DNA of 64,000 bases from a virus (lineage: Duplodnaviria; Heunggongvirae; Uroviricota; Caudoviricetes), in the IMG/VR virus record IMGVR_UViG_3300035701_000015, positions 12,009 to 76,008 of that record, one strand, 5' to 3'. Position numbers and translations under genes: made by a program. The notes beneath the pieces are model-generated. The model worked only from the letters and a program-made list of their open reading frames with translations, had not been told where the DNA came from and ran no database searches. Positions 1 to 64,000 of the stretch are shown one piece after another (positions within the stretch are counted from its first letter, which is position 1; every line of letters begins with the position of its first letter).

Positions 1-570
1 AAAGAATTAAAGTATAAAAGACATAAAAATATACATTTACAAAGGGCTTGGAACAAATATGGGGAAGAAAATTTTGAGTTAGCTATCCTACAGATAATAG
101 AGAACGAGAAAGATTTATTCAGTGAAGAATATAAATATCAAAAGATATTTAATTGTTTGGAGAATGGATACAATCAAGACTATCCTTATGGAGAAAAAAT
201 ACCAAGGTCTGAAAAAGTTAGGGAAAAAATTTCGAAAGGTTTAACGGGTAAAATTCAGACAGAAGAACAAAAAAGAAAAAATAGCGAATGGCATAAAAAT
301 TATATATGGACAGAAGAGCATAAAAAGAAGAGGAGGGACCACCTTATTAGAAAAAATAAGATAAATCCCCCAATGCTCGGTAAATGCCATACACCTGAAG
401 CAAAAAAGAAAATGTCAGAAATGAAACGGGAATCATGGCAAAAAAGAAGGTTGAGAACAGAAAAAGATTATAGAAGCGTGGCTCAATGGCACAGCACCGG
501 TCTCCAAAACCGACATTTGGGGGTTCAAGTCCCTCCGCTTCTGAAAGCAGCGACGAGACAAGAAGGCTGA
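1..570 (+). CDS. GIY-YIG homing endonuclease, 5' truncated at window edge
   Basis: Frame 1 runs from position 1 with the GIY-YIG signature LQRAWNKYGEENFE, followed by four NUMOD3-like repeats (GEKIPRSEKVREKIS, TEEQKRKNSEWHKNY, TEEHKKKRRDHL, TPEAKKKMSEMK). The reading frame continues through tRNA-Trp, so the true 3' end is uncertain. Confidence 0.55.
   Translation, partial: KELKYKRHKNIHLQRAWNKYGEENFELAILQIIENEKDLFSEEYKYQKIFNCLENGYNQDYPYGEKIPRSEKVREKISKGLTGKIQTEEQKRKNSEWHKNYIWTEEHKKKRRDHLIRKNKINPPMLGKCHTPEAKKKMSEMKRESWQKRRLRTEKDYRSVAQWHSTGLQNRHLGVQVPPLLKAATRQEG
472..543 (+). tRNA. tRNA-Trp (anticodon CCA)
   Basis: Cloverleaf: acceptor agaagcg/cgcttct, anticodon loop ctCCAaa, T-loop ttcaagt. 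Confidence 0.6.
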
Positions 571-577
571 AGTTAAT

Positions 578-1135
578 ATGAAATGGTTTAGTAGTGATTG
601 GCATCTTGGACATGATAATGTAATGAAATTTTCTGAGAGGCCATTCGAGAACATTGACGATATGAACGAGAAAATTATATCGAACATGTTATCGGTCGTA
701 AATCAAGGCGACGAACTTTACTTCTTGGGTGATCTCGCTTGGAGAGTATATGCTTTGAACAAGTTCTTTGACAGATGGCCCAAGAGAGTTAATTTTCACT
801 GGATTCTTGGAAATCATGACAAGAGTTGGCAATCTTTTAAAAATCGATGCACTTCTGTATCTGAGATGAAGAAGACGCACATAGGGAATAACACTGTCAT
901 ACTATGCCATTATCCGATGCTGACTTGGGATAAGTCGCATTATAATTCTTGGATGCTCTTTGGGCATCATCACAGGAATTCACACGGAACGATAGAAGTA
1001 GAAAAATTAACAACTGGTAAGATGTTAAATATAAATCTCGAGTTTAACAATTTTATGCCTTACTCAGAAGATCAGATTGCAACGATAATGGCTGAGAAAG
1101 ATAATAACTGGGATTTGATAAAAAAGGGCGATTAG
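578..1135 (+). CDS. calcineurin-like metallophosphoesterase
   Basis: Motifs DWHLGH, GDLAWR and GNHD. Confidence 0.65.
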   Translation: MKWFSSDWHLGHDNVMKFSERPFENIDDMNEKIISNMLSVVNQGDELYFLGDLAWRVYALNKFFDRWPKRVNFHWILGNHDKSWQSFKNRCTSVSEMKKTHIGNNTVILCHYPMLTWDKSHYNSWMLFGHHHRNSHGTIEVEKLTTGKMLNINLEFNNFMPYSEDQIATIMAEKDNNWDLIKKGD

Positions 1136-1199
1136 CTTAAATGGTTAAAGCACTTGACCGATAATCAAGAGAGTCTCAGTTCAATTCTGAGATTGCCCA
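1126..1199 (+). tRNA. tRNA-Ile (anticodon GAT), unusual C33
   Basis: Acceptor gggcgat/attgccc, D-arm gctt-aaatggtta-aagc, anticodon arm cttga-ccGATaa-tcaag, T-arm ctcag-ttcaatt-ctgag. Confidence 0.5.
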
Positions 1200-1294
1200 A
1201 ATGATAAATGGAATATTAGTTGGAGTAATGATGTCAATAATGCTAATAGGCTTTCTCTTAGCATATATTTCTGATAACAAGAAGAACTAACGAT

Positions 1295-1369
1295 GCGGGG
1301 TAGACTGGAGTCTGGTTACCAGCCCTGTCTCATAAGCAGGTCTACGTGGGTTCAAATCCCACCCCCGCT
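1295..1369 (+). tRNA. tRNA-Met/Ile2 (anticodon CAT)
   Basis: Acceptor gcggggt/ccccgc, anticodon arm cctgt-ctCATaa-gcagg, T-arm gtggg-ttcaaat-cccac. Confidence 0.55.
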
Positions 1370-1373
1370 AATA

Positions 1374-1441
1374 AGAGCTGAATTGTGGGGCTTATCGACA
1401 AATTGTAAATTGTAAAGGATGCCTCACGAAAATCTTGCTCT
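1374..1441 (+). ncRNA. structured stem-loop element, family member Y0
   Basis: Outer stem agagc/gctct, TGAA internal loop, inner stem gtgggg/cctcac, TTATCG motif, 3' CTTGCTCT. Lies between tRNA-Met and tRNA-Pro. Confidence 0.4.
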
Positions 1442-1447
1442 TTAATA

Positions 1448-1522
1448 CGGGCAGTGGGCTAGTTGGTTTAGGTCGCTCGGTTCGGGGCCGAGAAAACGGC
1501 GGTTCGAATCCGCCCTGCCCGA
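1448..1522 (+). tRNA. tRNA-Pro (anticodon CGG)
   Basis: Acceptor cgggcag/ctgcccg, anticodon arm ctcgg-ttCGGgg-ccgag, T-arm ggcgg-ttcgaat-ccgcc. Confidence 0.55.
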
Positions 1523-1526
1523 AATA

Positions 1527-1593
1527 GAAGCTGAAGGAAAGTGGTTATCGTAAATGCAAATTACACAAACGCCATTTTCCGAACTCTTGCTTC
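1527..1593 (+). ncRNA. structured stem-loop element, family member Y1
   Basis: Outer stem gaagc/gcttc, TGAA, inner stem ggaaagtgg/ccattttcc, TTATCG, 3' CTTGCTTC. Homologous to the flanks of the element at 7598-7727. Confidence 0.45.
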
Positions 1594-1608
1594 TTTTTAG
1601 GAGACAAT

Positions 1609-2034
1609 ATGAAATACACCGAAGAGCCCAAAGATTTATTTTCAGTAGATTTTAAAAAATGGACTCCAGCTCATTGCATTTCGCTTGATTGTAAAATGGG
1701 AGCTGGAATCGCAGTACCAGTGAAGAAGAAGTTTAATCTTAGTGGTTTGTACGATGTCGTAGATGAGCTCGGTCTCGAGTACCCAGTTTGTGTACATCAC
1801 AACGGAGTCTACAACTTAATCACTAAGAAAAATTATTGGGACAAGCCAACATATGACACACTTGAAGGTGCTCTTATCAGCATGAGAGACCATGCTTTAA
1901 AGAATGGTATAAATCATATTGTGATGCCGAAGATTGGTTGTGGCATTGATGGACTTTCATGGTCCATAGTCAGAGAGTTTATCCAAGAAGTTTTTGATGA
2001 CACTGACATAGAAATTTTAATATGTTATATCTAA
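1609..2034 (+). CDS. Macro-domain protein (ADP-ribose binding/processing)
   Basis: GAGIA and PKIGCGIDG motifs typical of macro domains. Confidence 0.6.
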   Translation: MKYTEEPKDLFSVDFKKWTPAHCISLDCKMGAGIAVPVKKKFNLSGLYDVVDELGLEYPVCVHHNGVYNLITKKNYWDKPTYDTLEGALISMRDHALKNGINHIVMPKIGCGIDGLSWSIVREFIQEVFDDTDIEILICYI

Positions 2035-2050
2035 TGAAAAGGAGATAAAG

Positions 2051-2374
2051 ATGATAATGTTCGGAGATAGAATTCTTCTTGAGAAGATAGAAGAAAAAGT
2101 CGAAGAGAAAAAATCTGAGGGTGGAATTGTAATTCCTAATCAGGTTGAAGAAAGAAAACTGAAAAACAAACACATCTTTCGTGGAGTTATAAAACTAACT
2201 GGAAAAGATGTGAAACTGGTTGAAGCAAAAGATGTAGTGTTATTTAACATCATCAATACACAACAGATTGAGCTTGAAGGAAAAGAATTTTTTATCATGG
2301 AAGAAAAAAACCTTTTGGCTAAAATAGCTCCAGAAGCGAAGATTCAAGAAGTTGCGAAACTTATCAACATTTAA
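2051..2374 (+). CDS. groES: GroES-like co-chaperonin (Cpn10)
   Basis: GDRILLEK...SEGGIVIP...G.VI..G...V..GD.VLF pattern in a ~100 aa protein. Confidence 0.65.
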   Translation: MIMFGDRILLEKIEEKVEEKKSEGGIVIPNQVEERKLKNKHIFRGVIKLTGKDVKLVEAKDVVLFNIINTQQIELEGKEFFIMEEKNLLAKIAPEAKIQEVAKLINI

Positions 2375-2467
2375 GGAGGTGAGACTATGTTGTAGGCTCG
2401 CGATCGTGGTCCTCCCGTCTGAATTGATTTCTAACCAATTTCAATTCAAACTATAAGGAGAAAAACC

Positions 2468-2872
2468 ATGACTAAGGAACAGTATTTTCAATTAAAAGAA
2501 GAACAGAAGGAACTCGGAAAGAAAATCCGAGAAACGAAGGGCGGGTTCAGGGAAGATCAGAGAAACTTCTCTAAATGCCAGAGCACTGCTAATGATTATT
2601 ATAAAGGAAAAACAGACAGTGCTACTTGGGAAAAGATTAGACCCGAGTACAACAAGCTTAACGAGAAACAGTTTAAGTCGATGTGTGATTTGCATAAGAC
2701 GCAAAGAGAGTACAGACACAAACACATCATCTACTGTTTTGCTCGTGGAAAAACTATGAAACAAATTGAGCCTAAAGTTCGAGAGCACAATGAGCCCAAC
2801 CAAACAGAGCTTCAGAGACTTATGAAACTCTACGACGTTCGGGAACCTCTTGCATTAGAGGTCGCAATATGA
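2468..2872 (+). CDS. hypothetical protein
   Basis: ORF with an AGGAG ribosome-binding site upstream. Confidence 0.5.
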   Translation: MTKEQYFQLKEEQKELGKKIRETKGGFREDQRNFSKCQSTANDYYKGKTDSATWEKIRPEYNKLNEKQFKSMCDLHKTQREYRHKHIIYCFARGKTMKQIEPKVREHNEPNQTELQRLMKLYDVREPLALEVAI

Positions 2873-3204
2873 AAACCATAGAAGCTTACATGATTTATTG
2901 TGGCACTGGTTGTACATGTTGCAGTAGCGAAAACCATTACAGAGGTTTTTACAAGACAGAGGAAGAGGCGAATAGGAGAATTCAATACTTCTATTCTCCA
3001 ACTAGCAAGTTCTGGCCTCTTGCTTCACAATATGCAACAAGGGGAAGATACTCAGTCGAGAAGGTGACGACTGAAGAAATTGGAGACGGAAGGTTCATTT
3101 TGAACAATGATAAAATTCTCCAAGACTTGAGCTTTGTCGAGTTGAACGTTGACGGGTCAATAGAAAATAACGAGGATGATTATTTATTCTCGGATCTATA
3201 TTGA
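2869..3204 (+). CDS. hypothetical protein (Cys-rich N-terminus)
   Basis: ATGA start overlap with the upstream gene. Confidence 0.45.
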   Translation: MKTIEAYMIYCGTGCTCCSSENHYRGFYKTEEEANRRIQYFYSPTSKFWPLASQYATRGRYSVEKVTTEEIGDGRFILNNDKILQDLSFVELNVDGSIENNEDDYLFSDLY

Positions 3205-3208
3205 CTAT

Positions 3209-3226
3209 GGGGACTTCGGTCCTCCA
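3209..3226 (+). other. GC hairpin with TTCG tetraloop
   Basis: ggggacTTCGgtcctcc, immediately 5' of a tRNA. Confidence 0.3.
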
Positions 3227-3230
3227 AGAT

Positions 3231-3303
3231 GTCTCCGTAGCTCAATGGCAGAGCGGCTGCCTCTAAAGCAGTGTCAGTGAAGGTTCAAGTCCTTTCGGAG
3301 ACC
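3231..3303 (+). tRNA. putative amber-suppressor tRNA (anticodon CTA)
   Basis: Acceptor gtctccg/cggagac, D-arm gctc-aatggca-gagc, anticodon arm gctgc-ctCTAaa-gcagt, T-arm gaagg-ttcaagt-ccttt. Confidence 0.5.
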
Positions 3304-3513
3304 ACAACTATGGGCGATATAATTGGAGTTGTAATGCCTCACAGAAATAATATAATAGGAGTTGTTTATGAAAAAGATGGTCAGATTTATATGGCTGAAC
3401 CGATAGCAAATTTAACTTCAAAGAAAACTTCAGATCTGAACAATAAAAGTAATGACCATCTTATAAGGTCAATTGAAGACATTAAAAAAGTATATACAAT
3501 AAAGCAATTAAAG

Positions 3514-3586
3514 GGCCCCGTAGTTCACCGGATAGAACATTAGCCTTCTAAGCTAATTGTAGCAGGTTCGATTCCTGCCGGGGTCG
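3514..3586 (+). tRNA. tRNA-Arg (anticodon TCT)
   Basis: Anticodon arm ttagc-ctTCTaa-gctaa, T-arm gcagg-ttcgatt-cctgc. Confidence 0.6.
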
Positions 3587-3589
3587 AAT

Positions 3590-3952
3590 ATGTCACCAGT
3601 AACTAACAGCTATTATTTTGAAAGGATGCCGAATGGAAATATGTTTATGGCGCCCATAGTAAGACCTCTGCAAGAAGTGATATCTGAAAGAACTCAAGTA
3701 GCAGAATTCTTTCGTCAGGGTCCAAACGCCGAAGTTCTTGCTGGAGTTTGTGATCTGATAAAAGCTGATATGGTTTTTAAGAATAAGAAAATAATAATGA
3801 AGAATATGAAAGTTTCTACAAGTCTTGAGATGCAACACAAGATTGACATTTACAATACTATTACAGCAAAAGAATTAATAGAAGAATACAAGAAAAACAG
3901 AGACAACAATAACGAGAAAAAATATATGAAACGAATAAAGGATTACAAATGA
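3590..3952 (+). CDS. hypothetical protein
   Basis: ORF starting right after tRNA-Arg. Confidence 0.5.
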   Translation: MSPVTNSYYFERMPNGNMFMAPIVRPLQEVISERTQVAEFFRQGPNAEVLAGVCDLIKADMVFKNKKIIMKNMKVSTSLEMQHKIDIYNTITAKELIEEYKKNRDNNNEKKYMKRIKDYK

Positions 3953-4098
3953 GAAAATGTAATTGGACCGATTGTTTTAGAGAATCTGGTCATTGCGATA
4001 ATAATTTTAAGCATAAAGTATTTTATTATACTAAAAGGAACAAACACAGACGCAAATTATTGCTATGTGAAGAACATTTAAATACTCTTAGAAAATAG
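3949..4098 (+). CDS. small Cys/His-rich protein (49 aa)
   Basis: ATGA overlap with the upstream gene; CxxxxC...HC...CxxH spacing. Confidence 0.3.
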   Translation: MRKCNWTDCFRESGHCDNNFKHKVFYYTKRNKHRRKLLLCEEHLNTLRK

Positions 4099-4149
4099 AA
4101 GATAGAGCAGATGAAGTAATGGGATTTAAAATAATTGAAATTGTAGAAA

Positions 4150-4221
4150 GACTCCATCGTCCAACGGACAAGACAGAAGTTTCCTAAACTTCAAATCTGG
4201 GTTCAATTCCCAGTGGGGTCA
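4150..4221 (+). tRNA. tRNA-Arg (anticodon CCT), short D-stem
   Basis: Acceptor gactcca/tggggtc, anticodon arm gaagt-ttCCTaa-acttc, T-arm ctggg-ttcaatt-cccag. Confidence 0.5.
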
Positions 4222-4223
4222 AG

Positions 4224-4601
4224 ATGCCTTACGAGTATCAAAGAAAGTTAAAAGCTATCTATGACGTAATCGGTATGAGAGTTGAAAAAACTCCCATATT
4301 GCGAGAAAAAGGTGCAGTGATTATTGAAGATTTTGTAACTCTTCATTATCTGAAAAATAAAAAACTCGTCATATTAAAATGTGCTCCTGGTAGCCGTTTC
4401 ACCTTAGAATCGATAGCGCAAGAACTTGAAAGGAATTTAACTAAAAGCGACAAGCTTTCTGATTGGTGGCAAATTACTAATGAAGGCTTAGTCATGATCT
4501 TTGACATATACGGATATGAAGCTGTCAGGGCAGAAGACCAAAAGAGACTCGTTCAGCTTTTATTAAAGAGAGAGAGAGTTCCGAAAGTTAAAGCAAGATA
4601 A
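4224..4601 (+). CDS. hypothetical protein
   Basis: ORF. Confidence 0.5.
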   Translation: MPYEYQRKLKAIYDVIGMRVEKTPILREKGAVIIEDFVTLHYLKNKKLVILKCAPGSRFTLESIAQELERNLTKSDKLSDWWQITNEGLVMIFDIYGYEAVRAEDQKRLVQLLLKRERVPKVKAR

Positions 4602-4605
4602 TTAT

Positions 4606-4902
4606 ATGTATAGTTCGATGTATAAACTTTTTGGTAAATTCGTGAAATATAATTCATATATAAGATTGAATTACTCCTGGTTGCCTAAAGGTATAATGTA
4701 TATTTATGGTAAAACGGAGTTCACGCCTTATCCTTTAGCTATTAGTGGTTCTAAAATTTATACTAGACCAAACGACCCAATAAAAGTTTTACAGTCTAAT
4801 GATGCAGCAAAGAATTTTATACTAGTGAAACCCACTGAAAGAGAATGCAGAATTTTTATAAATAATATATTCGTCGCAGACTTTGGATATCATAATGAAT
4901 AA
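4606..4902 (+). CDS. hypothetical protein, paralog A
   Basis: Shares KLFGK...GIMY.YG...GSKIY...NFI..KPTE..C..FI.N with the next gene. Confidence 0.5.
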   Translation: MYSSMYKLFGKFVKYNSYIRLNYSWLPKGIMYIYGKTEFTPYPLAISGSKIYTRPNDPIKVLQSNDAAKNFILVKPTERECRIFINNIFVADFGYHNE

Positions 4903-5167
4903 ATCGATGAAGAAGCTTTTCGGGAAAGTAATAAAAGCTAAATCTGATAGCGCTGGTGAAGGGTGGTTAGGGATAATGTATGTCTACGGTTCTGAAATAG
5001 ACGATGGTTATGAGAGGGCTCATATCATAAGAGGTAGTAAGATTTATAAAGAAGAAATGCGATTCGGATTACCGGTAGCTGAAAAAGCTTCTAATTACAT
5101 AATAACAAAGCCCACTGAAAAGCAATGCAAGAACTTTATCATCAACGCTTTTAATGCCTTTGACTAA
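4883..5167 (+). CDS. hypothetical protein, paralog B
   Basis: Tandem paralog of 4606..4902. Confidence 0.5.
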   Translation: MDIIMNKSMKKLFGKVIKAKSDSAGEGWLGIMYVYGSEIDDGYERAHIIRGSKIYKEEMRFGLPVAEKASNYIITKPTEKQCKNFIINAFNAFD

Positions 5168-5176
5168 GATAAACTC

Positions 5177-5440
5177 ATGGAACTAAATCAAATTCTCCGC
5201 CTTGATGAATATGTTGGCTTAGTAGATAAAGGTGAAATAAATCCCAGTGAGTTAGAATTAGCACTGAAACTGTTAAAGTCTAAAGAGGATGCTCAAAGAT
5301 TAGCTTCTCGGCTTAAAAAAGTAGCACTTCGAAAAGAAGTTAAAAGAGCAAGAGAATTAGCTCAGTCATTCACTAAAAACATTTATGTTTCATTTTTTCT
5401 TGATGCTCTCGAAGAAAAACCCGTTGCTCAAGTCTCTTAA
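5177..5440 (+). CDS. hypothetical protein
   Basis: ORF ending immediately before a tRNA. Confidence 0.5.
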   Translation: MELNQILRLDEYVGLVDKGEINPSELELALKLLKSKEDAQRLASRLKKVALRKEVKRARELAQSFTKNIYVSFFLDALEEKPVAQVS

Positions 5441-5441
5441 T

Positions 5442-5516
5442 GGCTCCATCGTCTAAACGGTTTAGGATATCACTCCCTCAAAGTGAAGACTACGGGTTCA
5501 AGCCCCGTTGGAGCTA
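5442..5516 (+). tRNA. tRNA-Glu-like (anticodon CTC), predicted C33
   Basis: Acceptor ggctcca/tggagct, anticodon arm tcact-ccCTCaa-agtga, T-arm acggg-ttcaagc-cccgt. Confidence 0.45.
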
Positions 5517-5552
5517 AAGTTTCGATTCAATCGTATAATTAAAGCATAGATA

Positions 5553-5625
5553 GGGCGGTTAGCTCAACTGGAAGAGTATCTGGTCTACACCCAGAGGGTC
5601 GGGGGTTCAAATCCCTCCCCGCCCA
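5553..5625 (+). tRNA. tRNA-Val (anticodon TAC)
   Basis: Anticodon arm tctgg-tcTACac-ccaga, T-arm ggggg-ttcaaat-ccctc. Confidence 0.55.
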
Positions 5626-5649
5626 AAACTAAAAAGTGAAGGAGAAAAT

Positions 5650-6141
5650 ATGAAACAGATTTTCTGGTTCGTTCTTCTTTTCGCAACTTTGATTTGCACT
5701 GTAGCTTCTGCTGACTGGATCGGGATGGAATATGAGATAGAAGGTGGTTGGAGTCCCTTCGGTGGTTTCGGAGGTTATGAGGTAGCTCAAAGTAAATTTC
5801 TTACCATCGATGGAAAAACTTATTCTCTCTATTCGTTTGACCAGGAAGAGTGGAACGTTTTTTATCTGGAACTTTCCACTAGAGTTTGGCTTTGGGAGCA
5901 TATTTTTGTAGGAGGATCAGTCACTACGTTAATGAGCTTTGTGGGGGAGAAAAATTTTAATCCGTATTTCTCGAACTATATGTTTGAGAGCGGAGTTAAG
6001 TTCGGTTCTCTTGAATTGTTTTATTCTCACGATTGTACTCATCCTGTGACTCCCTATGCTTATTCTTATCGGCTCACGTCTCTTTGGGGAGAAGGAGGAG
6101 TTGACAGGATTGGATTTCGCTTAAAAGGTGGAATGAAATAA
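5650..6141 (+). CDS. secreted hypothetical protein
   Basis: N-terminal signal peptide MKQIFWFVLLFATLICTVASA. Confidence 0.55.
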   Translation: MKQIFWFVLLFATLICTVASADWIGMEYEIEGGWSPFGGFGGYEVAQSKFLTIDGKTYSLYSFDQEEWNVFYLELSTRVWLWEHIFVGGSVTTLMSFVGEKNFNPYFSNYMFESGVKFGSLELFYSHDCTHPVTPYAYSYRLTSLWGEGGVDRIGFRLKGGMK

Positions 6142-6147
6142 TTTTAA

Positions 6148-6219
6148 GGTCCCATCGACTAGTGGTCAGGTCAGCAGCCCTTCAAGCTGTAGACGCGGGT
6201 TCGACTCCCGCTGGGACTA
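6148..6219 (+). tRNA. tRNA-Glu-like (anticodon TTC), predicted C33
   Basis: Acceptor ggtccca/tgggact, anticodon arm gcagc-ccTTCaa-gctgt, T-arm gcggg-ttcgact-cccgc. Confidence 0.45.
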
Positions 6220-6222
6220 ATC

Positions 6223-6295
6223 GCGGTAGTAGCTCAAATGGTAGAGTGCAGTCCTTCCAAGTCTGAAGTTACGGGTTCGAGTCCCGTCTACCGCT
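6223..6295 (+). tRNA. tRNA-Gly (anticodon TCC)
   Basis: Acceptor gcggtag/ctaccgc, anticodon loop ctTCCaa, T-arm acggg-ttcgagt-cccgt. Confidence 0.5.
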
Positions 6296-6323
6296 CACGG
6301 AGTAATAAGACGGAGTAATAAGT

Positions 6324-6587
6324 ATGAGCAAAAACAAAATTTACGTTGTTACTATGTACCGATACGGGAACAAACAGAACGATTCATATGTTCTGGGAGC
6401 TTTTTCGAAGAAGCAAAAAGCTTTCGACGAAGCTGATGCAGAAGAAGCTTATCGAGGTGGGAAATATTCTGGTGAAGTACTGGAGTTTAACCCAAATGAA
6501 TCGATTCGCATTACAGAGAAGGCGAAGATCGTTAGAGTGGTCAAACTTCATCCCGAACTCGGTAGCATACCCAGAGGCGCACTCTAA
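6324..6587 (+). CDS. hypothetical protein
   Basis: Preferred over the overlapping frame 6346..6747. Confidence 0.5.
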   Translation: MSKNKIYVVTMYRYGNKQNDSYVLGAFSKKQKAFDEADAEEAYRGGKYSGEVLEFNPNESIRITEKAKIVRVVKLHPELGSIPRGAL

Positions 6588-6588
6588 A

Positions 6589-6747
6589 ATGAAAGAAGAT
6601 ATTAAATGGCCCACGATGAATGAAGTTCGAGAAGCTGATGGAGATCAGATTTTAAAATGGTTTAAAATTCTTCCTGTTCCTATCACAGAAGAACAGAAAG
6701 AAATTAAATTAGAAATAGATTGGGCGTTCATAGAGCTCAATCGATAA
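6589..6747 (+). CDS. small hypothetical protein (52 aa)
   Basis: Starts with MKEDIKW directly after the upstream stop. Confidence 0.35.
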   Translation: MKEDIKWPTMNEVREADGDQILKWFKILPVPITEEQKEIKLEIDWAFIELNR

Positions 6748-6756
6748 GGAGACAAC

Positions 6757-6999
6757 ATGGACAAGACGTACTCGAGGTGCTGGTCGATCACTACGGCTCC
6801 CAGTGTTGGGCTTGGTACTTTAGCATGGATCGCTTTGATTGTCCTCAAAGCTTTGGGACACATCGGCTTATCTTGGTTTTTGGTCATCACTTCAATCATA
6901 TGGATTCCTATAGCACTCACGATAGCACTCACGATAGCAATAGGAATACCAGTGGTTATTGTTCTTGTAATTGCGGCTATAATCGCATCGCAGCTATAA
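6757..6999 (+). CDS. small membrane protein
   Basis: Two hydrophobic helices. Confidence 0.45.
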   Translation: MDKTYSRCWSITTAPSVGLGTLAWIALIVLKALGHIGLSWFLVITSIIWIPIALTIALTIAIGIPVVIVLVIAAIIASQL

Positions 7000-7019
7000 T
7001 TAATTAATGGAGGTAATAT

Positions 7020-7172
7020 ATGTTTAAGATGGTAATTTGGGTTTTAATAATTGCTTTCTTGCTTTGCGCACTTTGTGTTTTTGTTGTGGGCCCCAAGAAA
7101 GTTGGGAACACAATTGAAAAGTACGGCGTGAAGAATACAATTGGAAGGCTCTGGAACGGATCACCTCAATAA
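7020..7172 (+). CDS. small membrane protein (50 aa), paralog
   Basis: One TM helix and a C-terminal ...KYGVKNTIGRLWNG tail similar to 7182..7367. Confidence 0.35.
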   Translation: MFKMVIWVLIIAFLLCALCVFVVGPKKVGNTIEKYGVKNTIGRLWNGSPQ

Positions 7173-7181
7173 GGAGTAAAT

Positions 7182-7367
7182 ATGGATTTTGACAAGACGT
7201 TCAAACGCACAATTAGGGCTGCTGTTATTATTTGGGTTCTTGTAGCATTTTTCACGGTTGCATTCATTTTTGGAGTAATTTTCTTTGCCGTCAAAGCAGT
7301 GAAGGCAGTCGAACAATATGGTCTGAAGAATACAATTGAAAGAGTTTGGGAAGGACCGAGTAAATGA
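7182..7367 (+). CDS. small membrane protein, paralog
   Basis: TM helix and VEQYGLKNTIERVWEG tail. Confidence 0.45.
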   Translation: MDFDKTFKRTIRAAVIIWVLVAFFTVAFIFGVIFFAVKAVKAVEQYGLKNTIERVWEGPSK

Positions 7368-7521
7368 AATGCACTTATTGTGGTAGACGGATTTGGTGGT
7401 TTCAAAATAGAGCACCCGATAGTAATGGATATATACATAGTACACCTTTCGGATGTAAATGGCATAAGTTCAATGATCGGATGTCGTTAAAGATAGAGGC
7501 TATTTTAGAGATAAAGAAATA

Positions 7522-7594
7522 GGGGCTGTAGCTCAATTGGGAGAGCGCCTGACCTGCAATCAGGAGGCAGGGAGTTCAAATCTCCTCAGCTCCA
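7522..7594 (+). tRNA. tRNA-Ala (anticodon TGC)
   Basis: Acceptor ggggctg/cagctcc, anticodon arm cctga-ccTGCaa-tcagg. Confidence 0.6.
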
Positions 7595-7597
7595 AAT

Positions 7598-7727
7598 GAA
7601 GCTGAACAGAAAGAGGTTATCGTACTAGGAACGAGAGGTCATTGGTTCGAATCCAATCCTCGGCAAATCATGCCGAGGTAGCCTAGTGGTTAGGGCGCTA
7701 AAACATCTTTTTCTAAAAACTTGCTTC
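7598..7727 (+). ncRNA. modular structured RNA (Y2) with permuted tRNA-like module
   Basis: Outer stem gaagc/gcttc, TGAA, inner stem agaaagagg/ctttttct. Apical module is T-arm attgg-ttcgaat-ccaat (7641-7657), acceptor hairpin cctcggc-aaatcat-gccgagg (7658-7678), then D-arm gcct-agtggtta-gggc (7681-7696). Confidence 0.4.
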
Positions 7728-7747
7728 TTAATTTTTGAGGTGATAAT

Positions 7748-8098
7748 ATGGGAAAGCTAAAGAGAGTAGAAGTTCGAGACATTTTAGAACAAGTAGTAGA
7801 CTTTGACAGTCTTACTCTAGAAGATGCTCGTAAGTTACTCGATAGTTTTTTAAGTAGATATGCTAGTATTTATCACAATATTTATTTTGAACAAAATTAT
7901 CAGCACGACATAAGCGATGAACTTCAGCTCATTGGCAACCGATTCGAGAACGACGAGGAATATGGAAGACGACTCGCTGATCAGAAGATGTTTCGAGACA
8001 ACAAGAAGAAAGAGAAAGAACAAAAGGAAGCTGAAGAATACAAAGAATATTTAAGACTCAGAGAAAAGTTTAATGGGTCGGTTAAGGGTAATTGGTGA
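7748..8098 (+). CDS. hypothetical protein
   Basis: The 3' end overlaps tRNA-Tyr by 24 nt. Confidence 0.5.
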   Translation: MGKLKRVEVRDILEQVVDFDSLTLEDARKLLDSFLSRYASIYHNIYFEQNYQHDISDELQLIGNRFENDEEYGRRLADQKMFRDNKKKEKEQKEAEEYKEYLRLREKFNGSVKGNW

Positions 8099-8163
8099 AC
8101 CCTCCAGTCTGTAAAACTGGCGCCTTTCGGCTAACACTGCAGGTTCGAGTCCTGCCCGGCCCA
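8075..8163 (+). tRNA. tRNA-Tyr (anticodon GTA), type II
   Basis: Acceptor gggtcgg/ccggccc, anticodon arm ccagt-ctGTAaa-actgg, 18-nt variable arm, T-arm gcagg-ttcgagt-cctgc. Confidence 0.55.
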
Positions 8164-8164
8164 A

Positions 8165-8461
8165 ATGGAAGAATATCCAATATGTCAAAGATGCGGCGTC
8201 TGTTGTGCATCTACTCTTTGTAGAGTAGGGAAAGATGGAGATAATGGCATCTGTTTTTTCTTAGAGAAAACTGAGAACAATATTTATTCTTGCTCTTTGT
8301 TAGCTTGGAGTAAAATCAAGGGAAGCGACATAAATATAAACAAAGGTTGCATCCTCAGGTCTAAGATCTTTATATTCGAGAATTACGAAAAATTAGCACT
8401 TCCTCGATTGGAGAAACGCTTTAGCTGTCAAAACTGGAAAGCTAACTTTGGCAAAAGCTAG
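8165..8461 (+). CDS. YkgJ-like CxxCxxCC zinc/iron-chelating domain protein
   Basis: CQRCGVCC motif. Confidence 0.45.
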   Translation: MEEYPICQRCGVCCASTLCRVGKDGDNGICFFLEKTENNIYSCSLLAWSKIKGSDININKGCILRSKIFIFENYEKLALPRLEKRFSCQNWKANFGKS

Positions 8462-8708
8462 AAAAGATATTGAAGAGCTTATAGAAGCCCCGGGACCTTA
8501 CGGACATAATATTGTAAGTCTTATTTTAAGAAGCATTGCAACAGAACTTGGCTATGATAAAGCTAATAAGATAGTTGAAGAGTTAGAGTTAGATAAAATC
8601 TTTTCGATTCCAAAATATTGGCCAGCTATTGATATGCTAAAAAACGGCATTAAAAATTCTCAAGTAGGATTTGAGGGACCTACTAAGAAAAAGTTTTCTA
8701 CTTTATAA
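8448..8708 (+). CDS. hypothetical protein
   Basis: ORF. Confidence 0.45.
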   Translation: MAKARKDIEELIEAPGPYGHNIVSLILRSIATELGYDKANKIVEELELDKIFSIPKYWPAIDMLKNGIKNSQVGFEGPTKKKFSTL

Positions 8709-8717
8709 GGAGAGAAC

Positions 8718-9014
8718 ATGCTCAAGCCAAATGAAGAAGATTTTTATACTCAGAAGTATTTCGAAGACATAAAATCGATGAATCAATCTTTGAGAAGCGA
8801 TCCAAAAAACATTCCTTTATTGTTTGAAGATCTCAAGCAATTGATGGTAGATCGTGGCTTTAAAGATCCCGAAGAAATAAAATCTTTGGCCATAACGATG
8901 TTGACTTTTCCATTTTCAGGGAAAGTGAAAATGACAGAAGCTGAAATAGAAGAAAACTATAATAAGCTTTTGCTCATTCTAGAAGACGGAATTCTTGAGA
9001 TTTGTGAGAACTAA
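8718..9014 (+). CDS. hypothetical protein
   Basis: ORF with AGGAGAG upstream. Confidence 0.5.
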   Translation: MLKPNEEDFYTQKYFEDIKSMNQSLRSDPKNIPLLFEDLKQLMVDRGFKDPEEIKSLAITMLTFPFSGKVKMTEAEIEENYNKLLLILEDGILEICEN

Positions 9015-9137
9015 TAAATCTCGTGAGTAAAGTAGAGATCGCCGAAGCGAGATCAGCAAGCTTTACTCACAGAGGAGCTGGAGAGGTCACAAGAGCAGAA
9101 GCTGTAATGGCTTCAGCAAGCTCAGGGGCCACGAATA

Positions 9138-9211
9138 GGGTCAGTAACGCAATGGTTTAGCGTACCAGACTTTTAATCTGGGAGTTGGAGGTTCGAATCC
9201 TCTCTGACCCA
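9138..9211 (+). tRNA. tRNA-Lys (anticodon TTT)
   Basis: Acceptor gggtcag/ctgaccc, anticodon arm ccaga-ctTTTaa-tctgg, T-arm ggagg-ttcgaat-cctct. Confidence 0.6.
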
Positions 9212-9214
9212 AAA

Positions 9215-9346
9215 GAAAGACTGACCGTGAAGGGGTTACCGACTGATAATCGAGAGGTCGTGAGTTCAAATCTCACTCAGTCTGAAAAGACTGATAGCTC
9301 AGGCTGGTAGAGCACTAAAATATCCTTTTGCAATTTCTTGTCTTTC
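9215..9346 (+). ncRNA. modular structured RNA (Y3) with degenerate tRNA-Ile-like module and duplicated 5' half
   Basis: Outer stem gaaagac/gtctttc, inner stem aagggg/cctttt. Degenerate tRNA-like at 9218-9284 (acceptor agactga/tcagtct, loop ctGATaa, T-arm gtgag-ttcaaat-ctcac). GAAA-capped acceptor hairpin, then a second agactga-ta-gctc-aggctggta-gagc 5' half (9288-9313). Confidence 0.4.
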
Positions 9347-9359
9347 TTTTTAAAAAACT

Positions 9360-9719
9360 ATGAACAAACAGATCACTCAAAATCTTTTAAAAGATCGAAC
9401 ATGTAATAATTGCGACCGCATGGAGGGTTACCGTCTCAGGCACGACCTCCCAATATGCTCTTTGAAAAAGAGAAGCAAGTATAAAACTTGTGAAGAATGG
9501 ACCGAAAGAGGTTATTTGTCATCCTCTATGTCGAGTAAAGAGTGGGTTGATATTATGTCAGTGAAAAAAGAAATAGTCTTTCCAATTAATCGCGCTGCTA
9601 CAATTCGAGGAGTACGAGTTTATATCACTGATACACGTGATCTCATTTATGAACAAAATTTTCCAGAATCTTATGTTGTTCCAACTGTGGGTGGTTCTAT
9701 AACTCTAAAGTTTACATAA
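9360..9719 (+). CDS. small Cys-motif family protein (LLKDRTCNNC)
   Basis: N-terminal QNLLKDRTCNNC motif shared with at least 9 other ORFs in this window. Confidence 0.5.
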   Translation: MNKQITQNLLKDRTCNNCDRMEGYRLRHDLPICSLKKRSKYKTCEEWTERGYLSSSMSSKEWVDIMSVKKEIVFPINRAATIRGVRVYITDTRDLIYEQNFPESYVVPTVGGSITLKFT

Positions 9720-9730
9720 GATAAAACTAA

Positions 9731-9850
9731 CAGCTGAAGTGATGAGTTTATCGGAAACTAGTTGTCTAGGTTCGACTCCTGGCTCCCATTTTTGGGATGT
9801 AGTGTAATGGTAGCACACCAGTCAAAACAACTTATTACGTTTACTTGCTG
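9731..9850 (+). ncRNA. modular structured RNA (Y4) with degenerate permuted tRNA-like module
   Basis: Outer stem cagc/gctg with TGAAG. T-arm-like tagg-ttcgact-cctgg, T-rich-capped acceptor-like hairpin, D-arm gtgt-aatggta-gcac (9802-9816), 3' CTTGCTG. Confidence 0.3.
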
Positions 9851-9927
9851 TTATTTATGAGTGGGATTATCAAAAAGAGTGAAGAGATAAGGTAGAAAAA
9901 TATGCGGAAATCCATTTAATTGATGAA

Positions 9928-10000
9928 GGGGCTGTAGCTCAACTGGGAGAGCATCACAATGGCATTGTGAGGGCAGAGAGTTCGACCCTCTCCAGCTCCA
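9928..10000 (+). tRNA. tRNA-Ala (anticodon GGC)
   Basis: Acceptor ggggctg/cagctcc, anticodon arm tcaca-atGGCat-tgtga, T-arm gagag-ttcgacc-ctctc. Confidence 0.55.
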
Positions 10001-10011
10001 AGGGCGACAAT

Positions 10012-10341
10012 ATGAAGTACGAAGTTGAGAAAACGTCTGAAAAAGAGAAAACGATAAAGCGTTTAAAAGACTGCTGGCACGAAATAATTACATCAAGAGG
10101 ATCAGATAAAGTAGCTAGATGTGAGCATTGTGATTATGGTAAATTTGAACTCAAATGGTATTGCCCTAAAAGCCCAGATCACATATGCCATTGGAAATCT
10201 ATGTTTGATTATCCAAGCGGTCTTAGATATGTATTTTCTATCAATGGCGAAAAGATATATTTGAAAGATAAAAGCTATAAGGGGAATTACGAATCACCAG
10301 ACTATTGTATATTTTGTGGTGAACCAGAAGAAAGAAAATGA
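10012..10341 (+). CDS. Cys/His-rich zinc-finger-like protein
   Basis: Start trimmed to the ATG after tRNA-Ala; CEHCDY...CPKSPDHICH...CIFCG. Confidence 0.5.
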   Translation: MKYEVEKTSEKEKTIKRLKDCWHEIITSRGSDKVARCEHCDYGKFELKWYCPKSPDHICHWKSMFDYPSGLRYVFSINGEKIYLKDKSYKGNYESPDYCIFCGEPEERK

Positions 10342-10640
10342 TTTGGGAATTAAACACAAACTATTATTATTTTATTTTTTATAACGCTGAAAAAGAATTT
10401 GGTTTAGCAAAAGTCGAAGTAATTGGGCGTCCGTTGTCGACGTATTTCCCTTTACTGAAAATATTAAAAATTTATACTCCAGACGTATGGTTAGGACATA
10501 AAGACAGAATCGCAGAAAATGGAACTGTAACTGCTAACGAATTCCAGGGAGTAGGAGCTTCAGGGCCAGACGGTTTCTTTTTCACTGAAAAAAGTCTAAT
10601 TGAAGCTATATTCGAGAAAGATAATTACAAATCAGATTAG
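10338..10640 (+). CDS. hypothetical protein
   Basis: ATGA overlap with the upstream gene. Confidence 0.45.
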   Translation: MIWELNTNYYYFIFYNAEKEFGLAKVEVIGRPLSTYFPLLKILKIYTPDVWLGHKDRIAENGTVTANEFQGVGASGPDGFFFTEKSLIEAIFEKDNYKSD

Positions 10641-10650
10641 GAGGCCAGTT

Positions 10651-10884
10651 ATGGCAGAAGCACAGAAAGGATATCAAATTAGTCAAGATAAGGGTAAAGC
10701 CCAGCAAGATATGAGAGGCAAGGGACCGGGAGCAGTTCGAGGAAAAGAATTCGGAGCTCAGAAGATGGGACCCAAGCAAGGTGATACTAAGGGTCAACCC
10801 AAGCAACCCTGGGGAAAGGGTAAGATGGGTGGGATGAAAGCTGAAGGCAATCAACCACACGAAGGCGACGGTGACGCTCAATAA
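10651..10884 (+). CDS. Gly/Lys-rich low-complexity protein
   Basis: GGAGG RBS then ATG; KGxG repeats. Confidence 0.4.
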   Translation: MAEAQKGYQISQDKGKAQQDMRGKGPGAVRGKEFGAQKMGPKQGDTKGQPKQPWGKGKMGGMKAEGNQPHEGDGDAQ

Positions 10885-10894
10885 GGAGAAAGAA

Positions 10895-11158
10895 ATGCCA
10901 CATAAAGATGGTAAGGGACCTGCCGAAAAAGGCATGGATTCATGCATAGATAAGCATGGGAACGTAAATGCTGAGCAGTTTAGTGAATTGTTTACGCGTG
11001 CCATTCGTGGCGAGCTAAATAATATCGATGACCCAAGAGGTGGTTATACACCCCGAGGCGGCTATCGAAAAACTGGACCCCAACCTGGTCCGGGCCCATT
11101 CCACGGTGAAACTACACACTATGGATTGGACGATGTCGGCCAAGGGGAAAAGAAATAA
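10895..11158 (+). CDS. Gly/Pro-rich small protein
   Basis: AAGGAG RBS; PRGGYTPRGGYRKTGPQPGPGP. Confidence 0.4.
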   Translation: MPHKDGKGPAEKGMDSCIDKHGNVNAEQFSELFTRAIRGELNNIDDPRGGYTPRGGYRKTGPQPGPGPFHGETTHYGLDDVGQGEKK

Positions 11159-11177
11159 CCAGCTCTTCTAGATATAA

Positions 11178-11203
11178 GGGTCATCTTCGGATGACCCTTT
11201 TTT
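11178..11203 (+). terminator. rho-independent terminator
   Basis: gggtcatc-TTCG-gatgaccc followed by TTTTTT. Confidence 0.6.
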
Positions 11204-11407
11204 ATTGGGAGCTTACAATAAAAATCTTAGCGTTTTGTAAAAAATGTGGGACTATAATTGGATTGACAAGAAAAGATCTTGCAATTACACTTTATCCATG
11301 CGATTTTTGTGGATATCATATTGGAATTCGTCTTCATTGGGTATGCATTTGTGGCACTAAAAGTAATTATGAATGTTTAAATAGAGAGCCTTGTGGTAAT
11401 TAACAAT

Positions 11408-11483
11408 CCGGCGGTAGCTCAGCTGTGGTATGAGCATCTGACTGAAGATCAGAGGGTCGCCCGTTCAACTCGGGCCCGTCGGG
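11408..11483 (+). tRNA. tRNA-Phe (anticodon GAA)
   Basis: Acceptor ccggcgg/ccgtcgg, anticodon arm tctga-ctGAAga-tcaga, T-arm gcccg-ttcaact-cgggc. Confidence 0.55.
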
Positions 11484-11497
11484 CAAGATAAAAAGAT

Positions 11498-11686
11498 ATG
11501 GAATGTAATCGAAAAGGCACATGCTTGTTTTATAAGAAATACAAGAACGTGTATGCAGCAGCTGAGTCTTTTATCAAGATCGCTTGCAGCAACATGAATG
11601 TACCATGCGCAAGAAGAATTTGGAAAGATCTTCGGAAAGATGAACCACCGGAAAATTATACTCCGGCTGGAACTAGAATTCAATAG
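11498..11686 (+). CDS. small hypothetical protein (62 aa)
   Basis: ORF between tRNA-Phe and tRNA-Lys. Confidence 0.3.
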   Translation: MECNRKGTCLFYKKYKNVYAAAESFIKIACSNMNVPCARRIWKDLRKDEPPENYTPAGTRIQ

Positions 11687-11759
11687 GGCTCGTGGCAGAA
11701 CGGATTTATGCACCAGACTCTTAATCTGGATTAAGGAGGTTCAATTCCTCTCGAGCTCA
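11686..11759 (+). tRNA. tRNA-Lys (anticodon CTT)
   Basis: Acceptor gggctcg/cgagctc, anticodon arm ccaga-ctCTTaa-tctgg, T-arm ggagg-ttcaatt-cctct. Confidence 0.55.
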
Positions 11760-11807
11760 CTTTTCAAATTTCAGGGTTCGAAACGATATGTGAATATTGT
11801 AGATTCT

Positions 11808-11879
11808 GTCCTGGTAGCCAAGTGGTAAGGCGGCGGTCTGCAAAATCGTTAATCGTCAGTTCAAATCTGACCCAGGACT
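11808..11879 (+). tRNA. tRNA-Cys (anticodon GCA)
   Basis: Acceptor gtcctgg/ccaggac, anticodon loop ctGCAaa, T-arm gtcag-ttcaaat-ctgac. Confidence 0.55.
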
Positions 11880-11894
11880 CACAGGACAAGACTG

Positions 11895-12143
11895 ATGGAC
11901 GAGAATAAACTAAAGAAGTTGAAGTCTATCAACTACAAAGTCAAAAGCTGTTGCGGTATGTGTGCTTACAGTAAGTTTAAGAATAGAGATTATTGGGGAA
12001 TTTGCAGAGCACATAAATATAAGCACGAAAAGCATACGGACTCGGCAAGACAGCTTTCAATTTATTGTTTTGGTAGTTGTCCTTACTTCAAAGTCAGTCA
12101 ATATTTCAAAGACGATTTGGGAGTATGGACTGAATTCTTATAA
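11895..12143 (+). CDS. Cys-rich small protein
   Basis: CCGMC...C...CFGSC. Confidence 0.45.
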   Translation: MDENKLKKLKSINYKVKSCCGMCAYSKFKNRDYWGICRAHKYKHEKHTDSARQLSIYCFGSCPYFKVSQYFKDDLGVWTEFL

Positions 12144-12185
12144 GGAGGTACAAAAATGACATGTTATAGTTAAAGGAGAATAAAC

Positions 12186-12428
12186 ATGTCTAGATCGTAC
12201 AAAAAATATCCTGGTTGGTCGGGAAGGCCTGCGGGTCCTTATGAAAAGAAAACATCTAACCATAAAGTTAGAAAAGCTCTTAGTATCGCTAATGGTTCAG
12301 CTTTCAAGAAGGTGTATAATAGCTATAACATCAGAGATTTCAATTTCAGATATTACAGTCAACGAGAAGCGATAGATAAACTAACTAAATATTATGACGA
12401 TAAAGTCTATCAATCTTGGATAAAGTAA
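12186..12428 (+). CDS. hypothetical protein
   Basis: AAGGAG RBS. Confidence 0.45.
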   Translation: MSRSYKKYPGWSGRPAGPYEKKTSNHKVRKALSIANGSAFKKVYNSYNIRDFNFRYYSQREAIDKLTKYYDDKVYQSWIK

Positions 12429-12434
12429 TCAGAC

Positions 12435-12507
12435 GCCCCCATCGTATATCGGATGAGTACTCCACGCTTCGAACGTGGCGGGCCGGGTTCAATTCCTGGT
12501 GGGGGTA
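12435..12507 (+). tRNA. tRNA-Arg (anticodon TCG)
   Basis: Acceptor gccccca/tgggggt, anticodon arm ccacg-ctTCGaa-cgtgg, T-arm ccggg-ttcaatt-cctgg. Confidence 0.5.
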
Positions 12508-12524
12508 AATAAGCGGAGACTAAT

Positions 12525-12842
12525 ATGACTTTCGGTGAAAAGTGGCGGAAAGATCTAATCGATGAGTGGATAACACACGAAACTCGTGAAAAGATTTCTT
12601 ATTTCTATCTTACAAATTACCGAGATGGATTTTTTACTGGATACTATATCTTAATTCAAAAAGGGTATCCAAAGAGCATAAATTATTCCGATCTAAAATT
12701 CAGCAATCGGATTATCGCTGAACTGAGTAATTGGGTTGGTTATAAAAAGATCACAGACAATTCTATGTACTTAACACTAGCTAAGTTAGTAACTCGGGCT
12801 ATGTTGAAGAATGATAAAAAATCAACTGGAGTTCTGGGGTAA
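12525..12842 (+). CDS. hypothetical protein
   Basis: ORF. Confidence 0.5.
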   Translation: MTFGEKWRKDLIDEWITHETREKISYFYLTNYRDGFFTGYYILIQKGYPKSINYSDLKFSNRIIAELSNWVGYKKITDNSMYLTLAKLVTRAMLKNDKKSTGVLG

Positions 12843-12845
12843 TTC

Positions 12846-13292
12846 TTGATCGTTAGACAGTTCAGAGGTTCTTTTGAATTTCTTAGTAATTTTCAAGAGA
12901 TACGTCCTTACATGTACATCGACGGAAAATATTGGTCAACTGTAGAACATTATTTTCAAGCAATGAAGACGCTTGATGAAGAAGAGCAAGAAAAAATCAG
13001 ATTAGCTACGCATCCAGCAATTTCTAAAATATTAGGAAAGAAAGTTCATCTGAGAGAAGATTGGGACAAAGTAAAAGAAGAGATCATGCTCAAGGCTCTA
13101 AGAGTCAAATTCGAGAACATTGAACTAAGACAGAAGTTGCTAGATACGGATGATGATGTTCTCGAAGAGGGCAACACCTGGAATGATCGTTATTGGGGCA
13201 AAGATCTCAACACTGGGTTTGGCCACAACAGACTCGGAAATCTTTTGATGCAAGTCAGAACAGAAATAAAAGAAGATGAAAATAATAGCTGA
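12846..13292 (+). CDS. NADAR/YbiA-like domain protein (DUF1768)
   Basis: FLSNF...YWSTVEHYFQAMK...REDWDKVK...ALRVKF...WG.DLNTGFGHNRLGNLLMQVR. TTG start. Confidence 0.6.
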   Translation: MIVRQFRGSFEFLSNFQEIRPYMYIDGKYWSTVEHYFQAMKTLDEEEQEKIRLATHPAISKILGKKVHLREDWDKVKEEIMLKALRVKFENIELRQKLLDTDDDVLEEGNTWNDRYWGKDLNTGFGHNRLGNLLMQVRTEIKEDENNS

Positions 13293-13482
13293 ATTAGAAT
13301 TATATGCAGATAAAGATTGCCCTGACGATGAAGATCATGATTACGATAATTGTCCTTATTGCCAAGCAAGACACGCTATTAACGAAATCGGAGAAATAGC
13401 GGAAGAGTACTTGAAGAAAATAAATATGATGGCGAAAAAAGAAAATTATATATCCCAACCTTGGTGGCAATTGGGACGTTAA
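13276..13482 (+). CDS. hypothetical protein
   Basis: ORF. Confidence 0.4.
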   Translation: MKIIAELELYADKDCPDDEDHDYDNCPYCQARHAINEIGEIAEEYLKKINMMAKKENYISQPWWQLGR

Positions 13483-13486
13483 GCAT

Positions 13487-13560
13487 GGTGGGCGTAGCCG
13501 AGCGGTTCAGGCGATGGTCTGTGAAACCATTCATCGAGAGTTCAAATCTCTCCGCTCACC
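13487..13560 (+). tRNA. tRNA-His (anticodon GTG) with encoded G-1
   Basis: g-gtgggcg/cgctcac, anticodon arm atggt-ctGTGaa-accat, T-arm gagag-ttcaaat-ctctc. Confidence 0.6.
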
Positions 13561-13584
13561 CAAATCAGTATGAGAGGAGATAAT

Positions 13585-14034
13585 ATGGCCGCAGATCTAC
13601 ATATTCACATTTTCGAAGGCATTACTGAAGATGACCTTCGAGTCATGAACTCACACACCATCGGCTCAAAGTATTTTAATTTTAACGCTTGTCTTCCCTG
13701 GGAAGAAGAACGAAAAATCTCCGACAAAGTTGGAAATACTCCCAATATTTGGATTGGTGAAGTTTCTTGGCTTAAAGCTGCACTCTACGAAGATGGTGCT
13801 GATACTTTCATTCCTAACACAGTAGGAGACATTGCTGACCTTGTCGGAGAAGACTTACCCATCATAGACGATGAATTCATTGCGAAAGTTGTTGCAGCTT
13901 TCAAGCAGCCAAATAACACTGCGAAAGAGGTCGGACCCTGGAGTGGAAAGGGATACTCTCTAGCGAAAGCTGAAGAAGTGAAGGCGTTCCTTGAGCTTCA
14001 CAAAGGTAAAAAAGTATTTCAGATTTCTTGGTAA
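13585..14034 (+). CDS. hypothetical protein
   Basis: GAGGAG RBS then ATG (MAADLH...). Confidence 0.5.
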   Translation: MAADLHIHIFEGITEDDLRVMNSHTIGSKYFNFNACLPWEEERKISDKVGNTPNIWIGEVSWLKAALYEDGADTFIPNTVGDIADLVGEDLPIIDDEFIAKVVAAFKQPNNTAKEVGPWSGKGYSLAKAEEVKAFLELHKGKKVFQISW

Positions 14035-14297
14035 GAGATAATATGTTAATAATACTTAGTGAAATAAAAGAAGAACGTAAAAGACAAGACAAAAAGTGGG
14101 GAGAGCAAAATCATCATCCTTTAATCTGGAACAACATTCTCGGTGAAGAATACGGAGAAGTCTGCAAAGCTACCATAGAAGCCACCGAGAATGATTATTC
14201 GAAATACCGCAAAGAACTTGTTGAGGTTGCAGCTGTAGCAGTTGCTGCAATTGAAAGCTTAGATAGAGGAAAGTGGAAAGAAGATGAACGAACTTGA
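14028..14297 (+). CDS. hypothetical protein
   Basis: ORF. Confidence 0.45.
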   Translation: MVRDNMLIILSEIKEERKRQDKKWGEQNHHPLIWNNILGEEYGEVCKATIEATENDYSKYRKELVEVAAVAVAAIESLDRGKWKEDERT

Positions 14298-14715
14298 TTA
14301 CGATAGAACTCATCACATTAAAATGGTTATTGCTATGAGACGAGACTTAAATATGAGGCGTGGGAAGCAAATAGCTCAAGGAGCTCACGCAGCAATGAAA
14401 ATATTTTTAGACAGAATGAAAATTGAAGAAGATCCTTTGCACAAAGATAAGTACATTATTCACATATCAGACATAGACGAAGCCACGAAATTCTGGATAA
14501 CTGGCGCTTTTACCAAAGTTGTAGTAGGAGTTGATGATGAAGAAGGAATTTATGATTTGGCTAAAAGGGCTACTGAGCTTGGCATTCCTCATGCGGTCAT
14601 TGTTGATAGTGGCTTTACAGAATTTCGCGGAAACAAAACTACGACCTGTATTGCGATCGGTCCTGCCGAAGCGGAAAAAATCGACCCAATAACTCGTCAC
14701 TTAGTACTCATCTAA
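14284..14715 (+). CDS. pth2: peptidyl-tRNA hydrolase, PTH2 family
   Basis: KMVIAMRRDLNMRRGKQIAQGAHAA...KVVVGV...AIGP pattern typical of Pth2. Confidence 0.55.
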   Translation: MNELDYDRTHHIKMVIAMRRDLNMRRGKQIAQGAHAAMKIFLDRMKIEEDPLHKDKYIIHISDIDEATKFWITGAFTKVVVGVDDEEGIYDLAKRATELGIPHAVIVDSGFTEFRGNKTTTCIAIGPAEAEKIDPITRHLVLI

Positions 14716-14749
14716 TAGCATAATTATATCGAAAGATAATTAAGAGAAC

Positions 14750-14823
14750 CGGGACGTGGCCTAGTGGCTTAAGGCGTCTGCTTTGGGAGCAGAAGATCGG
14801 GAGTTCAAATCTCCCCGTCTCGA
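14750..14823 (+). tRNA. tRNA-Pro (anticodon TGG)
   Basis: Acceptor cgggacg/cgtctcg, anticodon arm tctgc-ttTGGga-gcaga, T-arm gggag-ttcaaat-ctccc. Confidence 0.55.
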
Positions 14824-14869
14824 ATCGGCTGTTAGCCGAAATAATATATTATTTCACAAGGAGTCAAAA

Positions 14870-15148
14870 ATGACAAAACTGGTGACAAAGAAACATGAAA
14901 CACGCGAGGGCGAGATCCTCGTCAGGAAGATCAAAGTCAACGAACAGGATTATCAGTTCGTGAAAGACAACATTGATCTCGTGACAATCGACGTGACCAA
15001 CAATGTCCCCAAGTATTACAAGAACGGGGATACAATCTCGTTGGCTAGAGCTCTTCTCCTAAACAGGAGAGTGAAGCCCACTAAGAGGATCCGAAATCTC
15101 AGCGGAGATCCATATGATCTTCGGGTTGAGAACCTATCTTACAAGTAA
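14870..15148 (+). CDS. hypothetical protein
   Basis: Start trimmed to the ATG after tRNA-Pro. Confidence 0.45.
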   Translation: MTKLVTKKHETREGEILVRKIKVNEQDYQFVKDNIDLVTIDVTNNVPKYYKNGDTISLARALLLNRRVKPTKRIRNLSGDPYDLRVENLSYK

Positions 15149-15163
15149 AATAAAATGGATTAG

Positions 15164-15193
15164 GGCTGGCTCTAAAAAGCCAGCCCTCTTCTG
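15164..15193 (+). terminator. rho-independent terminator
   Basis: gggctggc-tctaaaaa-gccagccc followed by tcttct. Confidence 0.5.
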
Positions 15194-15201
15194 AGAGTTC
15201 A

Positions 15202-15663
15202 ATGAAAAAACTATTTATTATATTATTTTTATTCTTTTTAGTATCTGCTAGTTTGTTTGCACTCGATATTATACCGCCAATTGATGGCGATTATTTTATG
15301 TCAAGTGGAATAGGACGCCGAAGTGGTATAGGCGGTGGAGAAGGTAACTTCCATCGTGGAATTGATATAGTTGGTCCTCATCGTTGTGAAATAAGAGCTG
15401 TTGCTGATGGAGTTGTAGTTTCACATTGGCCAGCCCCAGATGGAATTAAATGGTTTGGGCATCCTAAGCTTGGTGGAATGATCATGATTAAACACGATGG
15501 GTTCTATAGCATCTATGGACATCTTAGTGCAACTTATATTCACGAAGGTATGAAAGTAAAACAAGGAAGTGTTATTGGAAGACAAGGAGCAACTGGAGTA
15601 GTAACCGGAGAACATTTACATTTTGAGATCATTATCGATCCCACGCTGTTATTCCAAAAATAG
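15202..15663 (+). CDS. secreted M23 family metallopeptidase
   Basis: Signal peptide; HRGIDI...GHL...GxxGxxTGxHLHFE. Confidence 0.7.
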   Translation: MKKLFIILFLFFLVSASLFALDIIPPIDGDYFMSSGIGRRSGIGGGEGNFHRGIDIVGPHRCEIRAVADGVVVSHWPAPDGIKWFGHPKLGGMIMIKHDGFYSIYGHLSATYIHEGMKVKQGSVIGRQGATGVVTGEHLHFEIIIDPTLLFQK

Positions 15664-15674
15664 AGGCTAAAGCT

Positions 15675-16256
15675 ATGATAAAAAAGCTTAGGGCGGTAAT
15701 AATTTTATTCTTATTTTTTGCTCTTTGCTTTTCTACTCAAGGCGAGACTAAATGGTATCGAACTCAGGCAGGAACCGGAATAGGAAACTGCGGACCCACT
15801 TGTGTTTCTATGGCTATTGCCTGGTCAACTCAAAAGAATGTACCTGTTGAAACTATCAGAGATTTTCTCGGGTATCAGAGGGAAAATGGCGCAACTGACT
15901 TTATGGAGTTAGCCCTAGCTCTCAGAGAGTGGAAAGCTATCTATGACATAGAAGCCATCAACAATCTTTCAGGACTAAAAGAATTAGTTAAAAGAAAAGA
16001 TATGATAGTTATTGTCCTTATCAATACGTCTGGAATCACAACAGCACCTCTAGAAGATATAGATATTTTCGGCAAGAATTATGATTATGAAGTTGGCCAC
16101 TATATAATTCTTACAGACGTTATCAGCAACTATTTCGAAGTACAAGATCCGCTTCCTGGAGGCTCAGACAGAAGGTATAAGATTCAGGAAGTATGGGACT
16201 CGATGAAAGACCGCAAAGTAATCCTCATAAGAAATTTGAATATAAGAAATGTCTAA
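15675..16256 (+). CDS. secreted papain-like (C39-like) cysteine peptidase
   Basis: Signal peptide; GNCGPTC catalytic Cys context and a downstream HYIIL His. Confidence 0.45.
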   Translation: MIKKLRAVIILFLFFALCFSTQGETKWYRTQAGTGIGNCGPTCVSMAIAWSTQKNVPVETIRDFLGYQRENGATDFMELALALREWKAIYDIEAINNLSGLKELVKRKDMIVIVLINTSGITTAPLEDIDIFGKNYDYEVGHYIILTDVISNYFEVQDPLPGGSDRRYKIQEVWDSMKDRKVILIRNLNIRNV

Positions 16257-16455
16257 TGGGTCTGAGATTATACTAAATCTCCTACGAGACAGAACTTGTG
16301 ATAATTGTTATTATGGACAAGGCCTCTTCTGTCACGAAGATACTAAAATATTTCCCGAAGAAAATACTTGTAATCTTTGGGAACCTTGCAAACATTATAC
16401 TGGGAAACCTTATACTGGAAGTTCACAGCTCGAAAGTTTCGAATCTGAGTTATGA
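16249..16455 (+). CDS. small Cys-motif family protein (LLRDRTCDNC)
   Basis: Family motif. Confidence 0.45.
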   Translation: MSNGSEIILNLLRDRTCDNCYYGQGLFCHEDTKIFPEENTCNLWEPCKHYTGKPYTGSSQLESFESEL

Positions 16456-16490
16456 TGATTATATCATAATCTTTCGATAGGAGGACTTCC

Positions 16491-17582
16491 ATGAAGAAGA
16501 TACTTGGATTGATTTCTGTGGTGATTCTTTTGTTTGGATTGGTTGGATGTGGGGGCATCAGCATCGATTTTCTGAAAAACACTGGTGGAGATGAAACGTT
16601 AGTGACCGTTCCGATTTTCAGCCTCAACGATTTTTCTTCAGTAAAATCTTTTGCAACAAAGTCTATCGATGTAAGCGGCACATCGAGCGAAATCGATAGA
16701 AAAGCTTTCGCTTTTTACACAACGATGTTCCAAGGGTTCATAGAAGTTCCTAAATCAAACATCGTTGACGATAAGTATAAAGCTGATGTAGTCAATATGC
16801 CGCAGATTCAAGTGAATGTCTCCGGGTCGAAATTTACTATCGATTCACCCGAAAACAAGATCTACCTGGAAGTCAACATAGATGGAGACACCTTCACGGT
16901 ATTTGAAAAATCGGCTTTCGCCTATAATATACCCGCAGGTTGCGGTATAATTTATCGCGAAGCCCATATAAATGGTACTTTCACCAACAGGATGAAAACG
17001 AACTTCACAGCGACGGGTAATTTAAAATATTATTGTTATAGCCCGTCTGGGGCAGAAGACGGCCATCTCTACTGGAGTGGAAATCTTCATGCTTCGTGGT
17101 TCGAGATTTTCAAGAACAGTCAGATTATAGGGTTATTCGTAACTAAGGGTTATGTAGACGAATATGAAACTTATCGGTTAGATTTCCCTATGCTTTTCTA
17201 TGACGACACGACAGCAGTGGCTGCATCTTGGCAAGAGGCTGAAGATTACTTCTATTTGAACTTAGAGACTTCTCAAATACCAACAGAGTCTCTGAGCATT
17301 GTAGGTCTGGTCAATCGTTTCGATCACATATCTCTGGACCCGATTGATAAAGGAACGGTCGTTTATGGTTCTAGGATCACCAGAAGTTATACCCTGTTTG
17401 CTTTCGAACTCTGGAAAGATTTTCTTTTCAATATGAGCGGAGTTCCAGCAGAAAAGAACGGGTACTTCAGCGAGGTTCTTGAGGGCCAAGGAACCGGTTC
17501 TTACCAAAACTTGTTTGGTTTAAATTTATCGGAAGCTGTTAACAGTCTCTCCGATAAGGGTTGGGTCATCGATCTTTATTAA
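16491..17582 (+). CDS. lipoprotein, hypothetical
   Basis: Signal peptide plus lipobox LVGCGG. Confidence 0.55.
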   Translation: MKKILGLISVVILLFGLVGCGGISIDFLKNTGGDETLVTVPIFSLNDFSSVKSFATKSIDVSGTSSEIDRKAFAFYTTMFQGFIEVPKSNIVDDKYKADVVNMPQIQVNVSGSKFTIDSPENKIYLEVNIDGDTFTVFEKSAFAYNIPAGCGIIYREAHINGTFTNRMKTNFTATGNLKYYCYSPSGAEDGHLYWSGNLHASWFEIFKNSQIIGLFVTKGYVDEYETYRLDFPMLFYDDTTAVAASWQEAEDYFYLNLETSQIPTESLSIVGLVNRFDHISLDPIDKGTVVYGSRITRSYTLFAFELWKDFLFNMSGVPAEKNGYFSEVLEGQGTGSYQNLFGLNLSEAVNSLSDKGWVIDLY

Positions 17583-17588
17583 GTAAGT

Positions 17589-17671
17589 GCGGTCGTGGTG
17601 GAATTGGTATACACGTAAGGTCGAGGGCCTTATGGACTTAGTCCTTGGGGGTTCGAGTCCCCCCGACCGCA
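17589..17671 (+). tRNA. tRNA-Leu (anticodon GAG), type II
   Basis: Acceptor gcggtcg/cgaccgc, D-arm tggtggaattggtatac, anticodon loop tcGAGgg, variable hairpin ggact-tagtcc. Confidence 0.5.
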
Positions 17672-17683
17672 AATGGAGTAAAT

Positions 17684-17941
17684 ATGAAACAGAAAAGAAA
17701 ATTAAATTTTTTGAAAGTCACAACCACTTCTATTTACGCTTTTGAAGAGGGCGAAATAAATGGTCAACCGACTGAAGAAGTAATTCAGGATTGGTTCGAA
17801 GAATTTCCGATGGACCAATTTCACGCAACTCGTGATACTAGCAAACTGGGAGGCTCAACGCTTGTTCAAAAAGTCGAAGTGATTAGCGAGAAAGAATTCG
17901 ACAAATATGTCGAAGAGTTTCAAAAGAAAAAGGAGCGGTAA
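17684..17941 (+). CDS. hypothetical protein
   Basis: Start trimmed to the ATG after tRNA-Leu. Confidence 0.45.
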   Translation: MKQKRKLNFLKVTTTSIYAFEEGEINGQPTEEVIQDWFEEFPMDQFHATRDTSKLGGSTLVQKVEVISEKEFDKYVEEFQKKKER

Positions 17942-17942
17942 C

Positions 17943-18122
17943 ATGAAAAGCACAGTCGTTGTATATACTGGTAACGGAGTAGAAGTTGCTAAATTCAATG
18001 ACGTCCAAAGGATAACTCTGTTCGACAAGAACTACGTAAAAATCTACTACAACGAGAATGGCAAGACTCACATAGTTGAAACTAATATGAGTTATATCTT
18101 TTATGATGGGGTGAAAGAATAA
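17943..18122 (+). CDS. hypothetical protein
   Basis: AAGGAG RBS then ATG. Confidence 0.4.
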   Translation: MKSTVVVYTGNGVEVAKFNDVQRITLFDKNYVKIYYNENGKTHIVETNMSYIFYDGVKE

Positions 18123-18240
18123 GAATTGGGTATTCAATATATTTGTGAATGTGGCTTAAAGTTAACTAAAGAAGAAGCTGAAAATAAACGCTGCACTTTG
18201 TTTCGTTGCACAGTAAAACGAGCTAGGAAACGTTTGAAAA

Positions 18241-18324
18241 GCGAGAGTGGTGGAACTGGCATACACCATGGTCTTAGAAACCATGGCTCGAAAGAGCTTG
18301 AGGGTTCAAGTCCCTCCTCTCGCA
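18241..18324 (+). tRNA. tRNA-Leu (anticodon TAG), type II
   Basis: Acceptor gcgagag/ctctcgc, anticodon arm atggt-ctTAGaa-accat, variable ctc-gaaa-gag, T-arm gaggg-ttcaagt-ccctc. Confidence 0.55.
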
Positions 18325-18332
18325 CAAGATAA

Positions 18333-18596
18333 ATGGATATAGAAAAATTAGCTAAGATACAACATGAGATATGGTCTCACTGGATGAGATTTCTTTTCAA
18401 ATGCTGCAAAGAAATACCTGGTGGGAATATGATCATATCAGCAGAAAAGGTCCAACGTTGGATACGACTATTAAATACACCCTACGACAAACTCACAGAA
18501 GAAGAAAAAGAAAGCGATCGAGAAATAGTTAGAGAGTTCATGCTCAGCAATGAATGCCCGACTACGAAAGATAAACAAAACGGAGAAACTGAATGA
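18333..18596 (+). CDS. hypothetical protein
   Basis: ORF. Confidence 0.5.
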   Translation: MDIEKLAKIQHEIWSHWMRFLFKCCKEIPGGNMIISAEKVQRWIRLLNTPYDKLTEEEKESDREIVREFMLSNECPTTKDKQNGETE

Positions 18597-19408
18597 GCGA
18601 TTTGCAATACATTACGGGCATTATTAGGTCTGCTGAACAAATCACTGGAATTTCTGGAACTCAAACTTTTGGCGGACATGACTCACAGGGTTATTTCACT
18701 TATGATGGAAGGCTTAATCCCTTAGCCGGCCAAAGAGTGAGATTGTTTCCTGCTGAACAGCTAGCTTATGATTATATAGTTGATACTACTGGCGGAATCA
18801 ATATAAGAGACGATTGGGCTACTAGTATTCAAACTGAAGTCTTTTGGGACGAAGTTCCGGTTGATACTCCGATTGAAGTTAGCAATGATAATTCAACTTG
18901 GAAAAAGATGTATTTTGCAGAATATATTCCAGCTAGCCCAGACTTAAAACTGTATTACGTTTTTGTAGCAGGAAGAACCTCTTACTCTACAATAGGTGGT
19001 ACAGAAGTATTTGAAGTGACTATGGCTGTTGCCTCTGGTTTAAATAGTAAGTACTTTCTTATGTACAGCTCTACTAAAACATATTATGTTTGGTTCAGCG
19101 TAGACGGTGCTGGAATAAATCCAGCAGGTCCAGGTGGTCCCTTAGCTGGTCTTGGTTATTACAGTGTACCGATAACTTTAGTTTCTACTGATACTGCAGA
19201 AATGGTCGCAACAAAGACCAAAGTTGTTATAGACGGTCTCGCAGAGTTTTTGGCTATTATCAGCCCAATAAATAGTAAAATAGTAGCAGTTGCTTCTTCA
19301 ACTTCTGGCAGCATATTTGATCCACAATCAGGGAATTCTGGACTTACAATAGTTATAAAAGTTCAGGGTGGTGACAAAGAAAGTTATAGATACGCAAGAA
19401 TTCCTTAA
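18593..19408 (+). CDS. hypothetical protein (possible structural)
   Basis: ATGA overlap with the upstream gene. Confidence 0.5.
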   Translation: MSDLQYITGIIRSAEQITGISGTQTFGGHDSQGYFTYDGRLNPLAGQRVRLFPAEQLAYDYIVDTTGGINIRDDWATSIQTEVFWDEVPVDTPIEVSNDNSTWKKMYFAEYIPASPDLKLYYVFVAGRTSYSTIGGTEVFEVTMAVASGLNSKYFLMYSSTKTYYVWFSVDGAGINPAGPGGPLAGLGYYSVPITLVSTDTAEMVATKTKVVIDGLAEFLAIISPINSKIVAVASSTSGSIFDPQSGNSGLTIVIKVQGGDKESYRYARIP

Positions 19409-19435
19409 GAGCTAATATAGCAGGAGGGTGATAAT

Positions 19436-19680
19436 ATCGCACAGATTATAGTTGGTCAGAATGAATCTATTGATTCTGCTCTGAAGAGATTCAAGAAAAA
19501 GATCGAGAATGAGGGCACCACAAAAGAATACAAAGATAAACAGTTCTTTGTAAAACCTTCACAGATTCGACACGATCACGACAGAAGCATTCAGCACAGA
19601 CAAAAAAGGAAAAAACTTTTATCTCAAAAGCGTGGATTGCGAAAAGGTAAAAGAAACGAAAGAAGAGATGCTCAAGAATA
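19436..19680 (+). CDS. rpsU: ribosomal protein bS21-like, non-canonical start
   Basis: IIVGQNESIDSALKRFKKKIENEGTTKEYKDKQFFVKPSQIRHDHDRS...QKRKK matches the S21 pattern (V..NE..D.ALRRFKR...G...E.RRR.FYEKPS..RKR). No ATG/GTG/TTG in frame; AGGAGGG sits 7 nt before ATC at 19436. Confidence 0.45.
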
Positions 19681-19686
19681 AAATAA

Positions 19687-19769
19687 GACTCGGTGGCGGA
19701 ACTGGTATACGCGCTAGGCTTAAACCCTAGTTCCTTTGAGGAGTGAGGGTTCGAGTCCCTCTCGGGTCA
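19687..19769 (+). tRNA. tRNA-Leu (anticodon TAA), type II
   Basis: Acceptor gactcgg/tcgggtc, anticodon arm ctagg-ctTAAac-cctag, T-arm gaggg-ttcgagt-ccctc. Confidence 0.55.
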
Positions 19770-19772
19770 AAA

Positions 19773-20237
19773 ATGGAAATCAAAATTCGTGGGCAGTCGA
19801 AAAAACGCTGCAATTATTACTATAAAGTAATTCGAAATTTGATAAAATTATTGAGAATGAAGAGGTGTCTCGCTGATAAAGTATTAAAAATACATTTTAA
19901 ATACAGTGGCTTTCAAGAAGGCGACCATGCTAATTTTTGGATGCCAATTCACTCTAAAGCAAATACTAAACCAAAAAATGATATAGTTATAGAAGTCAAT
20001 AAAGGTAATAAGGGCTTTAGCTATATCAAAGATATTATTCACGAACTCATCCATGCAAAACAGTATTTAACTGGTAGAATTCTATATGTTCGTGCTCCAC
20101 AAAAAAGAGGTCAATACGTTTATTGGAAATTTAATAAATTGAGCAAAAAGCTCGACAAGATTTCTTATCTTGCTCGACCCTGGGAAAGAGAAGCTAGAAG
20201 GCTAGAAGAATACTATTGGAAGAAATACCGAGGATAA
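19773..20237 (+). CDS. hypothetical protein with HExxH motif
   Basis: IHELIHAKQY; possible zinc peptidase. Confidence 0.45.
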   Translation: MEIKIRGQSKKRCNYYYKVIRNLIKLLRMKRCLADKVLKIHFKYSGFQEGDHANFWMPIHSKANTKPKNDIVIEVNKGNKGFSYIKDIIHELIHAKQYLTGRILYVRAPQKRGQYVYWKFNKLSKKLDKISYLARPWEREARRLEEYYWKKYRG

Positions 20238-20241
20238 AAAA

Positions 20242-20400
20242 ATGGAAGGATTAGATGCCATCGAAGAAATAGTGAACCGAATTAATACGTTATTGGAAGA
20301 TAAACAGCCAGGTTTGATTACTTGGAATATTTCACTTGCAAAGAAGTTAGACGAACTAGCTGAATATGCGCCTAGTTTTGAAAAAAGAAATTCAAAATAG
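20242..20400 (+). CDS. small hypothetical protein (52 aa)
   Basis: ORF ending at the first nucleotide of tRNA-Leu(CAA). Confidence 0.25.
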   Translation: MEGLDAIEEIVNRINTLLEDKQPGLITWNISLAKKLDELAEYAPSFEKRNSK

Positions 20401-20481
20401 CCCAGATGGTGGAACTGGTATACGCGTTAGTCTCAAACACTAATGGCCTTGGCCTTGAGGGTTCGAGTCCCTCTCTGGGCA
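20400..20481 (+). tRNA. tRNA-Leu (anticodon CAA), type II
   Basis: Acceptor gcccaga/tctgggc, anticodon arm ttagt-ctCAAac-actaa, T-arm gaggg-ttcgagt-ccctc. Confidence 0.55.
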
Positions 20482-20503
20482 TATTTTACTTAAAGGAGAT
20501 TAT

Positions 20504-21259
20504 ATGAAAATAAAAACATATGTCGGTTTAATTCTGGATAAAAGTGGTTCAATGAATAGTCTAAAAGAATTTGCGATCAACACGTTCAACGAACAAATTC
20601 AAACTCTAAAGGCTGAATCTAACTCGCCAAAGGAATCAACACTTCGATTGCTAAAAGGAAAAGGGGACGTCGAAGGAGTCGAGACCAAACTTACTTTGGT
20701 ATCTTTCAACGACAATGTCCAGTTTCACAAATTCAACGAAGATGTGAATGCAATCCAAGAGTTTCCCGCTGATGAATACAAGCCCGATGGCTCTACAGCT
20801 TTGTTCGATGCAATCGGTGAAACTATTGATAGATTCACAACAGAAATTCCCGATCTCGTTGAAGAGAATTCTGGCGCACTTATTATCGTTATAACCGATG
20901 GCCAGGAAAATGCTTCTAAGACCTATGGCGGGGAGAATGGACGAAAGAGGTTGAGATCAAGAATCGAAGAACTTGAGAAGACAGATAAGTGGACTATCAC
21001 GTTCATGGGTTGTGAAAAGGTTATGGAAACTGCTGTTGATCATCTTGGATTGAACGTAGGGAACACTCGAAGTTGGGATCCGACACAACAAGGCTTAGCT
21101 TATGCTTCAGCGGTTAATACAATCAGCACCCAAAATTACATGACAGCTAGAGCTGAAGGAACGACTTCTGTCAAAGACTTCTATAAAGTCACTGACGAAA
21201 AAGAAATCGAAGAAGCGTTTAAGAAGATGATGATGAAGAAAGAATGGACACAGAAGTGA
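20504..21259 (+). CDS. vWA (von Willebrand factor A) domain protein
   Basis: MIDAS motif LILDKSGSM, with later TDGQEN. Confidence 0.55.
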   Translation: MKIKTYVGLILDKSGSMNSLKEFAINTFNEQIQTLKAESNSPKESTLRLLKGKGDVEGVETKLTLVSFNDNVQFHKFNEDVNAIQEFPADEYKPDGSTALFDAIGETIDRFTTEIPDLVEENSGALIIVITDGQENASKTYGGENGRKRLRSRIEELEKTDKWTITFMGCEKVMETAVDHLGLNVGNTRSWDPTQQGLAYASAVNTISTQNYMTARAEGTTSVKDFYKVTDEKEIEEAFKKMMMKKEWTQK

Positions 21260-21477
21260 AGACGGCTACTTATACTTTATTAGATGGTCAAAAAGTAGAA
21301 GTCTCTTACGACGAGAATGCACCTTGCCGAATTTGTGGTTTACCCGTTGTAGAAGCGAGCGTAGGCGGTACAGACGTCTGTCCCTGGTGTGATCGCGGAG
21401 TTCATAGAGACGGGAGAAAATGGACTTATAAAGAATCGATAAGTTTTCTTAAAAACAACAATGAAGCAACAACATAA
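21244..21477 (+). CDS. zinc-ribbon small protein
   Basis: CRICG...CPWCD. Confidence 0.4.
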   Translation: MDTEVKTATYTLLDGQKVEVSYDENAPCRICGLPVVEASVGGTDVCPWCDRGVHRDGRKWTYKESISFLKNNNEATT

Positions 21478-21736
21478 ATGTATAAGATGCGGCAAATGCT
21501 GCCACGACTTATCACTCTGTCCCAATGAGTTTGATATGTTCAAGCATATTTTGAAATTAGAAAATAAATATGACTTAAGTAATATAACTGATTATATGCT
21601 TAACGGAATATGTCCATTCTTAGAAGACGCTGGAAACATAAAGAAGTGCAGAATTTATTCTTTTAGGCCTTTAGCTTGTCAGCTCTTCCCTCTTAGTGGC
21701 CGATGCACGATGCCCGTCTTCGGACAAACAAAATAG
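21461..21736 (+). CDS. YkgJ-like CxxCxxCC domain protein
   Basis: CIRCGKCC. Confidence 0.45.
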   Translation: MKQQHKCIRCGKCCHDLSLCPNEFDMFKHILKLENKYDLSNITDYMLNGICPFLEDAGNIKKCRIYSFRPLACQLFPLSGRCTMPVFGQTK

Positions 21737-21798
21737 ATTCGATGATAGCTTAATATAAATTTTTACTTGAACTTGAAAAGTTAATTAATGTTCGTTGA

Positions 21799-22071
21799 GT
21801 GGATGAAGGAGGTAAAGTGAAAAAGCTCTTCGAAAGAAACGACCTCAAGAAGAATACTGGAACTGGAGACGTTGCCGCTAAGCAAAGAGATGCTTACATT
21901 TTACTGAATGCTCATCGTCATAACAAAACTGCTTCTTTTAGATTTTTTTTAAATTGGATTATTGAAAGCAAGCCGTCCGTCTCTGAAATCCAGCGACATG
22001 CCGAACGGATATTAAAAGAACTTAATTGTGAAGCCGTTTCAGGATATGAAAAAGCTAGCAAAGAAATTTAA
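21799..22071 (+). CDS. hypothetical protein
   Basis: GTG start. Confidence 0.4.
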   Translation: MDEGGKVKKLFERNDLKKNTGTGDVAAKQRDAYILLNAHRHNKTASFRFFLNWIIESKPSVSEIQRHAERILKELNCEAVSGYEKASKEI

Positions 22072-22073
22072 TT

Positions 22074-22162
22074 GGAGGAGTCACCCGAAACTGGTATCGG
22101 TCCCGGCTTGAACCCGGGTCAGCGTCAATGGCGCTGTGCAGGTTCGAACCCTGTCTCCTCCG
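22074..22162 (+). tRNA. tRNA-Ser (anticodon TGA), type II
   Basis: Acceptor ggaggag/ctcctcc, anticodon arm cccgg-ctTGAac-ccggg, long variable arm. Confidence 0.55.
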
Positions 22163-22176
22163 AATAGGTAAGCAAT

Positions 22177-22410
22177 ATGACAGCATCTGAATATGTCTCA
22201 GAATTATTAGGCCGTTCTATTTCAGAAAGCGAAGCACTTGAAATGCTTATTGAATCTCATCGTCATCTTCGCTCAGAACAACAAGAATTTAGAAAGATAA
22301 TTAACATGTTGAGAGATAAGCGAAAATTCTTGTATAGAAGATTATATAAAAAATTGGAGGGTGGGCAAGTAGCAGGCTTTGAAAGTCTACGGCCCGTTCC
22401 GTGGTCTTAA
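22177..22410 (+). CDS. hypothetical protein
   Basis: ORF. Confidence 0.4.
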   Translation: MTASEYVSELLGRSISESEALEMLIESHRHLRSEQQEFRKIINMLRDKRKFLYRRLYKKLEGGQVAGFESLRPVPWS

Positions 22411-22613
22411 CTGGAGATAACATGAAACAAAGTCAAAAAGAACAAAAAATACTAAAAGCTAATAAAAAATATTATAATGATTCATACATAAAAGTATTAG
22501 AAAAACAACTTCAAGAAGCTAAAGAAAGAAAAGACGACGAAGCGGTCAAAACTATTTTGAAGGAAAAGGTAGCTTATACGAAACAGTATCATCGCGATGC
22601 TTTCGGAGGATAA
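22401..22613 (+). CDS. hypothetical protein (Lys/Glu-rich)
   Basis: ORF. Confidence 0.4.
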   Translation: MVLTGDNMKQSQKEQKILKANKKYYNDSYIKVLEKQLQEAKERKDDEAVKTILKEKVAYTKQYHRDAFGG

Positions 22614-22619
22614 TTTACT

Positions 22620-22712
22620 GGAGAAGTGGCCGAGCCTGGTCTAAGGCGGCGTCCTGCTAAGACGTTGCGCTCTCAAAAAGGGGTGCCGTGGGTTCAAATC
22701 CCACCTTCTCCG
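22620..22712 (+). tRNA. tRNA-Ser (anticodon GCT), type II
   Basis: Acceptor ggagaag/cttctcc, anticodon arm gcgtc-ctGCTaa-gacgt, T-arm gtggg-ttcaaat-cccac. Confidence 0.55.
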
Positions 22713-22713
22713 A

Positions 22714-23103
22714 ATGAGTAAAACAAACACTAAAGGTGATATAGCTGAATCAGCTTTTATCAACGAATGCATTAAAAATAGTCTCAAAGTGTCTATACCC
22801 TATGGACATGATACTTCTTATGATTTAATAGTTGATAAAGATAATAAATTATTCAGAATTCAAGTCAAATACGCTGACAACGATGGAATAAAAATAAAGG
22901 CTAGAACTGTTTCTAATGAGAGAAAATATACCTCAGATATGATTGACTACTTAGTTGTATTCGATCCAAGAGAAAATAAATTTTACTATGTACCATCAAC
23001 AGAATTTGCTGATGGTAGAAAGAGCATAACTCTTAGTTTAAATGGGGTCAAAAATAAACACGGCATAAGTCCGATGATGGCTAAAAAATTTGAGTCATGG
23101 TAG
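22714..23103 (+). CDS. putative PD-(D/E)xK-type nuclease
   Basis: GDIAES...YDLIVDKDNKLFRIQVK pattern. Sits in the tRNA cluster. Confidence 0.35.
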   Translation: MSKTNTKGDIAESAFINECIKNSLKVSIPYGHDTSYDLIVDKDNKLFRIQVKYADNDGIKIKARTVSNERKYTSDMIDYLVVFDPRENKFYYVPSTEFADGRKSITLSLNGVKNKHGISPMMAKKFESW

Positions 23104-23123
23104 GAAAAGCATAAGTATATAAA

Positions 23124-23155
23124 GCGGTGACCGAGTTCAACTCTCGGACCCTCCG
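23124..23155 (+). other. mini tRNA-like element (T-arm hairpin with closing stem)
   Basis: gcgg-tga-ccgag-TTCAACT-ctcgg-accct-ccgc in the 5' leader of the next gene. Confidence 0.3.
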
Positions 23156-23168
23156 CATAATTATCGAT

Positions 23169-23378
23169 ATGGAAAATAGTCTAGAAAAAAATATTACTAT
23201 AGCTCTTCTAAAGGAAGAATATCTGGCTAAGGGTTGGGCTCAAAGTGTAAGTACGGAAAGTAGTCCTGGTGAACTTACGAAAATTCATTTAACTATCGTA
23301 ATGGACGAAATTAATAGCAACGGGTTATCGAAATTACTTAGCGGAAAAAACAAAATAGCTATAATCGAAATACAATGA
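23169..23378 (+). CDS. small hypothetical protein
   Basis: Start moved to an internal ATG downstream of the hairpin. Confidence 0.35.
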   Translation: MENSLEKNITIALLKEEYLAKGWAQSVSTESSPGELTKIHLTIVMDEINSNGLSKLLSGKNKIAIIEIQ

Positions 23379-23977
23379 AAAAATTACTACTCATAACAGC
23401 AGCTTTACTCTTTGGATTTGTCTGTCAGGCATTTGCAGAAAAAACTGCACCTTTAGGTAATAGCAATTATAAAATCTCTGTTCGTTCTGTTAATGTAATC
23501 GGAATTGAAGATGGGTCAAAAGTAAGCAAAGAATACTGCATTTATATTGGAAACGAAGAAACTGAAGAATACGACAACATGACAGCAGACGAAGATATAT
23601 TCGTCTGTTTCCAGTTATTACATCCAGTGGAGTTTTTAAAAGAATATAACTTCCAACCATGGAAAAGATGGTATGCTCTTTATATAGATGCCACAAAAAA
23701 CACTAAAATGATTGGCGAGATGTTGACTAAACAAGTTTGGTCTGATTTGCCAATAATTTTAAAACATGTAGTTGTTGCATTAGGCATAAACGATAATGAT
23801 CTCACGCTTATCAACTTCAATGCTATTACTGGTTCTGTTACTATTTTATATAATCCGAAATATGACAAAGATGAAAACTTCTACATTCGAAAGCTTGAGA
23901 AACTTAAAAAATATTTCAACACCCACGATATGAATCGAGATATTCCGCTATCGAGTGTAATGACTTACAGTGCTTAA
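23375..23977 (+). CDS. secreted hypothetical protein
   Basis: Signal peptide MKKLLLITAALLFGFVCQAFA. Confidence 0.5.
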   Translation: MKKLLLITAALLFGFVCQAFAEKTAPLGNSNYKISVRSVNVIGIEDGSKVSKEYCIYIGNEETEEYDNMTADEDIFVCFQLLHPVEFLKEYNFQPWKRWYALYIDATKNTKMIGEMLTKQVWSDLPIILKHVVVALGINDNDLTLINFNAITGSVTILYNPKYDKDENFYIRKLEKLKKYFNTHDMNRDIPLSSVMTYSA

Positions 23978-24060
23978 GGAGACGTTTGGTAACGGTATCC
24001 AGCCTGATTCGAACTCAGGTGCTCCGTAAGGGGCTGCAGGTTCAAGTCCTGTCGTCTCCG
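23978..24060 (+). tRNA. tRNA-Ser (anticodon CGA), type II
   Basis: Acceptor ggagacg/cgtctcc, anticodon arm cctga-ttCGAac-tcagg, T-arm gcagg-ttcaagt-cctgt. Confidence 0.5.
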
Positions 24061-24091
24061 AAAAAATACTCTTCTCACAAGATAATTCTAA

Positions 24092-24364
24092 ATGATAAAA
24101 ACAATTTATTGGAAAGCTGAAGATGTCTTCGGCGACTCTTTTAGTGGTAAGCCACAACTTGAAGCCGTCTATACTCACTATCTCATTGGAGATTTAGTTT
24201 TTACTTGGTCAGAGGTTTGGGCGGGCTTTAGCAAAGTAACTAAGATAGACAAAAGTCATCTTCAGAGAAGTGAAATGGAGGAGATGTCAGTAAAAGAGTT
24301 CCCACGTAAAAGAGAATTAGTAGAGTTTGTATTTGAAAAGCATTTTAAATTTGGAGACGTGTGA
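24092..24364 (+). CDS. hypothetical protein
   Basis: The 3' end overlaps the tRNA-Ser(GGA) acceptor. Confidence 0.45.
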   Translation: MIKTIYWKAEDVFGDSFSGKPQLEAVYTHYLIGDLVFTWSEVWAGFSKVTKIDKSHLQRSEMEEMSVKEFPRKRELVEFVFEKHFKFGDV

Positions 24365-24441
24365 TAATGGTAGTCGGCCTGATTGGAGATCAGGTGCTCG
24401 GCTTAAAAACCGGGCTGCAGGTTCAAGTCCTGTCGTCTCCG
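24353..24441 (+). tRNA. tRNA-Ser (anticodon GGA), type II
   Basis: Same acceptor and 3' half as tRNA-Ser(CGA); anticodon arm cctga-ttGGAga-tcagg. Confidence 0.5.
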
Positions 24442-24454
24442 AAAGAGAAATCAA

Positions 24455-24898
24455 ATGAGTATAGATACTAGAGCATATTACAAAGACGTTACTTCTAAAG
24501 AAATCTTTCACTTTATTAGATTGTTCTTCGATCCTGACGCTAAACATCGCGGAATGAAAGAGATCAGCGAAGACTATTCACAAATTATTTTTACGTACAA
24601 CAAGAAAGAAAATCGTCAAATGCACGTGCATAAAAAAGTCATAGACGTTAAAGCGGATATGAAAAAATGGAATACAAATAACCCAACAGATATTGATAGC
24701 GGAATTTATGTTCAGCAGGGTTTACCTGATAAAACTAAAGGTACATCTCTTAGTTTAGGAATGTGGGGTGCTTCTGTAGAGATCTTCAAAGTGATAGCTT
24801 TACTTTTTGGCGGCTATATAGACGATAATGATTCTGACGCAAAAGGTTATTATTACGTAGAAAAAGATCATCGCAAACTAATTAAAAAGGCTTTTTAA
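24455..24898 (+). CDS. hypothetical protein
   Basis: ORF. Confidence 0.5.
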   Translation: MSIDTRAYYKDVTSKEIFHFIRLFFDPDAKHRGMKEISEDYSQIIFTYNKKENRQMHVHKKVIDVKADMKKWNTNNPTDIDSGIYVQQGLPDKTKGTSLSLGMWGASVEIFKVIALLFGGYIDDNDSDAKGYYYVEKDHRKLIKKAF

Positions 24899-24901
24899 GA
24901 A

Positions 24902-25210
24902 ATGACTATACAAAAAATTAATGAAAGAGTTCCCGGCTGGTTTTCGATGGACGTCACACGCTCTTCGATACGTATCTTCTATATGTTTGATAAAGTTAAA
25001 GCTAAAAGAAAAACTATTAACTCTAACAAGTTTTTTATGTTCGATCGGATCGTGGTAGCTAAATTATACAACCGTTTACATCTTACATTAATGAGTGGTC
25101 CTTTTGCATGGGTCGGTGATTCTACTTTAAAACCATATAAAATAACAGAAGAAGAATGCCGTGCAATAATTAGAGGTAGCTTTGTTCGAAGCAGTGACTT
25201 TCAGAGTTGA
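24902..25210 (+). CDS. hypothetical protein
   Basis: ORF. Confidence 0.45.
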   Translation: MTIQKINERVPGWFSMDVTRSSIRIFYMFDKVKAKRKTINSNKFFMFDRIVVAKLYNRLHLTLMSGPFAWVGDSTLKPYKITEEECRAIIRGSFVRSSDFQS

Positions 25211-25240
25211 AGCGTGATGACTATTCACTTTGTTAAATAA

Positions 25241-25492
25241 ATGATTTATTATATAAACAAGTTCAACGTCCCAAACACTGACGATTGGCGTTTTGCAGTA
25301 TGGCAAGTAGAGCGCAATAGAAAAAATACTCGTTGGTATACTTGGATCAAAAAAATTTATGACCCTGAAAACCGTTTTGATAAGTGGTATGTGCTCGATC
25401 CTACAGCAGCTACTATAGCTGAAAGCGAGCACAAGCTTATAGAAATGATTTTCTTGATTGCAAATTGGAGAGGCATCAAAGCTAAGAGGTAG
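25241..25492 (+). CDS. hypothetical protein
   Basis: ORF. Confidence 0.45.
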   Translation: MIYYINKFNVPNTDDWRFAVWQVERNRKNTRWYTWIKKIYDPENRFDKWYVLDPTAATIAESEHKLIEMIFLIANWRGIKAKR

Positions 25493-25497
25493 AACTT

Positions 25498-25821
25498 ATG
25501 AAGTTTAGAAAAGCCACTAACGACGAAGCAACAGGCACTCACCAAACGGGTATATTGCACACAGACTATCATAAAATAGTTAGTGTATTTGGTGAGCCCG
25601 AAGAAAGTAATTCAGATAAAATTCAAGTGGAATGGATTTTAAAATTTGAAGATAGAACTATAGCTACTGTATATGATTATAGAGCAATAAGAATTCCTGA
25701 AAAAAATAAAGATTGGTACATCGGCGGAAAAAACAAAAAATCTGTATATTATGTACTTGCTCTTGTTTTAAAACATTATAGAGCTTTAATAAAAGATGTA
25801 TTTGAGGCTAATTTAAAGTAA
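25498..25821 (+). CDS. hypothetical protein
   Basis: ORF. Confidence 0.45.
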   Translation: MKFRKATNDEATGTHQTGILHTDYHKIVSVFGEPEESNSDKIQVEWILKFEDRTIATVYDYRAIRIPEKNKDWYIGGKNKKSVYYVLALVLKHYRALIKDVFEANLK

Positions 25822-26884
25822 ATTTCTCACCTTTGTAATTCACGAAATTATTGTCACCTAAATAATAATCTGGAGAGATAGATATTTTTCCACCCCCATG
25901 TGGCAAATCCACAATATATTGCGGAACAGCCAAACCAGAAGTAAATCCTCTCAATCCTTTTACGATGTTAACTCCATCTTCGACTGTAGTTCTAAAGTGC
26001 TTAGAACCTACAATGTTGTCGCAATGATAGATATAATAAGGTCGAACTCTAATCTTGAGTAGTTTCTGCATTAGTGATTTCATAGTCGCTACGTCGTCGT
26101 TAACGCCCTTTAGCAGCACTGTTTGGCTACCAAGCGGTATTCCAGCATCGGCTAATTTATTGCAAGCTTCTGTCGTCTCCTCAGTGATTTCATCGGGATG
26201 GGTGAAATGAATGTTCACATAAAGTGGATGATACTTTTTAAGCATAGCGACAAGCTCATCTGTTATTCTCATAGGTAGTACAACTGGAACTTTCGTCCCT
26301 ATTCTTATGACCTCTACATGCGGAATGCTTCTGATCTCTTTGATCAAGATCTCAAGCATCTCATCTGACATAGTAAGAGGATCACCACCAGAAATAATAA
26401 CGTCTCTTATTTCAGTATGTTCCCGAATATAATCTATTGACTTTTCCCATTCGTCTCTTTCTTCTCCACCAACTATTCTTGAGCGAGTACAGTAACGACA
26501 GTTAGCAGCACAGAAAGTTGTAGACAAGAATAAAACTCTATCAGGATAACGATGCACTATGCCACGAGTTGGGCTTTGTTTTTCTTCATCTAAAGGATCT
26601 TCGTCCTCATCGGGTGACTTTATTAATTCGTGAATTGTTGGCACCATAGTCTTTCTTATTGCTGAGCTCTTCTTAACGATTTCTGCAAAGTATGGTGTCA
26701 ATCTAAAAGGCAAATCTATTTGCTCGAAAGCTTTGACTTCATCATCTGTCAAGTCAATAATAGAGCGCAACTGTTCGAGAGTCGTGATTGAATTTTTGAT
26801 TTGCCATTTCCAGCTTTTACTTGGAGGCTTGTCTTCACACGGTGGGGGTTTATCGTCTTCGGGTTTACTAATGTTAGTGTCCAT
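25808..26884 (-). CDS. KamA-family radical SAM protein (lysine 2,3-aminomutase-like)
   Basis: CAANCRYCTRS (CxxxCxxC) cluster, GGDPL, and overall KamA/EpmB-like architecture. Confidence 0.7.
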   Translation of the reverse strand: MDTNISKPEDDKPPPCEDKPPSKSWKWQIKNSITTLEQLRSIIDLTDDEVKAFEQIDLPFRLTPYFAEIVKKSSAIRKTMVPTIHELIKSPDEDEDPLDEEKQSPTRGIVHRYPDRVLFLSTTFCAANCRYCTRSRIVGGEERDEWEKSIDYIREHTEIRDVIISGGDPLTMSDEMLEILIKEIRSIPHVEVIRIGTKVPVVLPMRITDELVAMLKKYHPLYVNIHFTHPDEITEETTEACNKLADAGIPLGSQTVLLKGVNDDVATMKSLMQKLLKIRVRPYYIYHCDNIVGSKHFRTTVEDGVNIVKGLRGFTSGLAVPQYIVDLPHGGGKISISPDYYLGDNNFVNYKGEKFTLN

Positions 26885-26971
26885 CTTCCTTATATCTTTA
26901 TCTTAGCACATAATTTATTATAATCTCAGTGACTAATATTTATGCGAGCATGATTCAAGTTAATCCAATAA

Positions 26972-27044
26972 GGGCGATTAGCTCAGCTGGCAGAGCGCTA
27001 CTTCGACATGGTAGAAGTCGTTAGTTCAAATCTAACATCGCCCA
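26972..27044 (+). tRNA. tRNA-Val (anticodon GAC)
   Basis: Acceptor gggcgat/atcgccc, anticodon arm ctact-tcGACat-ggtag, T-arm gttag-ttcaaat-ctaac. Confidence 0.55.
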
Positions 27045-27064
27045 AAATATAAGGAGACAAATAT

Positions 27065-27241
27065 ATGTTAAAGGGTATAAAACCAAAAGCAGAATACAGT
27101 TTAGAAATAAAAGGGAAAATGATTGGAGGAAGTGGTACAAAAGTGAATGAAACAGAAAAACCAATTTTTCCTTTCTCCACTAAAAGAAAAATTATTCCCA
27201 AAGCTACTTATTCAGTTGAAATAAACAAAGGGCAGTCTTAA
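27065..27241 (+). CDS. small hypothetical protein (58 aa)
   Basis: AAGGAGA RBS; internal repeat KAEYSLEIKGK / KATYSVEINKG. Confidence 0.3.
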   Translation: MLKGIKPKAEYSLEIKGKMIGGSGTKVNETEKPIFPFSTKRKIIPKATYSVEINKGQS

Positions 27242-27254
27242 GACTGCCCTTTAA
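27229..27254. terminator. bidirectional terminator hairpin
   Basis: agggcagtcttaagactgccct between convergent genes. Confidence 0.5.
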
Positions 27255-27255
27255 A

Positions 27256-28197
27256 TTAACGAAACTCAGTTTTCTTTTGTTCTATTGAATAGGATGTTGG
27301 AAGGCCTGTAGTTTTTACATCTTCTGGAATTTGAAAATTCTTAAATGCATAATAATATTTAAGAGTTTCAGATAATTCGCCTTTACCATATAACGCTTCG
27401 GGTATAGCTCCTTTTCCCTCATCCCAATATTTATCGATCACTTCATATTCATTAGTAAACAAAGAAAGAAGAACCCAGTCGGGCCTATTATTGAAAGTTG
27501 CCATCAAATCATCTATTCTTGCCACCAAAAGTTTTATAGATTCTGTAGGTACGTTCAAAGTATCGGGACCTCTGTAATCTATTCTAAACGAAGCGTCGTT
27601 CCTGCATATTGGCAAATTAGAAATTCTTTCTCCCATTTTATGCATGAAAGCGGCTATTCCTTTTTTGTATGTTTTCTTATCGTTGTAATTCGGATTGAAA
27701 TTAGTAGCTACTTTCATATAAGCAACGGGGAGAAAGAAATTGATTGAGGGGGTCTTGAGTAAGCAATTCCAAAGCGCATCAAATGAAGTCTGAATTTGTT
27801 CGTCGTTCATCTTCTGCTCAAGTGGAACTCTATTTGTATAATATCTCACAATTTGAAAATACTGTTCTCTCAACCTTTCTTTTCTTTCATTTATTGGCAT
27901 TCGCTCCCAATTATTTGTTACCTCTATGTTAGATCGCGTTCGAATGATTTGCTCGGTATCTCTAACATATTGATGATACATCATAATCATGACGAAACTC
28001 ATAGCTATAACTACGAAAATGAAAACTGCAACTAGTCTTGTAAATGTGTGAATGATAGTTTTACTGGGAGCCATTAGCTTCTGGATGGGCTCAGCTAATC
28101 TTTCTAACAGTTTCATATCTTTGTCGCTGGGTTTTTCTGACTTGATGTACTTGGGCTCAGAATCTGCCCCTCGCATCTGCATATCTACACCGTTCAT
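27256..28197 (-). CDS. membrane-anchored hypothetical protein
   Basis: One TM helix (LVAVFIFVVIAMSFVMIMM). Co-oriented with the KamA-like gene. Confidence 0.5.
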   Translation of the reverse strand: MNGVDMQMRGADSEPKYIKSEKPSDKDMKLLERLAEPIQKLMAPSKTIIHTFTRLVAVFIFVVIAMSFVMIMMYHQYVRDTEQIIRTRSNIEVTNNWERMPINERKERLREQYFQIVRYYTNRVPLEQKMNDEQIQTSFDALWNCLLKTPSINFFLPVAYMKVATNFNPNYNDKKTYKKGIAAFMHKMGERISNLPICRNDASFRIDYRGPDTLNVPTESIKLLVARIDDLMATFNNRPDWVLLSLFTNEYEVIDKYWDEGKGAIPEALYGKGELSETLKYYYAFKNFQIPEDVKTTGLPTSYSIEQKKTEFR

Positions 28198-28369
28198 AAT
28201 TATCCTCCTGAATGTTTTATAGATTTATGCGCATAAATGATATAAAGATTTTTTCAAAAAATTTTGAATTTTCTATAAAATTCGCATAGTTATCCACAAA
28301 GATAAATAAGAATAAGTTCTGAAGCCGTTTAGAATTTTACACAACTACATACATAGATTAAAAAAGATT

Positions 28370-28444
28370 GAGCTGCTAGTAAGGGGTTACCGTTATGATT
28401 CAGCCGTAGGCTGAAAACCAACGCCCTTTGCTGATCACTTGCTC
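28370..28444 (+). ncRNA. structured stem-loop element, family member Y5
   Basis: Outer stem gagc/gctc, inner stem aagggg/cccttt, GGGGTTACCG identical to Y3, 3' CACTTGCTCTTCTT. A T-arm-like hairpin follows at 28464-28486. Confidence 0.4.
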
Positions 28445-29044
28445 TTCTTATTAATAGGAATAGACGGGAGTTTCGATTTCCGTTTATTATATCATCTAAT
28501 TCCTTTTTAAAGGAGGTGGATCTCTCAGTAAGATACACTATGAAAGGAAATGGGATAGAGTGATCTATCCAGCTTGACGTTAATGATGTTTAAGTCGAGC
28601 TGACTTAGGGTGATTACCGTAACTACAAATTGTTCGTACATTGCTAATGCAATGTATTGGTTTTTTCTACTGCGGTAGAAAAATAGCAAATCGGGCAGCG
28701 TCCGATTTACCAAAACGCTCGTCAAGTTCATCCTAAACTTTTTTGCTCGCAATTTTTTGTTGTTCTTTGACACATTCGAAATCGGTCGGTCCTATATCTA
28801 CTGATACATAAGTAACCGAAAGTAGGCCTTTCGGGATGAGACTGAAAGGCTGAACTAACCAAAGTAAATTGGGATGATAAAAGAATGAAAATTAATGAGA
28901 TATGTTAGAAGGCGAAAAAGTGACGGTAGACGAAAATATTATAGACTATTATGATGCTTAACTTATTAGTTAAGCAGCAGGACAGGGTTATCCTGACTGA
29001 GATTTATGATAAACAATTCTCTCCCTCTCAGTAAAAACTCTCTT

Positions 29045-29069
29045 GGTCGCAGACTGGTCGCAGACTGGT
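29045..29069 (+). repeat. tandem 11-bp repeat
   Basis: ggtcgcagact occurs 2.3 times in tandem. Confidence 0.6.
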
Positions 29070-29098
29070 TTCAGAAGTGTTGCAGTGGCTTTGGCTGT

Positions 29099-29163
29099 CG
29101 AGAGTAAAATCTGATTCTTCTCTTACTCTCGGCAGCTCTTTTAACTTTGAAAAAAGAGAGCTG
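29099..29163 (+). other. two adjacent long hairpins
   Basis: cgagagtaa...ttactctcg (9 bp) and cagctctttt...aaaagagagctg (10-12 bp). Confidence 0.5.
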
Positions 29164-29301
29164 AAGTGAAAGCGGTTACCGGTGAAAATTTTTGTCTAAT
29201 AAACAGAAACCAGCTGGATTCGATTGCCAGCAAACTAGAGCAATCTAGTAAAACTCGTTTTCCAATTACTTGCTCTTTATTATTGCATATATAAAACAAA
29301 T

Positions 29302-29361
29302 TAGCTGAATGTTGGTGGTTATCGCCTTGTAATCGAACACCCATCAACTAACAACTTGCTA
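29302..29361 (+). ncRNA. structured stem-loop element, family member Y6
   Basis: Outer stem tagc/gcta, TGAA, inner stem gttggtgg/ccatcaac, GGTGGTTATCG, 3' CAACTTGCTA. Confidence 0.4.
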
Positions 29362-29391
29362 ATCTTATTTTATCGCATACTTAAAAACGAT

Positions 29392-29480
29392 CAGCTGAAT
29401 GATTGGTGGTTATCGTTACCATTCACACGACGATCCCTGACATAGTTGGGGACGTAATCCCCATCGATCAACACTTGCTG
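29392..29480 (+). ncRNA. structured stem-loop element, family member Y7
   Basis: Outer stem cagc/gctg, TGAA, inner stem gattggtgg/ccatcgatc, apical hairpin gggga-cgtaa-tcccc, 3' CACTTGCTG. Confidence 0.4.
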
Positions 29481-29703
29481 ATTTTATATTCGTGCAACAG
29501 AAATAATTTCAGATAGTCCAGTTAGAATATTAAAGCTAATTTCTTAGAAAGAAAGGCCTTTGCTCGTATTTCGAGCTGAAAAAGAATTTAGTTTTCCGCT
29601 CAAATCTCAAGTTTTTTAATAGAATTTGATTTTAATCATTTAATTAGATTTCGTTGAACGAAACATACTAATTTGTCGCGCAGCGACTGAAGGAGGCAAC
29701 ATT

Positions 29704-31326
29704 ATGGCTCAGAAGAAATCACCGTATGGATTCACATCAACAAGAAACAAGCCGACTCCGCAGAGCAAGCCGATTCCAGGGAGAGAAGCAGAGATGAAAG
29801 AGAATCTCGCAGGAGGCTATGGATTCAACGCTTCTGATTGGACTGCACTGCGAAGATGGCTGCTCACCGGTAGCATGTTCGATGCATACTACCAGGGCAA
29901 AGAGCAGATGACCGAGGACAACGTGAAAGTCCTCAAAGCAGTGATGAATCAGGATGCTCCGAAGACGGCTCAGGAAATCCAAGATGCTTCAAAGAAGGGC
30001 GTTTCTGTTCACACTCCGATTTACGCTCTAAGCGTTCTCTCAACTGGGAACAAAGAAGCGAAAGCCGCTTTCCGAGAACTGTTTCCATTGGTCATTCGAA
30101 ATGGAAGTCATCTGTACGAGTTCCTTAATTATACTCGTGGCTTGAGGGGCTTCGGTTCACTCATCCACAAAGCAGTTAAGGACTGGTTTTACAGCAAAGA
30201 TGCAAAGGAGCTTGAGTATCAGTTCTTGAAATACCAGAGCAGGTACGACTGGAGCGGCCGAGATGTTCTGAGAACCATCAAGCCGATACCGAAAGACGAG
30301 AACGTAAAGGCAATCTTCAACTGGATTGCTGGTGGTTCTACGAAGAACCCGCTGCTCACTGAATGGCCAGAAGCGCTCCAGAGAATTCGGGCATACGAAT
30401 TCCTCAAGAGTGGAAAGGCTGCAGAGAGTGATGTCATCGACGCAATCAACAAGTATAAGATGACTTGGGAGATGATGCCGGGTAACTTGACTCAAACTCC
30501 GAAAACGTGGGAAGCTCTCTTTCACAACATGCCGGTAGGAGCAACCATCAGAAACCTCGGCAACTTGACTGACAAGGGTGTCTTCAAAGACCACAAAAAC
30601 TTGGAGATTCTCGAAGCGAGGTTCAGCAAGGAAAACTTGGCGAAAGCCTACATCCATCCGATTGTATTCGCTTCAGCAATGAAGATTTATCAAGCTGATG
30701 GAACTCTGGGAAAGAGCCAACTCCGATGGACTTCGGTTGCTCGAGTATCTGACGCCATGGAAGACGGAATCGAAAAGTGCTTCGATGTTCTTGAGCCGAC
30801 TGGCAAAGACTTCTTCTATGCACTCGACGTTTCTAGCTCAATGACAGGCGGAAACGTTGGAACAATGTGGCTGACCCCGATGGAAGTAGAGGGCGTAATG
30901 GCTCTTGCATCTGTACGATCAGAGAAGAACTATTTCGTTGGTGGGTTCAACACTAACTTCCAACCGATCAGCAATTTCACCAAGAAGATGAGCTACAAGA
31001 CTGCTCTGAACTTCTGGCACGGAGGCTTCGGCGGAACTGACGCTGACTCTGCCTACAGGTACGCAATCAGCAATCAGGTTCGAACGGATGTTTTCGTATT
31101 CATGACCGATGGCGAAAGTTGGGCTGGTGCTCGGCATCCAGCACAAGGTTTCAAAGCTTACAAGGGTAAGATTAACAAAAACGCGAAAGCGATCTATATT
31201 ACCCTTACGGCTACTGGAGACCACATTACTCTAGCTGACCCCACTGATCCTCAGTCTTATGACATCGCTGGTTTCTCGAGCGACACTCCGAAAATTATAA
31301 ATCTTATAGTTCGCGGAGATCTTTAA
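29704..31326 (+). CDS. rsr: Ro60-like TROVE-domain protein with C-terminal vWA domain (Rsr ortholog)
   Basis: 540 aa; helical N-terminal ~350 aa with a TROVE-like pattern; C-terminal vWA with MIDAS motif DVSSSM and TDGES. Confidence 0.65.
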   Translation: MAQKKSPYGFTSTRNKPTPQSKPIPGREAEMKENLAGGYGFNASDWTALRRWLLTGSMFDAYYQGKEQMTEDNVKVLKAVMNQDAPKTAQEIQDASKKGVSVHTPIYALSVLSTGNKEAKAAFRELFPLVIRNGSHLYEFLNYTRGLRGFGSLIHKAVKDWFYSKDAKELEYQFLKYQSRYDWSGRDVLRTIKPIPKDENVKAIFNWIAGGSTKNPLLTEWPEALQRIRAYEFLKSGKAAESDVIDAINKYKMTWEMMPGNLTQTPKTWEALFHNMPVGATIRNLGNLTDKGVFKDHKNLEILEARFSKENLAKAYIHPIVFASAMKIYQADGTLGKSQLRWTSVARVSDAMEDGIEKCFDVLEPTGKDFFYALDVSSSMTGGNVGTMWLTPMEVEGVMALASVRSEKNYFVGGFNTNFQPISNFTKKMSYKTALNFWHGGFGGTDADSAYRYAISNQVRTDVFVFMTDGESWAGARHPAQGFKAYKGKINKNAKAIYITLTATGDHITLADPTDPQSYDIAGFSSDTPKIINLIVRGDL

Positions 31327-31335
31327 TACAATCAA

Positions 31336-31365
31336 GGGCTAGATGAAAGTCTAGCCCTTTTGTTT
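31336..31365 (+). terminator. rho-independent terminator
   Basis: gggctagatgaaagtctagccc followed by TTTTGTTT. Confidence 0.65.
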
Positions 31366-31390
31366 GTACATCTAAATAAGAGGTGATAAT

Positions 31391-31609
31391 ATGATTGAGA
31401 ACAAAATTCTCAAGTACTACTTCCTAGTTCTGCTGATGGTTATCATTGGTATTGCGTTCTATGCTTTCTTGCTGCCCGCAATGCTCGGCGAAGCAGATAC
31501 TTTGTTAGTAGTTGGTGGAACTGTATTAGCGTTCATAATCGGTCCGCTAGAAGTTTTCATTTTCTTCAAATTCATTAAGAAACACATTTTTCCACGAAGG
31601 GAGAGTTAA
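31391..31609 (+). CDS. small two-TM membrane protein
   Basis: Hydrophobic 72-aa ORF. Confidence 0.45.
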   Translation: MIENKILKYYFLVLLMVIIGIAFYAFLLPAMLGEADTLLVVGGTVLAFIIGPLEVFIFFKFIKKHIFPRRES

Positions 31610-31610
31610 T

Positions 31611-32453
31611 ATGAAGACCACAGTTTTAGCTTTAGTAGTATTGTTTGCTTTAATGACTCTATTCATAACCGGATGCGTATGGGTAGAGCCAGGTCACGTC
31701 GGGCTCCGCGTATATGAGATGGGCGATCAAAGAGGTGAAATGGAAATCCTTGACATCGGTCGCCATCCCCGCGGAATTTACAAGAAGTATTATACTTACC
31801 CAACGTTCGTGAAACAGTATCCATTTACTTTGGCTGCTACTGAAGGTTCACCAATTGATGAAGCATTTTATTTCCAAAGCAAAGAAGGAATTAAATGCAA
31901 CGTCGACGTCGCAGTTCAGGCAAAAGCTATTGCAGATAAAGTGCCGACTCTATTCAAAACTTACCATGCTGAGATGGAGCTGATCATCAAAATCAACATA
32001 CGATCTTATATGAGAGACTCTTTTATCAAATATGGATCTGCTATGACTATCGACGACTTATATAGTCCAGCCAAAGTAGAAATGCTGAAAAAGGTTCAGA
32101 CTGACGTCAAAAATATGATGGAGCCCGTCGGAATCGAAATTGTTAGCATTTCGTTCCTGTCTGACATTCGGTTCCCCGAAGAAGTCGAACAATCAATAGT
32201 AATGAAGATCAAAGCTACACAAGATGCTATGAGAGCTCAGAACCAAGTTGCTCAGGCAAAAGCCGAGGCAGACATAGCTATTGCCAAAGCAAGAGGCGAA
32301 GCTGAGTCAAATAAGATTAAGCAAGCCAGTTTGAGTAATACAGTTATTGAATGGCAGATGCTTATGAATGAGCAACTTGCAATCAGCAAGTGGGATGGAA
32401 AACTGCCACAAGTAACTAGTGGAGCAGTTCCATTTGTCAACGTTGGAAAGTAA
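31611..32453 (+). CDS. SPFH/band-7 domain lipoprotein
   Basis: Signal peptide plus Cys lipobox, a prohibitin/HflC-like central domain, and a C-terminal coiled coil (QAKAEADIAIAKARGEAE). Confidence 0.65.
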   Translation: MKTTVLALVVLFALMTLFITGCVWVEPGHVGLRVYEMGDQRGEMEILDIGRHPRGIYKKYYTYPTFVKQYPFTLAATEGSPIDEAFYFQSKEGIKCNVDVAVQAKAIADKVPTLFKTYHAEMELIIKINIRSYMRDSFIKYGSAMTIDDLYSPAKVEMLKKVQTDVKNMMEPVGIEIVSISFLSDIRFPEEVEQSIVMKIKATQDAMRAQNQVAQAKAEADIAIAKARGEAESNKIKQASLSNTVIEWQMLMNEQLAISKWDGKLPQVTSGAVPFVNVGK

Positions 32454-32464
32454 TTCACTATAAA

Positions 32465-32495
32465 GGGCTAGCTTCGGCTAGCCCTTTTTATTTTA
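32465..32495. terminator. bidirectional rho-independent terminator
   Basis: gggctagc-TTCG-gctagccc followed by TTTTTATTTT. Confidence 0.7.
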
Positions 32496-33247
32496 AAAAT
32501 CTCTTTTATTATTCTTCTGATTGATTTAGGTGGATGTAATATTTCTGTATCTCCGTATGTATAAGAATTAAGTTGGTTTAGTTCAGTTGACTGGATTTCA
32601 TAATATCCTCTTGAATTTATCATCAACCACTTTACACGTTTGGGTGTAACTTTCATCACGAATCTATACCAGAGTATAACTGATAATGTTTTATTTGGTA
32701 AGTATCTGTGACCCCAAACTATAACTAAATCACCCGTCTTCAGTCTAAGCTTTTCCATATTTCTTCTCAAATATTTGCTTTATAAGTTCGGCTTCATTTT
32801 TGCAATATCCTTCTTTTGGAAAAAAATAAATTTTATGTTCAAATCTTGATTTTTTTACTGAGGGAGGATAAAGTTTCTTATGAGAAGAAGCTGATATCTG
32901 AGGGTCGAAATCACTAAGAAATTTAACGCCAGATAGTTTAGCTATACCCCACATACGAGGATGTGTACTTTGTAAGTAAATTGAATACTCGCTCATTAGT
33001 TTCTCACAAATATCTTCTTTATTAGGTATTCTTTTCCAACTATAAATCTTGAACTTGCCCAAGTTGTTTCTATTTTTAAAATTCCATCTAGAAAATATTC
33101 TGCTGATTTACTCTCTGCCCAAAAAACTTTTCTATCTTTTGGATCAGCAACATAAGCTCCATCGGGCAATCTTTCGGGAGTAAAATATAAAATACCGAAT
33201 ATTTTACCAAAGCGAATGTAGATATAATACACTGGCGGCCAATTCAT
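32468..33247 (-). pseudogene. fragmented minus-strand gene (three overlapping frames)
   Basis: ORFs 32996-33247, 32745-33062 and 32468-32770 overlap end to end in different frames. Confidence 0.3.
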
Positions 33248-33303
33248 AAGTTTATCTTGTACAGCAAGATAATTTAAAAGATACAGTTAGAGGTAAAAGA
33301 AAT

Positions 33304-36168
33304 ATGGCGAATAAGAAAAACTTAAGTCAAACTTTAAACGATTTGGGTATAAAAGCTAAGAAAATTACTTTGGGCTCTTTATTAGTAGAAAGCGGAATTT
33401 CTGAAGCAGCTGAAGAAGAGCTTGAAGAAGACTTGATAGAACCTACACAAGAAGAGCCTGAATTCGTATTGCCTGAAATACCTACAGGTGAACCCGAAAT
33501 AGATCCTTTAGTTGTACAAGGATTAGAAACTGCTGATGATGCTTTTAAAAAAGAAGAAGAAGAAAGACCGATCGTTGATAAATTTATCTATGAAACTGAG
33601 TGGTTCGAGAAATATGACTTTGCTAGTCAAAATTTAGGTATCATAGATCACGGACTAAATGCTGGATTAGACAAACTAGTTATTAAAACCTCATTGAGAA
33701 TAACTGACCCACTTGGCTCAATAGTTGACGAGGGTCCGATTTTAGATCAGATACACTTGTATGAAAACAAACAATATGGAATTGGTTTCATTCCTCTAGA
33801 TGAAAATCACGTTAAAATATTAACAGCTAAAGATGGAGTAATATGGTCGTCTTCAAGTGGAGAGGGATTAGATCTTCGTCTTATAGAAAATATTGAATCT
33901 TCTATAGGCAAAGTAGAATACAAAATAACTTTTCACAAAATGATCTCAGATCTTTCTAAGCAACTATTAGAAGACATAGAAAAAGGAAAGAATGCTCCTA
34001 GTTCGGGCGGATTAGCAATTTATTCTGGACCGGCCGGGGTCCCTGGACCTCCAGGAGCACCGGGACCTTCTGGTGTAACCGATGTTCAGGATAAAAATAT
34101 TCTCTATGTTAGAGCGAAAGGAAATGATAGCGGAAATGATGGTAGTATAACTTTTCCTTATAAAACAATTAAAGCTGCGATTGCATCTATCGTAGCACCT
34201 TCAAGAGCTAACTCTTTTATCGTCGATGTTGGTCCTGGTGAGTTTACAGAAGACAACTCAGCAGGTGCAATAGGTATTCCCAGCAGCACAACTTTAAAAG
34301 GACAGTTTAAAAATATCAGCCATATTACTGGATCAGACGTTTCTAAAGCTTTATTCTATTTAAATGATCACTGTGGTTTAGACAATGTTACTCTTTATGG
34401 TATTACAAGCAATTCTGCTATAGTAGCTGATCAAGCTGACAGCATGAGTACCCTCAAAGACATTGAGATTGAAGATTGCCAGAATGGCATTGAAACTAAT
34501 AACATTACTGCTGTAGTAGATATTTATAACATTACTGCTCTTGGAACTATAACTAATCTATTTAAAGTTGGGCCAGGAAGAGTCAGAGCTAGGAGCATTG
34601 TAATACGAAGCAATACAACTGTAGAAACGATTTTCAGAGTTAATGGCTCTGGTGCTAATCTTCATACTTGGGGCACTATTAGTTATTCGCCTAGTGTGAC
34701 AAATGGCGTTTATGTAACAAACAATGGTATTTCACATAACGTCAATACAGAAATCAACAACGCAAACTATGGACTCAGAGTTGCTACTGGCGGTTATGCT
34801 TATGGGTCTTCTTTCTTCTTGGATAGCACTATCTGGAATATATGGCAAGAAGACTCTACTGGTATTGTAGAACTAGACAGTGGAAGCTTTGAAGGTAAAA
34901 AGATAAAAGCAGCAGATTGGTCTAAAATAAATATTAGCTATATCAACTTAACAGTTGGAAATGAGGGCCAAAATATATCTCAAGAACTTCACGTAGGAGT
35001 ACCAGAAAAAGGGAACTCTACCTCGCTTGGAGAAGGTCCTCCTATATCTAGAGGTATGTTAATTTATAATTATAATGGTAGTACTTACACTGATGTGACC
35101 ACAGAAGCTTCAGATCCTACAACTGGAACTTTTACTTTAGGAACCTCTCTAAATAATGCTATTTACATATCTAGTGATCTAAAAGATTTAACAACGAGTG
35201 ATTATACAAAATTCTTAGGAGTACATTTGAATATTACTCAGGCTTTCAATTTGGGTGCTGGCTCTATGGTTTGGGAATATTGGGATGGGTCATCTTGGAC
35301 TCCTTTCACAGTAATGAGAAGCCAAGCATTATATCCTTATTTACCGTTTAGCAATAAAGATCCCATCCTTTTAGGAGATGGTCAGTTTCAAATACGATTC
35401 AACATAGAACTGATTAAGTCAGGCACAGGATCTTGGTCTAAAAATGATCCACCAAGTACTGGAACTAATAGGCATTGGGTCAGATATAGAGTATCTTCCG
35501 GAATCACTCAAGGAATCATAGTTCAACAAATTAAACTTCATACTAATACTGCTAAATTTCACGAAGACGGTTGGCTGACTTTCTTTGGAACAGCAAGACC
35601 CGTTAGTGTATTATTCTGGGACGCTGGTTTATTTCAACCCTTCGGCGGATCTACACCTGCAGATCAAGATTTATTCATTAGCGACAACTTGGGTGTTGGA
35701 AGAATAGAAAACCTTTTTGCTAACGGAGCTTCAGATAGAGTAGGTTTGACTTCTAATTTACCATTGGATTGCGATGTCAGTTGTCCGATAGTGTTCCAAT
35801 GGTCTTGGGTAGCCAGTACGAATAGTGCAAATACTATAAACTGGATAATTCGGTATGGGTATAGTACTGATGGAGATTCGATTCACTTTACTACTGGTGC
35901 AGCTCCAACAACAGGGCCTAATGAGCTAGCTATACCGTTAAACGTGACAAACACTACAGCTGAAGTCCAAGTCACAAGCTCAGTCTTTCTAAATATTAGT
36001 AATACAGTTTCCAGAAGATCGGGTGGAATTGGAGATACTCTTTGGGCAGTAATCGAAAGAGATGGTGGCGGAGACACTTATGCTGGAAATGTTGCACTCA
36101 TAAATGTAACTGCCAAATATTTCAAATGGTGCGATGGTGGACACATTGACTTATTGATGTCTGTGTAA
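33304..36168 (+). CDS. tail fiber/tailspike-like protein with collagen-like repeat
   Basis: 954 aa; acidic N-terminus; GPAGVPGPPGAPGPSG; long Asn/Thr/Gly/Ser-rich beta-rich region consistent with a beta-helix. Confidence 0.55.
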   Translation: MANKKNLSQTLNDLGIKAKKITLGSLLVESGISEAAEEELEEDLIEPTQEEPEFVLPEIPTGEPEIDPLVVQGLETADDAFKKEEEERPIVDKFIYETEWFEKYDFASQNLGIIDHGLNAGLDKLVIKTSLRITDPLGSIVDEGPILDQIHLYENKQYGIGFIPLDENHVKILTAKDGVIWSSSSGEGLDLRLIENIESSIGKVEYKITFHKMISDLSKQLLEDIEKGKNAPSSGGLAIYSGPAGVPGPPGAPGPSGVTDVQDKNILYVRAKGNDSGNDGSITFPYKTIKAAIASIVAPSRANSFIVDVGPGEFTEDNSAGAIGIPSSTTLKGQFKNISHITGSDVSKALFYLNDHCGLDNVTLYGITSNSAIVADQADSMSTLKDIEIEDCQNGIETNNITAVVDIYNITALGTITNLFKVGPGRVRARSIVIRSNTTVETIFRVNGSGANLHTWGTISYSPSVTNGVYVTNNGISHNVNTEINNANYGLRVATGGYAYGSSFFLDSTIWNIWQEDSTGIVELDSGSFEGKKIKAADWSKINISYINLTVGNEGQNISQELHVGVPEKGNSTSLGEGPPISRGMLIYNYNGSTYTDVTTEASDPTTGTFTLGTSLNNAIYISSDLKDLTTSDYTKFLGVHLNITQAFNLGAGSMVWEYWDGSSWTPFTVMRSQALYPYLPFSNKDPILLGDGQFQIRFNIELIKSGTGSWSKNDPPSTGTNRHWVRYRVSSGITQGIIVQQIKLHTNTAKFHEDGWLTFFGTARPVSVLFWDAGLFQPFGGSTPADQDLFISDNLGVGRIENLFANGASDRVGLTSNLPLDCDVSCPIVFQWSWVASTNSANTINWIIRYGYSTDGDSIHFTTGAAPTTGPNELAIPLNVTNTTAEVQVTSSVFLNISNTVSRRSGGIGDTLWAVIERDGGGDTYAGNVALINVTAKYFKWCDGGHIDLLMSV

Positions 36169-36408
36169 AAATATTTTTTTAATTAAATTATAGTTACTAT
36201 CGATTAATTCCCACCACCGAAATGTATCGTTGATTTGAGTTTCTTTGAACCATTTTCTGTGCTCTTCATGTCGAACCCAAAGTAAATCATATCTTTTACT
36301 TTTGTCAACTATGAGATTTACTTCGGGATCTCTTTTTGGGGTGAATCGCAACAAAGCCTCTATTTCATTGTGGAAATAAGATAAATGGTACATCTCGAGA
36401 TATTGCAT
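36151..36408 (-). CDS. hypothetical protein
   Basis: 85-aa minus-strand ORF in an otherwise + strand region. Confidence 0.3.
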   Translation of the reverse strand: MQYLEMYHLSYFHNEIEALLRFTPKRDPEVNLIVDKSKRYDLLWVRHEEHRKWFKETQINDTFRWWELIDSNYNLIKKIFLHRHQ

Positions 36409-36419
36409 AATTTTATCTT

Positions 36420-36767
36420 ATGAAGATTGCAATTGTAGGCTCTAGAAACTTTAATGATTTCGATAAACTTGAAAAATTCATATTTTCTAAAGTAAGCCTA
36501 GAAGAAATCGAATTAATAGTTTCTGGTGGTGCCAGTGGAGCTGATAACTTAGCAGAAAGATTTGCTTATAGACACAACTTACCAAAGAAAGTGTTTAAGC
36601 CCGACTGGAACAAATACGGTAAGTCAGCAGGATTCGTCCGGAATAAGCTCATCATAGAAAATGCTGATATTGTCTTTGCTTTCTGGGATGGCGAATCTAA
36701 AGGCACACTCATTTCAATCAACATAGCAAAAGAGCTTAACAAGAAGCTTTACATCTGTAACTTCTAA
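36420..36767 (+). CDS. DUF2493/SLOG-family protein
   Basis: MKIAIVGSR...IVSGGASGADNLAERFA...FKPDWNKYGKSAGFVRN...ADIVFAFWDGESKGT. Confidence 0.55.
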   Translation: MKIAIVGSRNFNDFDKLEKFIFSKVSLEEIELIVSGGASGADNLAERFAYRHNLPKKVFKPDWNKYGKSAGFVRNKLIIENADIVFAFWDGESKGTLISINIAKELNKKLYICNF

Positions 36768-36791
36768 GATAATTCTACTTATAGGCACAAT

Positions 36792-36862
36792 GCGGATATG
36801 GTATAATGGTATTATAAGACTTTGCCAAGGTTTTGATACGGGTTCGATTCCCGTTGTCCGCT
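36792..36862 (+). tRNA. tRNA-Gly (anticodon GCC)
   Basis: Acceptor gcggata/tgtccgc, D-arm tggtataatggtat, anticodon loop ttGCCaa, T-arm acggg-ttcgatt-cccgt. Confidence 0.55.
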
Positions 36863-36863
36863 A

Positions 36864-37073
36864 ATGAAAGTTTGGGTTTATTCGCGATTGGTGTTAGCTG
36901 GTCCAGGTAAAAATGATTTCAATATCGAGATCTGGACTAAAAAACTAGAACATCCGAAAGATGTGCATTTTCCAGAAGCTGACGAATGGGATGCTAACAA
37001 TTTAATTGAATCTATTTTTGATAACGCGAAACAATTTCAAGGAACGAACTTAAACATAAGGATTCATCGTTAA
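36864..37073 (+). CDS. hypothetical protein
   Basis: ORF. Confidence 0.4.
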   Translation: MKVWVYSRLVLAGPGKNDFNIEIWTKKLEHPKDVHFPEADEWDANNLIESIFDNAKQFQGTNLNIRIHR

Positions 37074-37076
37074 CAT

Positions 37077-37156
37077 AGCTGGGTCGCAAAGTGGCTTTGC
37101 AGCGGTTTCATAAGCCGTGCCGAAGGGCTACGTGAGTTCGAATCTCACCCCAGCTA
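37077..37156 (+). tRNA. atypical tRNA (anticodon CAT) with 13-nt variable region
   Basis: Acceptor agctggg/cccagct, D-arm gcaa-agtggct-ttgc, anticodon arm gcggt-ttCATaa-gccgt, variable gcc-gaag-ggc-tac, T-arm gtgag-ttcgaat-ctcac. Confidence 0.45.
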
Positions 37157-37157
37157 A

Positions 37158-37427
37158 ATGGAATTTGTACAAGGAAAGCTCTTAAAAATAAAGAGCATTG
37201 GCGGTTTAGGTGAATTTGCGTATATAGAAAAATTACTCCCAAAAACTGTGCGATTTTATCAAATAATTGGAGCAAGAGGACATTTCCCACAGGGAATTAT
37301 TTTTAAAAGACTTTGGCCAATAAAAGATACTATGTATCTACTTAAAAATGCTAAATTGGCTACGAACAAAGATAAGAAAAAAATATTTGATTATATCTTC
37401 GACGTTATAATCAATAAAATTGTCTAA
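37158..37427 (+). CDS. hypothetical protein
   Basis: ORF. Confidence 0.45.
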   Translation: MEFVQGKLLKIKSIGGLGEFAYIEKLLPKTVRFYQIIGARGHFPQGIIFKRLWPIKDTMYLLKNAKLATNKDKKKIFDYIFDVIINKIV

Positions 37428-37513
37428 AGGAAATCTAGATGGTCGACAGAAATAAAGTAAAATCATTGTCTTCTTATTAGGACTATAAAGAGCATACTGC
37501 ATATATAATTAAA

Positions 37514-37945
37514 ATGCAAACATTCTTACCATACGGTGATCCAGTACGAGTCGCTAAAATCCTTGACACAAGACGTCTCGGCAAACAGCGAGTCGAAACA
37601 ATAGAGATAGCTCGTAAATTACTAGAGATCAGTAAAGGCAAAGGCTATACAAATCATCCCGCAGTAAAAATGTGGAAAGGACACGAAGTCTACCTCATCA
37701 AAATATATCTTCGAGCTATGCTTGATGAATGGAACACCCGTGGATTCAAAAATGAAAAATGTGAAGAACACTATAAAGAACTTTATCGTATGGTAGTAGC
37801 AAGACGAGCTGTTCAACCTCGGTGGTTCAGCGAACCAGTCTTCGAATCACATCGATCGAGACTCATTCAGAAAGACCCAAGTTTTTATAAACCGCTATTT
37901 CCCGGCACACCAGATAATCTCGAGTATATCTGGCCCGAAGCTTAA
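37514..37945 (+). CDS. conserved hypothetical protein
   Basis: N-terminus MQTFLPYGD...AKILDTRRLGKQRVE. Confidence 0.5.
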   Translation: MQTFLPYGDPVRVAKILDTRRLGKQRVETIEIARKLLEISKGKGYTNHPAVKMWKGHEVYLIKIYLRAMLDEWNTRGFKNEKCEEHYKELYRMVVARRAVQPRWFSEPVFESHRSRLIQKDPSFYKPLFPGTPDNLEYIWPEA

Positions 37946-37962
37946 GATAATTTCATGAGGAT

Positions 37963-38136
37963 ATATCTTCAAACCCCCGCTATGAGTAGCTCTAAGACTC
38001 GATTAGTAAGAACGACAAAAACTAAGAGCAGCATAGAAGATAAAGATTTAATTAAACAAATTTTCCATTCTCCATATTTCTGGGTATATGCAATAGAATT
38101 AGACCTTTCTAAGATTTACGATAAATAGGAGGTACT
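37963..38136 (+). CDS. small hypothetical protein (57 aa)
   Basis: ORF below the 60-aa track cutoff. Confidence 0.25.
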
Positions 38137-38155
38137 CATGACTTGGCATTAGACT

Positions 38156-38374
38156 ATGCACAAGAAAGAGTACAAAATAAAATGGACTGCCTCTAACAAA
38201 GAGTGTCGAGTGGCAATGTGGCAAAAGTATCACAGTAGCCGTTGTCCCATTTGTGACAGAAGAATTTCTGGTGGGTTCAAAGAATATAAACGATACACTA
38301 CATGTAACGGACCATTTTCAATGAAGTCATTCAGAAATTGGAAACACTATAGAAAGCATCAATGGAAATCTTGA
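38156..38374 (+). CDS. small zinc-ribbon protein
   Basis: CPICD...C. Confidence 0.4.
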   Translation: MHKKEYKIKWTASNKECRVAMWQKYHSSRCPICDRRISGGFKEYKRYTTCNGPFSMKSFRNWKHYRKHQWKS

Positions 38375-38435
38375 AGCTCAGCATGCATAATGGACGGATC
38401 GCCGATAGAGTTCCCAGTAGCGATAAGATAATACT

Positions 38436-38705
38436 ATGAGACAAGAAGAAATAAGGCCTGGTATGTTTCTCACTTTCACATTTTGGAAAAAAGTAAAAGA
38501 AGATGATGTCCGCCAGCAATTCGCTCTTCCGGTTATCTATATTATCAAATCTGATCCTGCTATAGAATATTGGAATACCATCGATTTAAATATGATGGAG
38601 CAACGACATTTATCTTGGCATGCTATAAATAGAGAATTGGTAGAATATAAAGGTGATTTGGACCCTATAAAAAAGAAAATTATAAAAGTAGCATTCACTA
38701 GCTAA
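38436..38705 (+). CDS. hypothetical protein
   Basis: ORF. Confidence 0.45.
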   Translation: MRQEEIRPGMFLTFTFWKKVKEDDVRQQFALPVIYIIKSDPAIEYWNTIDLNMMEQRHLSWHAINRELVEYKGDLDPIKKKIIKVAFTS

Positions 38706-38744
38706 AGATAATTCTTCACATTAAATAACGAAAGGACAGCTAAT

Positions 38745-39095
38745 ATGAATCGACTCGGATGCCATATCTTGGTCGACGTGTATGGTTGTGATTTTGATGA
38801 AATCAATAACGAAGAACTCGTCACCGGAATAATGATCGAAGCCGCTAAGATAAGTGGCGCTACTATTGAAAATGTCAGCGCTAAAAAGTTCCAACCACAA
38901 GGGCTGACAGTACTAATACTAATCTCAGAGTCTCACCTTTCTTTCCACTCTTATCCTGAAAGTCAAATGTGCATGATAGATATCTTCACTTGTGGAGATC
39001 ACACGTTTCCAGAAAAGGGAGTAGAATATATTCTATCTAAACTAAAACATGAACACTTTGAATGCAACATAATCGAACGAGGCAAGCTTTTCTAA
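38745..39095 (+). CDS. speH: S-adenosylmethionine decarboxylase proenzyme, SpeH type
   Basis: 116 aa with ISESHLSFHSYPE, the pyruvoyl-forming Ser context. Confidence 0.6.
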   Translation: MNRLGCHILVDVYGCDFDEINNEELVTGIMIEAAKISGATIENVSAKKFQPQGLTVLILISESHLSFHSYPESQMCMIDIFTCGDHTFPEKGVEYILSKLKHEHFECNIIERGKLF

Positions 39096-39106
39096 TATAT
39101 ATTGTA

Positions 39107-39134
39107 TATGTTATTTGTATATGTTATTTATAGA
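39107..39134 (+). repeat. AT-rich direct repeats
   Basis: tgtatatgttattt x2. Confidence 0.5.
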
Positions 39135-39215
39135 CCCGCAAATGTCGGGCATCTAGCCCGCAAATGTCGGGCATCTAGCCCGCAAATGTCGGGCATCTAT
39201 ACCCGACACATTAGA
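39135..39215 (+). repeat. three 22-bp tandem repeats (iteron-like), last unit extended into a palindrome
   Basis: cccgcaaatgtcgggcatctag x3, each with a cccg/cggg inverted repeat; ends tgtcgggcatctatacccgaca. Confidence 0.7.
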
Positions 39216-39255
39216 CGCAAGATAATTTAAAGATGTCGCGGCAATAGGAGCTTGA

Positions 39256-39555
39256 ATGGCCCGATTCACAAAACCATATTCTAAATATGAAGGCAAGTTT
39301 TATGATATAGTCTTAGGTGACAACTGTTACATTGTAAAATACATAGGTATCGATGGTGACAACTATCTCATATTTACATGTATATTCATAAGCTACGATC
39401 AGGGCCCCTATCTAGTCAAAGACCAAAGATTTGCCAGACAGTTCGATGGGAATCAAATAAAGATGCCAGATGATGCAAAGAAGATAATGTTCAGATTGGC
39501 TAGAAAACTAATGAGGTCAATTTTTATAGATAGTTTTTATACCCAAATCGTTTAA
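39256..39555 (+). CDS. hypothetical protein
   Basis: ORF. Confidence 0.45.
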   Translation: MARFTKPYSKYEGKFYDIVLGDNCYIVKYIGIDGDNYLIFTCIFISYDQGPYLVKDQRFARQFDGNQIKMPDDAKKIMFRLARKLMRSIFIDSFYTQIV

Positions 39556-39694
39556 AGTCTGGCTTAAGTTTTTCTTATTCGCCGACTTAAATAGCTCACG
39601 ATAGCACCTTAGTTTTCACTAATTAACAAGGTATTTACCTCAATAAAAACAAAGATAATATCAAAGGCCTAAATTGGCATTGAGGAGATATAAA

Positions 39695-42100
39695 ATGAGT
39701 TGGAAAAATTTGATAGGCTCTATTAAGGAAGAAGTTAATCAAGACTCTCCTATAATTAAAAAGAGCAAAAAACAAGGAATACCTTTATTCGAAAAATTAG
39801 CCAGAGAGCTAGTTGATGACAGGATAGATGAAATAGATATTAAAGGTGCTGTAAAGAAAGTTGGAGTAGTTATAAAAACTGGATGGCAAAAGCTGACGGG
39901 CAAAATTAAAGAAGTTGCTATGAGAGGTTTTAAATTCGGAGTTGCCGTTGGTAAGACAGTAGCGAATAAATTTGTATTATTCAACAAAGCTGGAGAAATA
40001 TTGACTCCTCCTGCAGACAATGCGCAAATAAAGCCTATAGCTTCTGGTAAGAAAACATTGACGCTTACTTATAAAAGTAAAGCTGGTCCAATGGATATTC
40101 ACATGGGCGATCTTCTCAAGATGGGCTTTGGTACTCAGATAGACAAAAACGGTATTGGCATCTTCTATGTTGTTGAGCCTAAAGTTGCTGGAGTACAAGA
40201 GGGAATAGACTATAAGGCATCTGAAATTCTTTTAGAAGATAGAGAAAAAGAAAAAGAAGAACTTGCCGCTATGTCTGAAATAGATAAATTAGTATTTGGC
40301 TCATTTTCTGGTGAAGGAGCTCAAGCTTTAAAATCTTCTTCAGAAATGCCAACTAAAGCTGCACCAGTAGCAGTTAATTATGATGACTTTCAAAAAGAAT
40401 TAAACGATCTTCTGAAGAGAGTAAAAGAGGGAATAGTTCTTAAAAATAGTAAAATAAAAACTCTTGCAATTTATGCACCTACTGGGTGGGGAAAATCAGA
40501 AATCATAGAGCATACGGCAAAAGCTGCTGGATACCATTATTTTCCAATAGAGCTTCAGAAAGTTGATATAAACATTATTCAGGGCTTTCCATATCTAGAA
40601 GATGTTGAAGCCGCTGATGACGCAACGAAAGAAGATAGATTACGAAGAGCGATCAAAATAGTAAAGATTGCTCCATCTGAACACTTACCACCATCTGAGC
40701 ATCCGGGAAACTGGTTACTATTCTTTGACGAGTTCAATAGAGCAGACACCGAAAAGATGTCGGCAGTTATGAACTTATTACTAACTGGTGAGCTTGGTGG
40801 TGCTGCTAATTTAGTTCGAGATAAAAAGACTGGTGAAAAGAAACTTGATAGATATAGATTACCAGAAAAAACGGTAGTACTTCTGGCAATGAATACTGGA
40901 ATGCAGAAAAACATTTCAGATGCAATGAACGCAGTAAAAGACTTAGACATTGCAACTCTTGAAAGAGTTCACAGAGTACTCCAAGGAAAATATCATGGAC
41001 CAAGCTGGTTCAAGAATTTTGCAGCAAAATCTTTTATAGCGGAAACGAAAGCGGGTCACAAAGTACCCATACTATCAAGAATTCCTCCAATTATATTACA
41101 CTATATCAATCAAGAGATGAGAACTAAAACGGGCATTGATCCTGAGAAACCTTTCTTAATTCCAGTAAAAGTAGCATACGATGAGAAAGGCGAATCTCTT
41201 GGAGGCGGCGGTGAAAGAACGACTTCCCCAAGAGCTTGGACAATTATAGCAGACACTATGATTGAACAAGGTATCGATCAATGGAACTCATTAAGTGATG
41301 AGTCTAAAAAGAAATATATGAAAGACGCTGAAAAAATTAAGAAACAAATAGAAGAGAAGGGTATTACTGATAAAGAAGGAAATAAAGTAAAACTTCCAGA
41401 AAAAGTTGAAGATTATCTATTTGCCGCTTGGGTCAATGATGCTAGAAATCAAGTGAAGCTTCTGGCAAATCAATCACCAGAGCTCGGTGACGAGGGAATG
41501 GAACTTATAGGTAAAATGATAAGATCTTTCATGAGGAAAGGGAGAGAAGGTATCAGCGATGAAGATGTTCTATTAAACTACAAAGCTATTAGAGAGCAAG
41601 TCAAGAACAATTTTACAAATCTTGGGTTTGGAACTAAAGCAAATTTACTTGCCAGATTATTTATGGCTCTATCTAAATTCAAAAATGAAAAGCAAGTTAC
41701 AGATTATATGGAAGACAAGAGTATTCCTCTTCTTTCTAAGCAAGGATTAATTGAACAGTTATTTCAAACTATCAAGGCTCTATACAAAGACTTAGATTTT
41801 GCTCCAGATGAGTTTGCTTCATTCACACACTTAGTGGAAGAAGCCGCTAAGAAGGGCGACAATGAGCTACTTAGATCATTGCACCAGAAGATGGCTGGCA
41901 AATGGGAAGTCTATTTAGACAACATAAGAAAGAAGTTGCAGACTAAGAGTCAAGTAGAAAAAGAGCTTGAAAAAATAGCAGGCGGTAAAGGTAAGGCTGG
42001 CGAGAAAGGTGAAGAAGGTGAAGAAGGCGAGAAAGGTGAAGAAGGTGAAGAAAAGAAAAACGAAGATATTAGAAACTTTTTGAGAGGCTTGAAACTCTAA
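39695..42100 (+). CDS. MoxR-like AAA+ ATPase (AAA_5) with long C-terminal extension
   Basis: Walker A APTGWGKSE, Walker B/sensor LLFFDEFNRAD, LLLTGELGG; C-terminal GE[KE]GEEGEE repeats. Start trimmed to the ATG after GAGGAG. Confidence 0.6.
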   Translation: MSWKNLIGSIKEEVNQDSPIIKKSKKQGIPLFEKLARELVDDRIDEIDIKGAVKKVGVVIKTGWQKLTGKIKEVAMRGFKFGVAVGKTVANKFVLFNKAGEILTPPADNAQIKPIASGKKTLTLTYKSKAGPMDIHMGDLLKMGFGTQIDKNGIGIFYVVEPKVAGVQEGIDYKASEILLEDREKEKEELAAMSEIDKLVFGSFSGEGAQALKSSSEMPTKAAPVAVNYDDFQKELNDLLKRVKEGIVLKNSKIKTLAIYAPTGWGKSEIIEHTAKAAGYHYFPIELQKVDINIIQGFPYLEDVEAADDATKEDRLRRAIKIVKIAPSEHLPPSEHPGNWLLFFDEFNRADTEKMSAVMNLLLTGELGGAANLVRDKKTGEKKLDRYRLPEKTVVLLAMNTGMQKNISDAMNAVKDLDIATLERVHRVLQGKYHGPSWFKNFAAKSFIAETKAGHKVPILSRIPPIILHYINQEMRTKTGIDPEKPFLIPVKVAYDEKGESLGGGGERTTSPRAWTIIADTMIEQGIDQWNSLSDESKKKYMKDAEKIKKQIEEKGITDKEGNKVKLPEKVEDYLFAAWVNDARNQVKLLANQSPELGDEGMELIGKMIRSFMRKGREGISDEDVLLNYKAIREQVKNNFTNLGFGTKANLLARLFMALSKFKNEKQVTDYMEDKSIPLLSKQGLIEQLFQTIKALYKDLDFAPDEFASFTHLVEEAAKKGDNELLRSLHQKMAGKWEVYLDNIRKKLQTKSQVEKELEKIAGGKGKAGEKGEEGEEGEKGEEGEEKKNEDIRNFLRGLKL

Positions 42101-42930
42101 TGAAAAATTTGTTCCAAGTAATATTAGAAGCACAACAAAGCGATCAACCTACACAAGCTGAGTTAGAGCAATATAGAGAGAAGTTGCAAGCTAGTAAGAC
42201 TAGTATACCAAGATCGATTGCAGCAATTAAACCGCATCTTTTTAATACAGGAGAATATGAACTCTATGAGTTCATAGAAAACTGTGAGTTTTGGAAAGTT
42301 CAAAATAAAAATGGTCCAGGCTGGCATGCAACTGCTGGCGTTAGAGTGGGATCGAATAAAATAGAATTTTATTATGATGAAGAGTTTCTAGATAAATTGG
42401 CAAAGAAGCCGGGTCAATTAATATTCTTGATAGGACATGAAGCTTCTCATATTCTGAGATTCCACATAGACAGATCAGTCGCTGCAAATCAAGAAGCAAG
42501 CTTAGCGAATGTAGCACAAGATATGATTATTAATGACGATATATTATTGACTGACAAAGTAGCTGGTTGGAAGCCAGAAATGATAACTAAATCTACTGTT
42601 ATGGAATTAGCTAAGGGTGAGAAAGACGGAGCTTTTGCTCATTCAATTCCAGATAAATTCAGACAAGATTTTAAAGAAGTTGGACGAAAAGCTTATTATT
42701 CAGAAAATATGTACAACTGGCTAAATGCTAATCCAAAAGAAAAAGAAAAAGTGACGGGTCCTGGAGCTCCACAAGAAGTAGATTATTTTGAAAAAGGTTC
42801 ATTAGTAAAAGTAAATAGCGGCCCGCATAAGGGCGAATATAGAAGAATAACTGAAGTCAATAAAGATGGAACTTACGAAACTGAGCCAGTTGATATACAA
42901 GCTGAAATAGAAAAGGTTAAGGGCAAATGA
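42100..42930 (+). CDS. putative zinc metallopeptidase domain protein (HExxH)
   Basis: GHEASHILRFH. Confidence 0.5.
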   Translation: MKNLFQVILEAQQSDQPTQAELEQYREKLQASKTSIPRSIAAIKPHLFNTGEYELYEFIENCEFWKVQNKNGPGWHATAGVRVGSNKIEFYYDEEFLDKLAKKPGQLIFLIGHEASHILRFHIDRSVAANQEASLANVAQDMIINDDILLTDKVAGWKPEMITKSTVMELAKGEKDGAFAHSIPDKFRQDFKEVGRKAYYSENMYNWLNANPKEKEKVTGPGAPQEVDYFEKGSLVKVNSGPHKGEYRRITEVNKDGTYETEPVDIQAEIEKVKGK

Positions 42931-44207
42931 ATATAAAATCTTTATTAGAAACTCTTGAAAATAGAGTTTTATTAGAACAAAAGGAAACGTTCAAACAAGG
43001 CGAACTTACTCCAGTAATCATCAATCCTCCAACTGGTACCCCGTCGCCACTACCACCACAGCAAGGTGGAAAACAAATAGACGTAGAAGTAATAGATACG
43101 GGTAAGCCACCTCCTAGTAAAGGAGCAGGGGCAAGTAAGCCTGGTGAAACTAGCGGTAAAGAAACTAAGAAAACAGATAAGCCTGGTGAAGGCGAAAAAA
43201 AAGCCGCTGCTTCACCAACAATAGATTCTCACGAAATTTTTAATAAATCAGATCCATCTGAAGCTAAAGAGATGGCAGAAAAGATCCTTGAGAAAGCTGA
43301 GGCAGAAAGAAAAGAAAGAGGTGAAGATTTAGAGAAATCTGCTGGAGAAGGTGCTGGCAATTTTATGGATAAGCTCAGAGATATTCACAAACCAAGAATA
43401 AATTGGTCAGTTGAGTTAAAGAGAAAGCTCACGGAATTCAAATCTAGAACATCTACAGCTATAAATAGATACTCTAAAAAGAAAGCAGAGAAATACAAAG
43501 AAGGCGAAGGAGTAGTAAAATCAAAAGCCTATCATCAATGGTTGAGAGATCCAAGGTCTCATGGTGGTAGCAAAATACTCTTCAAAGGACCTTATGTAAA
43601 AGCTCCGATAGGTGAAGTCATATTGATAGTTGCTCTAGATACTTCTGGATCTATTCCAGAAAGTACGATTGGTAAAGTATTTGCTGAAATGGATAAAATA
43701 GCAACGAATTTCAAAAGAGGACTTACCCATGGCGGAGTAAGCATGGAAGGCAAAGTCTACTTCATGACTTGGGACTCAGCAGTAGCTTCTGTTGATGAAT
43801 ATAAGCCTGGAGAATGGAGAAAATATAAAGAGGGCACGAAGAAAATCAAAGGTGGCGGAGGAACAGACCCAAGTAGTATATTCGATTATTTAAAGAAGCA
43901 TACTTTATTCGATAGGGAGAAACCAACTGCGGCTTTGCTTAATATACTGAAAGAACCAGCTCCAACGGGAATGAGTAAGCACGATATAGTAATTCCCGTT
44001 AAAGGCGGTTCTGAGAGTCCTTCAGCTGTTATGTCTCCTTTCTTGTTAATAGCTACAGACGGTTTCTTCTTTGGGAAAGTAAATGATGCAGATTTAGGTT
44101 TGTTATACAAAGATAATGAAAAGAACATACTCTATTTAGTTATAGATGGGCAGACACAAGATTGTTATCCTAAAAACGTAATAGTGTATGAATCAGTAAG
44201 AGCATAA
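42927..44207 (+). CDS. vWA domain protein
   Basis: MIDAS VALDTSGSI; acidic/low-complexity N-terminal region. Confidence 0.55.
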   Translation: MNIKSLLETLENRVLLEQKETFKQGELTPVIINPPTGTPSPLPPQQGGKQIDVEVIDTGKPPPSKGAGASKPGETSGKETKKTDKPGEGEKKAAASPTIDSHEIFNKSDPSEAKEMAEKILEKAEAERKERGEDLEKSAGEGAGNFMDKLRDIHKPRINWSVELKRKLTEFKSRTSTAINRYSKKKAEKYKEGEGVVKSKAYHQWLRDPRSHGGSKILFKGPYVKAPIGEVILIVALDTSGSIPESTIGKVFAEMDKIATNFKRGLTHGGVSMEGKVYFMTWDSAVASVDEYKPGEWRKYKEGTKKIKGGGGTDPSSIFDYLKKHTLFDREKPTAALLNILKEPAPTGMSKHDIVIPVKGGSESPSAVMSPFLLIATDGFFFGKVNDADLGLLYKDNEKNILYLVIDGQTQDCYPKNVIVYESVRA

Positions 44208-44225
44208 ATCATGGAGGTTAATGTG

Positions 44226-44660
44226 ATGGAAATCAGAAAATTCCTCGAAGAAATGGAAAACAAAGGTAGTCTTCTTTTCGAAGAGGGAAAAGAGGGAGAT
44301 AAAATAAATCCCCAGATGAAAAAGGCTTTACAGTCTGCTGGCGTCAAAGCTCAGTGGATTTATCAGCCCGAAGGATATGACTTAGTCGTAATGGAGCACG
44401 ATAAAGACGGCGAGAAGAAAGATAGTTGGTCTATGGCATTCTTCACAGAAGCTGAACTCGGTGGTGAAGAAGGTGAGCAGATTTTCAAGGAAAACTTGAA
44501 TGAAGCTGAAGTCGGTATGAAGATGGTCGATCAAGTCAAGGGAAATTTTCTCGATATCGTTCAGCTAGCAATTGAAGTTGCTTCTAATAAGAAATACAAG
44601 AAAGGTTTCTCTTCTCAGCTAGTAAAGCAGGCAACGTCTGCATCTAAGTCGAAGAAATAA
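44226..44660 (+). CDS. hypothetical protein
   Basis: Start set after GGAGG. Confidence 0.45.
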   Translation: MEIRKFLEEMENKGSLLFEEGKEGDKINPQMKKALQSAGVKAQWIYQPEGYDLVVMEHDKDGEKKDSWSMAFFTEAELGGEEGEQIFKENLNEAEVGMKMVDQVKGNFLDIVQLAIEVASNKKYKKGFSSQLVKQATSASKSKK

Positions 44661-44682
44661 TTGATCTTTTAAATATTTTGAA

Positions 44683-44934
44683 GTGGAGGTGGTGGCGGTG
44701 AAAGAAACAGAATATCAAGAACAGCTGTGGGACATTGAACTGCAAGAGAGGAGATTCAATTTAAGCTATCAGAAAATAGCAAGGAAACACGAGAAGATTG
44801 ACATGATGCTGAAAGTCATTTCTACTCTGTCTCAAGGTTTTGTTGCTGACAAAAAACTTAAAGATGATGCTCTCGATAAAGCAGCTAAAGTGTTGAATAA
44901 AGAATTAGAAACCTACAAATCTGACATTGCTTAA
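44683..44934 (+). CDS. hypothetical protein
   Basis: GTG start. Confidence 0.4.
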   Translation: MEVVAVKETEYQEQLWDIELQERRFNLSYQKIARKHEKIDMMLKVISTLSQGFVADKKLKDDALDKAAKVLNKELETYKSDIA

Positions 44935-44939
44935 GCAAA

Positions 44940-44969
44940 GGCTCCTCTTTACTGAGAGGAGCCTTTTTG
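44940..44969 (+). terminator. rho-independent terminator
   Basis: ggctcctct-ttactg-agaggagcc followed by TTTTTG. Confidence 0.7.
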
Positions 44970-44980
44970 TTGGAGATTAG

Positions 44981-45439
44981 ATGTTAAAATTAGTTAGTCC
45001 ACAAAAAGCTATAAAATTGTGCAAAGATGTGACTGATATAGAAACATTAATAAAATTGGGTGGCGATCTACTTTTTAACAATATATTAGAAATATGTCAT
45101 AAATCTCAGGGAGTAGGCTTAGCTGCTCCCCAAGTTGGTATTTATTATAAATTCTTTATAGCTTATCTGCAAGAGTATAATAATTTCGGGGTTTATGTCA
45201 ATCCTAAGTATAGACCCCTCTCTGACCAAACAGTTGAGTCAATCGAGAGTTGTTTGACACATGGTAAAGATAAACCATATAAAATTAAAAGGTATCATAA
45301 AATTTTAGCTGAATGGCAAGATATTGGACTTGTAAAAAAGATACAAGAGTTGAATGGAATGTCAGCGATAATTTTCCAGCATGAAACAGATCATATTAAT
45401 AGTATAACTATAGCTTCTATCGGAGAACTAAATGTATAA
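44981..45439 (+). CDS. def: peptide deformylase
   Basis: GVGLAAPQVG, ESCLT and QHETDHI motifs. Confidence 0.65.
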   Translation: MLKLVSPQKAIKLCKDVTDIETLIKLGGDLLFNNILEICHKSQGVGLAAPQVGIYYKFFIAYLQEYNNFGVYVNPKYRPLSDQTVESIESCLTHGKDKPYKIKRYHKILAEWQDIGLVKKIQELNGMSAIIFQHETDHINSITIASIGELNV

Positions 45440-45965
45440 TATAACAGATAAATTAATTCACCTAAATCAATATACTAGATCAGGTAAACCATTGTCTAGA
45501 GTTTGTAGTCTAGTAGTTCATTGGACAGGTTTAGCGAGTGGAAGCAATAATGGACTATTCAATTGGTTTGATAAAGTTTCTGTTGAGACACAAAGGTACG
45601 GTTCAGCACATTATGGAATCGACAAGACAAGCATTTACAGATTTATTCCCGATAATGAAATAGCTTACCATGTTGGAGCTTCTAAATATACTGAATTTGC
45701 CAAAAAGAAATTTTGCGATCAGTATCCCAATCAATATTCTCTGGGAGTCGAATTAAATCCTGAATTCGCTAATGGTGAATTTCACGAAGAAGTATTGAAC
45801 AGAGCAGTTTGGTTGTTTGCTGAATTGTGCAAAATTTACAACTTGAATCCCATGTGTGAAATTATTAGACACTATGATGTGACGGGAAAAGATTGTCCAA
45901 AGTTGTTTATTGATCACACTGAGAAATTCTTGCTCTTCAAAGAACAAGTCAAGGAAGCAATGTGA
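45432..45965 (+). CDS. N-acetylmuramoyl-L-alanine amidase (amidase_2, PGRP/T7-lysozyme-like) endolysin
   Basis: VVHWTG...AHYGID...YHVGAS...GVEL...IIRHYDVTGKDCP. Confidence 0.65.
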   Translation: MYNITDKLIHLNQYTRSGKPLSRVCSLVVHWTGLASGSNNGLFNWFDKVSVETQRYGSAHYGIDKTSIYRFIPDNEIAYHVGASKYTEFAKKKFCDQYPNQYSLGVELNPEFANGEFHEEVLNRAVWLFAELCKIYNLNPMCEIIRHYDVTGKDCPKLFIDHTEKFLLFKEQVKEAM

Positions 45966-46249
45966 TGTTTGGTTTTCATGAGCTTTTCACTCCAGACGGT
46001 CTAGCATTTTTGATTTTTGAATTCGATAAAGATAAATATGATGTTTGGGATGTAGGAGATGGGTCTTTCGATATTAAAGTCAAAAAAGTATTATTTTGTA
46101 ATAACAAAATTTGTCCAAAAACTGTAAACCTATCACAAGGGGAACTCAGTGAACTTACACATAACGACCTACATAAGTTGTCGCATATTATTATAGACAG
46201 GATTTTTCTAACTACTAGCGTATATCAAAGACTTAGGTCGCATAAATAA
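45962..46249 (+). CDS. hypothetical protein
   Basis: ORF. Confidence 0.4.
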   Translation: MMFGFHELFTPDGLAFLIFEFDKDKYDVWDVGDGSFDIKVKKVLFCNNKICPKTVNLSQGELSELTHNDLHKLSHIIIDRIFLTTSVYQRLRSHK

Positions 46250-46342
46250 CATATCTTGTGGTTAAGCTTTCGCCGTTAAAAACATACAAATAGTTTCGAT
46301 GCTTCTATATAATGTAAGTAAAATCTTTCGTAGGAGCGCAAC

Positions 46343-47479
46343 ATGACTGTTAAGGAAATCAAGCAGGCTCTTGATTTAATTCTTCTGAAGTCGCCACAAG
46401 TTATCACTCCTTATATTCATGGAAAGCCTGGAGTAGGGAAGTCAGCGATTACTCATCAAATCGCTGAAACCAGAGATATCGGTTTCATCGATCTCAGACT
46501 GTCTCAACTTGAAAGTTCAGACATTCGGGGTATTCCAACTCCCGATCATAAGAACGGAAGTTCTCGGTGGCTTCCGCCAGAAACTATCCCGTTCGAAGTT
46601 TTCGAGAATTTGCCTATACCCAGCGACCCAAAAGGACGAAAGTTTTCTAACGGCGGGATCCTTTTCCTCGACGAAATCAACCGAGCACGTTTCGATGTTC
46701 TGCAATCAGTCTTCGAGTTGGTTTATGACCGCAGAGTTGGATTGCACAAGATTCTCGATAATTGGTTCATCGTATGTGCAGGAAACCTCGGTGAAGCAGA
46801 CAAGACAGAAGTTACCGAATTCACTGATGCAGCTCTCAATAATAGGTTCATCCATTTCTATGTAGAAGACCAGGGCCTCTTTGACTGTTGGGTCGAATGG
46901 GCAGAGAAAGAAGGCAATGTTCATTTCGACGTTGTAAATTTTATCAAGACGAAACCTTCAGCTCTTTACACCGAATGCAAAGACGACGATGTAATTTATT
47001 GCACTCCTCGAACTTGGGATAAATTTTCTCAGATACTCAAACAGAATACCGAAAAAGATCCTTCAGATATTACGAAGATAATCGGTAAGAGCATGCTCGG
47101 ACCTACAGCAGTGGGCTTCTTAGACTATCTGAGACAAAAATCAAAGATCTCACCTGAAGATGTTGTGCTTCGGTACCAGAATGCTGAAATTAAAAAGAAA
47201 GTCAAGAACCTTTCTCGAGATGAGAAGTATTCTTTATCGAACGAGATCACCAATTATATTTCTCAACACAGAAGTATGGACGACAAGAAGATCGGCAACA
47301 TTCATGAGTTTATTAGCAAAGAACTCGAAAAAGATCACATGATCGCCATTTACAAAGTTCTCGTAAATATTCCTATAAAGTATAATAACAAAGAACAAGA
47401 ATTCATGGCAGTTTATCTCGATCTTTATCCCGAGTTCAACGCCAAAATCGCTTCTATTTTGAGAGAGAGCCATGCCTAA
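46343..47479 (+). CDS. MoxR-like AAA+ ATPase (AAA_5), second copy
   Basis: HGKPGVGKSA, ILFLDEINRA. Confidence 0.6.
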   Translation: MTVKEIKQALDLILLKSPQVITPYIHGKPGVGKSAITHQIAETRDIGFIDLRLSQLESSDIRGIPTPDHKNGSSRWLPPETIPFEVFENLPIPSDPKGRKFSNGGILFLDEINRARFDVLQSVFELVYDRRVGLHKILDNWFIVCAGNLGEADKTEVTEFTDAALNNRFIHFYVEDQGLFDCWVEWAEKEGNVHFDVVNFIKTKPSALYTECKDDDVIYCTPRTWDKFSQILKQNTEKDPSDITKIIGKSMLGPTAVGFLDYLRQKSKISPEDVVLRYQNAEIKKKVKNLSRDEKYSLSNEITNYISQHRSMDDKKIGNIHEFISKELEKDHMIAIYKVLVNIPIKYNNKEQEFMAVYLDLYPEFNAKIASILRESHA

Positions 47480-48860
47480 AAACGTAATGCCAGAAAAGAT
47501 TTCGAATATTTGTGTAAGATGGCAAGACGGTTCTACTTGCCCATTCTTCGCCGAGTTCCTTCTGAGATTTAGGTATCGCGAAGATAAAGCTTGTTCAACA
47601 GTTGGTATAGCTTTTAACAAACATAGTAAATTAGAGCTTGTATACAACTCTGAATTCCTTGATAAGTTGACTCCGACAGAGGTTGAAGCCGTCTGTGTAC
47701 ACGAAATAATGCATGTGCTCCATAAGTTCGACGATAGATTAGGAACTAGATTTTTCGATCTCTTCAACGTAGCTCAAGATGCTTGTGTCAATAAAATCGT
47801 AAACGAAACCATAATAGGTAATAGACAACTTCAGATTCCAAAAGGTGGAGTAGACTTTGCGGAGATACAGAAGATGGGTTATAAAGGAGAAGCAATTTCT
47901 GAACCCGTCTATGATTTCTTAGAAAAGAAAGCTGAGAAGATTTATATTGTTTCAACTGGTGCAGATGGCCAACAAGGCGAGGGAGATAACACTTGTCCAA
48001 ATTGCGGAGGAAGTGGTAAAGCAGATAACGATAGCGATGGTAATGGTCAAGGCGAAGGAGATGGAAAATCTGGTTCGAAAAAAGGTAAGTCTGGGCAAGG
48101 AGATGGGAAAGAACAAAAAGAATGCCCAGTGTGCGGCGGATCTGGAAAACTACACGGTAAGAAAATACTTCGCACAACTGATGACCACACTCAAAGAAAA
48201 GAGAAGCTTACCGAAATTGAGAAAGCCATTATTGAAGATGTAATCAACAATGCTCGAACCCGTTCATGGGGCACAATGAGCGGTAATATGCAGAGCACGA
48301 TCACAGAACTAATTAAAACTAAAAGAATTCCGTGGCAACAAAAATTAGCTATGATCATGTCGAGATATGTGCATCAGTCAGGTAACGTTTATGAAAATAC
48401 ATGGTCTCGCAGAAACCGAAGAAGCTTACCACTTCCCGGAATACGAAAGATGTCGAAGAAGATAGTAGTTACTGTAGACACTTCTGGAAGTGTTTCAGAC
48501 TATGATATTAAGATGTTCTTCGGTCAGATTGAAAAGATTGTAAAAGACTTTTCTCAAATGACTTTGATACAATGGGACACAATTGTTCAAGGTGTAGAAC
48601 TTTATAAAAAGGGCGCTTGGAAGAAAATCAAAGTAAAGGGTCGTGGAGGCACTGATCCCCAAAAGTTGTATGATCTTCTCAACAGAGATTACTCTGACGT
48701 TTCAGCTGTAGTGAATTTCACAGATTCGTTTTTTGATTGGGGGTTCAAGTATTACGGCATCAATACAATTTGGGCCGTTATCAACAACCCAAATTTCAAA
48801 GCTCCTTTCGGTCAAACTATTATTATAGACAAACCAGAAAGAAGCGACCGGAGAGTATAA
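47472..48860 (+). CDS. HExxH metallopeptidase + zinc ribbons + vWA fusion protein
   Basis: VHEIMHVLH; CPNCGGSGK and CPVCGGSGK; MIDAS VTVDTSGSV. Confidence 0.55.
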   Translation: MPKNVMPEKISNICVRWQDGSTCPFFAEFLLRFRYREDKACSTVGIAFNKHSKLELVYNSEFLDKLTPTEVEAVCVHEIMHVLHKFDDRLGTRFFDLFNVAQDACVNKIVNETIIGNRQLQIPKGGVDFAEIQKMGYKGEAISEPVYDFLEKKAEKIYIVSTGADGQQGEGDNTCPNCGGSGKADNDSDGNGQGEGDGKSGSKKGKSGQGDGKEQKECPVCGGSGKLHGKKILRTTDDHTQRKEKLTEIEKAIIEDVINNARTRSWGTMSGNMQSTITELIKTKRIPWQQKLAMIMSRYVHQSGNVYENTWSRRNRRSLPLPGIRKMSKKIVVTVDTSGSVSDYDIKMFFGQIEKIVKDFSQMTLIQWDTIVQGVELYKKGAWKKIKVKGRGGTDPQKLYDLLNRDYSDVSAVVNFTDSFFDWGFKYYGINTIWAVINNPNFKAPFGQTIIIDKPERSDRRV

Positions 48861-48861
48861 T

Positions 48862-49123
48862 TATGGTTAAGATTATTATAAAGTTTAATCTTTGGTTAGA
48901 TAGCTTGAAAGGTGATAGGCGACTTTTTGTTGCTCTAGCAATTGCTCTACCTCTTATAATTTTAGGTACTTGGGTCCAAACTATCAATGATCCTTACACA
49001 GGTATTTTACTCATGCTAGTTTGGTTTACTTATTGTATTGTTATATTGTTCATTATTTTATGTCGCTTTGCTTATTTGAAGTATAAACGTGAAGTATCAC
49101 GAACACGCAAACAAAAGGAGTAA
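48862..49123 (+). CDS. small membrane protein
   Basis: Two TM helices. Confidence 0.4.
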
Positions 49124-49125
49124 GA

Positions 49126-49695
49126 ATGTCGTTGCAGATCAATAAAGCAGATATGGATCAAGCTTGGGTAGATAGGAAGAATAGCGATAAGTTCTATAAG
49201 TATCTCTATGACATCGCCAACCACCAAGTTTCTAAAAAAGGCATTGACTTTTATGAGCGATCTGAATATGTTCAATTTGCCGTGATGAAATGCTTTAAAC
49301 ATGAAGGTGCGTTCACACCGTCTAAGGGTGCTGCTTATTCTTTCTTCTGGAAACAAATTTCTTTGGCTATAGCTTACAAGCAAAGAAAAGAAGCTCGAAG
49401 AAATAACAAAGCTCGAACTTTTTATGTTGAACAAGAAAAAGTTCTTGACTGGATCGAGCGTGAGCACGAAAATAAAGGAGTACCTTTTTCTGAGATAGTG
49501 GGCATTGAAGAAGTTCTTAAAATTAAGCGTGCATTCAAGAGATATAATAACGAGCACAAATCTAAACTCAAGCCCAACAAAGAAAATACTGTCACAGTTC
49601 TTAAGTGGAACACAAAGAAAAATCCAGAATTTCTAAATGATTTCACCACACTAAAACACATCTTCGCGAGGTGGGTTGAGTGTCCCGCGAAATAG
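49126..49695 (+). CDS. hypothetical protein
   Basis: ORF. Confidence 0.5.
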   Translation: MSLQINKADMDQAWVDRKNSDKFYKYLYDIANHQVSKKGIDFYERSEYVQFAVMKCFKHEGAFTPSKGAAYSFFWKQISLAIAYKQRKEARRNNKARTFYVEQEKVLDWIEREHENKGVPFSEIVGIEEVLKIKRAFKRYNNEHKSKLKPNKENTVTVLKWNTKKNPEFLNDFTTLKHIFARWVECPAK

Positions 49696-49952
49696 AAAAA
49701 CAAAAAACGATAAATCTACTTAAGGGTAAAACGTGCCCAGATTGTATCTATTATTCTTCTGGTGATAAGTGTCAAGGGGCCGAAGATCTCCTCTTGCGCG
49801 CGACAGAAAAAAGACAGTGCCCAGAAACATTTTCTTGTGTAAGATGGATATCTAGAAACGAATTTTTTACTCGGAACTTAGGTTTGAGTCTAACTGTCCA
49901 AAAAGGAAAAATATTAAAAATTTCTATTACGCCGGTAGGTAATAACGCGTGA
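49680..49952 (+). CDS. small Cys-motif family protein (INLLKGKTCPDC)
   Basis: First of three tandem paralogs with EIEKQKxINLLK. Confidence 0.5.
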   Translation: MSREIEKQKTINLLKGKTCPDCIYYSSGDKCQGAEDLLLRATEKRQCPETFSCVRWISRNEFFTRNLGLSLTVQKGKILKISITPVGNNA

Positions 49953-50227
49953 CTAAACGAGAAATAGAGAAACAAAAAATTATAAATCTACTCAAGAATA
50001 GAATTTGTTCAAACTGTGCTTTTAATTCTCCCATTAATAGATGCCAACAACCTGACTCAGCGGGACAGTGGTACACTGTAGAATGGCCAAAAACACTTTC
50101 TTGTGAAAGATGGAGGAGTAAAAATGATTGGAAACCTCTTGAAATTGATGATGTTCAAAAATTAATTGAAGAATCGGGAAAACTAATTAAGCAATATGAA
50201 AAGACAAAGAAAAAATGGGGAGTCTGA
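49949..50227 (+). CDS. small Cys-motif family protein (INLLKNRICSNC)
   Basis: Tandem paralog. Confidence 0.5.
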   Translation: MTKREIEKQKIINLLKNRICSNCAFNSPINRCQQPDSAGQWYTVEWPKTLSCERWRSKNDWKPLEIDDVQKLIEESGKLIKQYEKTKKKWGV

Positions 50228-50375
50228 AAAACAAAGAGTTATAAATATACTTAAGGATAAAACTTGCCAAAACTGTTATTATTTTTCCAGAGAATGCGTT
50301 TTAGGCGTTTTAGACTCTTGTTCAAAATGGAGATCAACTCAAGTCTTTCCGCCACTTAGTGATCAACTCGAATAG
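50196..50375 (+). CDS. small Cys-motif family protein (INILKDKTCQNC), 59 aa
   Basis: Third tandem paralog; below the ORF track cutoff. Confidence 0.4.
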   Translation: MKRQRKNGESEKQRVINILKDKTCQNCYYFSRECVLGVLDSCSKWRSTQVFPPLSDQLE

Positions 50376-50429
50376 CTTCGTATCTAAGATATAATATAAA
50401 TGTATCAAAATCTCTTAGGAGGTTAAGAA

Positions 50430-50738
50430 ATGATCCTTCTGAATGACGGAGTTTTCGATGTCAAAGAAGAGGTCCCTTCAACTCGGTTCTGGCTCATGGC
50501 TAAGCTTCGGATCGGAGATCAGTTTGATAAGAGATGGGATATTTACGTCGACAACATCCGAAAACGCCTCATGGAGAACATGACTTACAATGGTCCGGAC
50601 ATCGCACCCAGTGAGGTCACCAAAGCTAAGAAAGAAATGGTGGATCAGATTCTTATCAAGTTGGAGAATTCAGCCTGGAAGACAATGCCGGCAGAGTTTC
50701 TTAAACAGTTGGATATTCCGAGAGTTATCAGGAAGTAA
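50430..50738 (+). CDS. hypothetical protein
   Basis: GGAGG RBS. Confidence 0.5.
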   Translation: MILLNDGVFDVKEEVPSTRFWLMAKLRIGDQFDKRWDIYVDNIRKRLMENMTYNGPDIAPSEVTKAKKEMVDQILIKLENSAWKTMPAEFLKQLDIPRVIRK

Positions 50739-50751
50739 CTATTCACATTAA

Positions 50752-50780
50752 AAGCCCCTCAATCACTGAGGGGCTTTTTT
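50752..50780 (+). terminator. rho-independent terminator
   Basis: gcccctca-atcac-tgaggggc followed by TTTTTT. Confidence 0.75.
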
Positions 50781-50785
50781 ATTTG

Positions 50786-50816
50786 CTAAAAAGGAGGGCG
50801 AGTATTTCACTCGCCC
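50786..50816 (-). terminator. minus-strand terminator
   Basis: gggcgagt-atttc-actcgccc with a T-tract on the minus strand. Confidence 0.5.
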
Positions 50817-50823
50817 TAAACGT

Positions 50824-51045
50824 TTAGAGTTCTTTGATCTTGTCGATCATTGCTTTGATGATTGCAATTGCATCATCAATTTGGGCGCCATCTGCCAAAC
50901 TAACCATTGCTTGGTCAACACCTGCTTTTACAACTGTAGCAATTTTGTCAAGCTTTTCTTCTTTTGCTGCATCTTTGAAAAGCTTAAGTACAATTACAGC
51001 TGCTAGTGCTGCAGACACTACGCCAAGGATAACTGTGAGAATCAT
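50824..51045 (-). CDS. small membrane-anchored protein
   Basis: N-terminal TM helix, followed by a minus-strand terminator. Confidence 0.35.
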   Translation of the reverse strand: MILTVILGVVSAALAAVIVLKLFKDAAKEEKLDKIATVVKAGVDQAMVSLADGAQIDDAIAIIKAMIDKIKEL

Positions 51046-51126
51046 AAAGACACCTCCGTACTCAGGATTATATAAGAGACTGAGCTATACCCAGCCAATA
51101 TTATCTTTAGTCAGACAGCCAATTTT

Positions 51127-51663
51127 ATGCGCATATATAACAACATGAACAGACCAACAAAAGAAGAGATTTTAATGAAGACTGCATTGCTTTATGCTGA
51201 ACGCTCAACTTGTATCAGAATAAAAGCTGGAGCAGTTATATCTCTCGGAGGTCACATCATCTCAGTCGGCTACAACGGAAATACTCCTGGCAAAGAACAC
51301 TGTATAGAACATTTCGAAAAAGAATATGAAGATTTAAAAAAGATGGGAGTAGTTTTGGCAAGTACTTGGGAGCAATTCTTACAATCAGATTGGCTATTAA
51401 AAAATCGTCATCACGAATGGGCTCTTAAATATGAACTGCACGCAGAGATGAATGCAATCATCTGGGCAGCTCGTAGAGGGATTGCCGTAGAGGGAGCTGA
51501 TATCTACACAACTTATTCACCGTGTCTCTTTTGCACAAAAGCAATTCTCCAATCTGGTATCAAAAGAGTATATTACAACCAACTTTATGATAAGCCAGAG
51601 GGTCAGAAATCGCTTGAAGTTTTAGAAGAGAACGGCATATTTGTACAGCAAATAAAAATATAG
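51127..51663 (+). CDS. dCMP deaminase
   Basis: HAEMNAI...SPCLFC zinc-binding motifs. Confidence 0.65.
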   Translation: MRIYNNMNRPTKEEILMKTALLYAERSTCIRIKAGAVISLGGHIISVGYNGNTPGKEHCIEHFEKEYEDLKKMGVVLASTWEQFLQSDWLLKNRHHEWALKYELHAEMNAIIWAARRGIAVEGADIYTTYSPCLFCTKAILQSGIKRVYYNQLYDKPEGQKSLEVLEENGIFVQQIKI

Positions 51664-51669
51664 GAGTGA

Positions 51670-52191
51670 TTGATGCTTTTGAAATATAGTTTGATTCGAG
51701 AGGTAGAGTATCCAATCAGAGGTCACGCAACAGATGCGGGAATCGATTTCTTCATGCCACAGATAAATGAAAAATTCATCTCAGATTTTAATGCGCTAAA
51801 AGCAAATAAAGGAGCTAGATTGGATAACGAAGAATTAACTTTGCTTCCAAGCTTTAATGCTTTGATACCATCTGGCGTGAAAGTAGAAATACCGTTTGGC
51901 CACATGGGACTCTTTCTTAATAAATCTGGAGTAGCTTCGAAAAAAGATTTGATTATCGGCGCTCAGGTCGTCGACACTTTTTATAGTGGCGAAATTCATA
52001 TTGATCTGCACAATGTGGGATCAGAAATAATCATAATTGTACCGAATGAAAAATTAGCTCAGATGGTAATTGTCCCCGTTCTGAATTGTGATCTAACTGA
52101 AGTTTCAGAAGACATGTTATACGATTGGATGAAAGAGAATGAATACAGAAATGAAAGCGGTTTTGGTAGCACAGATAAGAAAAAGTCTTAA
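51670..52191 (+). CDS. dut: dUTPase (trimeric type)
   Basis: ATDAGIDFF...GVASKKDLIIGAQVVDTFYSGEIHIDLHNVG. Confidence 0.6.
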   Translation: MMLLKYSLIREVEYPIRGHATDAGIDFFMPQINEKFISDFNALKANKGARLDNEELTLLPSFNALIPSGVKVEIPFGHMGLFLNKSGVASKKDLIIGAQVVDTFYSGEIHIDLHNVGSEIIIIVPNEKLAQMVIVPVLNCDLTEVSEDMLYDWMKENEYRNESGFGSTDKKKS

Positions 52192-52513
52192 GTTATTTTT
52201 TAAAAATAAAATAGTCAGAATAGTAGCTTTGTCTTTAGCTATATTCATAGTAGTAGGTTTAATACTTTTCTTCGTTCCGAAATTAATAATAAGTGTAATC
52301 TTGCTTGCCTACGGAGGTGCACCTAATTTTGCTGACAAAGCATTAACAATAGCTGTTCTTCTTCTTAATGCAATTCTATACCCGATATATTTGCTTGAAA
52401 GTGTGAAAGCTTATAATAAATATGAAAAAATTAAGTCTCAAAGAAAAAACGATAAAACTTTTAAGAAATCAAACTTGCGCCAGCTGTTCGAGATCTTTAA
52501 AAGCGGCCAATAA
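52139..52513 (+). CDS. membrane protein
   Basis: Three hydrophobic segments. Confidence 0.4.
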   Translation: MNTEMKAVLVAQIRKSLKLFFKNKIVRIVALSLAIFIVVGLILFFVPKLIISVILLAYGGAPNFADKALTIAVLLLNAILYPIYLLESVKAYNKYEKIKSQRKNDKTFKKSNLRQLFEIFKSGQ

Positions 52514-52554
52514 ATTTTGGTGTGATATTAGAAAAGATTATTACGATTCGAGAC

Positions 52555-52677
52555 ATGGATAAAGAAATCCGAAACAGACTCAGTGGTGAGCTTCAGAGAT
52601 TATCTCCTGAGGAATCAACGTATCTCAAAGAAGAAATCAAAGCGTTAACTACTCATGAGAGTAGTTTGTTGCGATAA
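52555..52677 (+). pseudogene. duplicated fragment of the dnaE-C 5' end
   Basis: Encodes ...LSPEESTYLKEEIKALTTHE, resembling ...LNSEEQTYLAEEIKALKTQE at the start of 52756. Confidence 0.35.
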
Positions 52678-52755
52678 AATTAAAAGAAAAAGAAATCAAA
52701 CATCTTTTTTCAGATTGCCAATACATAATTACTCATATACCAAGAGCAGGCAAGA

Positions 52756-55005
52756 ATGACGAAGAAAAACTTAATAGAATTTTTGCAGATGAGATCGAAA
52801 GAATTAAACAGCGAAGAGCAAACTTATTTAGCTGAAGAAATAAAAGCTCTCAAAACTCAAGAAGATGATCTCAAAAATCTTTTAAATTTAATAGATTCAA
52901 AGTCTAAATTAGAAAATCATAATAATGTTTTATCATTGTATCTTCTTGGCCTTTCTGAATATCCCAAAAAATTAAGACATTATTATTCGCTTGCCGATAT
53001 GGCCGATGTGGACATGGATTTTAGTCCCGACGGCCGCGACAAGATCAAAACATGGCTTAAAGAGAAATTCGGCGAAAAGAATTGTGTAAGCATTGGAACT
53101 TATGGAACTCTTGGTGTAAAAGGCTCAGTCCAAGAAATTTCTCGGGCTTATGGGATAAAGCCAAGTGAATACATTCAGATTAGCAAATTAGTTTCTGATG
53201 ACGACAAAGATTTAGACGTAGATGAAATCAGAGAGAAGTATCCCCAAGTAGAAGAGTTCCTTACCAATCATCCAGAAATTACTGATACCATCATAAAACT
53301 TATTGGAATGAAAAAGAATATTGGTCAACACGCTGGTGGTTTTGTTGTAAGCTCAGATAATGTATATGATAACATTCCAATTGTAAAAGCTAACAAGGGC
53401 GATGTTACTGGGTGGCAAGAATCTGGTGCTATAAAAGAATTAGAGGCACTTGGTTGGATTAAAGTTGATATTCTTGGTCTTTCTTGTGTAGAGCAAATCC
53501 GGTTATGTGTTGAAGAGATTAACCGAAAATATCCAGGAGCTATAAAAGGCGATCCATATCTTCTTCCTGTGGACGATCCCAAAGTATATGATTTTATTAA
53601 TACTCTTCAACTTGAAAACGTGTTTCAAATGGAGTCTAAAGTTTTCAAAGAAGCAGTAAGAATGATCCGACCGAGAAGCTTGCAAGATATATCAAACATT
53701 TCAACTTTGATTCGGCCTGGAGCAGCCTGCACCGTTGAAGAGTATAAGAAATCAGAGAATGTGAACTTCAAAGAAATTCCGAAATGTTTGCACAAAGTGT
53801 ATGACCACACTCGAGGATGGATGTTATACCAAGAACAGTTGTTACAAATATTAAAAGAACTTGGCGGATTTTCTATTTTCGAAGCTGACAAAGTTCGAAG
53901 ACTTGTAAGAAAGATCGGTAAAGCTAAAACTTCTGATGCAAATAGAAGTGATATGTTGAAAGAGACAGATAAGTATAAGACAATCTATCAGAAGCATGCA
54001 ACTACAAAAATAGTTGAAGAAGATAAGTGGCTTCAAGCGAAAGCTGAGAAATATGCCAATAGCCAATGGGAAGCGTTAATGGGTCAAGCAAAATATTCTT
54101 TCAACATGCCACATTCTTATGCATATTCTTTGATGGGTTATGTTCAAGCTTATCTTAAATGTTATTACCCCATAGATTTTTGGACTGCTGCATTAAATAC
54201 AATCACTAGAGGCTTAGAGAAGCACGGTGAAAGCAGTTTGGGTAAATATATAAACTCTATCGACTCAATGGGCATACCAATCGAAAAACCCAACGTGAAT
54301 AAGTCGGGTATAAATTTTGAAGGCGATGAGGGAAAAATCTATTTTGCTCTTAGCTATATCAAAGATGTTTCGAATGGTGCCGAAGAAGTCATGAAATATA
54401 GACCCTATGAAGATTGGGATGATTTCTTGAACAAAGCTGTTGAGAATAAAATTAATAAAAGAATAGCAAAAGGTTTGATCTTTTCTGGTGCTGTAGATTT
54501 TGAAGATGATATGGAAGCAAGAAGTTATAAGTGGGGTCTTTATCTGAAAGAAAAAGCTAAAGGCAAAAAGAACAAAGAAGAACTTGAAGAATACAAAAAT
54601 AACATGCCAGAGAAATATGAGCTCATACAAATGGAATATGAATATTGCAAATACAGTTTTACAGGCATCGATAAGTTTTTGCAGAGTTCAAAATATAAGA
54701 ATCTGACAACAATTTCTGACAGAGATAAAGCTAAAAAACTTTGGGTTCTTATTGGGTATATTTCTGACGTCGCAACAAAGAAAAGTAAAAAGTCTGGTAA
54801 TGAATATGTGCTAATAACTGTTACAGATTTCAGAGACGCAATAAGTGTTTATGCTTTTGGAGATGAATTTAGAAGTAAAATCCTCGGTACTTATAAAAAA
54901 GGCCAACTCATAAAGATTGGCGTTAAAAACGAATCTAATTGGCTCAAACTCCCTTTTGAAAACGAGTATAATCATTGTTTCCCAATAGAGATACTTTCAT
55001 CTTAG
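52756..55005 (+). CDS. dnaE: DNA polymerase III alpha (DnaE) C-terminal portion
   Basis: DMDFSPDGRD, GQHAGGFVV, FQMESK...LIRPG, GWMLYQEQLLQI, FNMPHSYAYSLMGY align to the DnaE core. Lacks the PHP domain. Confidence 0.7.
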   Translation: MTKKNLIEFLQMRSKELNSEEQTYLAEEIKALKTQEDDLKNLLNLIDSKSKLENHNNVLSLYLLGLSEYPKKLRHYYSLADMADVDMDFSPDGRDKIKTWLKEKFGEKNCVSIGTYGTLGVKGSVQEISRAYGIKPSEYIQISKLVSDDDKDLDVDEIREKYPQVEEFLTNHPEITDTIIKLIGMKKNIGQHAGGFVVSSDNVYDNIPIVKANKGDVTGWQESGAIKELEALGWIKVDILGLSCVEQIRLCVEEINRKYPGAIKGDPYLLPVDDPKVYDFINTLQLENVFQMESKVFKEAVRMIRPRSLQDISNISTLIRPGAACTVEEYKKSENVNFKEIPKCLHKVYDHTRGWMLYQEQLLQILKELGGFSIFEADKVRRLVRKIGKAKTSDANRSDMLKETDKYKTIYQKHATTKIVEEDKWLQAKAEKYANSQWEALMGQAKYSFNMPHSYAYSLMGYVQAYLKCYYPIDFWTAALNTITRGLEKHGESSLGKYINSIDSMGIPIEKPNVNKSGINFEGDEGKIYFALSYIKDVSNGAEEVMKYRPYEDWDDFLNKAVENKINKRIAKGLIFSGAVDFEDDMEARSYKWGLYLKEKAKGKKNKEELEEYKNNMPEKYELIQMEYEYCKYSFTGIDKFLQSSKYKNLTTISDRDKAKKLWVLIGYISDVATKKSKKSGNEYVLITVTDFRDAISVYAFGDEFRSKILGTYKKGQLIKIGVKNESNWLKLPFENEYNHCFPIEILSS

Positions 55006-55600
55006 TATCATCGTGTTTTAACTGGACGAAATCATACTCAGAGAATATCTGAAGTATTTCTTTTTGTCTCTTTACATCTCTATCGTTTAGAGAGCCATTT
55101 TTATAGTGCTTATTCTCATTCCACTCTATTATAAGCTTCAGATCAAAGTTGATATAATCAACCCAATATCCTAATTCTTTTATATAGAATTCCCCACTAT
55201 TAGTAGCATATCTACCAGATGTGTCGTGTGTCAAATCAAACTTTTCAAAGAATTCACATGCGGATTTGTTGAATGTGGGCATTATCCCACAAGTTGATTT
55301 TAGATAGCTTATCTGAGCTAATCTTAGTCTTCTTTTAGTTTCATCACTGTGTTTTCTCTCGCCACTTTTTGCATAACATTTAACAGAGCAATATATTTTA
55401 GCTCTCTTTCTTTTTCCATTGATTCTTCTCGGTATCTTTTTTCCACAAGTTTTACAAAATATAGATTTCATCATACTCTTGTGCTGGCACTTTAAAGAGC
55501 AATATATCGCTCTATTGATATGGCCATTACTCTTTCTATATTTCAGTATTTTGCTACATATTAGACATAATTTTCTCGGTAAATTTTCTATCTTTTTCAT
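54944..55600 (-). CDS. zinc-finger + PD-(D/E)xK (DUF559-like) putative homing endonuclease
   Basis: N-terminal CxxC pairs; C-terminal GYWVDYINFDLKLIIEWNENKHY. Confidence 0.4.
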   Translation of the reverse strand: MKKIENLPRKLCLICSKILKYRKSNGHINRAIYCSLKCQHKSMMKSIFCKTCGKKIPRRINGKRKRAKIYCSVKCYAKSGERKHSDETKRRLRLAQISYLKSTCGIMPTFNKSACEFFEKFDLTHDTSGRYATNSGEFYIKELGYWVDYINFDLKLIIEWNENKHYKNGSLNDRDVKRQKEILQIFSEYDFVQLKHDDTKMKVSLLGNNDYTRFQKGV

Positions 55601-55667
55601 TATTCATCTTCCCTTGGAAGCATCTTATTTTATCTTTAGAATGTGCGTCCTAATCTAAGATAATTGC

Positions 55668-56063
55668 ATGAGAATAGATCGTGTAATAGATTGGTTTAGT
55701 AAAACTGATGCTTATCTGTTAGAATTCTTCGACTTCGGTTCGCCGATATCAATCATATTAGAAGCAGACGTTATATACTATCCTCCCGCTAAATTTACAC
55801 CTTTGCGTAACGTCGACATCAATAAACTCAGATTAATGAATAGAGGCAGAACTACTTTCTCTGTAGAAAATAGAGAGAATAGGTTCGACAATATGCGATC
55901 TGGGTGGTTAAAGGAAACTAAGACTGCATCTAAGTTCAAGAATATAAAACCAGATAAATTGACTTGGGGCATTCTCAGAGGAACGTGTACCGAGCACGGT
56001 AGAGAAGACTCAAACATGCATCAAATAATAGATATGATATTTATTCAGGGAAACAAACTATGA
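55668..56063 (+). CDS. hypothetical protein
   Basis: ORF. Confidence 0.45.
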   Translation: MRIDRVIDWFSKTDAYLLEFFDFGSPISIILEADVIYYPPAKFTPLRNVDINKLRLMNRGRTTFSVENRENRFDNMRSGWLKETKTASKFKNIKPDKLTWGILRGTCTEHGREDSNMHQIIDMIFIQGNKL

Positions 56064-56509
56064 AAGTAGACAAAGCAGTAGATATGGGCAAAAATGGTGG
56101 TCATTCACCACAACATTGCACAGTTAAATACTTTAGTAGAATAGGTAAATTGAGATTCATCCTTAATTTAGATTGCGGTTATCCACCAGCTGGATACGAA
56201 AAGTTAGAAACAGGAGAAGATGAGGCATATCAAAAACCAGAAGATAACTTCAAAAAAGAAGACGCTTGGGAAGTAGCTATGGTTTCTAAGTTGTTTCTGA
56301 ACAAAAGTGCCAAAGCAGTTGATATAGATTTTTACAGTGATCCAAATGACGAAGGATTCGATGAAGAACATGAAAGTTGGATGGAGGAATACAAATACTC
56401 TTGGCCAGCCTTTGCATTTGAGAATAGGAAACCAGACAAATTATTTTGGGACGGTATTTATAGGGTCAGAAAGAATTTCATAAAGAGAATTTTCAGAGGA
56501 ATTGCTTAA
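56060..56509 (+). CDS. hypothetical protein
   Basis: ORF. Confidence 0.45.
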   Translation: MKVDKAVDMGKNGGHSPQHCTVKYFSRIGKLRFILNLDCGYPPAGYEKLETGEDEAYQKPEDNFKKEDAWEVAMVSKLFLNKSAKAVDIDFYSDPNDEGFDEEHESWMEEYKYSWPAFAFENRKPDKLFWDGIYRVRKNFIKRIFRGIA

Positions 56510-56817
56510 TGGAAGCTAATGAGATTAAATTTGAAGACATTGAGCTCACGACTTGGTACAGCATTTTATATAGTGAATTTGGCGATTTTTGGATGATGAT
56601 AACAAAGAAGTCAAAGAATGAACATGAAAGTATATCTTTTTCTAAGAGCGAATGGATTGAACATAATGGAATAGTAAAAAGAAGAGATTGGCACCAAGGT
56701 GAATTTGGGACTATCGGAGCTATTAGAAAAATAAATGAAGAAGGCTGGGATCTCATCAGTCAAAAATTATTCAAGTCTATATTTAATCCCAATGTAAATA
56801 TCTTAAAAGAAGCATAA
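56509..56817 (+). CDS. hypothetical protein
   Basis: ORF. Confidence 0.45.
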   Translation: MEANEIKFEDIELTTWYSILYSEFGDFWMMITKKSKNEHESISFSKSEWIEHNGIVKRRDWHQGEFGTIGAIRKINEEGWDLISQKLFKSIFNPNVNILKEA

Positions 56818-56825
56818 TTCTATTC

Positions 56826-57212
56826 ATGCAAGATTTGTCTCGACATCCACAATTTCAACTTTTAATCAAAGAGATTGATAAAAGTTTAGTACCTGTTGAA
56901 CAATTCACAGAAATAGTTATTGAAAATATACCCGCAGCAATTCTATCTTTCGACTATGAATATCTGCAGACTGCAAATTCTAACGCAAAATTAATGCTCG
57001 AATTTATGGAAAAATATTTAAATGAATTAAATAAAGGCTATAAAGAAACTGAAAAATCTCTAATAGTTCTCCATGAAATAGGCAACAAAAGAGATCCCTT
57101 CGAAATGCCAATTGAGTTTGAACTTGCCTATTATGATATGATAAGACCTATAATTAACAGAATCAAAGACTTAAGGGAAATAATAAGTTCTACAAATAAA
57201 CTCCTCACATAG
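56826..57212 (+). CDS. hypothetical protein
   Basis: ORF. Confidence 0.45.
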   Translation: MQDLSRHPQFQLLIKEIDKSLVPVEQFTEIVIENIPAAILSFDYEYLQTANSNAKLMLEFMEKYLNELNKGYKETEKSLIVLHEIGNKRDPFEMPIEFELAYYDMIRPIINRIKDLREIISSTNKLLT

Positions 57213-57220
57213 TTTGAAAT

Positions 57221-58648
57221 ATGAAAGAATTAAATCCTAATTATGTTCAACTCCACACTCATTCTGTCGGGAGTCTCCGCGATGGGATCATGAAAGTAAG
57301 AGACCATGTGCAATTTGCTGTTCAGCATAAAAAGAAATTCGTATCAATAAGTGATCATGGATCTATTTCAGAATGGATAGAGCTTTATACTGATTGTGCT
57401 AAAGAGAAGATCCAGCCCATTTATGGAATTGAGGGCTATATTCATCTCGACCGAGACAAATATCTCGAAGAAAAGAACAGCGGTAGTAAACCAGGTCACA
57501 TTCTTTTGTTAGCCCAAAATGAAATCGGTTTCAAGAATATAGTAAGAGTTCATAATGATGCCTGGCAGCATTTTTACAAAAGACCGATAATGAGTTATGA
57601 TTATTTATTCGATCATACAGAGGGTATTATTGTTGGTACTGCTTGTATGGGTGGCACTCTATCAAAGTACCTTATAGCAAAAGATATTGTGGGAGCCGAC
57701 AATTTCATAGAAACGATGAAAGAGAAATTTCCAAATAGGTTCTTCGTAGAGCTTATGCTTATTGACATGGACGAACAAACAGAATTAAACAGACAGTTGA
57801 TTCAGATTGCTAAAAAGCACAAAGTTCCCGTGATAGTTGGCAATGATCCACATTATATGACAGCTGAGGACAATAAAGCCCACCAAATATCTTTACTTCT
57901 TCAAAGCAGTCAAACCGTTAAAGATCTTGAAAGCGGTAAAGGCTGGTCATTCTCAGCCCAAGACTTATGGATGAAGACAGAGAAAGACCTTTATCAAGAC
58001 TGGAAGAAGAAGTATAGCAAAGATCCAATCTTTACTGAAGAAGTATTCGTTGAAGCAACTTGGAACGTAAAGAAAATAACCGATACAATCGAAGAAATCT
58101 ATTTAGAGCATCCGCCAAGATTACCGAAATATAAAAACGGTAAGAAGCTTCTTGAGCAAATTACAGTTGATGGTTTTGCTGAAAAAGTTGAGGAAGGTAT
58201 AATTCCCCAAGATCGTGTTGATGAATATATAGATCGTATCAAGTATGAGCTCAAGACGATAGATGATTTAGATTTGATAGATTATTTCTTGCTTATCAAA
58301 GAGATTCATACTTTTTGTGATAAACATGCAATAGCAGTTGGTCCTGGAAGAGGATGTTTTATAAGAGGATCAAAAGTTAAGACAAAAGATGGATATAAAA
58401 ATATAGAAGAAGTACAAATTGGAGATGTGATATATAATAAAAATGGAACTGATTTAGTCGTAAATAAGTTTGATTACGAAGTAGACGAAGATCTGTGTAA
58501 ATTAATAATAGACGGCCAAGAAATAATTTGTACTTCAGAACATAAATTTGAAGTACTGCGAGAAAATAAAGTTTTTTGGATAAAAGCAAAAAATATAAAA
58601 GTTGATGATATGATAGTAAAAATAGACACTTACCAGAAAGATAAATAA
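57221..58648 (+). CDS. dnaE: DnaE N-terminal PHP domain fused to the intein N-terminal half
   Basis: HTHSVGSLRDG and ISDHGSISEW PHP motifs; ...VGPGRG then CFIRGSKVKTKDGYKNIEEV... (97 aa IntN-like); ends with TAA. Confidence 0.65.
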   Translation: MKELNPNYVQLHTHSVGSLRDGIMKVRDHVQFAVQHKKKFVSISDHGSISEWIELYTDCAKEKIQPIYGIEGYIHLDRDKYLEEKNSGSKPGHILLLAQNEIGFKNIVRVHNDAWQHFYKRPIMSYDYLFDHTEGIIVGTACMGGTLSKYLIAKDIVGADNFIETMKEKFPNRFFVELMLIDMDEQTELNRQLIQIAKKHKVPVIVGNDPHYMTAEDNKAHQISLLLQSSQTVKDLESGKGWSFSAQDLWMKTEKDLYQDWKKKYSKDPIFTEEVFVEATWNVKKITDTIEEIYLEHPPRLPKYKNGKKLLEQITVDGFAEKVEEGIIPQDRVDEYIDRIKYELKTIDDLDLIDYFLLIKEIHTFCDKHAIAVGPGRGCFIRGSKVKTKDGYKNIEEVQIGDVIYNKNGTDLVVNKFDYEVDEDLCKLIIDGQEIICTSEHKFEVLRENKVFWIKAKNIKVDDMIVKIDTYQKDK

Positions 58649-59657
58649 GTGCTTACTTGGGGGTGTCTAGTGGGCAACAAGCAAAAATTCCATAAGAGTA
58701 CAATTTACCCCAAAGAAATATACGATTTAAAAGTTGAAGAAAAACTTATACCCTTTGAAATTGCAAAAAAATATTTTTTAACTATTTTTAACTCTAAACT
58801 CGTTGTATGCTATAATTGTGTAAAATGCGGTAAATCTGGACATACGCAATTTAGACACTTAAAAAAAAGAAATACAGATAAACCATATTGTAATAATTGT
58901 TGGCTCAAGATGAAGACATCTGAAAATACTGCATGGCTAAAAAAGAACTCAGATACTCAGAAAATAATTCAGAATACCGACGAGGTAAAGAATAAAAATA
59001 GAAAAGCAGTAAGCTTATTCTGGAAAAATAATCCTGAAAAAATTATTGAGATGAGGAAAAAGATCTTATCTAATCCTAATGTAAAAAATTATAATTATAA
59101 CCATGGTTTTTTTATTCTCGAAAATGGAAATAAAATTCTTTTTGAAAGTAACTACGAACTTTTGTATATTTTATATTGCGACAAAAATAATATTCTAATA
59201 CGAAGATTCGAAGATAAAGATCACTTCATAAAATATAAAAACTCGATAAAAAATAAATTGTGCTTATATAAGCCAGATTTTATAATAAACGAAAAAACAA
59301 TAGTAGAGGTAAAGGGATCTAAAATAAACAAAGTGCTTTCTTATCAAATACCATTTTTAGAAAAAAAAGAAGCTTTAGAGAAATCAGGTCGAGAGCATAT
59401 ATTTTTATATAAAGAAGATATAAAGAAAATAAGTGGTATAAATAGATTTAGAAAAGGTAATAGAGAATTTGATAATTTAATCCTTTCTCTCTTGACTAGG
59501 AATAAAATAATTATTTCTTCTAAGAAATACAAGGAGTACTATCATGTTGGTGGGTAGAGTTGAGAGTGTAAGCAAAGTGAAATATGTTGGCCGAGTATAT
59601 GATTTGGGAGTGGAAAGAGATCCATCGTACAACGTTGAGGATTATATAGTACATAAT
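58355..59657 (+). mobile_element. intein in dnaE interrupted by an in-frame TAA and a frameshift (IntN - HEN ORF - IntC)
   Basis: Intein starts at Cys after GPGRG and ends at ...YIVHN before [14 protein letters not shown]. Confidence 0.55.
58649..59557 (+). CDS. homing-endonuclease-like ORF within/between intein halves
   Basis: Same frame as 57221..58648 directly after TAA; GTG start; CxxC pairs. Confidence 0.45.
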
Positions 59658-59780
59658 AGTGTTTCAGCATCTTTGGTAACTTTCGTTATAGGAATAACTA
59701 AACTCGATCCTATTAAGTATAACTTTATTTTTGAAAGGTTCTTGAATCCAGCCAGAAAGACGAGGTTGAAAATATTCTGA
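59544..59780 (+). CDS. intein C-terminal half + 40-aa DnaE extein fragment
   Basis: [38 protein letters not shown] | [31 protein letters not shown]... Confidence 0.5.
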
Positions 59781-60184
59781 TGAAACTATTCAGAAAAGAT
59801 AAAAATGAGATAATCCAAAAGAAAACTCTTAAAAATGAGATAATTGATTTGCTCAGAAATCAATCATGTCAAGGTTGTAAATATCTTTGCATATCGTATG
59901 ATACTACTAGAAAAACAGAATTTAAATTTTGCACTTTAGATACTAAAAATGGTTGCATCTTAGATTCAGAAGAAGTAAGAAGTTGTGAGAATTATGAACC
60001 AAGTATAAGAATAGCTGAAATTATCGTTCGACCCGATGATGGCAACAAGATAATATCAAAGGTAGACTTAATTCATTTATACGACAACAAAGAGATCAAA
60101 TTTTTGATAGAACAAAAAGGAGATGATTTGTTGGGTCGTGGTCCAGGAATCATAAGTTACCATATGCGACTTTACTTGGAGTAG
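59780..60184 (+). CDS. small Cys-motif family protein (IIDLLRNQSCQGC)
   Basis: Family motif. Confidence 0.45.
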   Translation: MKLFRKDKNEIIQKKTLKNEIIDLLRNQSCQGCKYLCISYDTTRKTEFKFCTLDTKNGCILDSEEVRSCENYEPSIRIAEIIVRPDDGNKIISKVDLIHLYDNKEIKFLIEQKGDDLLGRGPGIISYHMRLYLE

Positions 60185-60187
60185 ACT

Positions 60188-60613
60188 GTGGTTGAACAAT
60201 CTGCAGGATGCGCAATAATAAAACATTTTAATGGAGTGCCGCATATACTCCTTGCACATGCTGCTGGCAACTGGAAACTTAAATTGATGGGTATTCCAAA
60301 AGGCCATGTTGAAGCTGATGAAGATCTAAAGAAAGCTGCTATCAGAGAAACTTATGAAGAGGTTGGGATCAAGCCAGATATACTCGACTATCTCGGTTCA
60401 GTAACGACTAATCAAGGTAAGAAAGTTCACGGTTATATCGCTCTTATGAAATCTGGCGATTTAGATGGTAAAAAAGCTACTAAGTTGCATAGATCAGAAA
60501 TAGATTACGCTAAGTTCTTTCCCATCGAAAATGCGGTCAATATGGTTTATGTGTATCAAAGACCTTTGATACAGAGAGCGAAAGAATATATTGAACGAGA
60601 ACATCTACGCTAA
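60188..60613 (+). CDS. NUDIX hydrolase
   Basis: Nudix box GIPKGHVEADEDLKKAAIRETYEEVGI. Confidence 0.65.
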   Translation: MVEQSAGCAIIKHFNGVPHILLAHAAGNWKLKLMGIPKGHVEADEDLKKAAIRETYEEVGIKPDILDYLGSVTTNQGKKVHGYIALMKSGDLDGKKATKLHRSEIDYAKFFPIENAVNMVYVYQRPLIQRAKEYIEREHLR

Positions 60614-60848
60614 ATTAGCAACTATTAATTTTCTAAAAGATTGGAACTGTATGAACTGTGCAAGATGTACAGTTCGAGGCAGAAATAAAAAAGTTGAGTT
60701 AGTACCGATTATCTCTCGGTCAGAACAAAGAGCTTATACTACATGCTGGGACTGGGCGCCTAGAGATGTTTTTCCAAACCAAGAAGACGCAAATATTTTC
60801 TTTTCTAGAGAATTAGATTACCCTGAACTATACAAACAAAAAACATGA
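60591..60848 (+). CDS. small Cys-motif family protein (INFLKDWNCMNC)
   Basis: Family motif. Confidence 0.45.
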   Translation: MNENIYAKLATINFLKDWNCMNCARCTVRGRNKKVELVPIISRSEQRAYTTCWDWAPRDVFPNQEDANIFFSRELDYPELYKQKT

Positions 60849-61135
60849 TAACTAATAAAAAAGAAAATACGATAGCATTACTTAAAGGTGATATCTGTAA
60901 AAACTGCATTTTTCTTATTCATAAAACAATGATAGATATATTAGAAAAAAATTATAAATTTTTAAAAAGATATGTAGTTTTAGAGGGCGATTATATATCG
61001 CTTAAACCACCTCATTGTGCTTATCTACATAATGGTCTCTTTACTCAAAAAAGCGAAGTCGATTTGTATGGCTGTTGTCAACATTATGTAGCTGTTATCC
61101 CTCATGTGAATGCTTCGATTCGAAGATATAATTAA
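60845..61135 (+). CDS. small Cys-motif family protein (IALLKGDICKNC)
   Basis: Family motif; tandem with the previous gene. Confidence 0.45.
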   Translation: MITNKKENTIALLKGDICKNCIFLIHKTMIDILEKNYKFLKRYVVLEGDYISLKPPHCAYLHNGLFTQKSEVDLYGCCQHYVAVIPHVNASIRRYN

Positions 61136-61138
61136 ACT

Positions 61139-62452
61139 ATGACACTAACACGTAAAGCGAAGAAAATAGTCAAGACTCTCCAGAAGAATGGCCATCAGGC
61201 CGTTTTTGCTGGAGGGAGTGTCAGAGATATGCTTCTTAGCAACACTCCTCACGATTACGACATAGCCACTTCTGCTACCCCCGAACAGGTCGAGTCTCTA
61301 TTCAAGAATACCAGGGCGGTGGGAAAAGCTTTCGGTGTAATACTCGTCAAATACAAGGATGTAGATTTTGAAGTGGCTACCTTCAGGTCTGACGGTCATT
61401 ATAGTGATGGCCGTCGACCTGATGAGGTCGTATTTACTACAATAGAAGAGGATGCTGCTCGCAGAGACTTTACAGTCAATGCGATGTTCTACAATCCTAT
61501 AAACAAGCAAGTCATAGACTATGTTAATGGTTTGCAAGACTTAGAAAACAAAGTTCTTCGGTTCGTCGGTAACGCTGAAGAGAGAATAAACGAAGATAAC
61601 CTCAGATTACTTCGAGCTGTAAGGTTCTCTCTTAAGCTCAACTTTGAAATGGACATTGCCTCTTTCAATCAAGTACGATTCAACGCTGAGAAGGTGCAGA
61701 ACGTAGCGCCCGAAAGAATACGCGAAGAACTTATGAAGATGATAGAACTCGGCAAACCTCGTAAGATGATACAGCTTCTGTTCCAAACGGGGCTCATGCA
61801 CCAGGTACTACCTGAAGTGGTAAATCTAAAGGGTTCTCCTCAGAATCCTGAGTTCCATCTTGAAGGAGATGTTCTAGAGCACACTATACTCGTGATGGAA
61901 AAGTTAGTTGGGCAAAATCCTTTAATGCAACTTGCCGGCTTGTTACATGACATAGCGAAACCCACTACTCTAGTCATAGAAGATGGGAGGCCTACCAATA
62001 AAGGGCACGATGCTGCAGGTGCCGACATGACTGAGACGATAATGCTTCGACTCAAGTTTTCTAATGATGAGATAGAGTTCGTGAAGAATCTCGTAGCCGA
62101 TCACATGAGGCACCACATAGCGAAAGAATTTAGAAAGTCTACTCTGAAGAGGTATCTGGCTTTGCCTTACTTCAACGAGCTTATGTTGTTGAATGAAGCT
62201 GACACTCTGTCTGCTTCTGGCAATCTGGAACACATAGAGTTTCTCAGAGAAAAAATGAGCGAATGGAAGCCCGAAGTAATAAGACCCAAGCCTCTTATAA
62301 CTGGTCTCGATCTTATAAAGCTTGGGTATAAGCCTGGTCCCATATTTACTACTATACTAGACCACGTATCAGATCTCCAACTTGAAGGTCAGATAGCAAA
62401 TAAAAATCAAGCTCTGAGGATGGTAAATGAGAACTACCCGCTGCCACGATAA
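61139..62452 (+). CDS. cca: tRNA nucleotidyltransferase (CCA-adding enzyme) with HD domain
   Basis: GGSVRDMLL...DYDIAT head domain; HD motif LLHDIAK...DH. Confidence 0.7.
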   Translation: MTLTRKAKKIVKTLQKNGHQAVFAGGSVRDMLLSNTPHDYDIATSATPEQVESLFKNTRAVGKAFGVILVKYKDVDFEVATFRSDGHYSDGRRPDEVVFTTIEEDAARRDFTVNAMFYNPINKQVIDYVNGLQDLENKVLRFVGNAEERINEDNLRLLRAVRFSLKLNFEMDIASFNQVRFNAEKVQNVAPERIREELMKMIELGKPRKMIQLLFQTGLMHQVLPEVVNLKGSPQNPEFHLEGDVLEHTILVMEKLVGQNPLMQLAGLLHDIAKPTTLVIEDGRPTNKGHDAAGADMTETIMLRLKFSNDEIEFVKNLVADHMRHHIAKEFRKSTLKRYLALPYFNELMLLNEADTLSASGNLEHIEFLREKMSEWKPEVIRPKPLITGLDLIKLGYKPGPIFTTILDHVSDLQLEGQIANKNQALRMVNENYPLPR

Positions 62453-62702
62453 TGACAAAGAAACGATCAAGAATGTTCTTCGAAATCGAGCTTGTGGAAA
62501 CTGTGAGCGCCACCGAAGTTTTAATAGTAATTGGCAACATTGTGCATTGAAAAGATACACACCAGAGTTCAACGTTTGTTCGCAGTGGAAAATGAGTTGG
62601 TCAGCTAAGGCGACTAAGCTTAATAATCACAGAGAGAAAATTGCCAAAAAGCGGAAAGCAAAGAGAGAAGCAAAGAGAGAAACGCCGAGCCTCATCTCTT
62701 AA
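62427..62702 (+). CDS. small Cys-motif family protein (NVLRNRACGNC)
   Basis: Family motif. Confidence 0.45.
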   Translation: MRTTRCHDNDKETIKNVLRNRACGNCERHRSFNSNWQHCALKRYTPEFNVCSQWKMSWSAKATKLNNHREKIAKKRKAKREAKRETPSLIS

Positions 62703-62940
62703 AAGACAAATACAGAAAACAAAAAGTATTGAAGTTATAAATATCCTCAAAGAGCAAGTATGTAGTAATTGTACTCACTCGAAGACTTGGGGCAAAAGAT
62801 CTTGCCAAAATCCATTCAAAATCAAAAATCACAAATCAACTGAAGCTCCCGAAATTAAAACTTGCAGACTATGGAAATTATCTACTAACTATAAGACTAT
62901 AGATGATTGGAGAAAAGAACGTAACCGCATAATTAAGTAA
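62641..62940 (+). CDS. small Cys-motif family protein (INILKEQVCSNC)
   Basis: Family motif. Confidence 0.4.
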   Translation: MPKSGKQREKQREKRRASSLKRQIQKTKSIEVINILKEQVCSNCTHSKTWGKRSCQNPFKIKNHKSTEAPEIKTCRLWKLSTNYKTIDDWRKERNRIIK

Positions 62941-62943
62941 AAC

Positions 62944-63594
62944 TTGGAGGATGTCTGTTTGAATATATTAGACTTCGAAGCACAAAAATTAGATGCTCCC
63001 ATTTTAGAGAAAGTCTTTGAAGTAGTAAAAACACTTTTTATAAATCGATACAAAGATTACCAACCTACAGTCAAAGATTTAACTCTTCCAATTGACATAG
63101 ATACATTCGAAGGTCAAATAGCAATGAAAGATTACCTTGAAATAAGAGTAGTCGAAGAGTTGATGGAAATGCGTGAAGCACTTGTCTCGCACAAAGAAGA
63201 GAACGAGATGTATGAACATGTTTACGAAGAAATTGGTGATTCGTTTAATTTCCTTATCAATTCATATATCCTCTATGGATGGGATCATACTCGTTTTGAA
63301 CCAGTAGAAAGATTGTGGAATGACTTTAGAAAAATTGGTTCAAATGGTACAGTTGATAAAGCAATCTTAGAAGTAGTTTACAATATTGGTCTAACTTGTA
63401 ATAAATTAAAAATCCGTCCTTGGAAGAAAAGTCAATACCTTACAGACATGCTTGTATTTGAAGATAGATTTGAAAAAGTTTATTATTCGTTTATAGAGTT
63501 AGTGTTTAGTTTGAATGTACATCCCGAACTTTTGTGGAGTATATTCAGTAGAAAAAATCAATGCAATGAATTTAGATTAGATACAGGATACTAA
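62944..63594 (+). CDS. MazG-like all-alpha NTP pyrophosphohydrolase
   Basis: EELMEMREAL...EEIGDSFNFLI pattern. Confidence 0.5.
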   Translation: MEDVCLNILDFEAQKLDAPILEKVFEVVKTLFINRYKDYQPTVKDLTLPIDIDTFEGQIAMKDYLEIRVVEELMEMREALVSHKEENEMYEHVYEEIGDSFNFLINSYILYGWDHTRFEPVERLWNDFRKIGSNGTVDKAILEVVYNIGLTCNKLKIRPWKKSQYLTDMLVFEDRFEKVYYSFIELVFSLNVHPELLWSIFSRKNQCNEFRLDTGY

Positions 63595-63830
63595 TGGATA
63601 TAACTTATATAGAAAAAGAATCTATCACATATGAGGTAATAGCAGAAGAAATGGAAAGACCCGGCTATTTAAAGAATAGAGTTATGTACAGATTCTGGCC
63701 TATCGGCGACGGAGATTGGAAGCTACAAATTATAGACGGTAATAAAGCACCTATAGAACCGATAGTTATTCCAAAAAAAGTTATAGATAAAATATTGAAT
63801 GTGAACGTTAAGGGGGATTTGAAAAAATGA
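63594..63830 (+). CDS. hypothetical protein
   Basis: ORF. Confidence 0.4.
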   Translation: MDITYIEKESITYEVIAEEMERPGYLKNRVMYRFWPIGDGDWKLQIIDGNKAPIEPIVIPKKVIDKILNVNVKGDLKK

Positions 63831-64000
63831 AAAGATCAACGCTAATATTGATGGGAGTTACTTTTATCTTAATAATTATATTTATTCTAGTCGTTCACTT
63901 TGATTGGTCTCTAGGGCCCATCAAGATCGGCAACAAAGTTTATTATACTCCATCAAGTGAGAAAGCCCAAAACGATATTATCTTAGTATCTGGTCCAACG
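63827..64000 (+). CDS. membrane protein, 3' truncated at window edge
   Basis: ATGA overlap with the upstream gene; TM helix. Confidence 0.4.
   Translation, partial: MKRSTLILMGVTFILIIIFILVVHFDWSLGPIKIGNKVYYTPSSEKAQNDIILVSGPT

Follow-up and report, generated by a model that had tools for sequence, protein, structure and literature searches.

An uncultured giant phage with more than 30 tRNAs appears to encode, in the window analyzed here (a 64,000-nucleotide stretch of its genome), two functional, non-redundant ATP-driven remodelling/protease machines of the phage MoxR-(zincin-vWA) type, a reading that we hold with moderate confidence and that builds on directly observed homology, motif conservation, gene fission, synteny and discordant divergence. 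Module 2 (46343-48860) is the ordinary, widespread phage form of the N4 gp24/gp25 type, and module 1 (39695-44207) is a rare derived form, with a split adaptor, an ATPase doubled in size and an accompanying gene, U1. The two sets of ATPase, HExxH and vWA genes that an earlier note on this DNA had reported are indeed present as ORFs at these coordinates, all on the plus strand; within each module the genes overlap or abut, and the vWA partner is adjacent to the ATPase in both.

Module 2, a widespread phage ATPase-adaptor pair

46343..47479, + strand: A2, module 2 ATPase, 378 aa (AAA_5, 2.4e-6; phrog_1297, 2e-69)
46421-46444, + strand: A2 Walker A, GKPGVGKS
46661-46675, + strand: A2 Walker B, LFLDE
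47472..48860, + strand: MV2, fused protein, 462 aa (DUF2201_N, 1.3e-23; DUF2201, 1e-16; phrog_1314, 4e-66)
47700-47714, + strand: MV2 zincin motif, HEIMH
47766-47792, + strand: MV2 NVAQDACVN
47994-48146, + strand: MV2 DnaJ-type zinc finger, 2 x CxxCGGSG
48477-48491, + strand: MV2 vWA motif, DTSGS
48645-48656, + strand: MV2 GGTD
48720-48725, + strand: MV2 TD

A2 scores 28.1 bits against the Pfam AAA_5 profile (gathering cut-off 22 bits), and its residues G27-S34, D110, E111, N148, R168 and R223 are at least 95% conserved across 120 homologues; a tblastn search with this protein hit 833 phage records at 833 places. The MV2 gene overlaps that of A2 by 8 nt, and its product exceeds the cut-offs of both DUF2201_N and DUF2201 (84.5 and 61.6 bits, respectively), with the HExxH, downstream N/D and MIDAS residues invariant among 61 homologues. 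MV2 had been described as a fusion of an HExxH domain, a zinc ribbon and a vWA domain; the fusion is real, but the 'ribbon' is better defined as a DnaJ-type CxxCxGxG finger (repeats CPNCGGSG and CPVCGGSG). Across the family, there are 0, 2, 4 or 6 copies of this motif, and members match the Pfam profiles DnaJ_CXXCXGXG, Anti-TRAP and BSD2_CRD; the first of these is significant in 5 of the 61 members (best E-value 2.9e-8) and not significant for MV2 of the window.

Such a pair, an AAA_5 ATPase with a zincin-vWA protein, has already been described; what sets the present locus apart is the divergent second module with its split adaptor. Among the N4-like phages (Schitoviridae), where gp24 (ATPase) and gp25 (vWFA) of N4 are core genes with middle transcripts (PMC4193335), the two-gene layout, for example, gp035/gp036 of Klebsiella phage KP8, equals that of module 2: an AAA_5 ATPase is followed by a DUF2201_N + vWA protein, the genes belong to PHROGs 1297 and 1314, and they adjoin dCTP/dCMP deaminase-type genes. 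A2 is 27-28% identical to the N4-like ATPases over ∼90% of the length. Module 1 shares the ATPase-zincin-vWA order with the N4 pair, with weaker PHROG scores (1.8e-13 for the ATPase; 4e-9 and 7e-17 for the adaptor halves). The N4-like phages are unrelated to this giant phage, and pairs of the N4 type stand singly in their genomes, in contrast to the two modules present here.

Module 1, an enlarged ATPase with a split adaptor

39695..42100, + strand: A1, module 1 ATPase, 801 aa (phrog_1297, 1.8e-13)
40475-40498, + strand: A1 Walker A, APTGWGKS
40718-40732, + strand: A1 Walker B, LFFDE
42100..42930, + strand: M1, zincin half of the adaptor, 276 aa (DUF2201_N, 1.1e-7; phrog_1314, 4.2e-9)
42436-42450, + strand: M1 HEASH
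42505-42534, + strand: M1 NVAQDMIIN
42787-42894, + strand: M1 conserved C-terminal KOW/SH3-like segment
42927..44207, + strand: V1, vWA half of the adaptor, 426 aa (phrog_1314, 7.1e-17)
43638-43652, + strand: V1 MIDAS, DTSGS
43851-43868, + strand: V1 GGGGTD
44049-44060, + strand: V1 TD
44211..44660, + strand: U1, conserved protein, 149 aa, starting 3 nt past V1

Translated from its ATG, A1 is 801 amino acids long and identical to the metagenomic protein P0001; the TTG listed for the ORF at 39674 is unlikely to be the start codon. An N-terminal extension covers approximately the first 225 residues (1-225) and includes a beta domain predicted at 70-160; besides the AAA+ core (225-430), the protein has a helical C-terminal region (512-745) that is expanded. 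Against AAA_5, A1 itself remains under the cut-off (18.1 bits, E-value 0.003), but its orthologue in L013 (40.6 bits) and its relatives P0275, P0282, P0284 and P0289 (27-37 bits) exceed it, so that the original assignment of both ATPases to the AAA_5/MoxR-like class stands. The A1 and A2 families are connected by hhalign (97.4%, E-value 1.3e-11) and have in common the sensor-2 motif TSPRxW/TPRxW; G264, G266, K267, D345, E346, N400, R424 and R513 of A1 are invariant among 31 homologues, and the Walker A and B motifs, sensor 1, arginine finger and sensor 2 arginine are intact in A1 and A2 alike.

The start of M1 overlaps the A1 stop (TAATG), and V1 overlaps M1 (ATGA). M1 holds the N-terminal half of DUF2201_N (profile positions 42-119; 32.3 bits, cut-off 23.2), with weak matches to KOW (0.0024) and Peptidase_M48 (0.0026). 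V1 combines an N-terminal region of low complexity with the second part of DUF2201_N, its C-terminal half (profile positions 136-244; E-value 1.7e-4, with 21.8 bits slightly under the cut-off of 23.2) and a vWA domain; its DUF2201 match is also slightly under the cut-off (1.4e-4, 22.4 bits versus 26.4), and BLASTP aligns it with MV2 at 2e-10. When concatenated, M1 and V1 are colinear, through the KOW-like insert and the ELTPV motif, with fused proteins of 553-560 amino acids that are encoded beside short-type ATPases. The two halves are separate in every genome of the module 1 clade, fused forms being confined to L003, L007 and L010, which are relatives of the short type. A frameshift artefact is excluded because the structure of the junction and the relative frame vary among the genomes and, in L008, a cupin gene is inserted between the halves. 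This pattern indicates that the zincin-vWA gene of module 1 underwent fission, with the HExxH, N/D and MIDAS motifs kept in M1 and V1 of seven genomes even at 23-33% overall identity.

U1, which has no match in Pfam, PHROG or NCBIfam, follows module 1 in 7 of the 7 clade loci. Among the nearer lineages its identity amounts to 55-72%, which in most comparisons involving the window is more than A1, M1 or V1 reach, and a distant homologue is located downstream of the short-type module in L010 (HMM E-value 4e-8). The N-terminal motif of U1 resembles that of V1, and within module 1 this protein may serve as a fourth component, as an adaptor or as a client.

The HExxH proteins of both modules belong to the DUF2201_N zincin family. 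Five of the 61 family members additionally cross-match SprT-like profiles (best E-value 3.6e-6), and matches to the M48 and minigluzincin profiles are sub-significant. In two fold searches with the MV2 model, vWA matches saturated both lists. The peptidase is predicted from the Pfam family membership and invariant motifs, together with the SprT-like and sub-significant M48/minigluzincin matches; the literature searched yielded no biochemical data on peptidase activity for DUF2201-type pairs.

Genomic context and evolution of the modules

29704-31326: Ro60 (TROVE and vWA_Ro60 matches)
44981..45439, + strand: peptide deformylase, PDF (Pep_deformylase, 1.8e-26)
45432..45965, + strand: Amidase_2 endolysin (Amidase_2, 3.7e-19; phrog_9611, 7e-40)

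The peptide deformylase and the endolysin lie between the modules, in agreement with the earlier note. Synteny of the entire cassette, including PDF, extends to at least seven related contigs (up to 278 kb), and the module order with PDF in between is shared by the window, L001, L005, L006, L008, L013 and L014 (n = 7), a joint retention that speaks for non-redundancy. At the position of the endolysin, 5 of the 6 relatives encode an unrelated protein of 263-289 amino acids; none was found there in L008. Of the further vWA proteins proposed for the window, Ro60 is confirmed, whereas the protein encoded at 20504-21259 has a VWA match below the threshold (E-value 3e-4). The modules are surrounded by genes for nucleotide metabolism and replication, in what is the early/middle region; the neighbors include dCTP/dCMP deaminase, dUTPase, thymidylate synthase and polymerase genes, and the same types recur next to the pair in the N4-like phage KP8.

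The two modules had been considered paralogous, which is accurate in the deep sense but not in that of close kinship: the ATPases are 25% identical over 135 amino acids, and the vWA parts 22-24%. A recent duplication is ruled out, and the modules would be either ancient paralogues or independent acquisitions. Within the family that it shares with module 2, module 1 forms a rare, deeply separate subfamily, which all comes from uncultured phages; a search of 1.84 billion representatives recovered 25 clusters at E ≤ 1e-30. Between L013/L014 and the other lineages, A1, M1, V1 and U1 are 23-36% identical, compared with 47-61% for A2, MV2 and D; A1 and V1 of the window are closest to L008, and its U1, A2 and MV2 to L001. 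The comparisons indicate that the evolutionary history of the module 1 cassette is discordant with that of module 2 and the rest of the region.

Functional predictions and alternatives

In each of the proposed machines, a presumably hexameric AAA+ ATPase, translationally coupled to its adaptor, would act on a client, which may be a virion or assembly protein or a host protein, captured by the adaptor vWA domain with its intact MIDAS, and the zincin (HExxH...N..D) would cleave this client or be activated by remodelling. The insert between the zincin and the vWA domain varies: module 2 has the DnaJ-type zinc finger there, and module 1 has the KOW/SH3-like barrel. Given these different inserts and the extra N-terminal domain of A1, the domain differences suggest that the two modules probably act on different clients, which would account for the persistence of both modules across the clade.

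The earlier note had offered NTP-dependent ternary conflict systems and chaperone-like systems as parallels. The chaperone-like reading fits best, in view of the DnaJ-type CxxCxGxG fingers and of the published prediction for the same pair of group 2.2 jumbo phages, namely, that a chaperone and its cochaperone, equipped with a peptidase, take part in virion assembly (Iyer et al. 2021, PMC7824862). The domain architecture of that single fused pair is the same as here, but the present locus differs in having two modules, in one of which, module 1, the adaptor is split, the ATPase is enlarged, the insert is KOW-like and a conserved gene is added, and in its early/middle metabolic context. The published role in virion assembly lacks contextual support in this phage because the genes sit among those for nucleotide metabolism and replication; this placement, together with the middle transcripts of N4 gp24/25, favors a function that precedes or accompanies assembly over a structural one in the virion. 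The only viral pair with biochemistry, p618 (MoxR) and p892 (vWA) of Acidianus two-tailed virus, displays ATPase activity, stimulation by the vWA partner and virion-protein binding (PMC4124505); it comes from an archaeal virus, has no metallopeptidase domain, and p618 is found in the virion, which nothing indicates here. Among the cellular pairs RavA-ViaA, CbbQ-CbbO and NorQ-NorD, the AAA+ core of the phage proteins is similar to NorQ, CbbQ and RavA, and the vWA domain to NorD; the general logic of MIDAS capture and ATP-driven remodelling is shared, but these pairs lack the zincin and the DnaJ-type finger, and their clients are defined metabolic enzymes.

The parallel with the ternary systems did not hold: the third gene of module 1, M1, is not a third component but the N-terminal half of a zincin-vWA protein, colinear with the fused homologues. 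The likeness to the VMAP/iSTAND systems is confined to the MoxR + vWA core and the several divergent copies per genome; those systems have the order VMAP-MoxR-vWA, with variable effector domains C-terminal to vWA (Kaur et al. 2020, PMC7159879), whereas the phage-encoded modules have the order ATPase-zincin-vWA, with the vWA domain ending the protein, and no VMAP, iSTAND or effector domain, third core protein or effector array was found in them. It is, in our view, unlikely that module 1 or both modules are a conflict system in a wider sense, either a phage relative of the ternary systems or a counter-defence or host-takeover protease, in which the AAA+/vWA proteins would capture host proteins, such as defence factors, and the zincin would destroy them. 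Such a role would accord with the history of module 1 and U1, discordant with the flanking genes, a cassette-like divergence typical of specificity or conflict loci, the rarity of the subfamily and the early/middle location. However, PADLOC produced no significant match (E-value limit 0.01; best E-value 0.0013), and because N4-like phages have the module 2 type among their core genes, in conserved synteny (PMC4193335), phage housekeeping fits better. Furthermore, the divergence of module 1 within close pairs is roughly that of module 2 (71 versus 71% identity for L005-L006; 65 versus 80% for L013-L014), so that the uniformly accelerated rate of an arms race is absent.

The best-characterised MoxR-vWA pairs mature metalloenzymes, and the modules could likewise be chaperones for metal-cofactor insertion or maturation, resembling NorQ-NorD, CoxD-CoxE, CobS-CobT and BchI-BchD, in which case HExxH would hold metal instead of cutting peptides and the pair would serve phage metalloenzymes, such as PDF. 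We find this improbable even though the MV2 vWA model matches NorD and BchD, PDF separates the modules in 7 of 7 genomes and A2 matches the CobS-like phrog_249 (2e-6, a weak match in which no stretch passes on its own): the HExxH domain falls in a zincin peptidase family with cross-matches to SprT-like and M48 profiles, and the 833 records with the module 2 type of ATPase include N4-like phages with no PDF nearby. A chelatase pair proper (CobS-CobT or BchI-BchD) was rejected, given the zincin in the partner, the weakness of the phrog_249 match and the absence of chelatase-specific domains. Very improbable, too, is a replication-associated protease analogous to the eukaryotic Cdc48-Wss1/SPRTN system, in which proteins that are trapped on DNA or crosslinked to it would be unfolded by the AAA+ ATPase and then degraded by a SprT-like zincin. 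The SprT-like cross-matches, the adjacent deaminase, dUTPase, thymidylate synthase and polymerase genes, here and in KP8, and the middle phase of N4 gp24/25 expression, that is, the phase of replication (PMC4193335), are compatible with this role, but the neighborhood may merely mirror the clustering of early/middle genes, no DNA-binding domain was detected among the profile matches, and the vWA/MIDAS and DnaJ-type finger suggest protein clients in general. Finally, the weak HMM scores and the split zincin-vWA reading frame might be taken to mean that module 1 is a decaying, pseudogenised or frameshifted copy of module 2 without function. This is effectively refuted by the conservation of all catalytic motifs across homologues down to 23-33% identity; in addition, the ORFs are full-length and intact in seven genomes, with varied junctions, one containing an inserted gene, fused and shorter relatives exist in other phages, and the genes are tightly translationally coupled.

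With two ATP-driven remodelling/protease machines as the preferred reading, a more speculative extension, possible but doubtful, is that module 1 is a four-protein machine, A1+M1+V1+U1, swapped between related giant phages as a specificity unit. The cassette would be exchanged because variable host or virion proteins are targeted for ATP-dependent capture and cleavage. It is part of the same tentative proposal, and no firmer, that a short amphipathic helix shared by the four proteins, (K/R/N)x(F/L)(L/F)xx(L/I/M)(E/N)E in pattern, might join the parts or deliver them to the ATPase; in each protein it falls within the N-terminal ∼25 residues, and its conservation extends to lineages with an overall identity of no more than 23-36%. 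If this is true, gene fission and docking helices would have converted a commonplace co-chaperone into an AAA+-driven protease that is modular and swappable.

Gene organization of the two modules

The region encodes two sets of proteins that combine an AAA+ ATPase with a zincin-like HExxH domain and a von Willebrand A (vWA) domain, namely, module 1, with the ATPase A1 (801 amino acids), the HExxH protein M1 and the vWA protein V1, and module 2, with the ATPase A2 and the fused zincin-zinc finger-vWA protein MV2. Re-derivation of the ORFs verified the module coordinates of the earlier note, as well as the location of peptide deformylase and an endolysin between the modules:

39695-42100, +, A1 ATPase of module 1 (ORF)
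42100-42930, +, M1, HExxH protein of module 1; ATG overlaps the A1 stop (TAATG)
42927-44207, +, V1, vWA protein of module 1; overlaps M1 by ATGA
44211-44660, +, U1, conserved 149-amino-acid ORF; starts 3 nt past V1
between U1 and peptide deformylase, small ORF
44981-45439, +, peptide deformylase, between the modules
45432-45965, +, Amidase_2 endolysin, between the modules
between the endolysin and A2, 95-amino-acid ORF
46343-47479, +, A2 ATPase of module 2 (ORF)
47472-48860, +, MV2, fused protein of module 2; 8-nt overlap with A2
25808-26884, -, auxiliary gene, radical-SAM lysine-2,3-aminomutase-like protein
37514-37945, 38745-39095 and 61139-62452, other auxiliary genes around the region (denV-type pyrimidine-dimer glycosylase, S-adenosylmethionine decarboxylase, CCA-adding enzyme)

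The window comes from a large phage that is uncultured. Almost all of its genes are on the plus strand, the GC content is ∼37%, and 32 tRNA genes are spread over 471-37157. Megablast finds no nucleotide match of the region to deposited phages, and a promoter and terminator scan yields no more signals than shuffled sequence. One tRNA, at 3231-3303, is of the suppressor type (anticodon CUA, reading UAG; labeled Pyl by ARAGORN). TAG terminates 14 of the 101 crude ORFs of the window and no gene of the studied region depends on TAG recoding, but elsewhere in this phage genome partial amber recoding is possible.

Module 2 and the phage MoxR-DUF2201 pair

Module 2 is a regular representative of a phage gene pair that was already known. 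A2 passes the Pfam AAA_5 cut-off (28.1 bits against 22) and matches phrog_1297 (2e-69), and MV2 matches DUF2201_N (1.3e-23), the DUF2201 vWA-like domain (1e-16) and phrog_1314 (4e-66), for which the PHROG label ‘HNH endonuclease' is a misnomer; the HMM searches thus recover the AAA_5 and DUF2201 families anticipated previously. ATPases of the A2 type are found by tblastn in 833 of the 50,697 deposited phage genomes, at one place per genome, including N4-like phages, rV5-like phages, Bacillus phage G and huge uncultured phages; in the N4-like phage KP8, the gene order is ATPase, DUF2201 gene, dCTP deaminase and thymidylate synthase. In phage N4 itself, the pair corresponds to gp24 and gp25 (vWFA), both of which are middle transcripts and belong to the set of 14 core genes shared by N4-like phages (PMC4193335). 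For group 2.2 jumbo phages, Iyer et al. 2021 (PMC7824862) described a MoxR AAA+ ATPase accompanied by a vWA protein that has a metallopeptidase fused at its N-terminus, and proposed a role of the two in virion assembly and processing, drawing on the analogous ATV pair p618/p892 (PMC4124505). Literature searches on DUF2201, N4 gp24/gp25 and phage MoxR returned genomic descriptions alone, with no experimental data found; among phage gene pairs with no function established by experiment, the MoxR-(zincin-vWA) combination ranks as one of the most widespread.

The predicted active sites are strongly conserved. Among 120 homologs of A2, conservation of the Walker A/B motifs, sensor 1, the arginine finger and sensor 2 is 95% or higher, and in 61 homologs of MV2, H77, E78, H81, N99 and D103 of the zincin domain and the MIDAS residues D336, S338, S340, T394 and D418 are invariant. 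In the model of MV2, the N-terminal domain consists of a three-stranded sheet followed by the HExxH helix and a helix with N99 and D103, a predicted arrangement that is zincin-like. Two fold searches with this model gave lists saturated by, and essentially limited to, vWA matches. Indirect support for the peptidase identity comes from a cross-match of Pfam SprT-like to 5 of the 61 family members (best 3.6e-6) and weak, sub-significant profile matches of M48 and minigluzincin at the HExxH helix. The segment previously termed a zinc ribbon is better described as a DnaJ-type finger (CxxCxGxG repeats CPNCGGSG and CPVCGGSG); the homologs have 0, 2, 4 or 6 CxxCxGxG copies at this position, and some match Pfam DnaJ_CXXCXGXG (2.9e-8), Anti-TRAP and BSD2_CRD.

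The module 1 ATPase falls in a separate, rare subfamily

The two modules were originally regarded as paralogous, and homology between them indeed holds for all components: A1 and A2 are 25% identical over 135 amino acids (E 3e-6), M1 and MV2 are 38% identical over 60 amino acids around HExxH (E 2e-7), and V1 and MV2 are 22-24% identical (E 2e-10). Profile-profile comparison of the A1 and A2 families gives 97.4% probability and E 1.3e-11 over 192 columns, with the sensor-2 motif TSPRxW/TPRxW within the alignment. Nevertheless, module 1 represents a rare subfamily that is deeply separate. The module 1 HMM scores ∼1220 bits on its own family, ∼300 on three shorter relatives and 13-29 on module 2 types, compared with 290-520 bits for module 2 HMMs on one another. 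A2 is thus nearer to the ATPases found in unrelated phages (identity of 27-31% across ∼90% of its length) and on Treponema MAG contigs (42-43%) than it is to A1.

When the A1 profile HMM was run exhaustively against 1.84 billion representative proteins, no more than 25 clusters reached E<=1e-30, and 47 reached E<=1e-10. In deposited phages, tblastn with A1 found no A1-type ATPase, and a shorter relative retrieved weak matches to N4-like ATPases and nothing else; because these searches were negative, the subfamily is without a cultured representative. The MoxR/AAA_5 assignment proposed in the earlier note stands for A2 and for the A1 orthologs, with 40.6 bits for the ortholog in the related contig L013 and 27-37 bits for distant relatives; window A1 alone is below the cut-off. 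The predicted model of A1 (pLDDT 70.8) shows an N-terminal beta domain (∼70-160) that A2 does not have, an AAA+ core and an expanded helical C-terminal region. The Walker A/B motifs, N400, R424 and R513 are invariant in 31 A1 homologs. PDB sequence searches gave nothing with single proteins and only sub-significant matches with profiles, and an NCBIfam search gave nothing meaningful. In P0032, an 818-amino-acid distant homolog of A1, the ATPase is interrupted by an intein that includes a homing endonuclease (Pfam Hom_end, Hom_end_hint, LAGLIDADG_3).

Fission of the module 1 adaptor

Shorter module 1-type ATPases (489-537 amino acids) that lack the N-terminal extension are encoded in other uncultured phages (loci L003, L007 and L010), each followed by a single fused zincin-vWA protein of 527-560 amino acids. 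Joined end to end, M1 and V1 align colinearly with these fused proteins, sharing with them the KOW/SH3-like segment GxIVKVNSGxHxGEYRxIT...VDI at the end of M1, roughly at the position of the module 2 zinc finger, and the ELTPV motif at the beginning of V1. It is gene fission, and not a third component, that gives module 1 its three genes. The split could have been an artefact of frameshifting, readthrough or amber recoding; however, the M1 stop codon is TGA, the M1/V1 junctions vary between genomes (overlap, gap, different relative frames), and in the related contig L008, a 179-amino-acid cupin-like ORF (13331-13870) is inserted between the two genes, all of which indicates that the split is real. 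The V1 proteins of some relatives have 2-4 CxxCxGxG knuckles close to the N-terminus, where window V1 has a low-complexity segment.

U1 and a candidate N-terminal motif

Family searches recognize no domain in U1, which shows good conservation and is invariably located after V1. The short-type module of L010 is followed downstream by a distant homolog (E 4e-8), and near that of L003 there is another, marginal one. An amphipathic motif, (K/R/N)x(F/L)(L/F)xx(L/I/M)(E/N)E, is found near the N-termini of M1, V1, U1 and A1, within ∼15 residues in the window and up to ∼25 in the related contigs L013 and L014, where it persists in divergent copies. When PSSMs built from the orthologs of one protein were scored against the 101 ORFs of the window, U1 ranked 4th with the V1 PSSM, V1 ranked 2nd with the U1 PSSM, and V1 and A1 ranked 3rd and 4th with the M1 PSSM. 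The common motif is suggestive only, a lead and not a result, and AT-rich 5' codon bias may be behind part of the signal. Two other proteins, of 954 amino acids (33304-36168; motif KNLSQTLND at the N-terminus, no Pfam or PHROG match) and 107 amino acids (2051-2374; N-terminal motif RILLEKIEE), come out in the top 3-6 of the 101 ORFs when scored by three of these four PSSMs; they are possible partners or clients, or chance matches.

Conservation and discordant histories of the modules

The genomic context in relatives, proposed earlier as a check, shows both modules retained in the same order in six related contigs of 48 to 278 kb (L001, L005, L006, L008, L013 and L014). The cassette, the ends of which are not all visible in every locus, runs denV, A1, M1, V1, U1, peptide deformylase, (lysis-type gene), A2, MV2, followed by a conserved ∼190-amino-acid protein, dCMP deaminase, dUTPase and DnaE pieces. 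All module 1 catalytic motifs are kept, including those of L013/L014, at 23-33% overall identity to the window. From this conservation and the coexistence of both modules, it follows that module 1 is functional and that module 2 does not make it redundant.

The identity matrices show a module 1 history that is discordant with that of module 2. For A2, MV2 and D, the conserved protein downstream of MV2, the lineages are roughly equidistant (47-61%), with the window and L001 closer to each other for A2 and MV2 (65-70%) but not for D (60%). The L013/L014 lineage stands apart for A1, M1, V1 and U1, sharing just 23-36% identity with the other lineages. Window A1 and V1 have their nearest counterparts in L008 (62 and 60%), and for window U1, A2 and MV2 these are in L001 (72, 70 and 65%). 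Uniformly faster evolution of module 1 is ruled out by the like divergence of both modules in close genome pairs, such as L005-L006 (71 vs 71%). The discordance points to old allelic lineages combined with recombination or episodic change.

Other genes of the cassette and the window

The 189-amino-acid protein after module 2 (49126-49695) has no family match, is 54-63% identical in relatives, and is present in all of these except L008, where it was not detected; its sequence may be akin to that of the small late sigma factors of phages (T4 gp55-like). The gap between peptide deformylase and module 2 contains, in the window, the Amidase_2 endolysin and the 95-amino-acid ORF (45432-46249). In five of the six relatives, this position is occupied by an unrelated conserved protein of 263-289 amino acids (L001 16875-17672, L013 9067-9930) with an HxxxD...HxH-like motif and no Pfam match; it was not found in L008, and its identification as an M23 peptidase is not supported by Pfam. 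Here, one lysis enzyme may have been replaced by another that is not its ortholog.

DNA polymerase III alpha is split into pieces in reversed order (52756-55005 and 57221-58648), with the finger/HHH/OB part upstream of the PHP and N-terminal part, which ends in an intein/HINT N-terminal splicing segment; in relatives (L013), DnaE is likewise in several pieces with Hint domains. Trans-splicing or a multi-subunit polymerase could explain this organization. The Ro60 gene identified previously is substantiated by TROVE and vWA_Ro60 matches at 29704-31326 and is conserved in the clade, at a distance of a few kb upstream of module 1 (L001 4783-6429; L005 5664-7271; L013 1-483); Rfam at the gathering threshold detects tRNAs alone in the window, hence no known Y RNA. 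The additional vWA protein placed at 20504-21259 has only a sub-threshold VWA match (E 3e-4); it belongs to PHROGs 26613 and 7371 (unknown function), and no adjoining AAA+ gene was recognized.

Probable function

The modules had also been likened to ternary conflict or chaperone-like systems. Ternary conflict systems possess a third core protein, a fixed VMAP-MoxR-vWA order and effector arrays (Kaur et al. 2020, PMC7159879). Both modules, in contrast, lack the third protein, this gene order and effector arrays, and PADLOC (E limit 0.01) yields only weak matches that identify no defence family (best E 0.0013), which disfavors the conflict reading. The family assignment of the ATPases and vWA domains is confirmed, and that of the zincin domains as peptidases is supported at the level of sequence families. 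Most likely, these are two ATP-driven machines that would capture, remodel and cleave clients, with client specificity differing between the modules.

What is new here is module 1 alone, with its split adaptor, enlarged ATPase, KOW-like insert, U1, discordant history and stable coexistence with module 2. The clean fission marks a point where the adaptor tolerates cutting without loss, and module 1, fast-diverging and accompanied by U1, is a candidate for a host- or lineage-specific function. The maintenance of two diverged versions in one clade provides a natural contrast for what sets client choice, in insert domains, ATPase extensions, fused vs split adaptor and evolutionary history. The picture of the family is unchanged, and testable hypotheses about it are sharpened.

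Follow-up and report, generated by a model that had tools for sequence, protein, structure and literature searches.

A predicted split-intein cassette with a PD-(D/E)xK nuclease gene in a two-gene DnaE of reversed order from a large phage

The window analysed here, a 64-kb stretch of DNA from an uncultured phage, carries the DnaE catalytic subunit of a C-family DNA polymerase in pieces. A core gene lies upstream, and the downstream gene for the N-terminal (PHP) part is interrupted by two intein halves with a nuclease gene between them. The features of the locus are:

52555-52677, + strand: relic 5' fragment of a DnaE core gene, an ORF of 40 codons that has its own ATG and is closed by a stop (blastx)
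52756-55005, + strand: DnaE core subunit gene, 749 aa (Pfam DNA_pol3_alpha 100-260, DNA_pol3_finger, HHH_6, OB)
54944-55600, - strand: candidate free-standing DUF559/Vsr-like nuclease gene, 218 aa, with a zinc-finger N-terminus and one NUMOD3-like repeat
57221-58354, + strand: N-extein, 378 aa, PHP domain and first part of the palm, ending AVGPGRG (Pfam PHP, DNA_pol3_alpha 3-66)
58355-58645, + strand, TAA at 58646-58648: IntN, 97 aa, with Cys1 and a TSEH block B (weak Pfam Hint matches)
58625-58667, + strand: predicted RNA hairpin spanning the IntN stop and pairing with a GGGGG Shine-Dalgarno-like run before the nuclease start
58670-59557, + strand: free-standing nuclease gene, 295 aa, GTG start (PD-(D/E)xK fold and motif)
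59531-59546, + strand: AAGGAG Shine-Dalgarno sequence and IntC ATG, inside the last nuclease codons (KYKEYY)
59544-59657, + strand: IntC, 38 aa, ending YIVHN (Pfam Intein_splicing 122-155)
59658-59777, + strand, TGA at 59778-59780: C-extein, 40 aa, with the +1 Ser at 59658 (Pfam DNA_pol3_alpha 66-100)

The open reading frames are all present where a sequence-only reading of the window had placed them. That reading took the pieces flanking the intein for parts of one DnaE, and the Pfam palm model is indeed tiled by three successive pieces: the N-extein (3-66), the C-extein (66-100) and the core gene (100-260). The N-extein shares 80% identity with P0122, an orthologue of 417 aa that lacks an intein; the C-extein is 82% identical to its orthologues and ends at the same residue. 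The exteins are thus consecutive in the host protein, the predicted spliced product is collinear with the 417-aa orthologues, and the insertion site, GPGRG/S, lies in the palm.

Six alleles agree without exception in the residues of a class 1 intein (C1, T60-x-x-H63, D117, H134-N135 and S136) and in blocks F and G of IntC. In a single-sequence search of the PDB the best intein match was gp41-1 (E 7.5e-7), and a profile of the six alleles gave full-length HINT matches (7e-9) together with gp41-1 (1.9e-6) and NrdJ-1 (8.6e-6). The intein assignment stands; in the comparison with Npu DnaE that had been proposed, the likeness proved marginal (Npu/Ssp matches in the PDB at E 0.1-0.5), and the window intein lacks the close similarity expected of an allele of the cyanobacterial DnaE split intein. 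The halves are locally complementary in charge, residues 39-60 of IntN summing to -6 and residues 1-20 of IntC to +2, and the IntN stops of the relatives L006, L010 and L007 lie at most 3 codons away from the corresponding position. Judging by these sequence features, the intein is genuinely split by a free-standing nuclease gene, and the locus is a true fractured-gene cassette of the arrangement described by Dassa et al. 2009 (PMC2677866), as had been proposed. Trans-splicing would be expected to restore the N subunit.

The protein encoded between the halves comprises an N-terminal CxxC...CxxC zinc ribbon, a helical region and a C-terminal PD-(D/E)xK domain (E163, D203, E213, K215). It belongs to the canonical PD-(D/E)xK class, in the TnsA/T7 endonuclease I-like branch, and is related to DUF7487; Pfam profiles gave no GIY-YIG, DUF559 or Vsr match for this protein or its family, and a literature search for TnsA-like intein endonucleases found nothing relevant. 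We suggest that it is a homing endonuclease that would cleave DNA and spread the cassette; its target may be the empty site or a nuclease-free mini-intein. The ORF could instead be a domesticated or unrelated PD-(D/E)xK protein, for example a structure-specific nuclease or a regulator, lodged in a functional split intein. Its nearest folds, TnsA (a transposase subunit) and T7 endonuclease I (a junction resolvase), are not homing enzymes, and its copies have diverged as deeply as the host gene, so that no recent mobility is visible. We nevertheless find this alternative unlikely, if the strongest of those weighed here, given where the gene is found. Each of the four close nuclease clusters lies precisely between the halves of a DnaE intein, among them that of the distant L013, whose DnaE is unsplit at FERFLNP, and the host-gene tree shows a patchy distribution: the majority of alleles lack an intein, and in the N-extein tree the intein-bearing alleles are scattered, each with intein-free sisters. 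The alleles at this site include the empty site, a contiguous 143-aa mini-intein and nuclease-deleted split halves, as in L007, where the nuclease is lost and the IntN stop and IntC start are retained. The L007 deletion, together with the in-frame IntN-nuclease fusions of P0260 (a distant homologue) and P0202, corresponds to the life-cycle of a homing endonuclease gene. Finally, the zinc ribbon and helical N-terminal DNA-binding region resemble those of other free-standing homing enzymes.

A second alternative is that the locus is decaying: the insertion would have inactivated the N gene, no splicing would occur, and the phage would use another polymerase or a truncated PHP protein. Splicing is here a prediction from sequence, and the genome is seen through the 64-kb window, outside which a further polymerase may be encoded; the neighbouring nuclease gene at 54944-55600, moreover, looks degenerate, with Asn for a motif Asp and few NUMOD3 repeats. 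Against decay stand the invariant catalytic residues of the intein and the strong conservation of the C-extein up to its terminal residue. In addition, the exteins, IntN, IntC and the nuclease all show a pN much lower than pS (0.2-0.36 against 0.56-0.9 for the last three), at a divergence that saturates synonymous sites, so that dN/dS is not properly estimable. Long phage contigs from at least four lineages also keep the arrangement. We therefore regard decay as improbable.

The window IntN and nuclease ORF share a frame, parted by TAA and 7 codons only, and an in-frame fusion of the two exists in P0260. These facts might suggest an ordinary large intein that contains its endonuclease domain in frame, its TAA and frame change being errors of sequencing or assembly. 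Such an artefact would require two independent errors. The Logan assembly of SRR11719878, which may derive from the same reads, is identical to the window over 47221-59587 with 0 mismatches, including the suspect positions 58646-58648 and 59544-59557. The layout of IntN with stop, nuclease and IntC recurs in three divergent relatives, L006, L010 (represented, with L011 and L012, in three samples) and L013, whose frames combine as 0/2/0, 0/0/1 and 1/0/1, the window having 2/2/0; the nuclease orthologues of L006 and L013 are out of frame with IntN. Since the same layout occurs in different frames it is not a sequencing error, and the persistence of the split in L007 without a nuclease, like the separate translation signals described below, leaves the artefact with hardly any probability.

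Those signals also revise two details of the sequence-only reading. It had begun the nuclease at 58649; GTG 58670 is most likely the true start, since JGI calls the 295-aa product and the orthologues begin with ATG-GGC in the same context, so that a conserved (A/G)TG-GGC follows the predicted hairpin, itself conserved. It had also placed IntC after a frameshift; IntC is rather a separate, overlapping ORF with its own ATG, 7 nt ahead of which lies AAGGAG (59531-59536). Relatives have the same arrangement (aaggaa in L006, aaggag in L010, an agggag remnant in L007). The 3' end of the nuclease ORF and the start of the IntC gene share 14 nt, read in different frames, compared with 47, 14 and 17 nt in L006, L010 and L013. 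The window nuclease combines its GTG start with a weak Shine-Dalgarno sequence. The hairpin consensus, drawn from three sequences only, has 16 pairs, 5 of them with compensatory changes; against shuffles, the fold has z values of -2.1 in L006 and -3.7 in L010, and of -0.45 in the window, no better than shuffles. Scans for sigma-70 promoters and terminators gave nothing above shuffles. The window carries a tRNA with a CTA anticodon, which prompted the idea of TAG recoding of stops; this was rejected, as IntN ends at TAA, reading through the TAG of the nuclease gene would lengthen it by two codons, and TAG-interrupted ORFs are not in excess in the window.

The polymerase itself is made from two genes in reversed order, the N (PHP) gene lying downstream of the core gene. 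In the core protein a clade-specific helical N-terminal extension (residues 1-80) is followed by the DVDMDF catalytic motif and then by the remaining palm, fingers, HhH and OB regions. Some 25 PHP-less core orthologues of about 745 aa align over their full length at 57-76% identity. The N gene is uninterrupted and about 417 aa long in most members of the clade, with some 30 intein-free orthologues of 414-422 aa. The stop after 40 extein residues, previously seen as a truncation, is the natural C-terminus of the N subunit in every orthologue, and the intein-free N gene of L001 has the identical last 16 residues. There is thus a second break, FERFLNP/DVDMDF, and the residues that follow FERFLNP, whose location had been left to be found, are encoded by the upstream core gene from residue ~81.

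The core-before-N layout, with the same C-terminal end of the N gene, occurs in seven lineages (the window, L001, L002, L004, L007, L008 and L010), and in L008 the two genes abut. The extension of about 80 aa is present in every relative examined, including alleles without intein or nuclease, has invariant residues and is predicted to be helical with pLDDT 70-89. An AF2 model of the core by itself gives the palm strands pLDDT <50, which would fit a palm requiring a partner subunit. Among cultured phages in GenBank the best matches reach at most 33% identity and encode a full-length DnaE; GTDB genomes gave no match, the IMG/VR search returned only two close loci, and a literature search for split phage DnaE found nothing relevant.

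Two ideas about this architecture were tried, and neither held. A cryptic second intein at FERFLNP was rejected: it would need a Hint match and an HN-plus-nucleophile junction, neither of which was found; the N-gene product also ends just 9 residues past FERFLNP, and the core extension is helical. The proposal that the extension is a degenerate copy of the N-gene tail, which would give the reversed order a tandem-duplication origin, is not supported. Aligned by hhalign, extension and tail are collinear with P only 0.12-0.17, and a BLAST alignment with a full-length DnaE reaches as far back as residue 59; against an HMM of the SLVAYxLGIT...FERFLNP segment, the real N-extensions score no better than shuffles (31-39% of shuffles score as high).

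Mobile elements have left further marks at the locus. The partial duplicate of the core 5' end (52555-52677) noted earlier is real: blastx aligns it with residues 2-34 of P0004/P0007-type core genes (52% identity, E 1e-6) and with residues 15-39 of the window core (60% identity, E 1e-7 to 2e-5). It copies the clade-specific extension and not the polymerase-homologous part, and no long DNA-level repeat was found for it. The minus-strand ORF at 54944-55600, whose 3' end overlaps that of the core gene by 62 nt, had been called endonuclease-like. It has clear homology to NUMOD3/DUF559 ORFs that adjoin dnaE in relatives (positions 7180-7998 of L006, E 4e-25); its own DUF559 match is below the cut-off (E 0.023, 15 bits against 20.6), whereas members of its family match NUMOD3 at 1.3e-20 and DUF559 at 2.6e-7. 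In its motif, WVDY...IIEWNENKH, Asn stands where relatives such as L004 have the Asp of E-x-D. Alone it matched nothing in the PDB, and the family profile matched only the NUMOD3 region of I-TevI.

The relic, the second nuclease gene, the patchy inteins and a second fractured site in relatives show mobile-element traffic at this locus. The earlier reading went further, attributing the reversed order and the FERFLNP truncation to repeated endonuclease invasion and recombination in this genome. The traffic accounts for the intein cassette and the scars, not for the two-gene architecture. The relic, the nuclease gene at the core 3' end and a comparable scar in L006 notwithstanding, such a local origin is scarcely credible, because all relatives examined share the gene order, the N-gene C-terminus and the extension, intein- and nuclease-free alleles included, and because the genes of L008 abut; a layout shared throughout this clade of large phages from metagenomes did not arise by recent rearrangement.

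The explanation that we consider probable combines a two-gene, reversed DnaE with a mobile split-intein cassette, bearing a homing nuclease, in the N gene. Here, as throughout the clade, DnaE would come from a 749-aa core gene with a PHP/N-palm gene of about 418 aa downstream. A mobile intein cassette would have invaded the N gene at GPGRG/S, the cassette itself being broken by the nuclease gene. Three products would be made: N-extein-IntN (475 aa), the PD-(D/E)xK nuclease (295 aa) and IntC-C-extein (78 aa). The ribosome-binding site of the nuclease may be sequestered in the hairpin across the IntN stop codon; the IntC Shine-Dalgarno sequence and ATG lie within the last codons of the nuclease gene. 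The two intein halves would then associate and trans-splice, joining GPGRG to SVSAS in a 418-aa N subunit, which presumably pairs non-covalently with the core to form a heterodimer with a complete palm domain. The nuclease would cut cassette-free alleles of co-infecting relatives, and the cassette would thereby spread.

A bolder version, to which we give an even chance, holds that the DnaE of this clade is a previously undescribed, obligate heterodimeric C-family polymerase. Only docking of the PHP/N subunit onto the separately encoded core would complete the palm, and the 80-aa core extension would be a dedicated assembly domain. The PD-(D/E)xK protein between the halves, with its zinc ribbon, would be the first of a new family of homing endonucleases that target inteins, and its alleles (empty site, mini-intein, fractured, nuclease-deleted and fused in frame) would capture, at one site, every step of the proposed route from mini-intein to split or large intein. 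If the heterodimer reading is true, making the polymerase of the window phage takes three translation products and a single trans-splicing step.

The canonical PD-(D/E)xK family would be a third nuclease type in fractured genes. The series of alleles at a single site offers a direct test of the model of Dassa et al., in which invading endonucleases convert mini-inteins to split or large ones. A natural split intein with +1 Ser and a very short C-extein, for which contiguous and nuclease-free alleles exist, could provide useful orthogonal tools for protein ligation. A clade of large phages with its replicative polymerase split inside the palm and the genes reversed also bears on how C-family polymerases tolerate fragmentation.

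Like the Ssp and Npu DnaE inteins, the window intein is a naturally split one that interrupts the catalytic subunit of such a C-family polymerase, with halves of similar length and a (here predicted) reassembly by trans-splicing; unlike them it has +1 Ser and is inserted at GPGRG/S, and the match between the two is marginal. The cyanobacterial intein lies further downstream in DnaE and has +1 Cys. Its halves have no nuclease between them and are encoded at separate loci (PMC2677866).

Fragmentation by mobile endonucleases in the absence of an intein is known from nrdA of Aeromonas phage Aeh1 (PMC3045599) and from an SbcD-like locus (PMC2677866). These provide a model for the FERFLNP/DVDMDF break, namely an essential enzyme made as two non-covalent polypeptides with short extra sequences at the break. 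The window break differs in having no nuclease, reversed parts and a conserved 80-aa helical extension on the core, and in being fixed clade-wide. The I-Bth0305I/Vsr-like (EDxHD, DUF559) homing endonucleases (PMC3239194) are also among the closest known systems.

The window locus is a further example of the known fractured-gene layout, with an unreported nuclease type. Fractured genes were described from GOS metagenomes at the gp41-1, NrdJ-1, IMPDH-1 and DnaE-1/-2/-3 loci, with IntN of 88-105 aa, IntC of 33-54 aa, nuclease/IntC overlaps of 6-69 bp in 15 loci, a hairpin in the nuclease 5' region and two types of nuclease, GIY-YIG and Vsr-like (PMC2677866). The window locus shares the phage origin, and its IntN (97 aa), IntC (38 aa) and 14-nt overlap all fall within the published ranges; a comparable hairpin is tentatively predicted in the same region. 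It differs in its nuclease, a canonical PD-(D/E)xK enzyme rather than GIY-YIG or Vsr-like, and in its host gene, which encodes just the N-terminal subunit of a DnaE already divided between two genes, so that the C-extein is only 40 aa long.

All ORFs named in an earlier sequence-only reading of the window were found at its dnaE locus, which is organized as follows (domains from Pfam, intein boundaries read from the DNA):

52756-55005, plus strand: core gene, 749 aa; palm model PF07733 positions 100-260 from residue 81 onward, with finger, HhH and OB domains
57221-58648, plus strand: PHP-containing N gene, ending in PF07733 positions 3-66; N-extein ends in GPGRG at 58354, followed by IntN (97 codons, Cys1 and TSEH motif) and stop TAA at 58646-58648
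58670-59557, plus strand: nuclease gene, 295 aa
59544-59780, plus strand: 78-aa ORF with PF07733 positions 66-100; ATG 59544, AAGGAG upstream at 59531-59536, IntC (38 aa) ending in VHN at 59657, then C-extein of Ser+1 and 39 more residues to TGA 59778-59780

The DnaE palm is thus spread as three consecutive parts over three ORFs. The two positions suspected of sequencing error, where IntN stops and where IntC begins, both lie within the stretch (47221-59587) over which a Logan assembly of SRR11719878 is identical to the window, although the two assemblies may share the same reads.

The intein is genuinely split. The same layout of three ORFs (N-extein and IntN with a stop, an ORF of about 295 aa, IntC and extein) occurs in three divergent relatives. 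Two of these, contigs L006 and L010 (L010 being joined by L011 and L012, three samples in all), have N-exteins 60-66% identical to that of the window; the third, L013, carries a far more distant DnaE, unsplit at FERFLNP (closest listed counterpart P0159, 35% identical). The three ORFs occupy frames 2/2/0 (window), 0/2/0 (L006), 0/0/1 (L010) and 1/0/1 (L013). As the combinations vary among alleles, the in-frame position of the window nuclease ORF is incidental, and a large intein broken by two sequencing errors is ruled out by the conservation of the layout in differing frames. The split intein around a free-standing endonuclease proposed from sequence alone is therefore borne out.

The signals bordering the ORFs are also conserved. 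The position of the IntN stop agrees within three codons among these alleles. The start context of the middle ORF, gtcta(A/G)TGGGC, contains ATG in the relatives, whereas the window has GTG, at 58670, and JGI calls the same 295-aa product; the nuclease ORF previously placed at 58649-59557 is thus present, with its start moved to 58670. The 'frameshift' described before IntC is not one, as the IntC ORF has its own ATG and ribosome-binding sequence. This sequence, AAGGAG or AAGGAA, falls among the codons for KYKEYY, the conserved end of the middle ORF product; this ORF overlaps the IntC ORF by 14-47 nt across alleles. In known fractured genes nuclease/IntC overlaps are 6-69 bp, and the downstream start has been proposed to be supplied by the invading element (Dassa et al. 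2009, PMC2677866). In all three close alleles a predicted hairpin covers the IntN stop, paired with a Shine-Dalgarno-like run before the nuclease start; 5 of its 16 pairs are changed on both sides, in a comparison of three sequences only and with a weak z-score in the window itself.

Non-synonymous differences in IntN, IntC and the nuclease (0.2-0.36) are far below synonymous ones (0.56-0.9, saturated), and all splicing residues are invariant among six alleles. A profile of the fused alleles matches solved inteins, among them gp41-1 and NrdJ-1 from fractured genes, along the entire length of those inteins.

Within this clade of phages, the two-gene DnaE in reversed order is an ancestral trait. 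Searching proteins with the core gave about 25 orthologues without PHP (about 745 aa, 57-76% identical, full-length coverage), which match the window core including its first 80 residues, a segment without counterpart in other DnaEs; a search with the N gene yielded about 30 intein-free orthologues of 414-422 aa. In every contig fetched the core gene lies upstream of the N gene on the same strand, within a constant order of dCMP deaminase, dUTPase, core gene, 0-9 small genes, N gene, NUDIX and CCA-adding enzyme: L002 (278 kb), L004 (158 kb), L001 (106 kb), L008 (56 kb, core and N genes abutting), L010 (171 kb) and L007. The C-terminal sequence encoded by the intein-free N gene in L001 is exactly the one predicted for the spliced window product. 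The stop after 40 extein residues, noted earlier, is consequently the normal C-terminus of the N subunit. The residues expected after FERFLNP, canonically MPDFDVDF, are encoded at about residues 81-88 of the core as MADVDMDF. Distant DnaEs (L013, L016) are contiguous through this point. No cultured phage exceeded 33% identity, and no relative was found among GTDB genomes.

The N-terminal extension of the core (52756-52995, residues 1-80) is conserved, with invariant residues, and confined to the clade. Structure prediction for the core by itself gave confident helices in this extension and poorly modelled palm strands; this is consistent with completion of the palm by the partner subunit, but is not proof of it. 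A duplication origin of the reversed order was tested and is unsupported: the extension bears a collinear resemblance to the N-gene-encoded SLVxYxLGIT...FERFLNP, but one that lacks statistical support.

The nuclease between the intein halves has no Pfam match and corresponds over its full length to phrog_33911, of unassigned function. An exhaustive HMMER search gave 104 representative relatives. C50, C53, C74, E163, D203 and K215 are invariant in a 46-member alignment and C77, P202 and E213 nearly so, which amounts to a zinc ribbon followed by E...PD...ExK. Family members match Tn7_TnsA-like_N, DUF7487 and Phage_endo_I, and the profile matches T7 endonuclease I; with the conserved motif, these matches identify the window protein as a canonical PD-(D/E)xK enzyme. 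All four close nuclease clusters are located between DnaE intein halves.

The insertion site, GPGRG/S, is occupied in several ways. It is empty in the majority of clade alleles, holds a contiguous 143-aa mini-intein in P0149 (contig L008), and is fractured in the window, L006, L010 and L013. In L007 deletion has reduced the nuclease gene to a remnant of about 50 codons with stops, the IntN stop and IntC start being kept. The split point sits in the loop where P0149 reads ...TQTFNKWNKGFVFGDR.... In the N-extein tree intein-bearing alleles are dispersed, each with intein-free sisters, which indicates horizontal gain or repeated loss. Distant nuclease-family members include the in-frame fusions P0260 (1009 aa, UDG-PHP-palm-IntN-nuclease) and P0202 (415 aa, nuclease-IntC-extein), which would represent steps linking the free-standing form of endonuclease with the form embedded in an intein.

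We propose that the cassette gives rise to three separate proteins. IntN and IntC would associate, aided by opposite local charges, and trans-splice to yield an N subunit of 418 aa; non-covalent binding of this subunit to the core would then complete the polymerase. By cutting cassette-free alleles, the nuclease would spread the cassette, and the hairpin probably restrains nuclease translation.

Other traces of mobile elements surround these genes. The partial duplicate noticed at 52555-52677 is indeed a 40-codon relic of the 5' end of the core gene. Analogously, L006 carries at 5489-5671 a 55-codon relic of the 5' end of an N gene, which differs little from the L001 allele. This relic lies 2.3 kb upstream of the N gene of L006 itself, separated from it by two DUF4238 genes plus a NUMOD3 nuclease on the minus strand, and resembles a scar left when a cassette was inserted or an allele replaced. 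The second endonuclease-like gene reported in the window (54944-55600, minus strand) does belong by homology to a NUMOD3/DUF559 family, members of which lie at varied places beside dnaE genes in relatives, but this copy is short and has Asn in place of the motif Asp. Its 3' end and that of the core gene overlap convergently by 62 nt (54944-55005). A second fractured site, QAKY/SFNMPHS, with a DUF559/ROS_MUCR nuclease, interrupts the core in L001 (9995-15249) and L010 (596-3755), the window core being intact there. Its IntC ends in ...SEQ/S, the last residue being Gln and the one before it not His, and in L001 four additional ORFs lie between its IntN and nuclease.

The window also carries 32 tRNA genes on the plus strand (471-37157), among them a suppressor-type CTA-anticodon tRNA (3231-3303) that would read UAG; ORF statistics of the window give no sign of TAG recoding. 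Small ORFs sharing an N-terminal '...LLK(D/N)xxCxxC' motif are dispersed between replication genes (9360-9719, 16249-16455, 49949-50227, 50196-50375, 52422-52562, 59780-60184, 60591-60848, 60845-61135 and 62427-62702). The copy at 52422 appears truncated, the one member scanned (59780-60184) has no match in PHROGs, and the family recurs in L001 (9516 and 9712) and L006 (10640).

The locus is an instance of the fractured genes described by Dassa et al. 2009 (PMC2677866), three DnaE loci being already among their examples, and not a new kind. The stages drawn in their gene-breaking model correspond to the states found at GPGRG/S. It differs in that its nuclease comes from another family, PD-(D/E)xK rather than the GIY-YIG and Vsr-like endonucleases they reported, in that its host is one subunit of a DnaE already split and reversed, and in the fuller allelic series at its insertion site.
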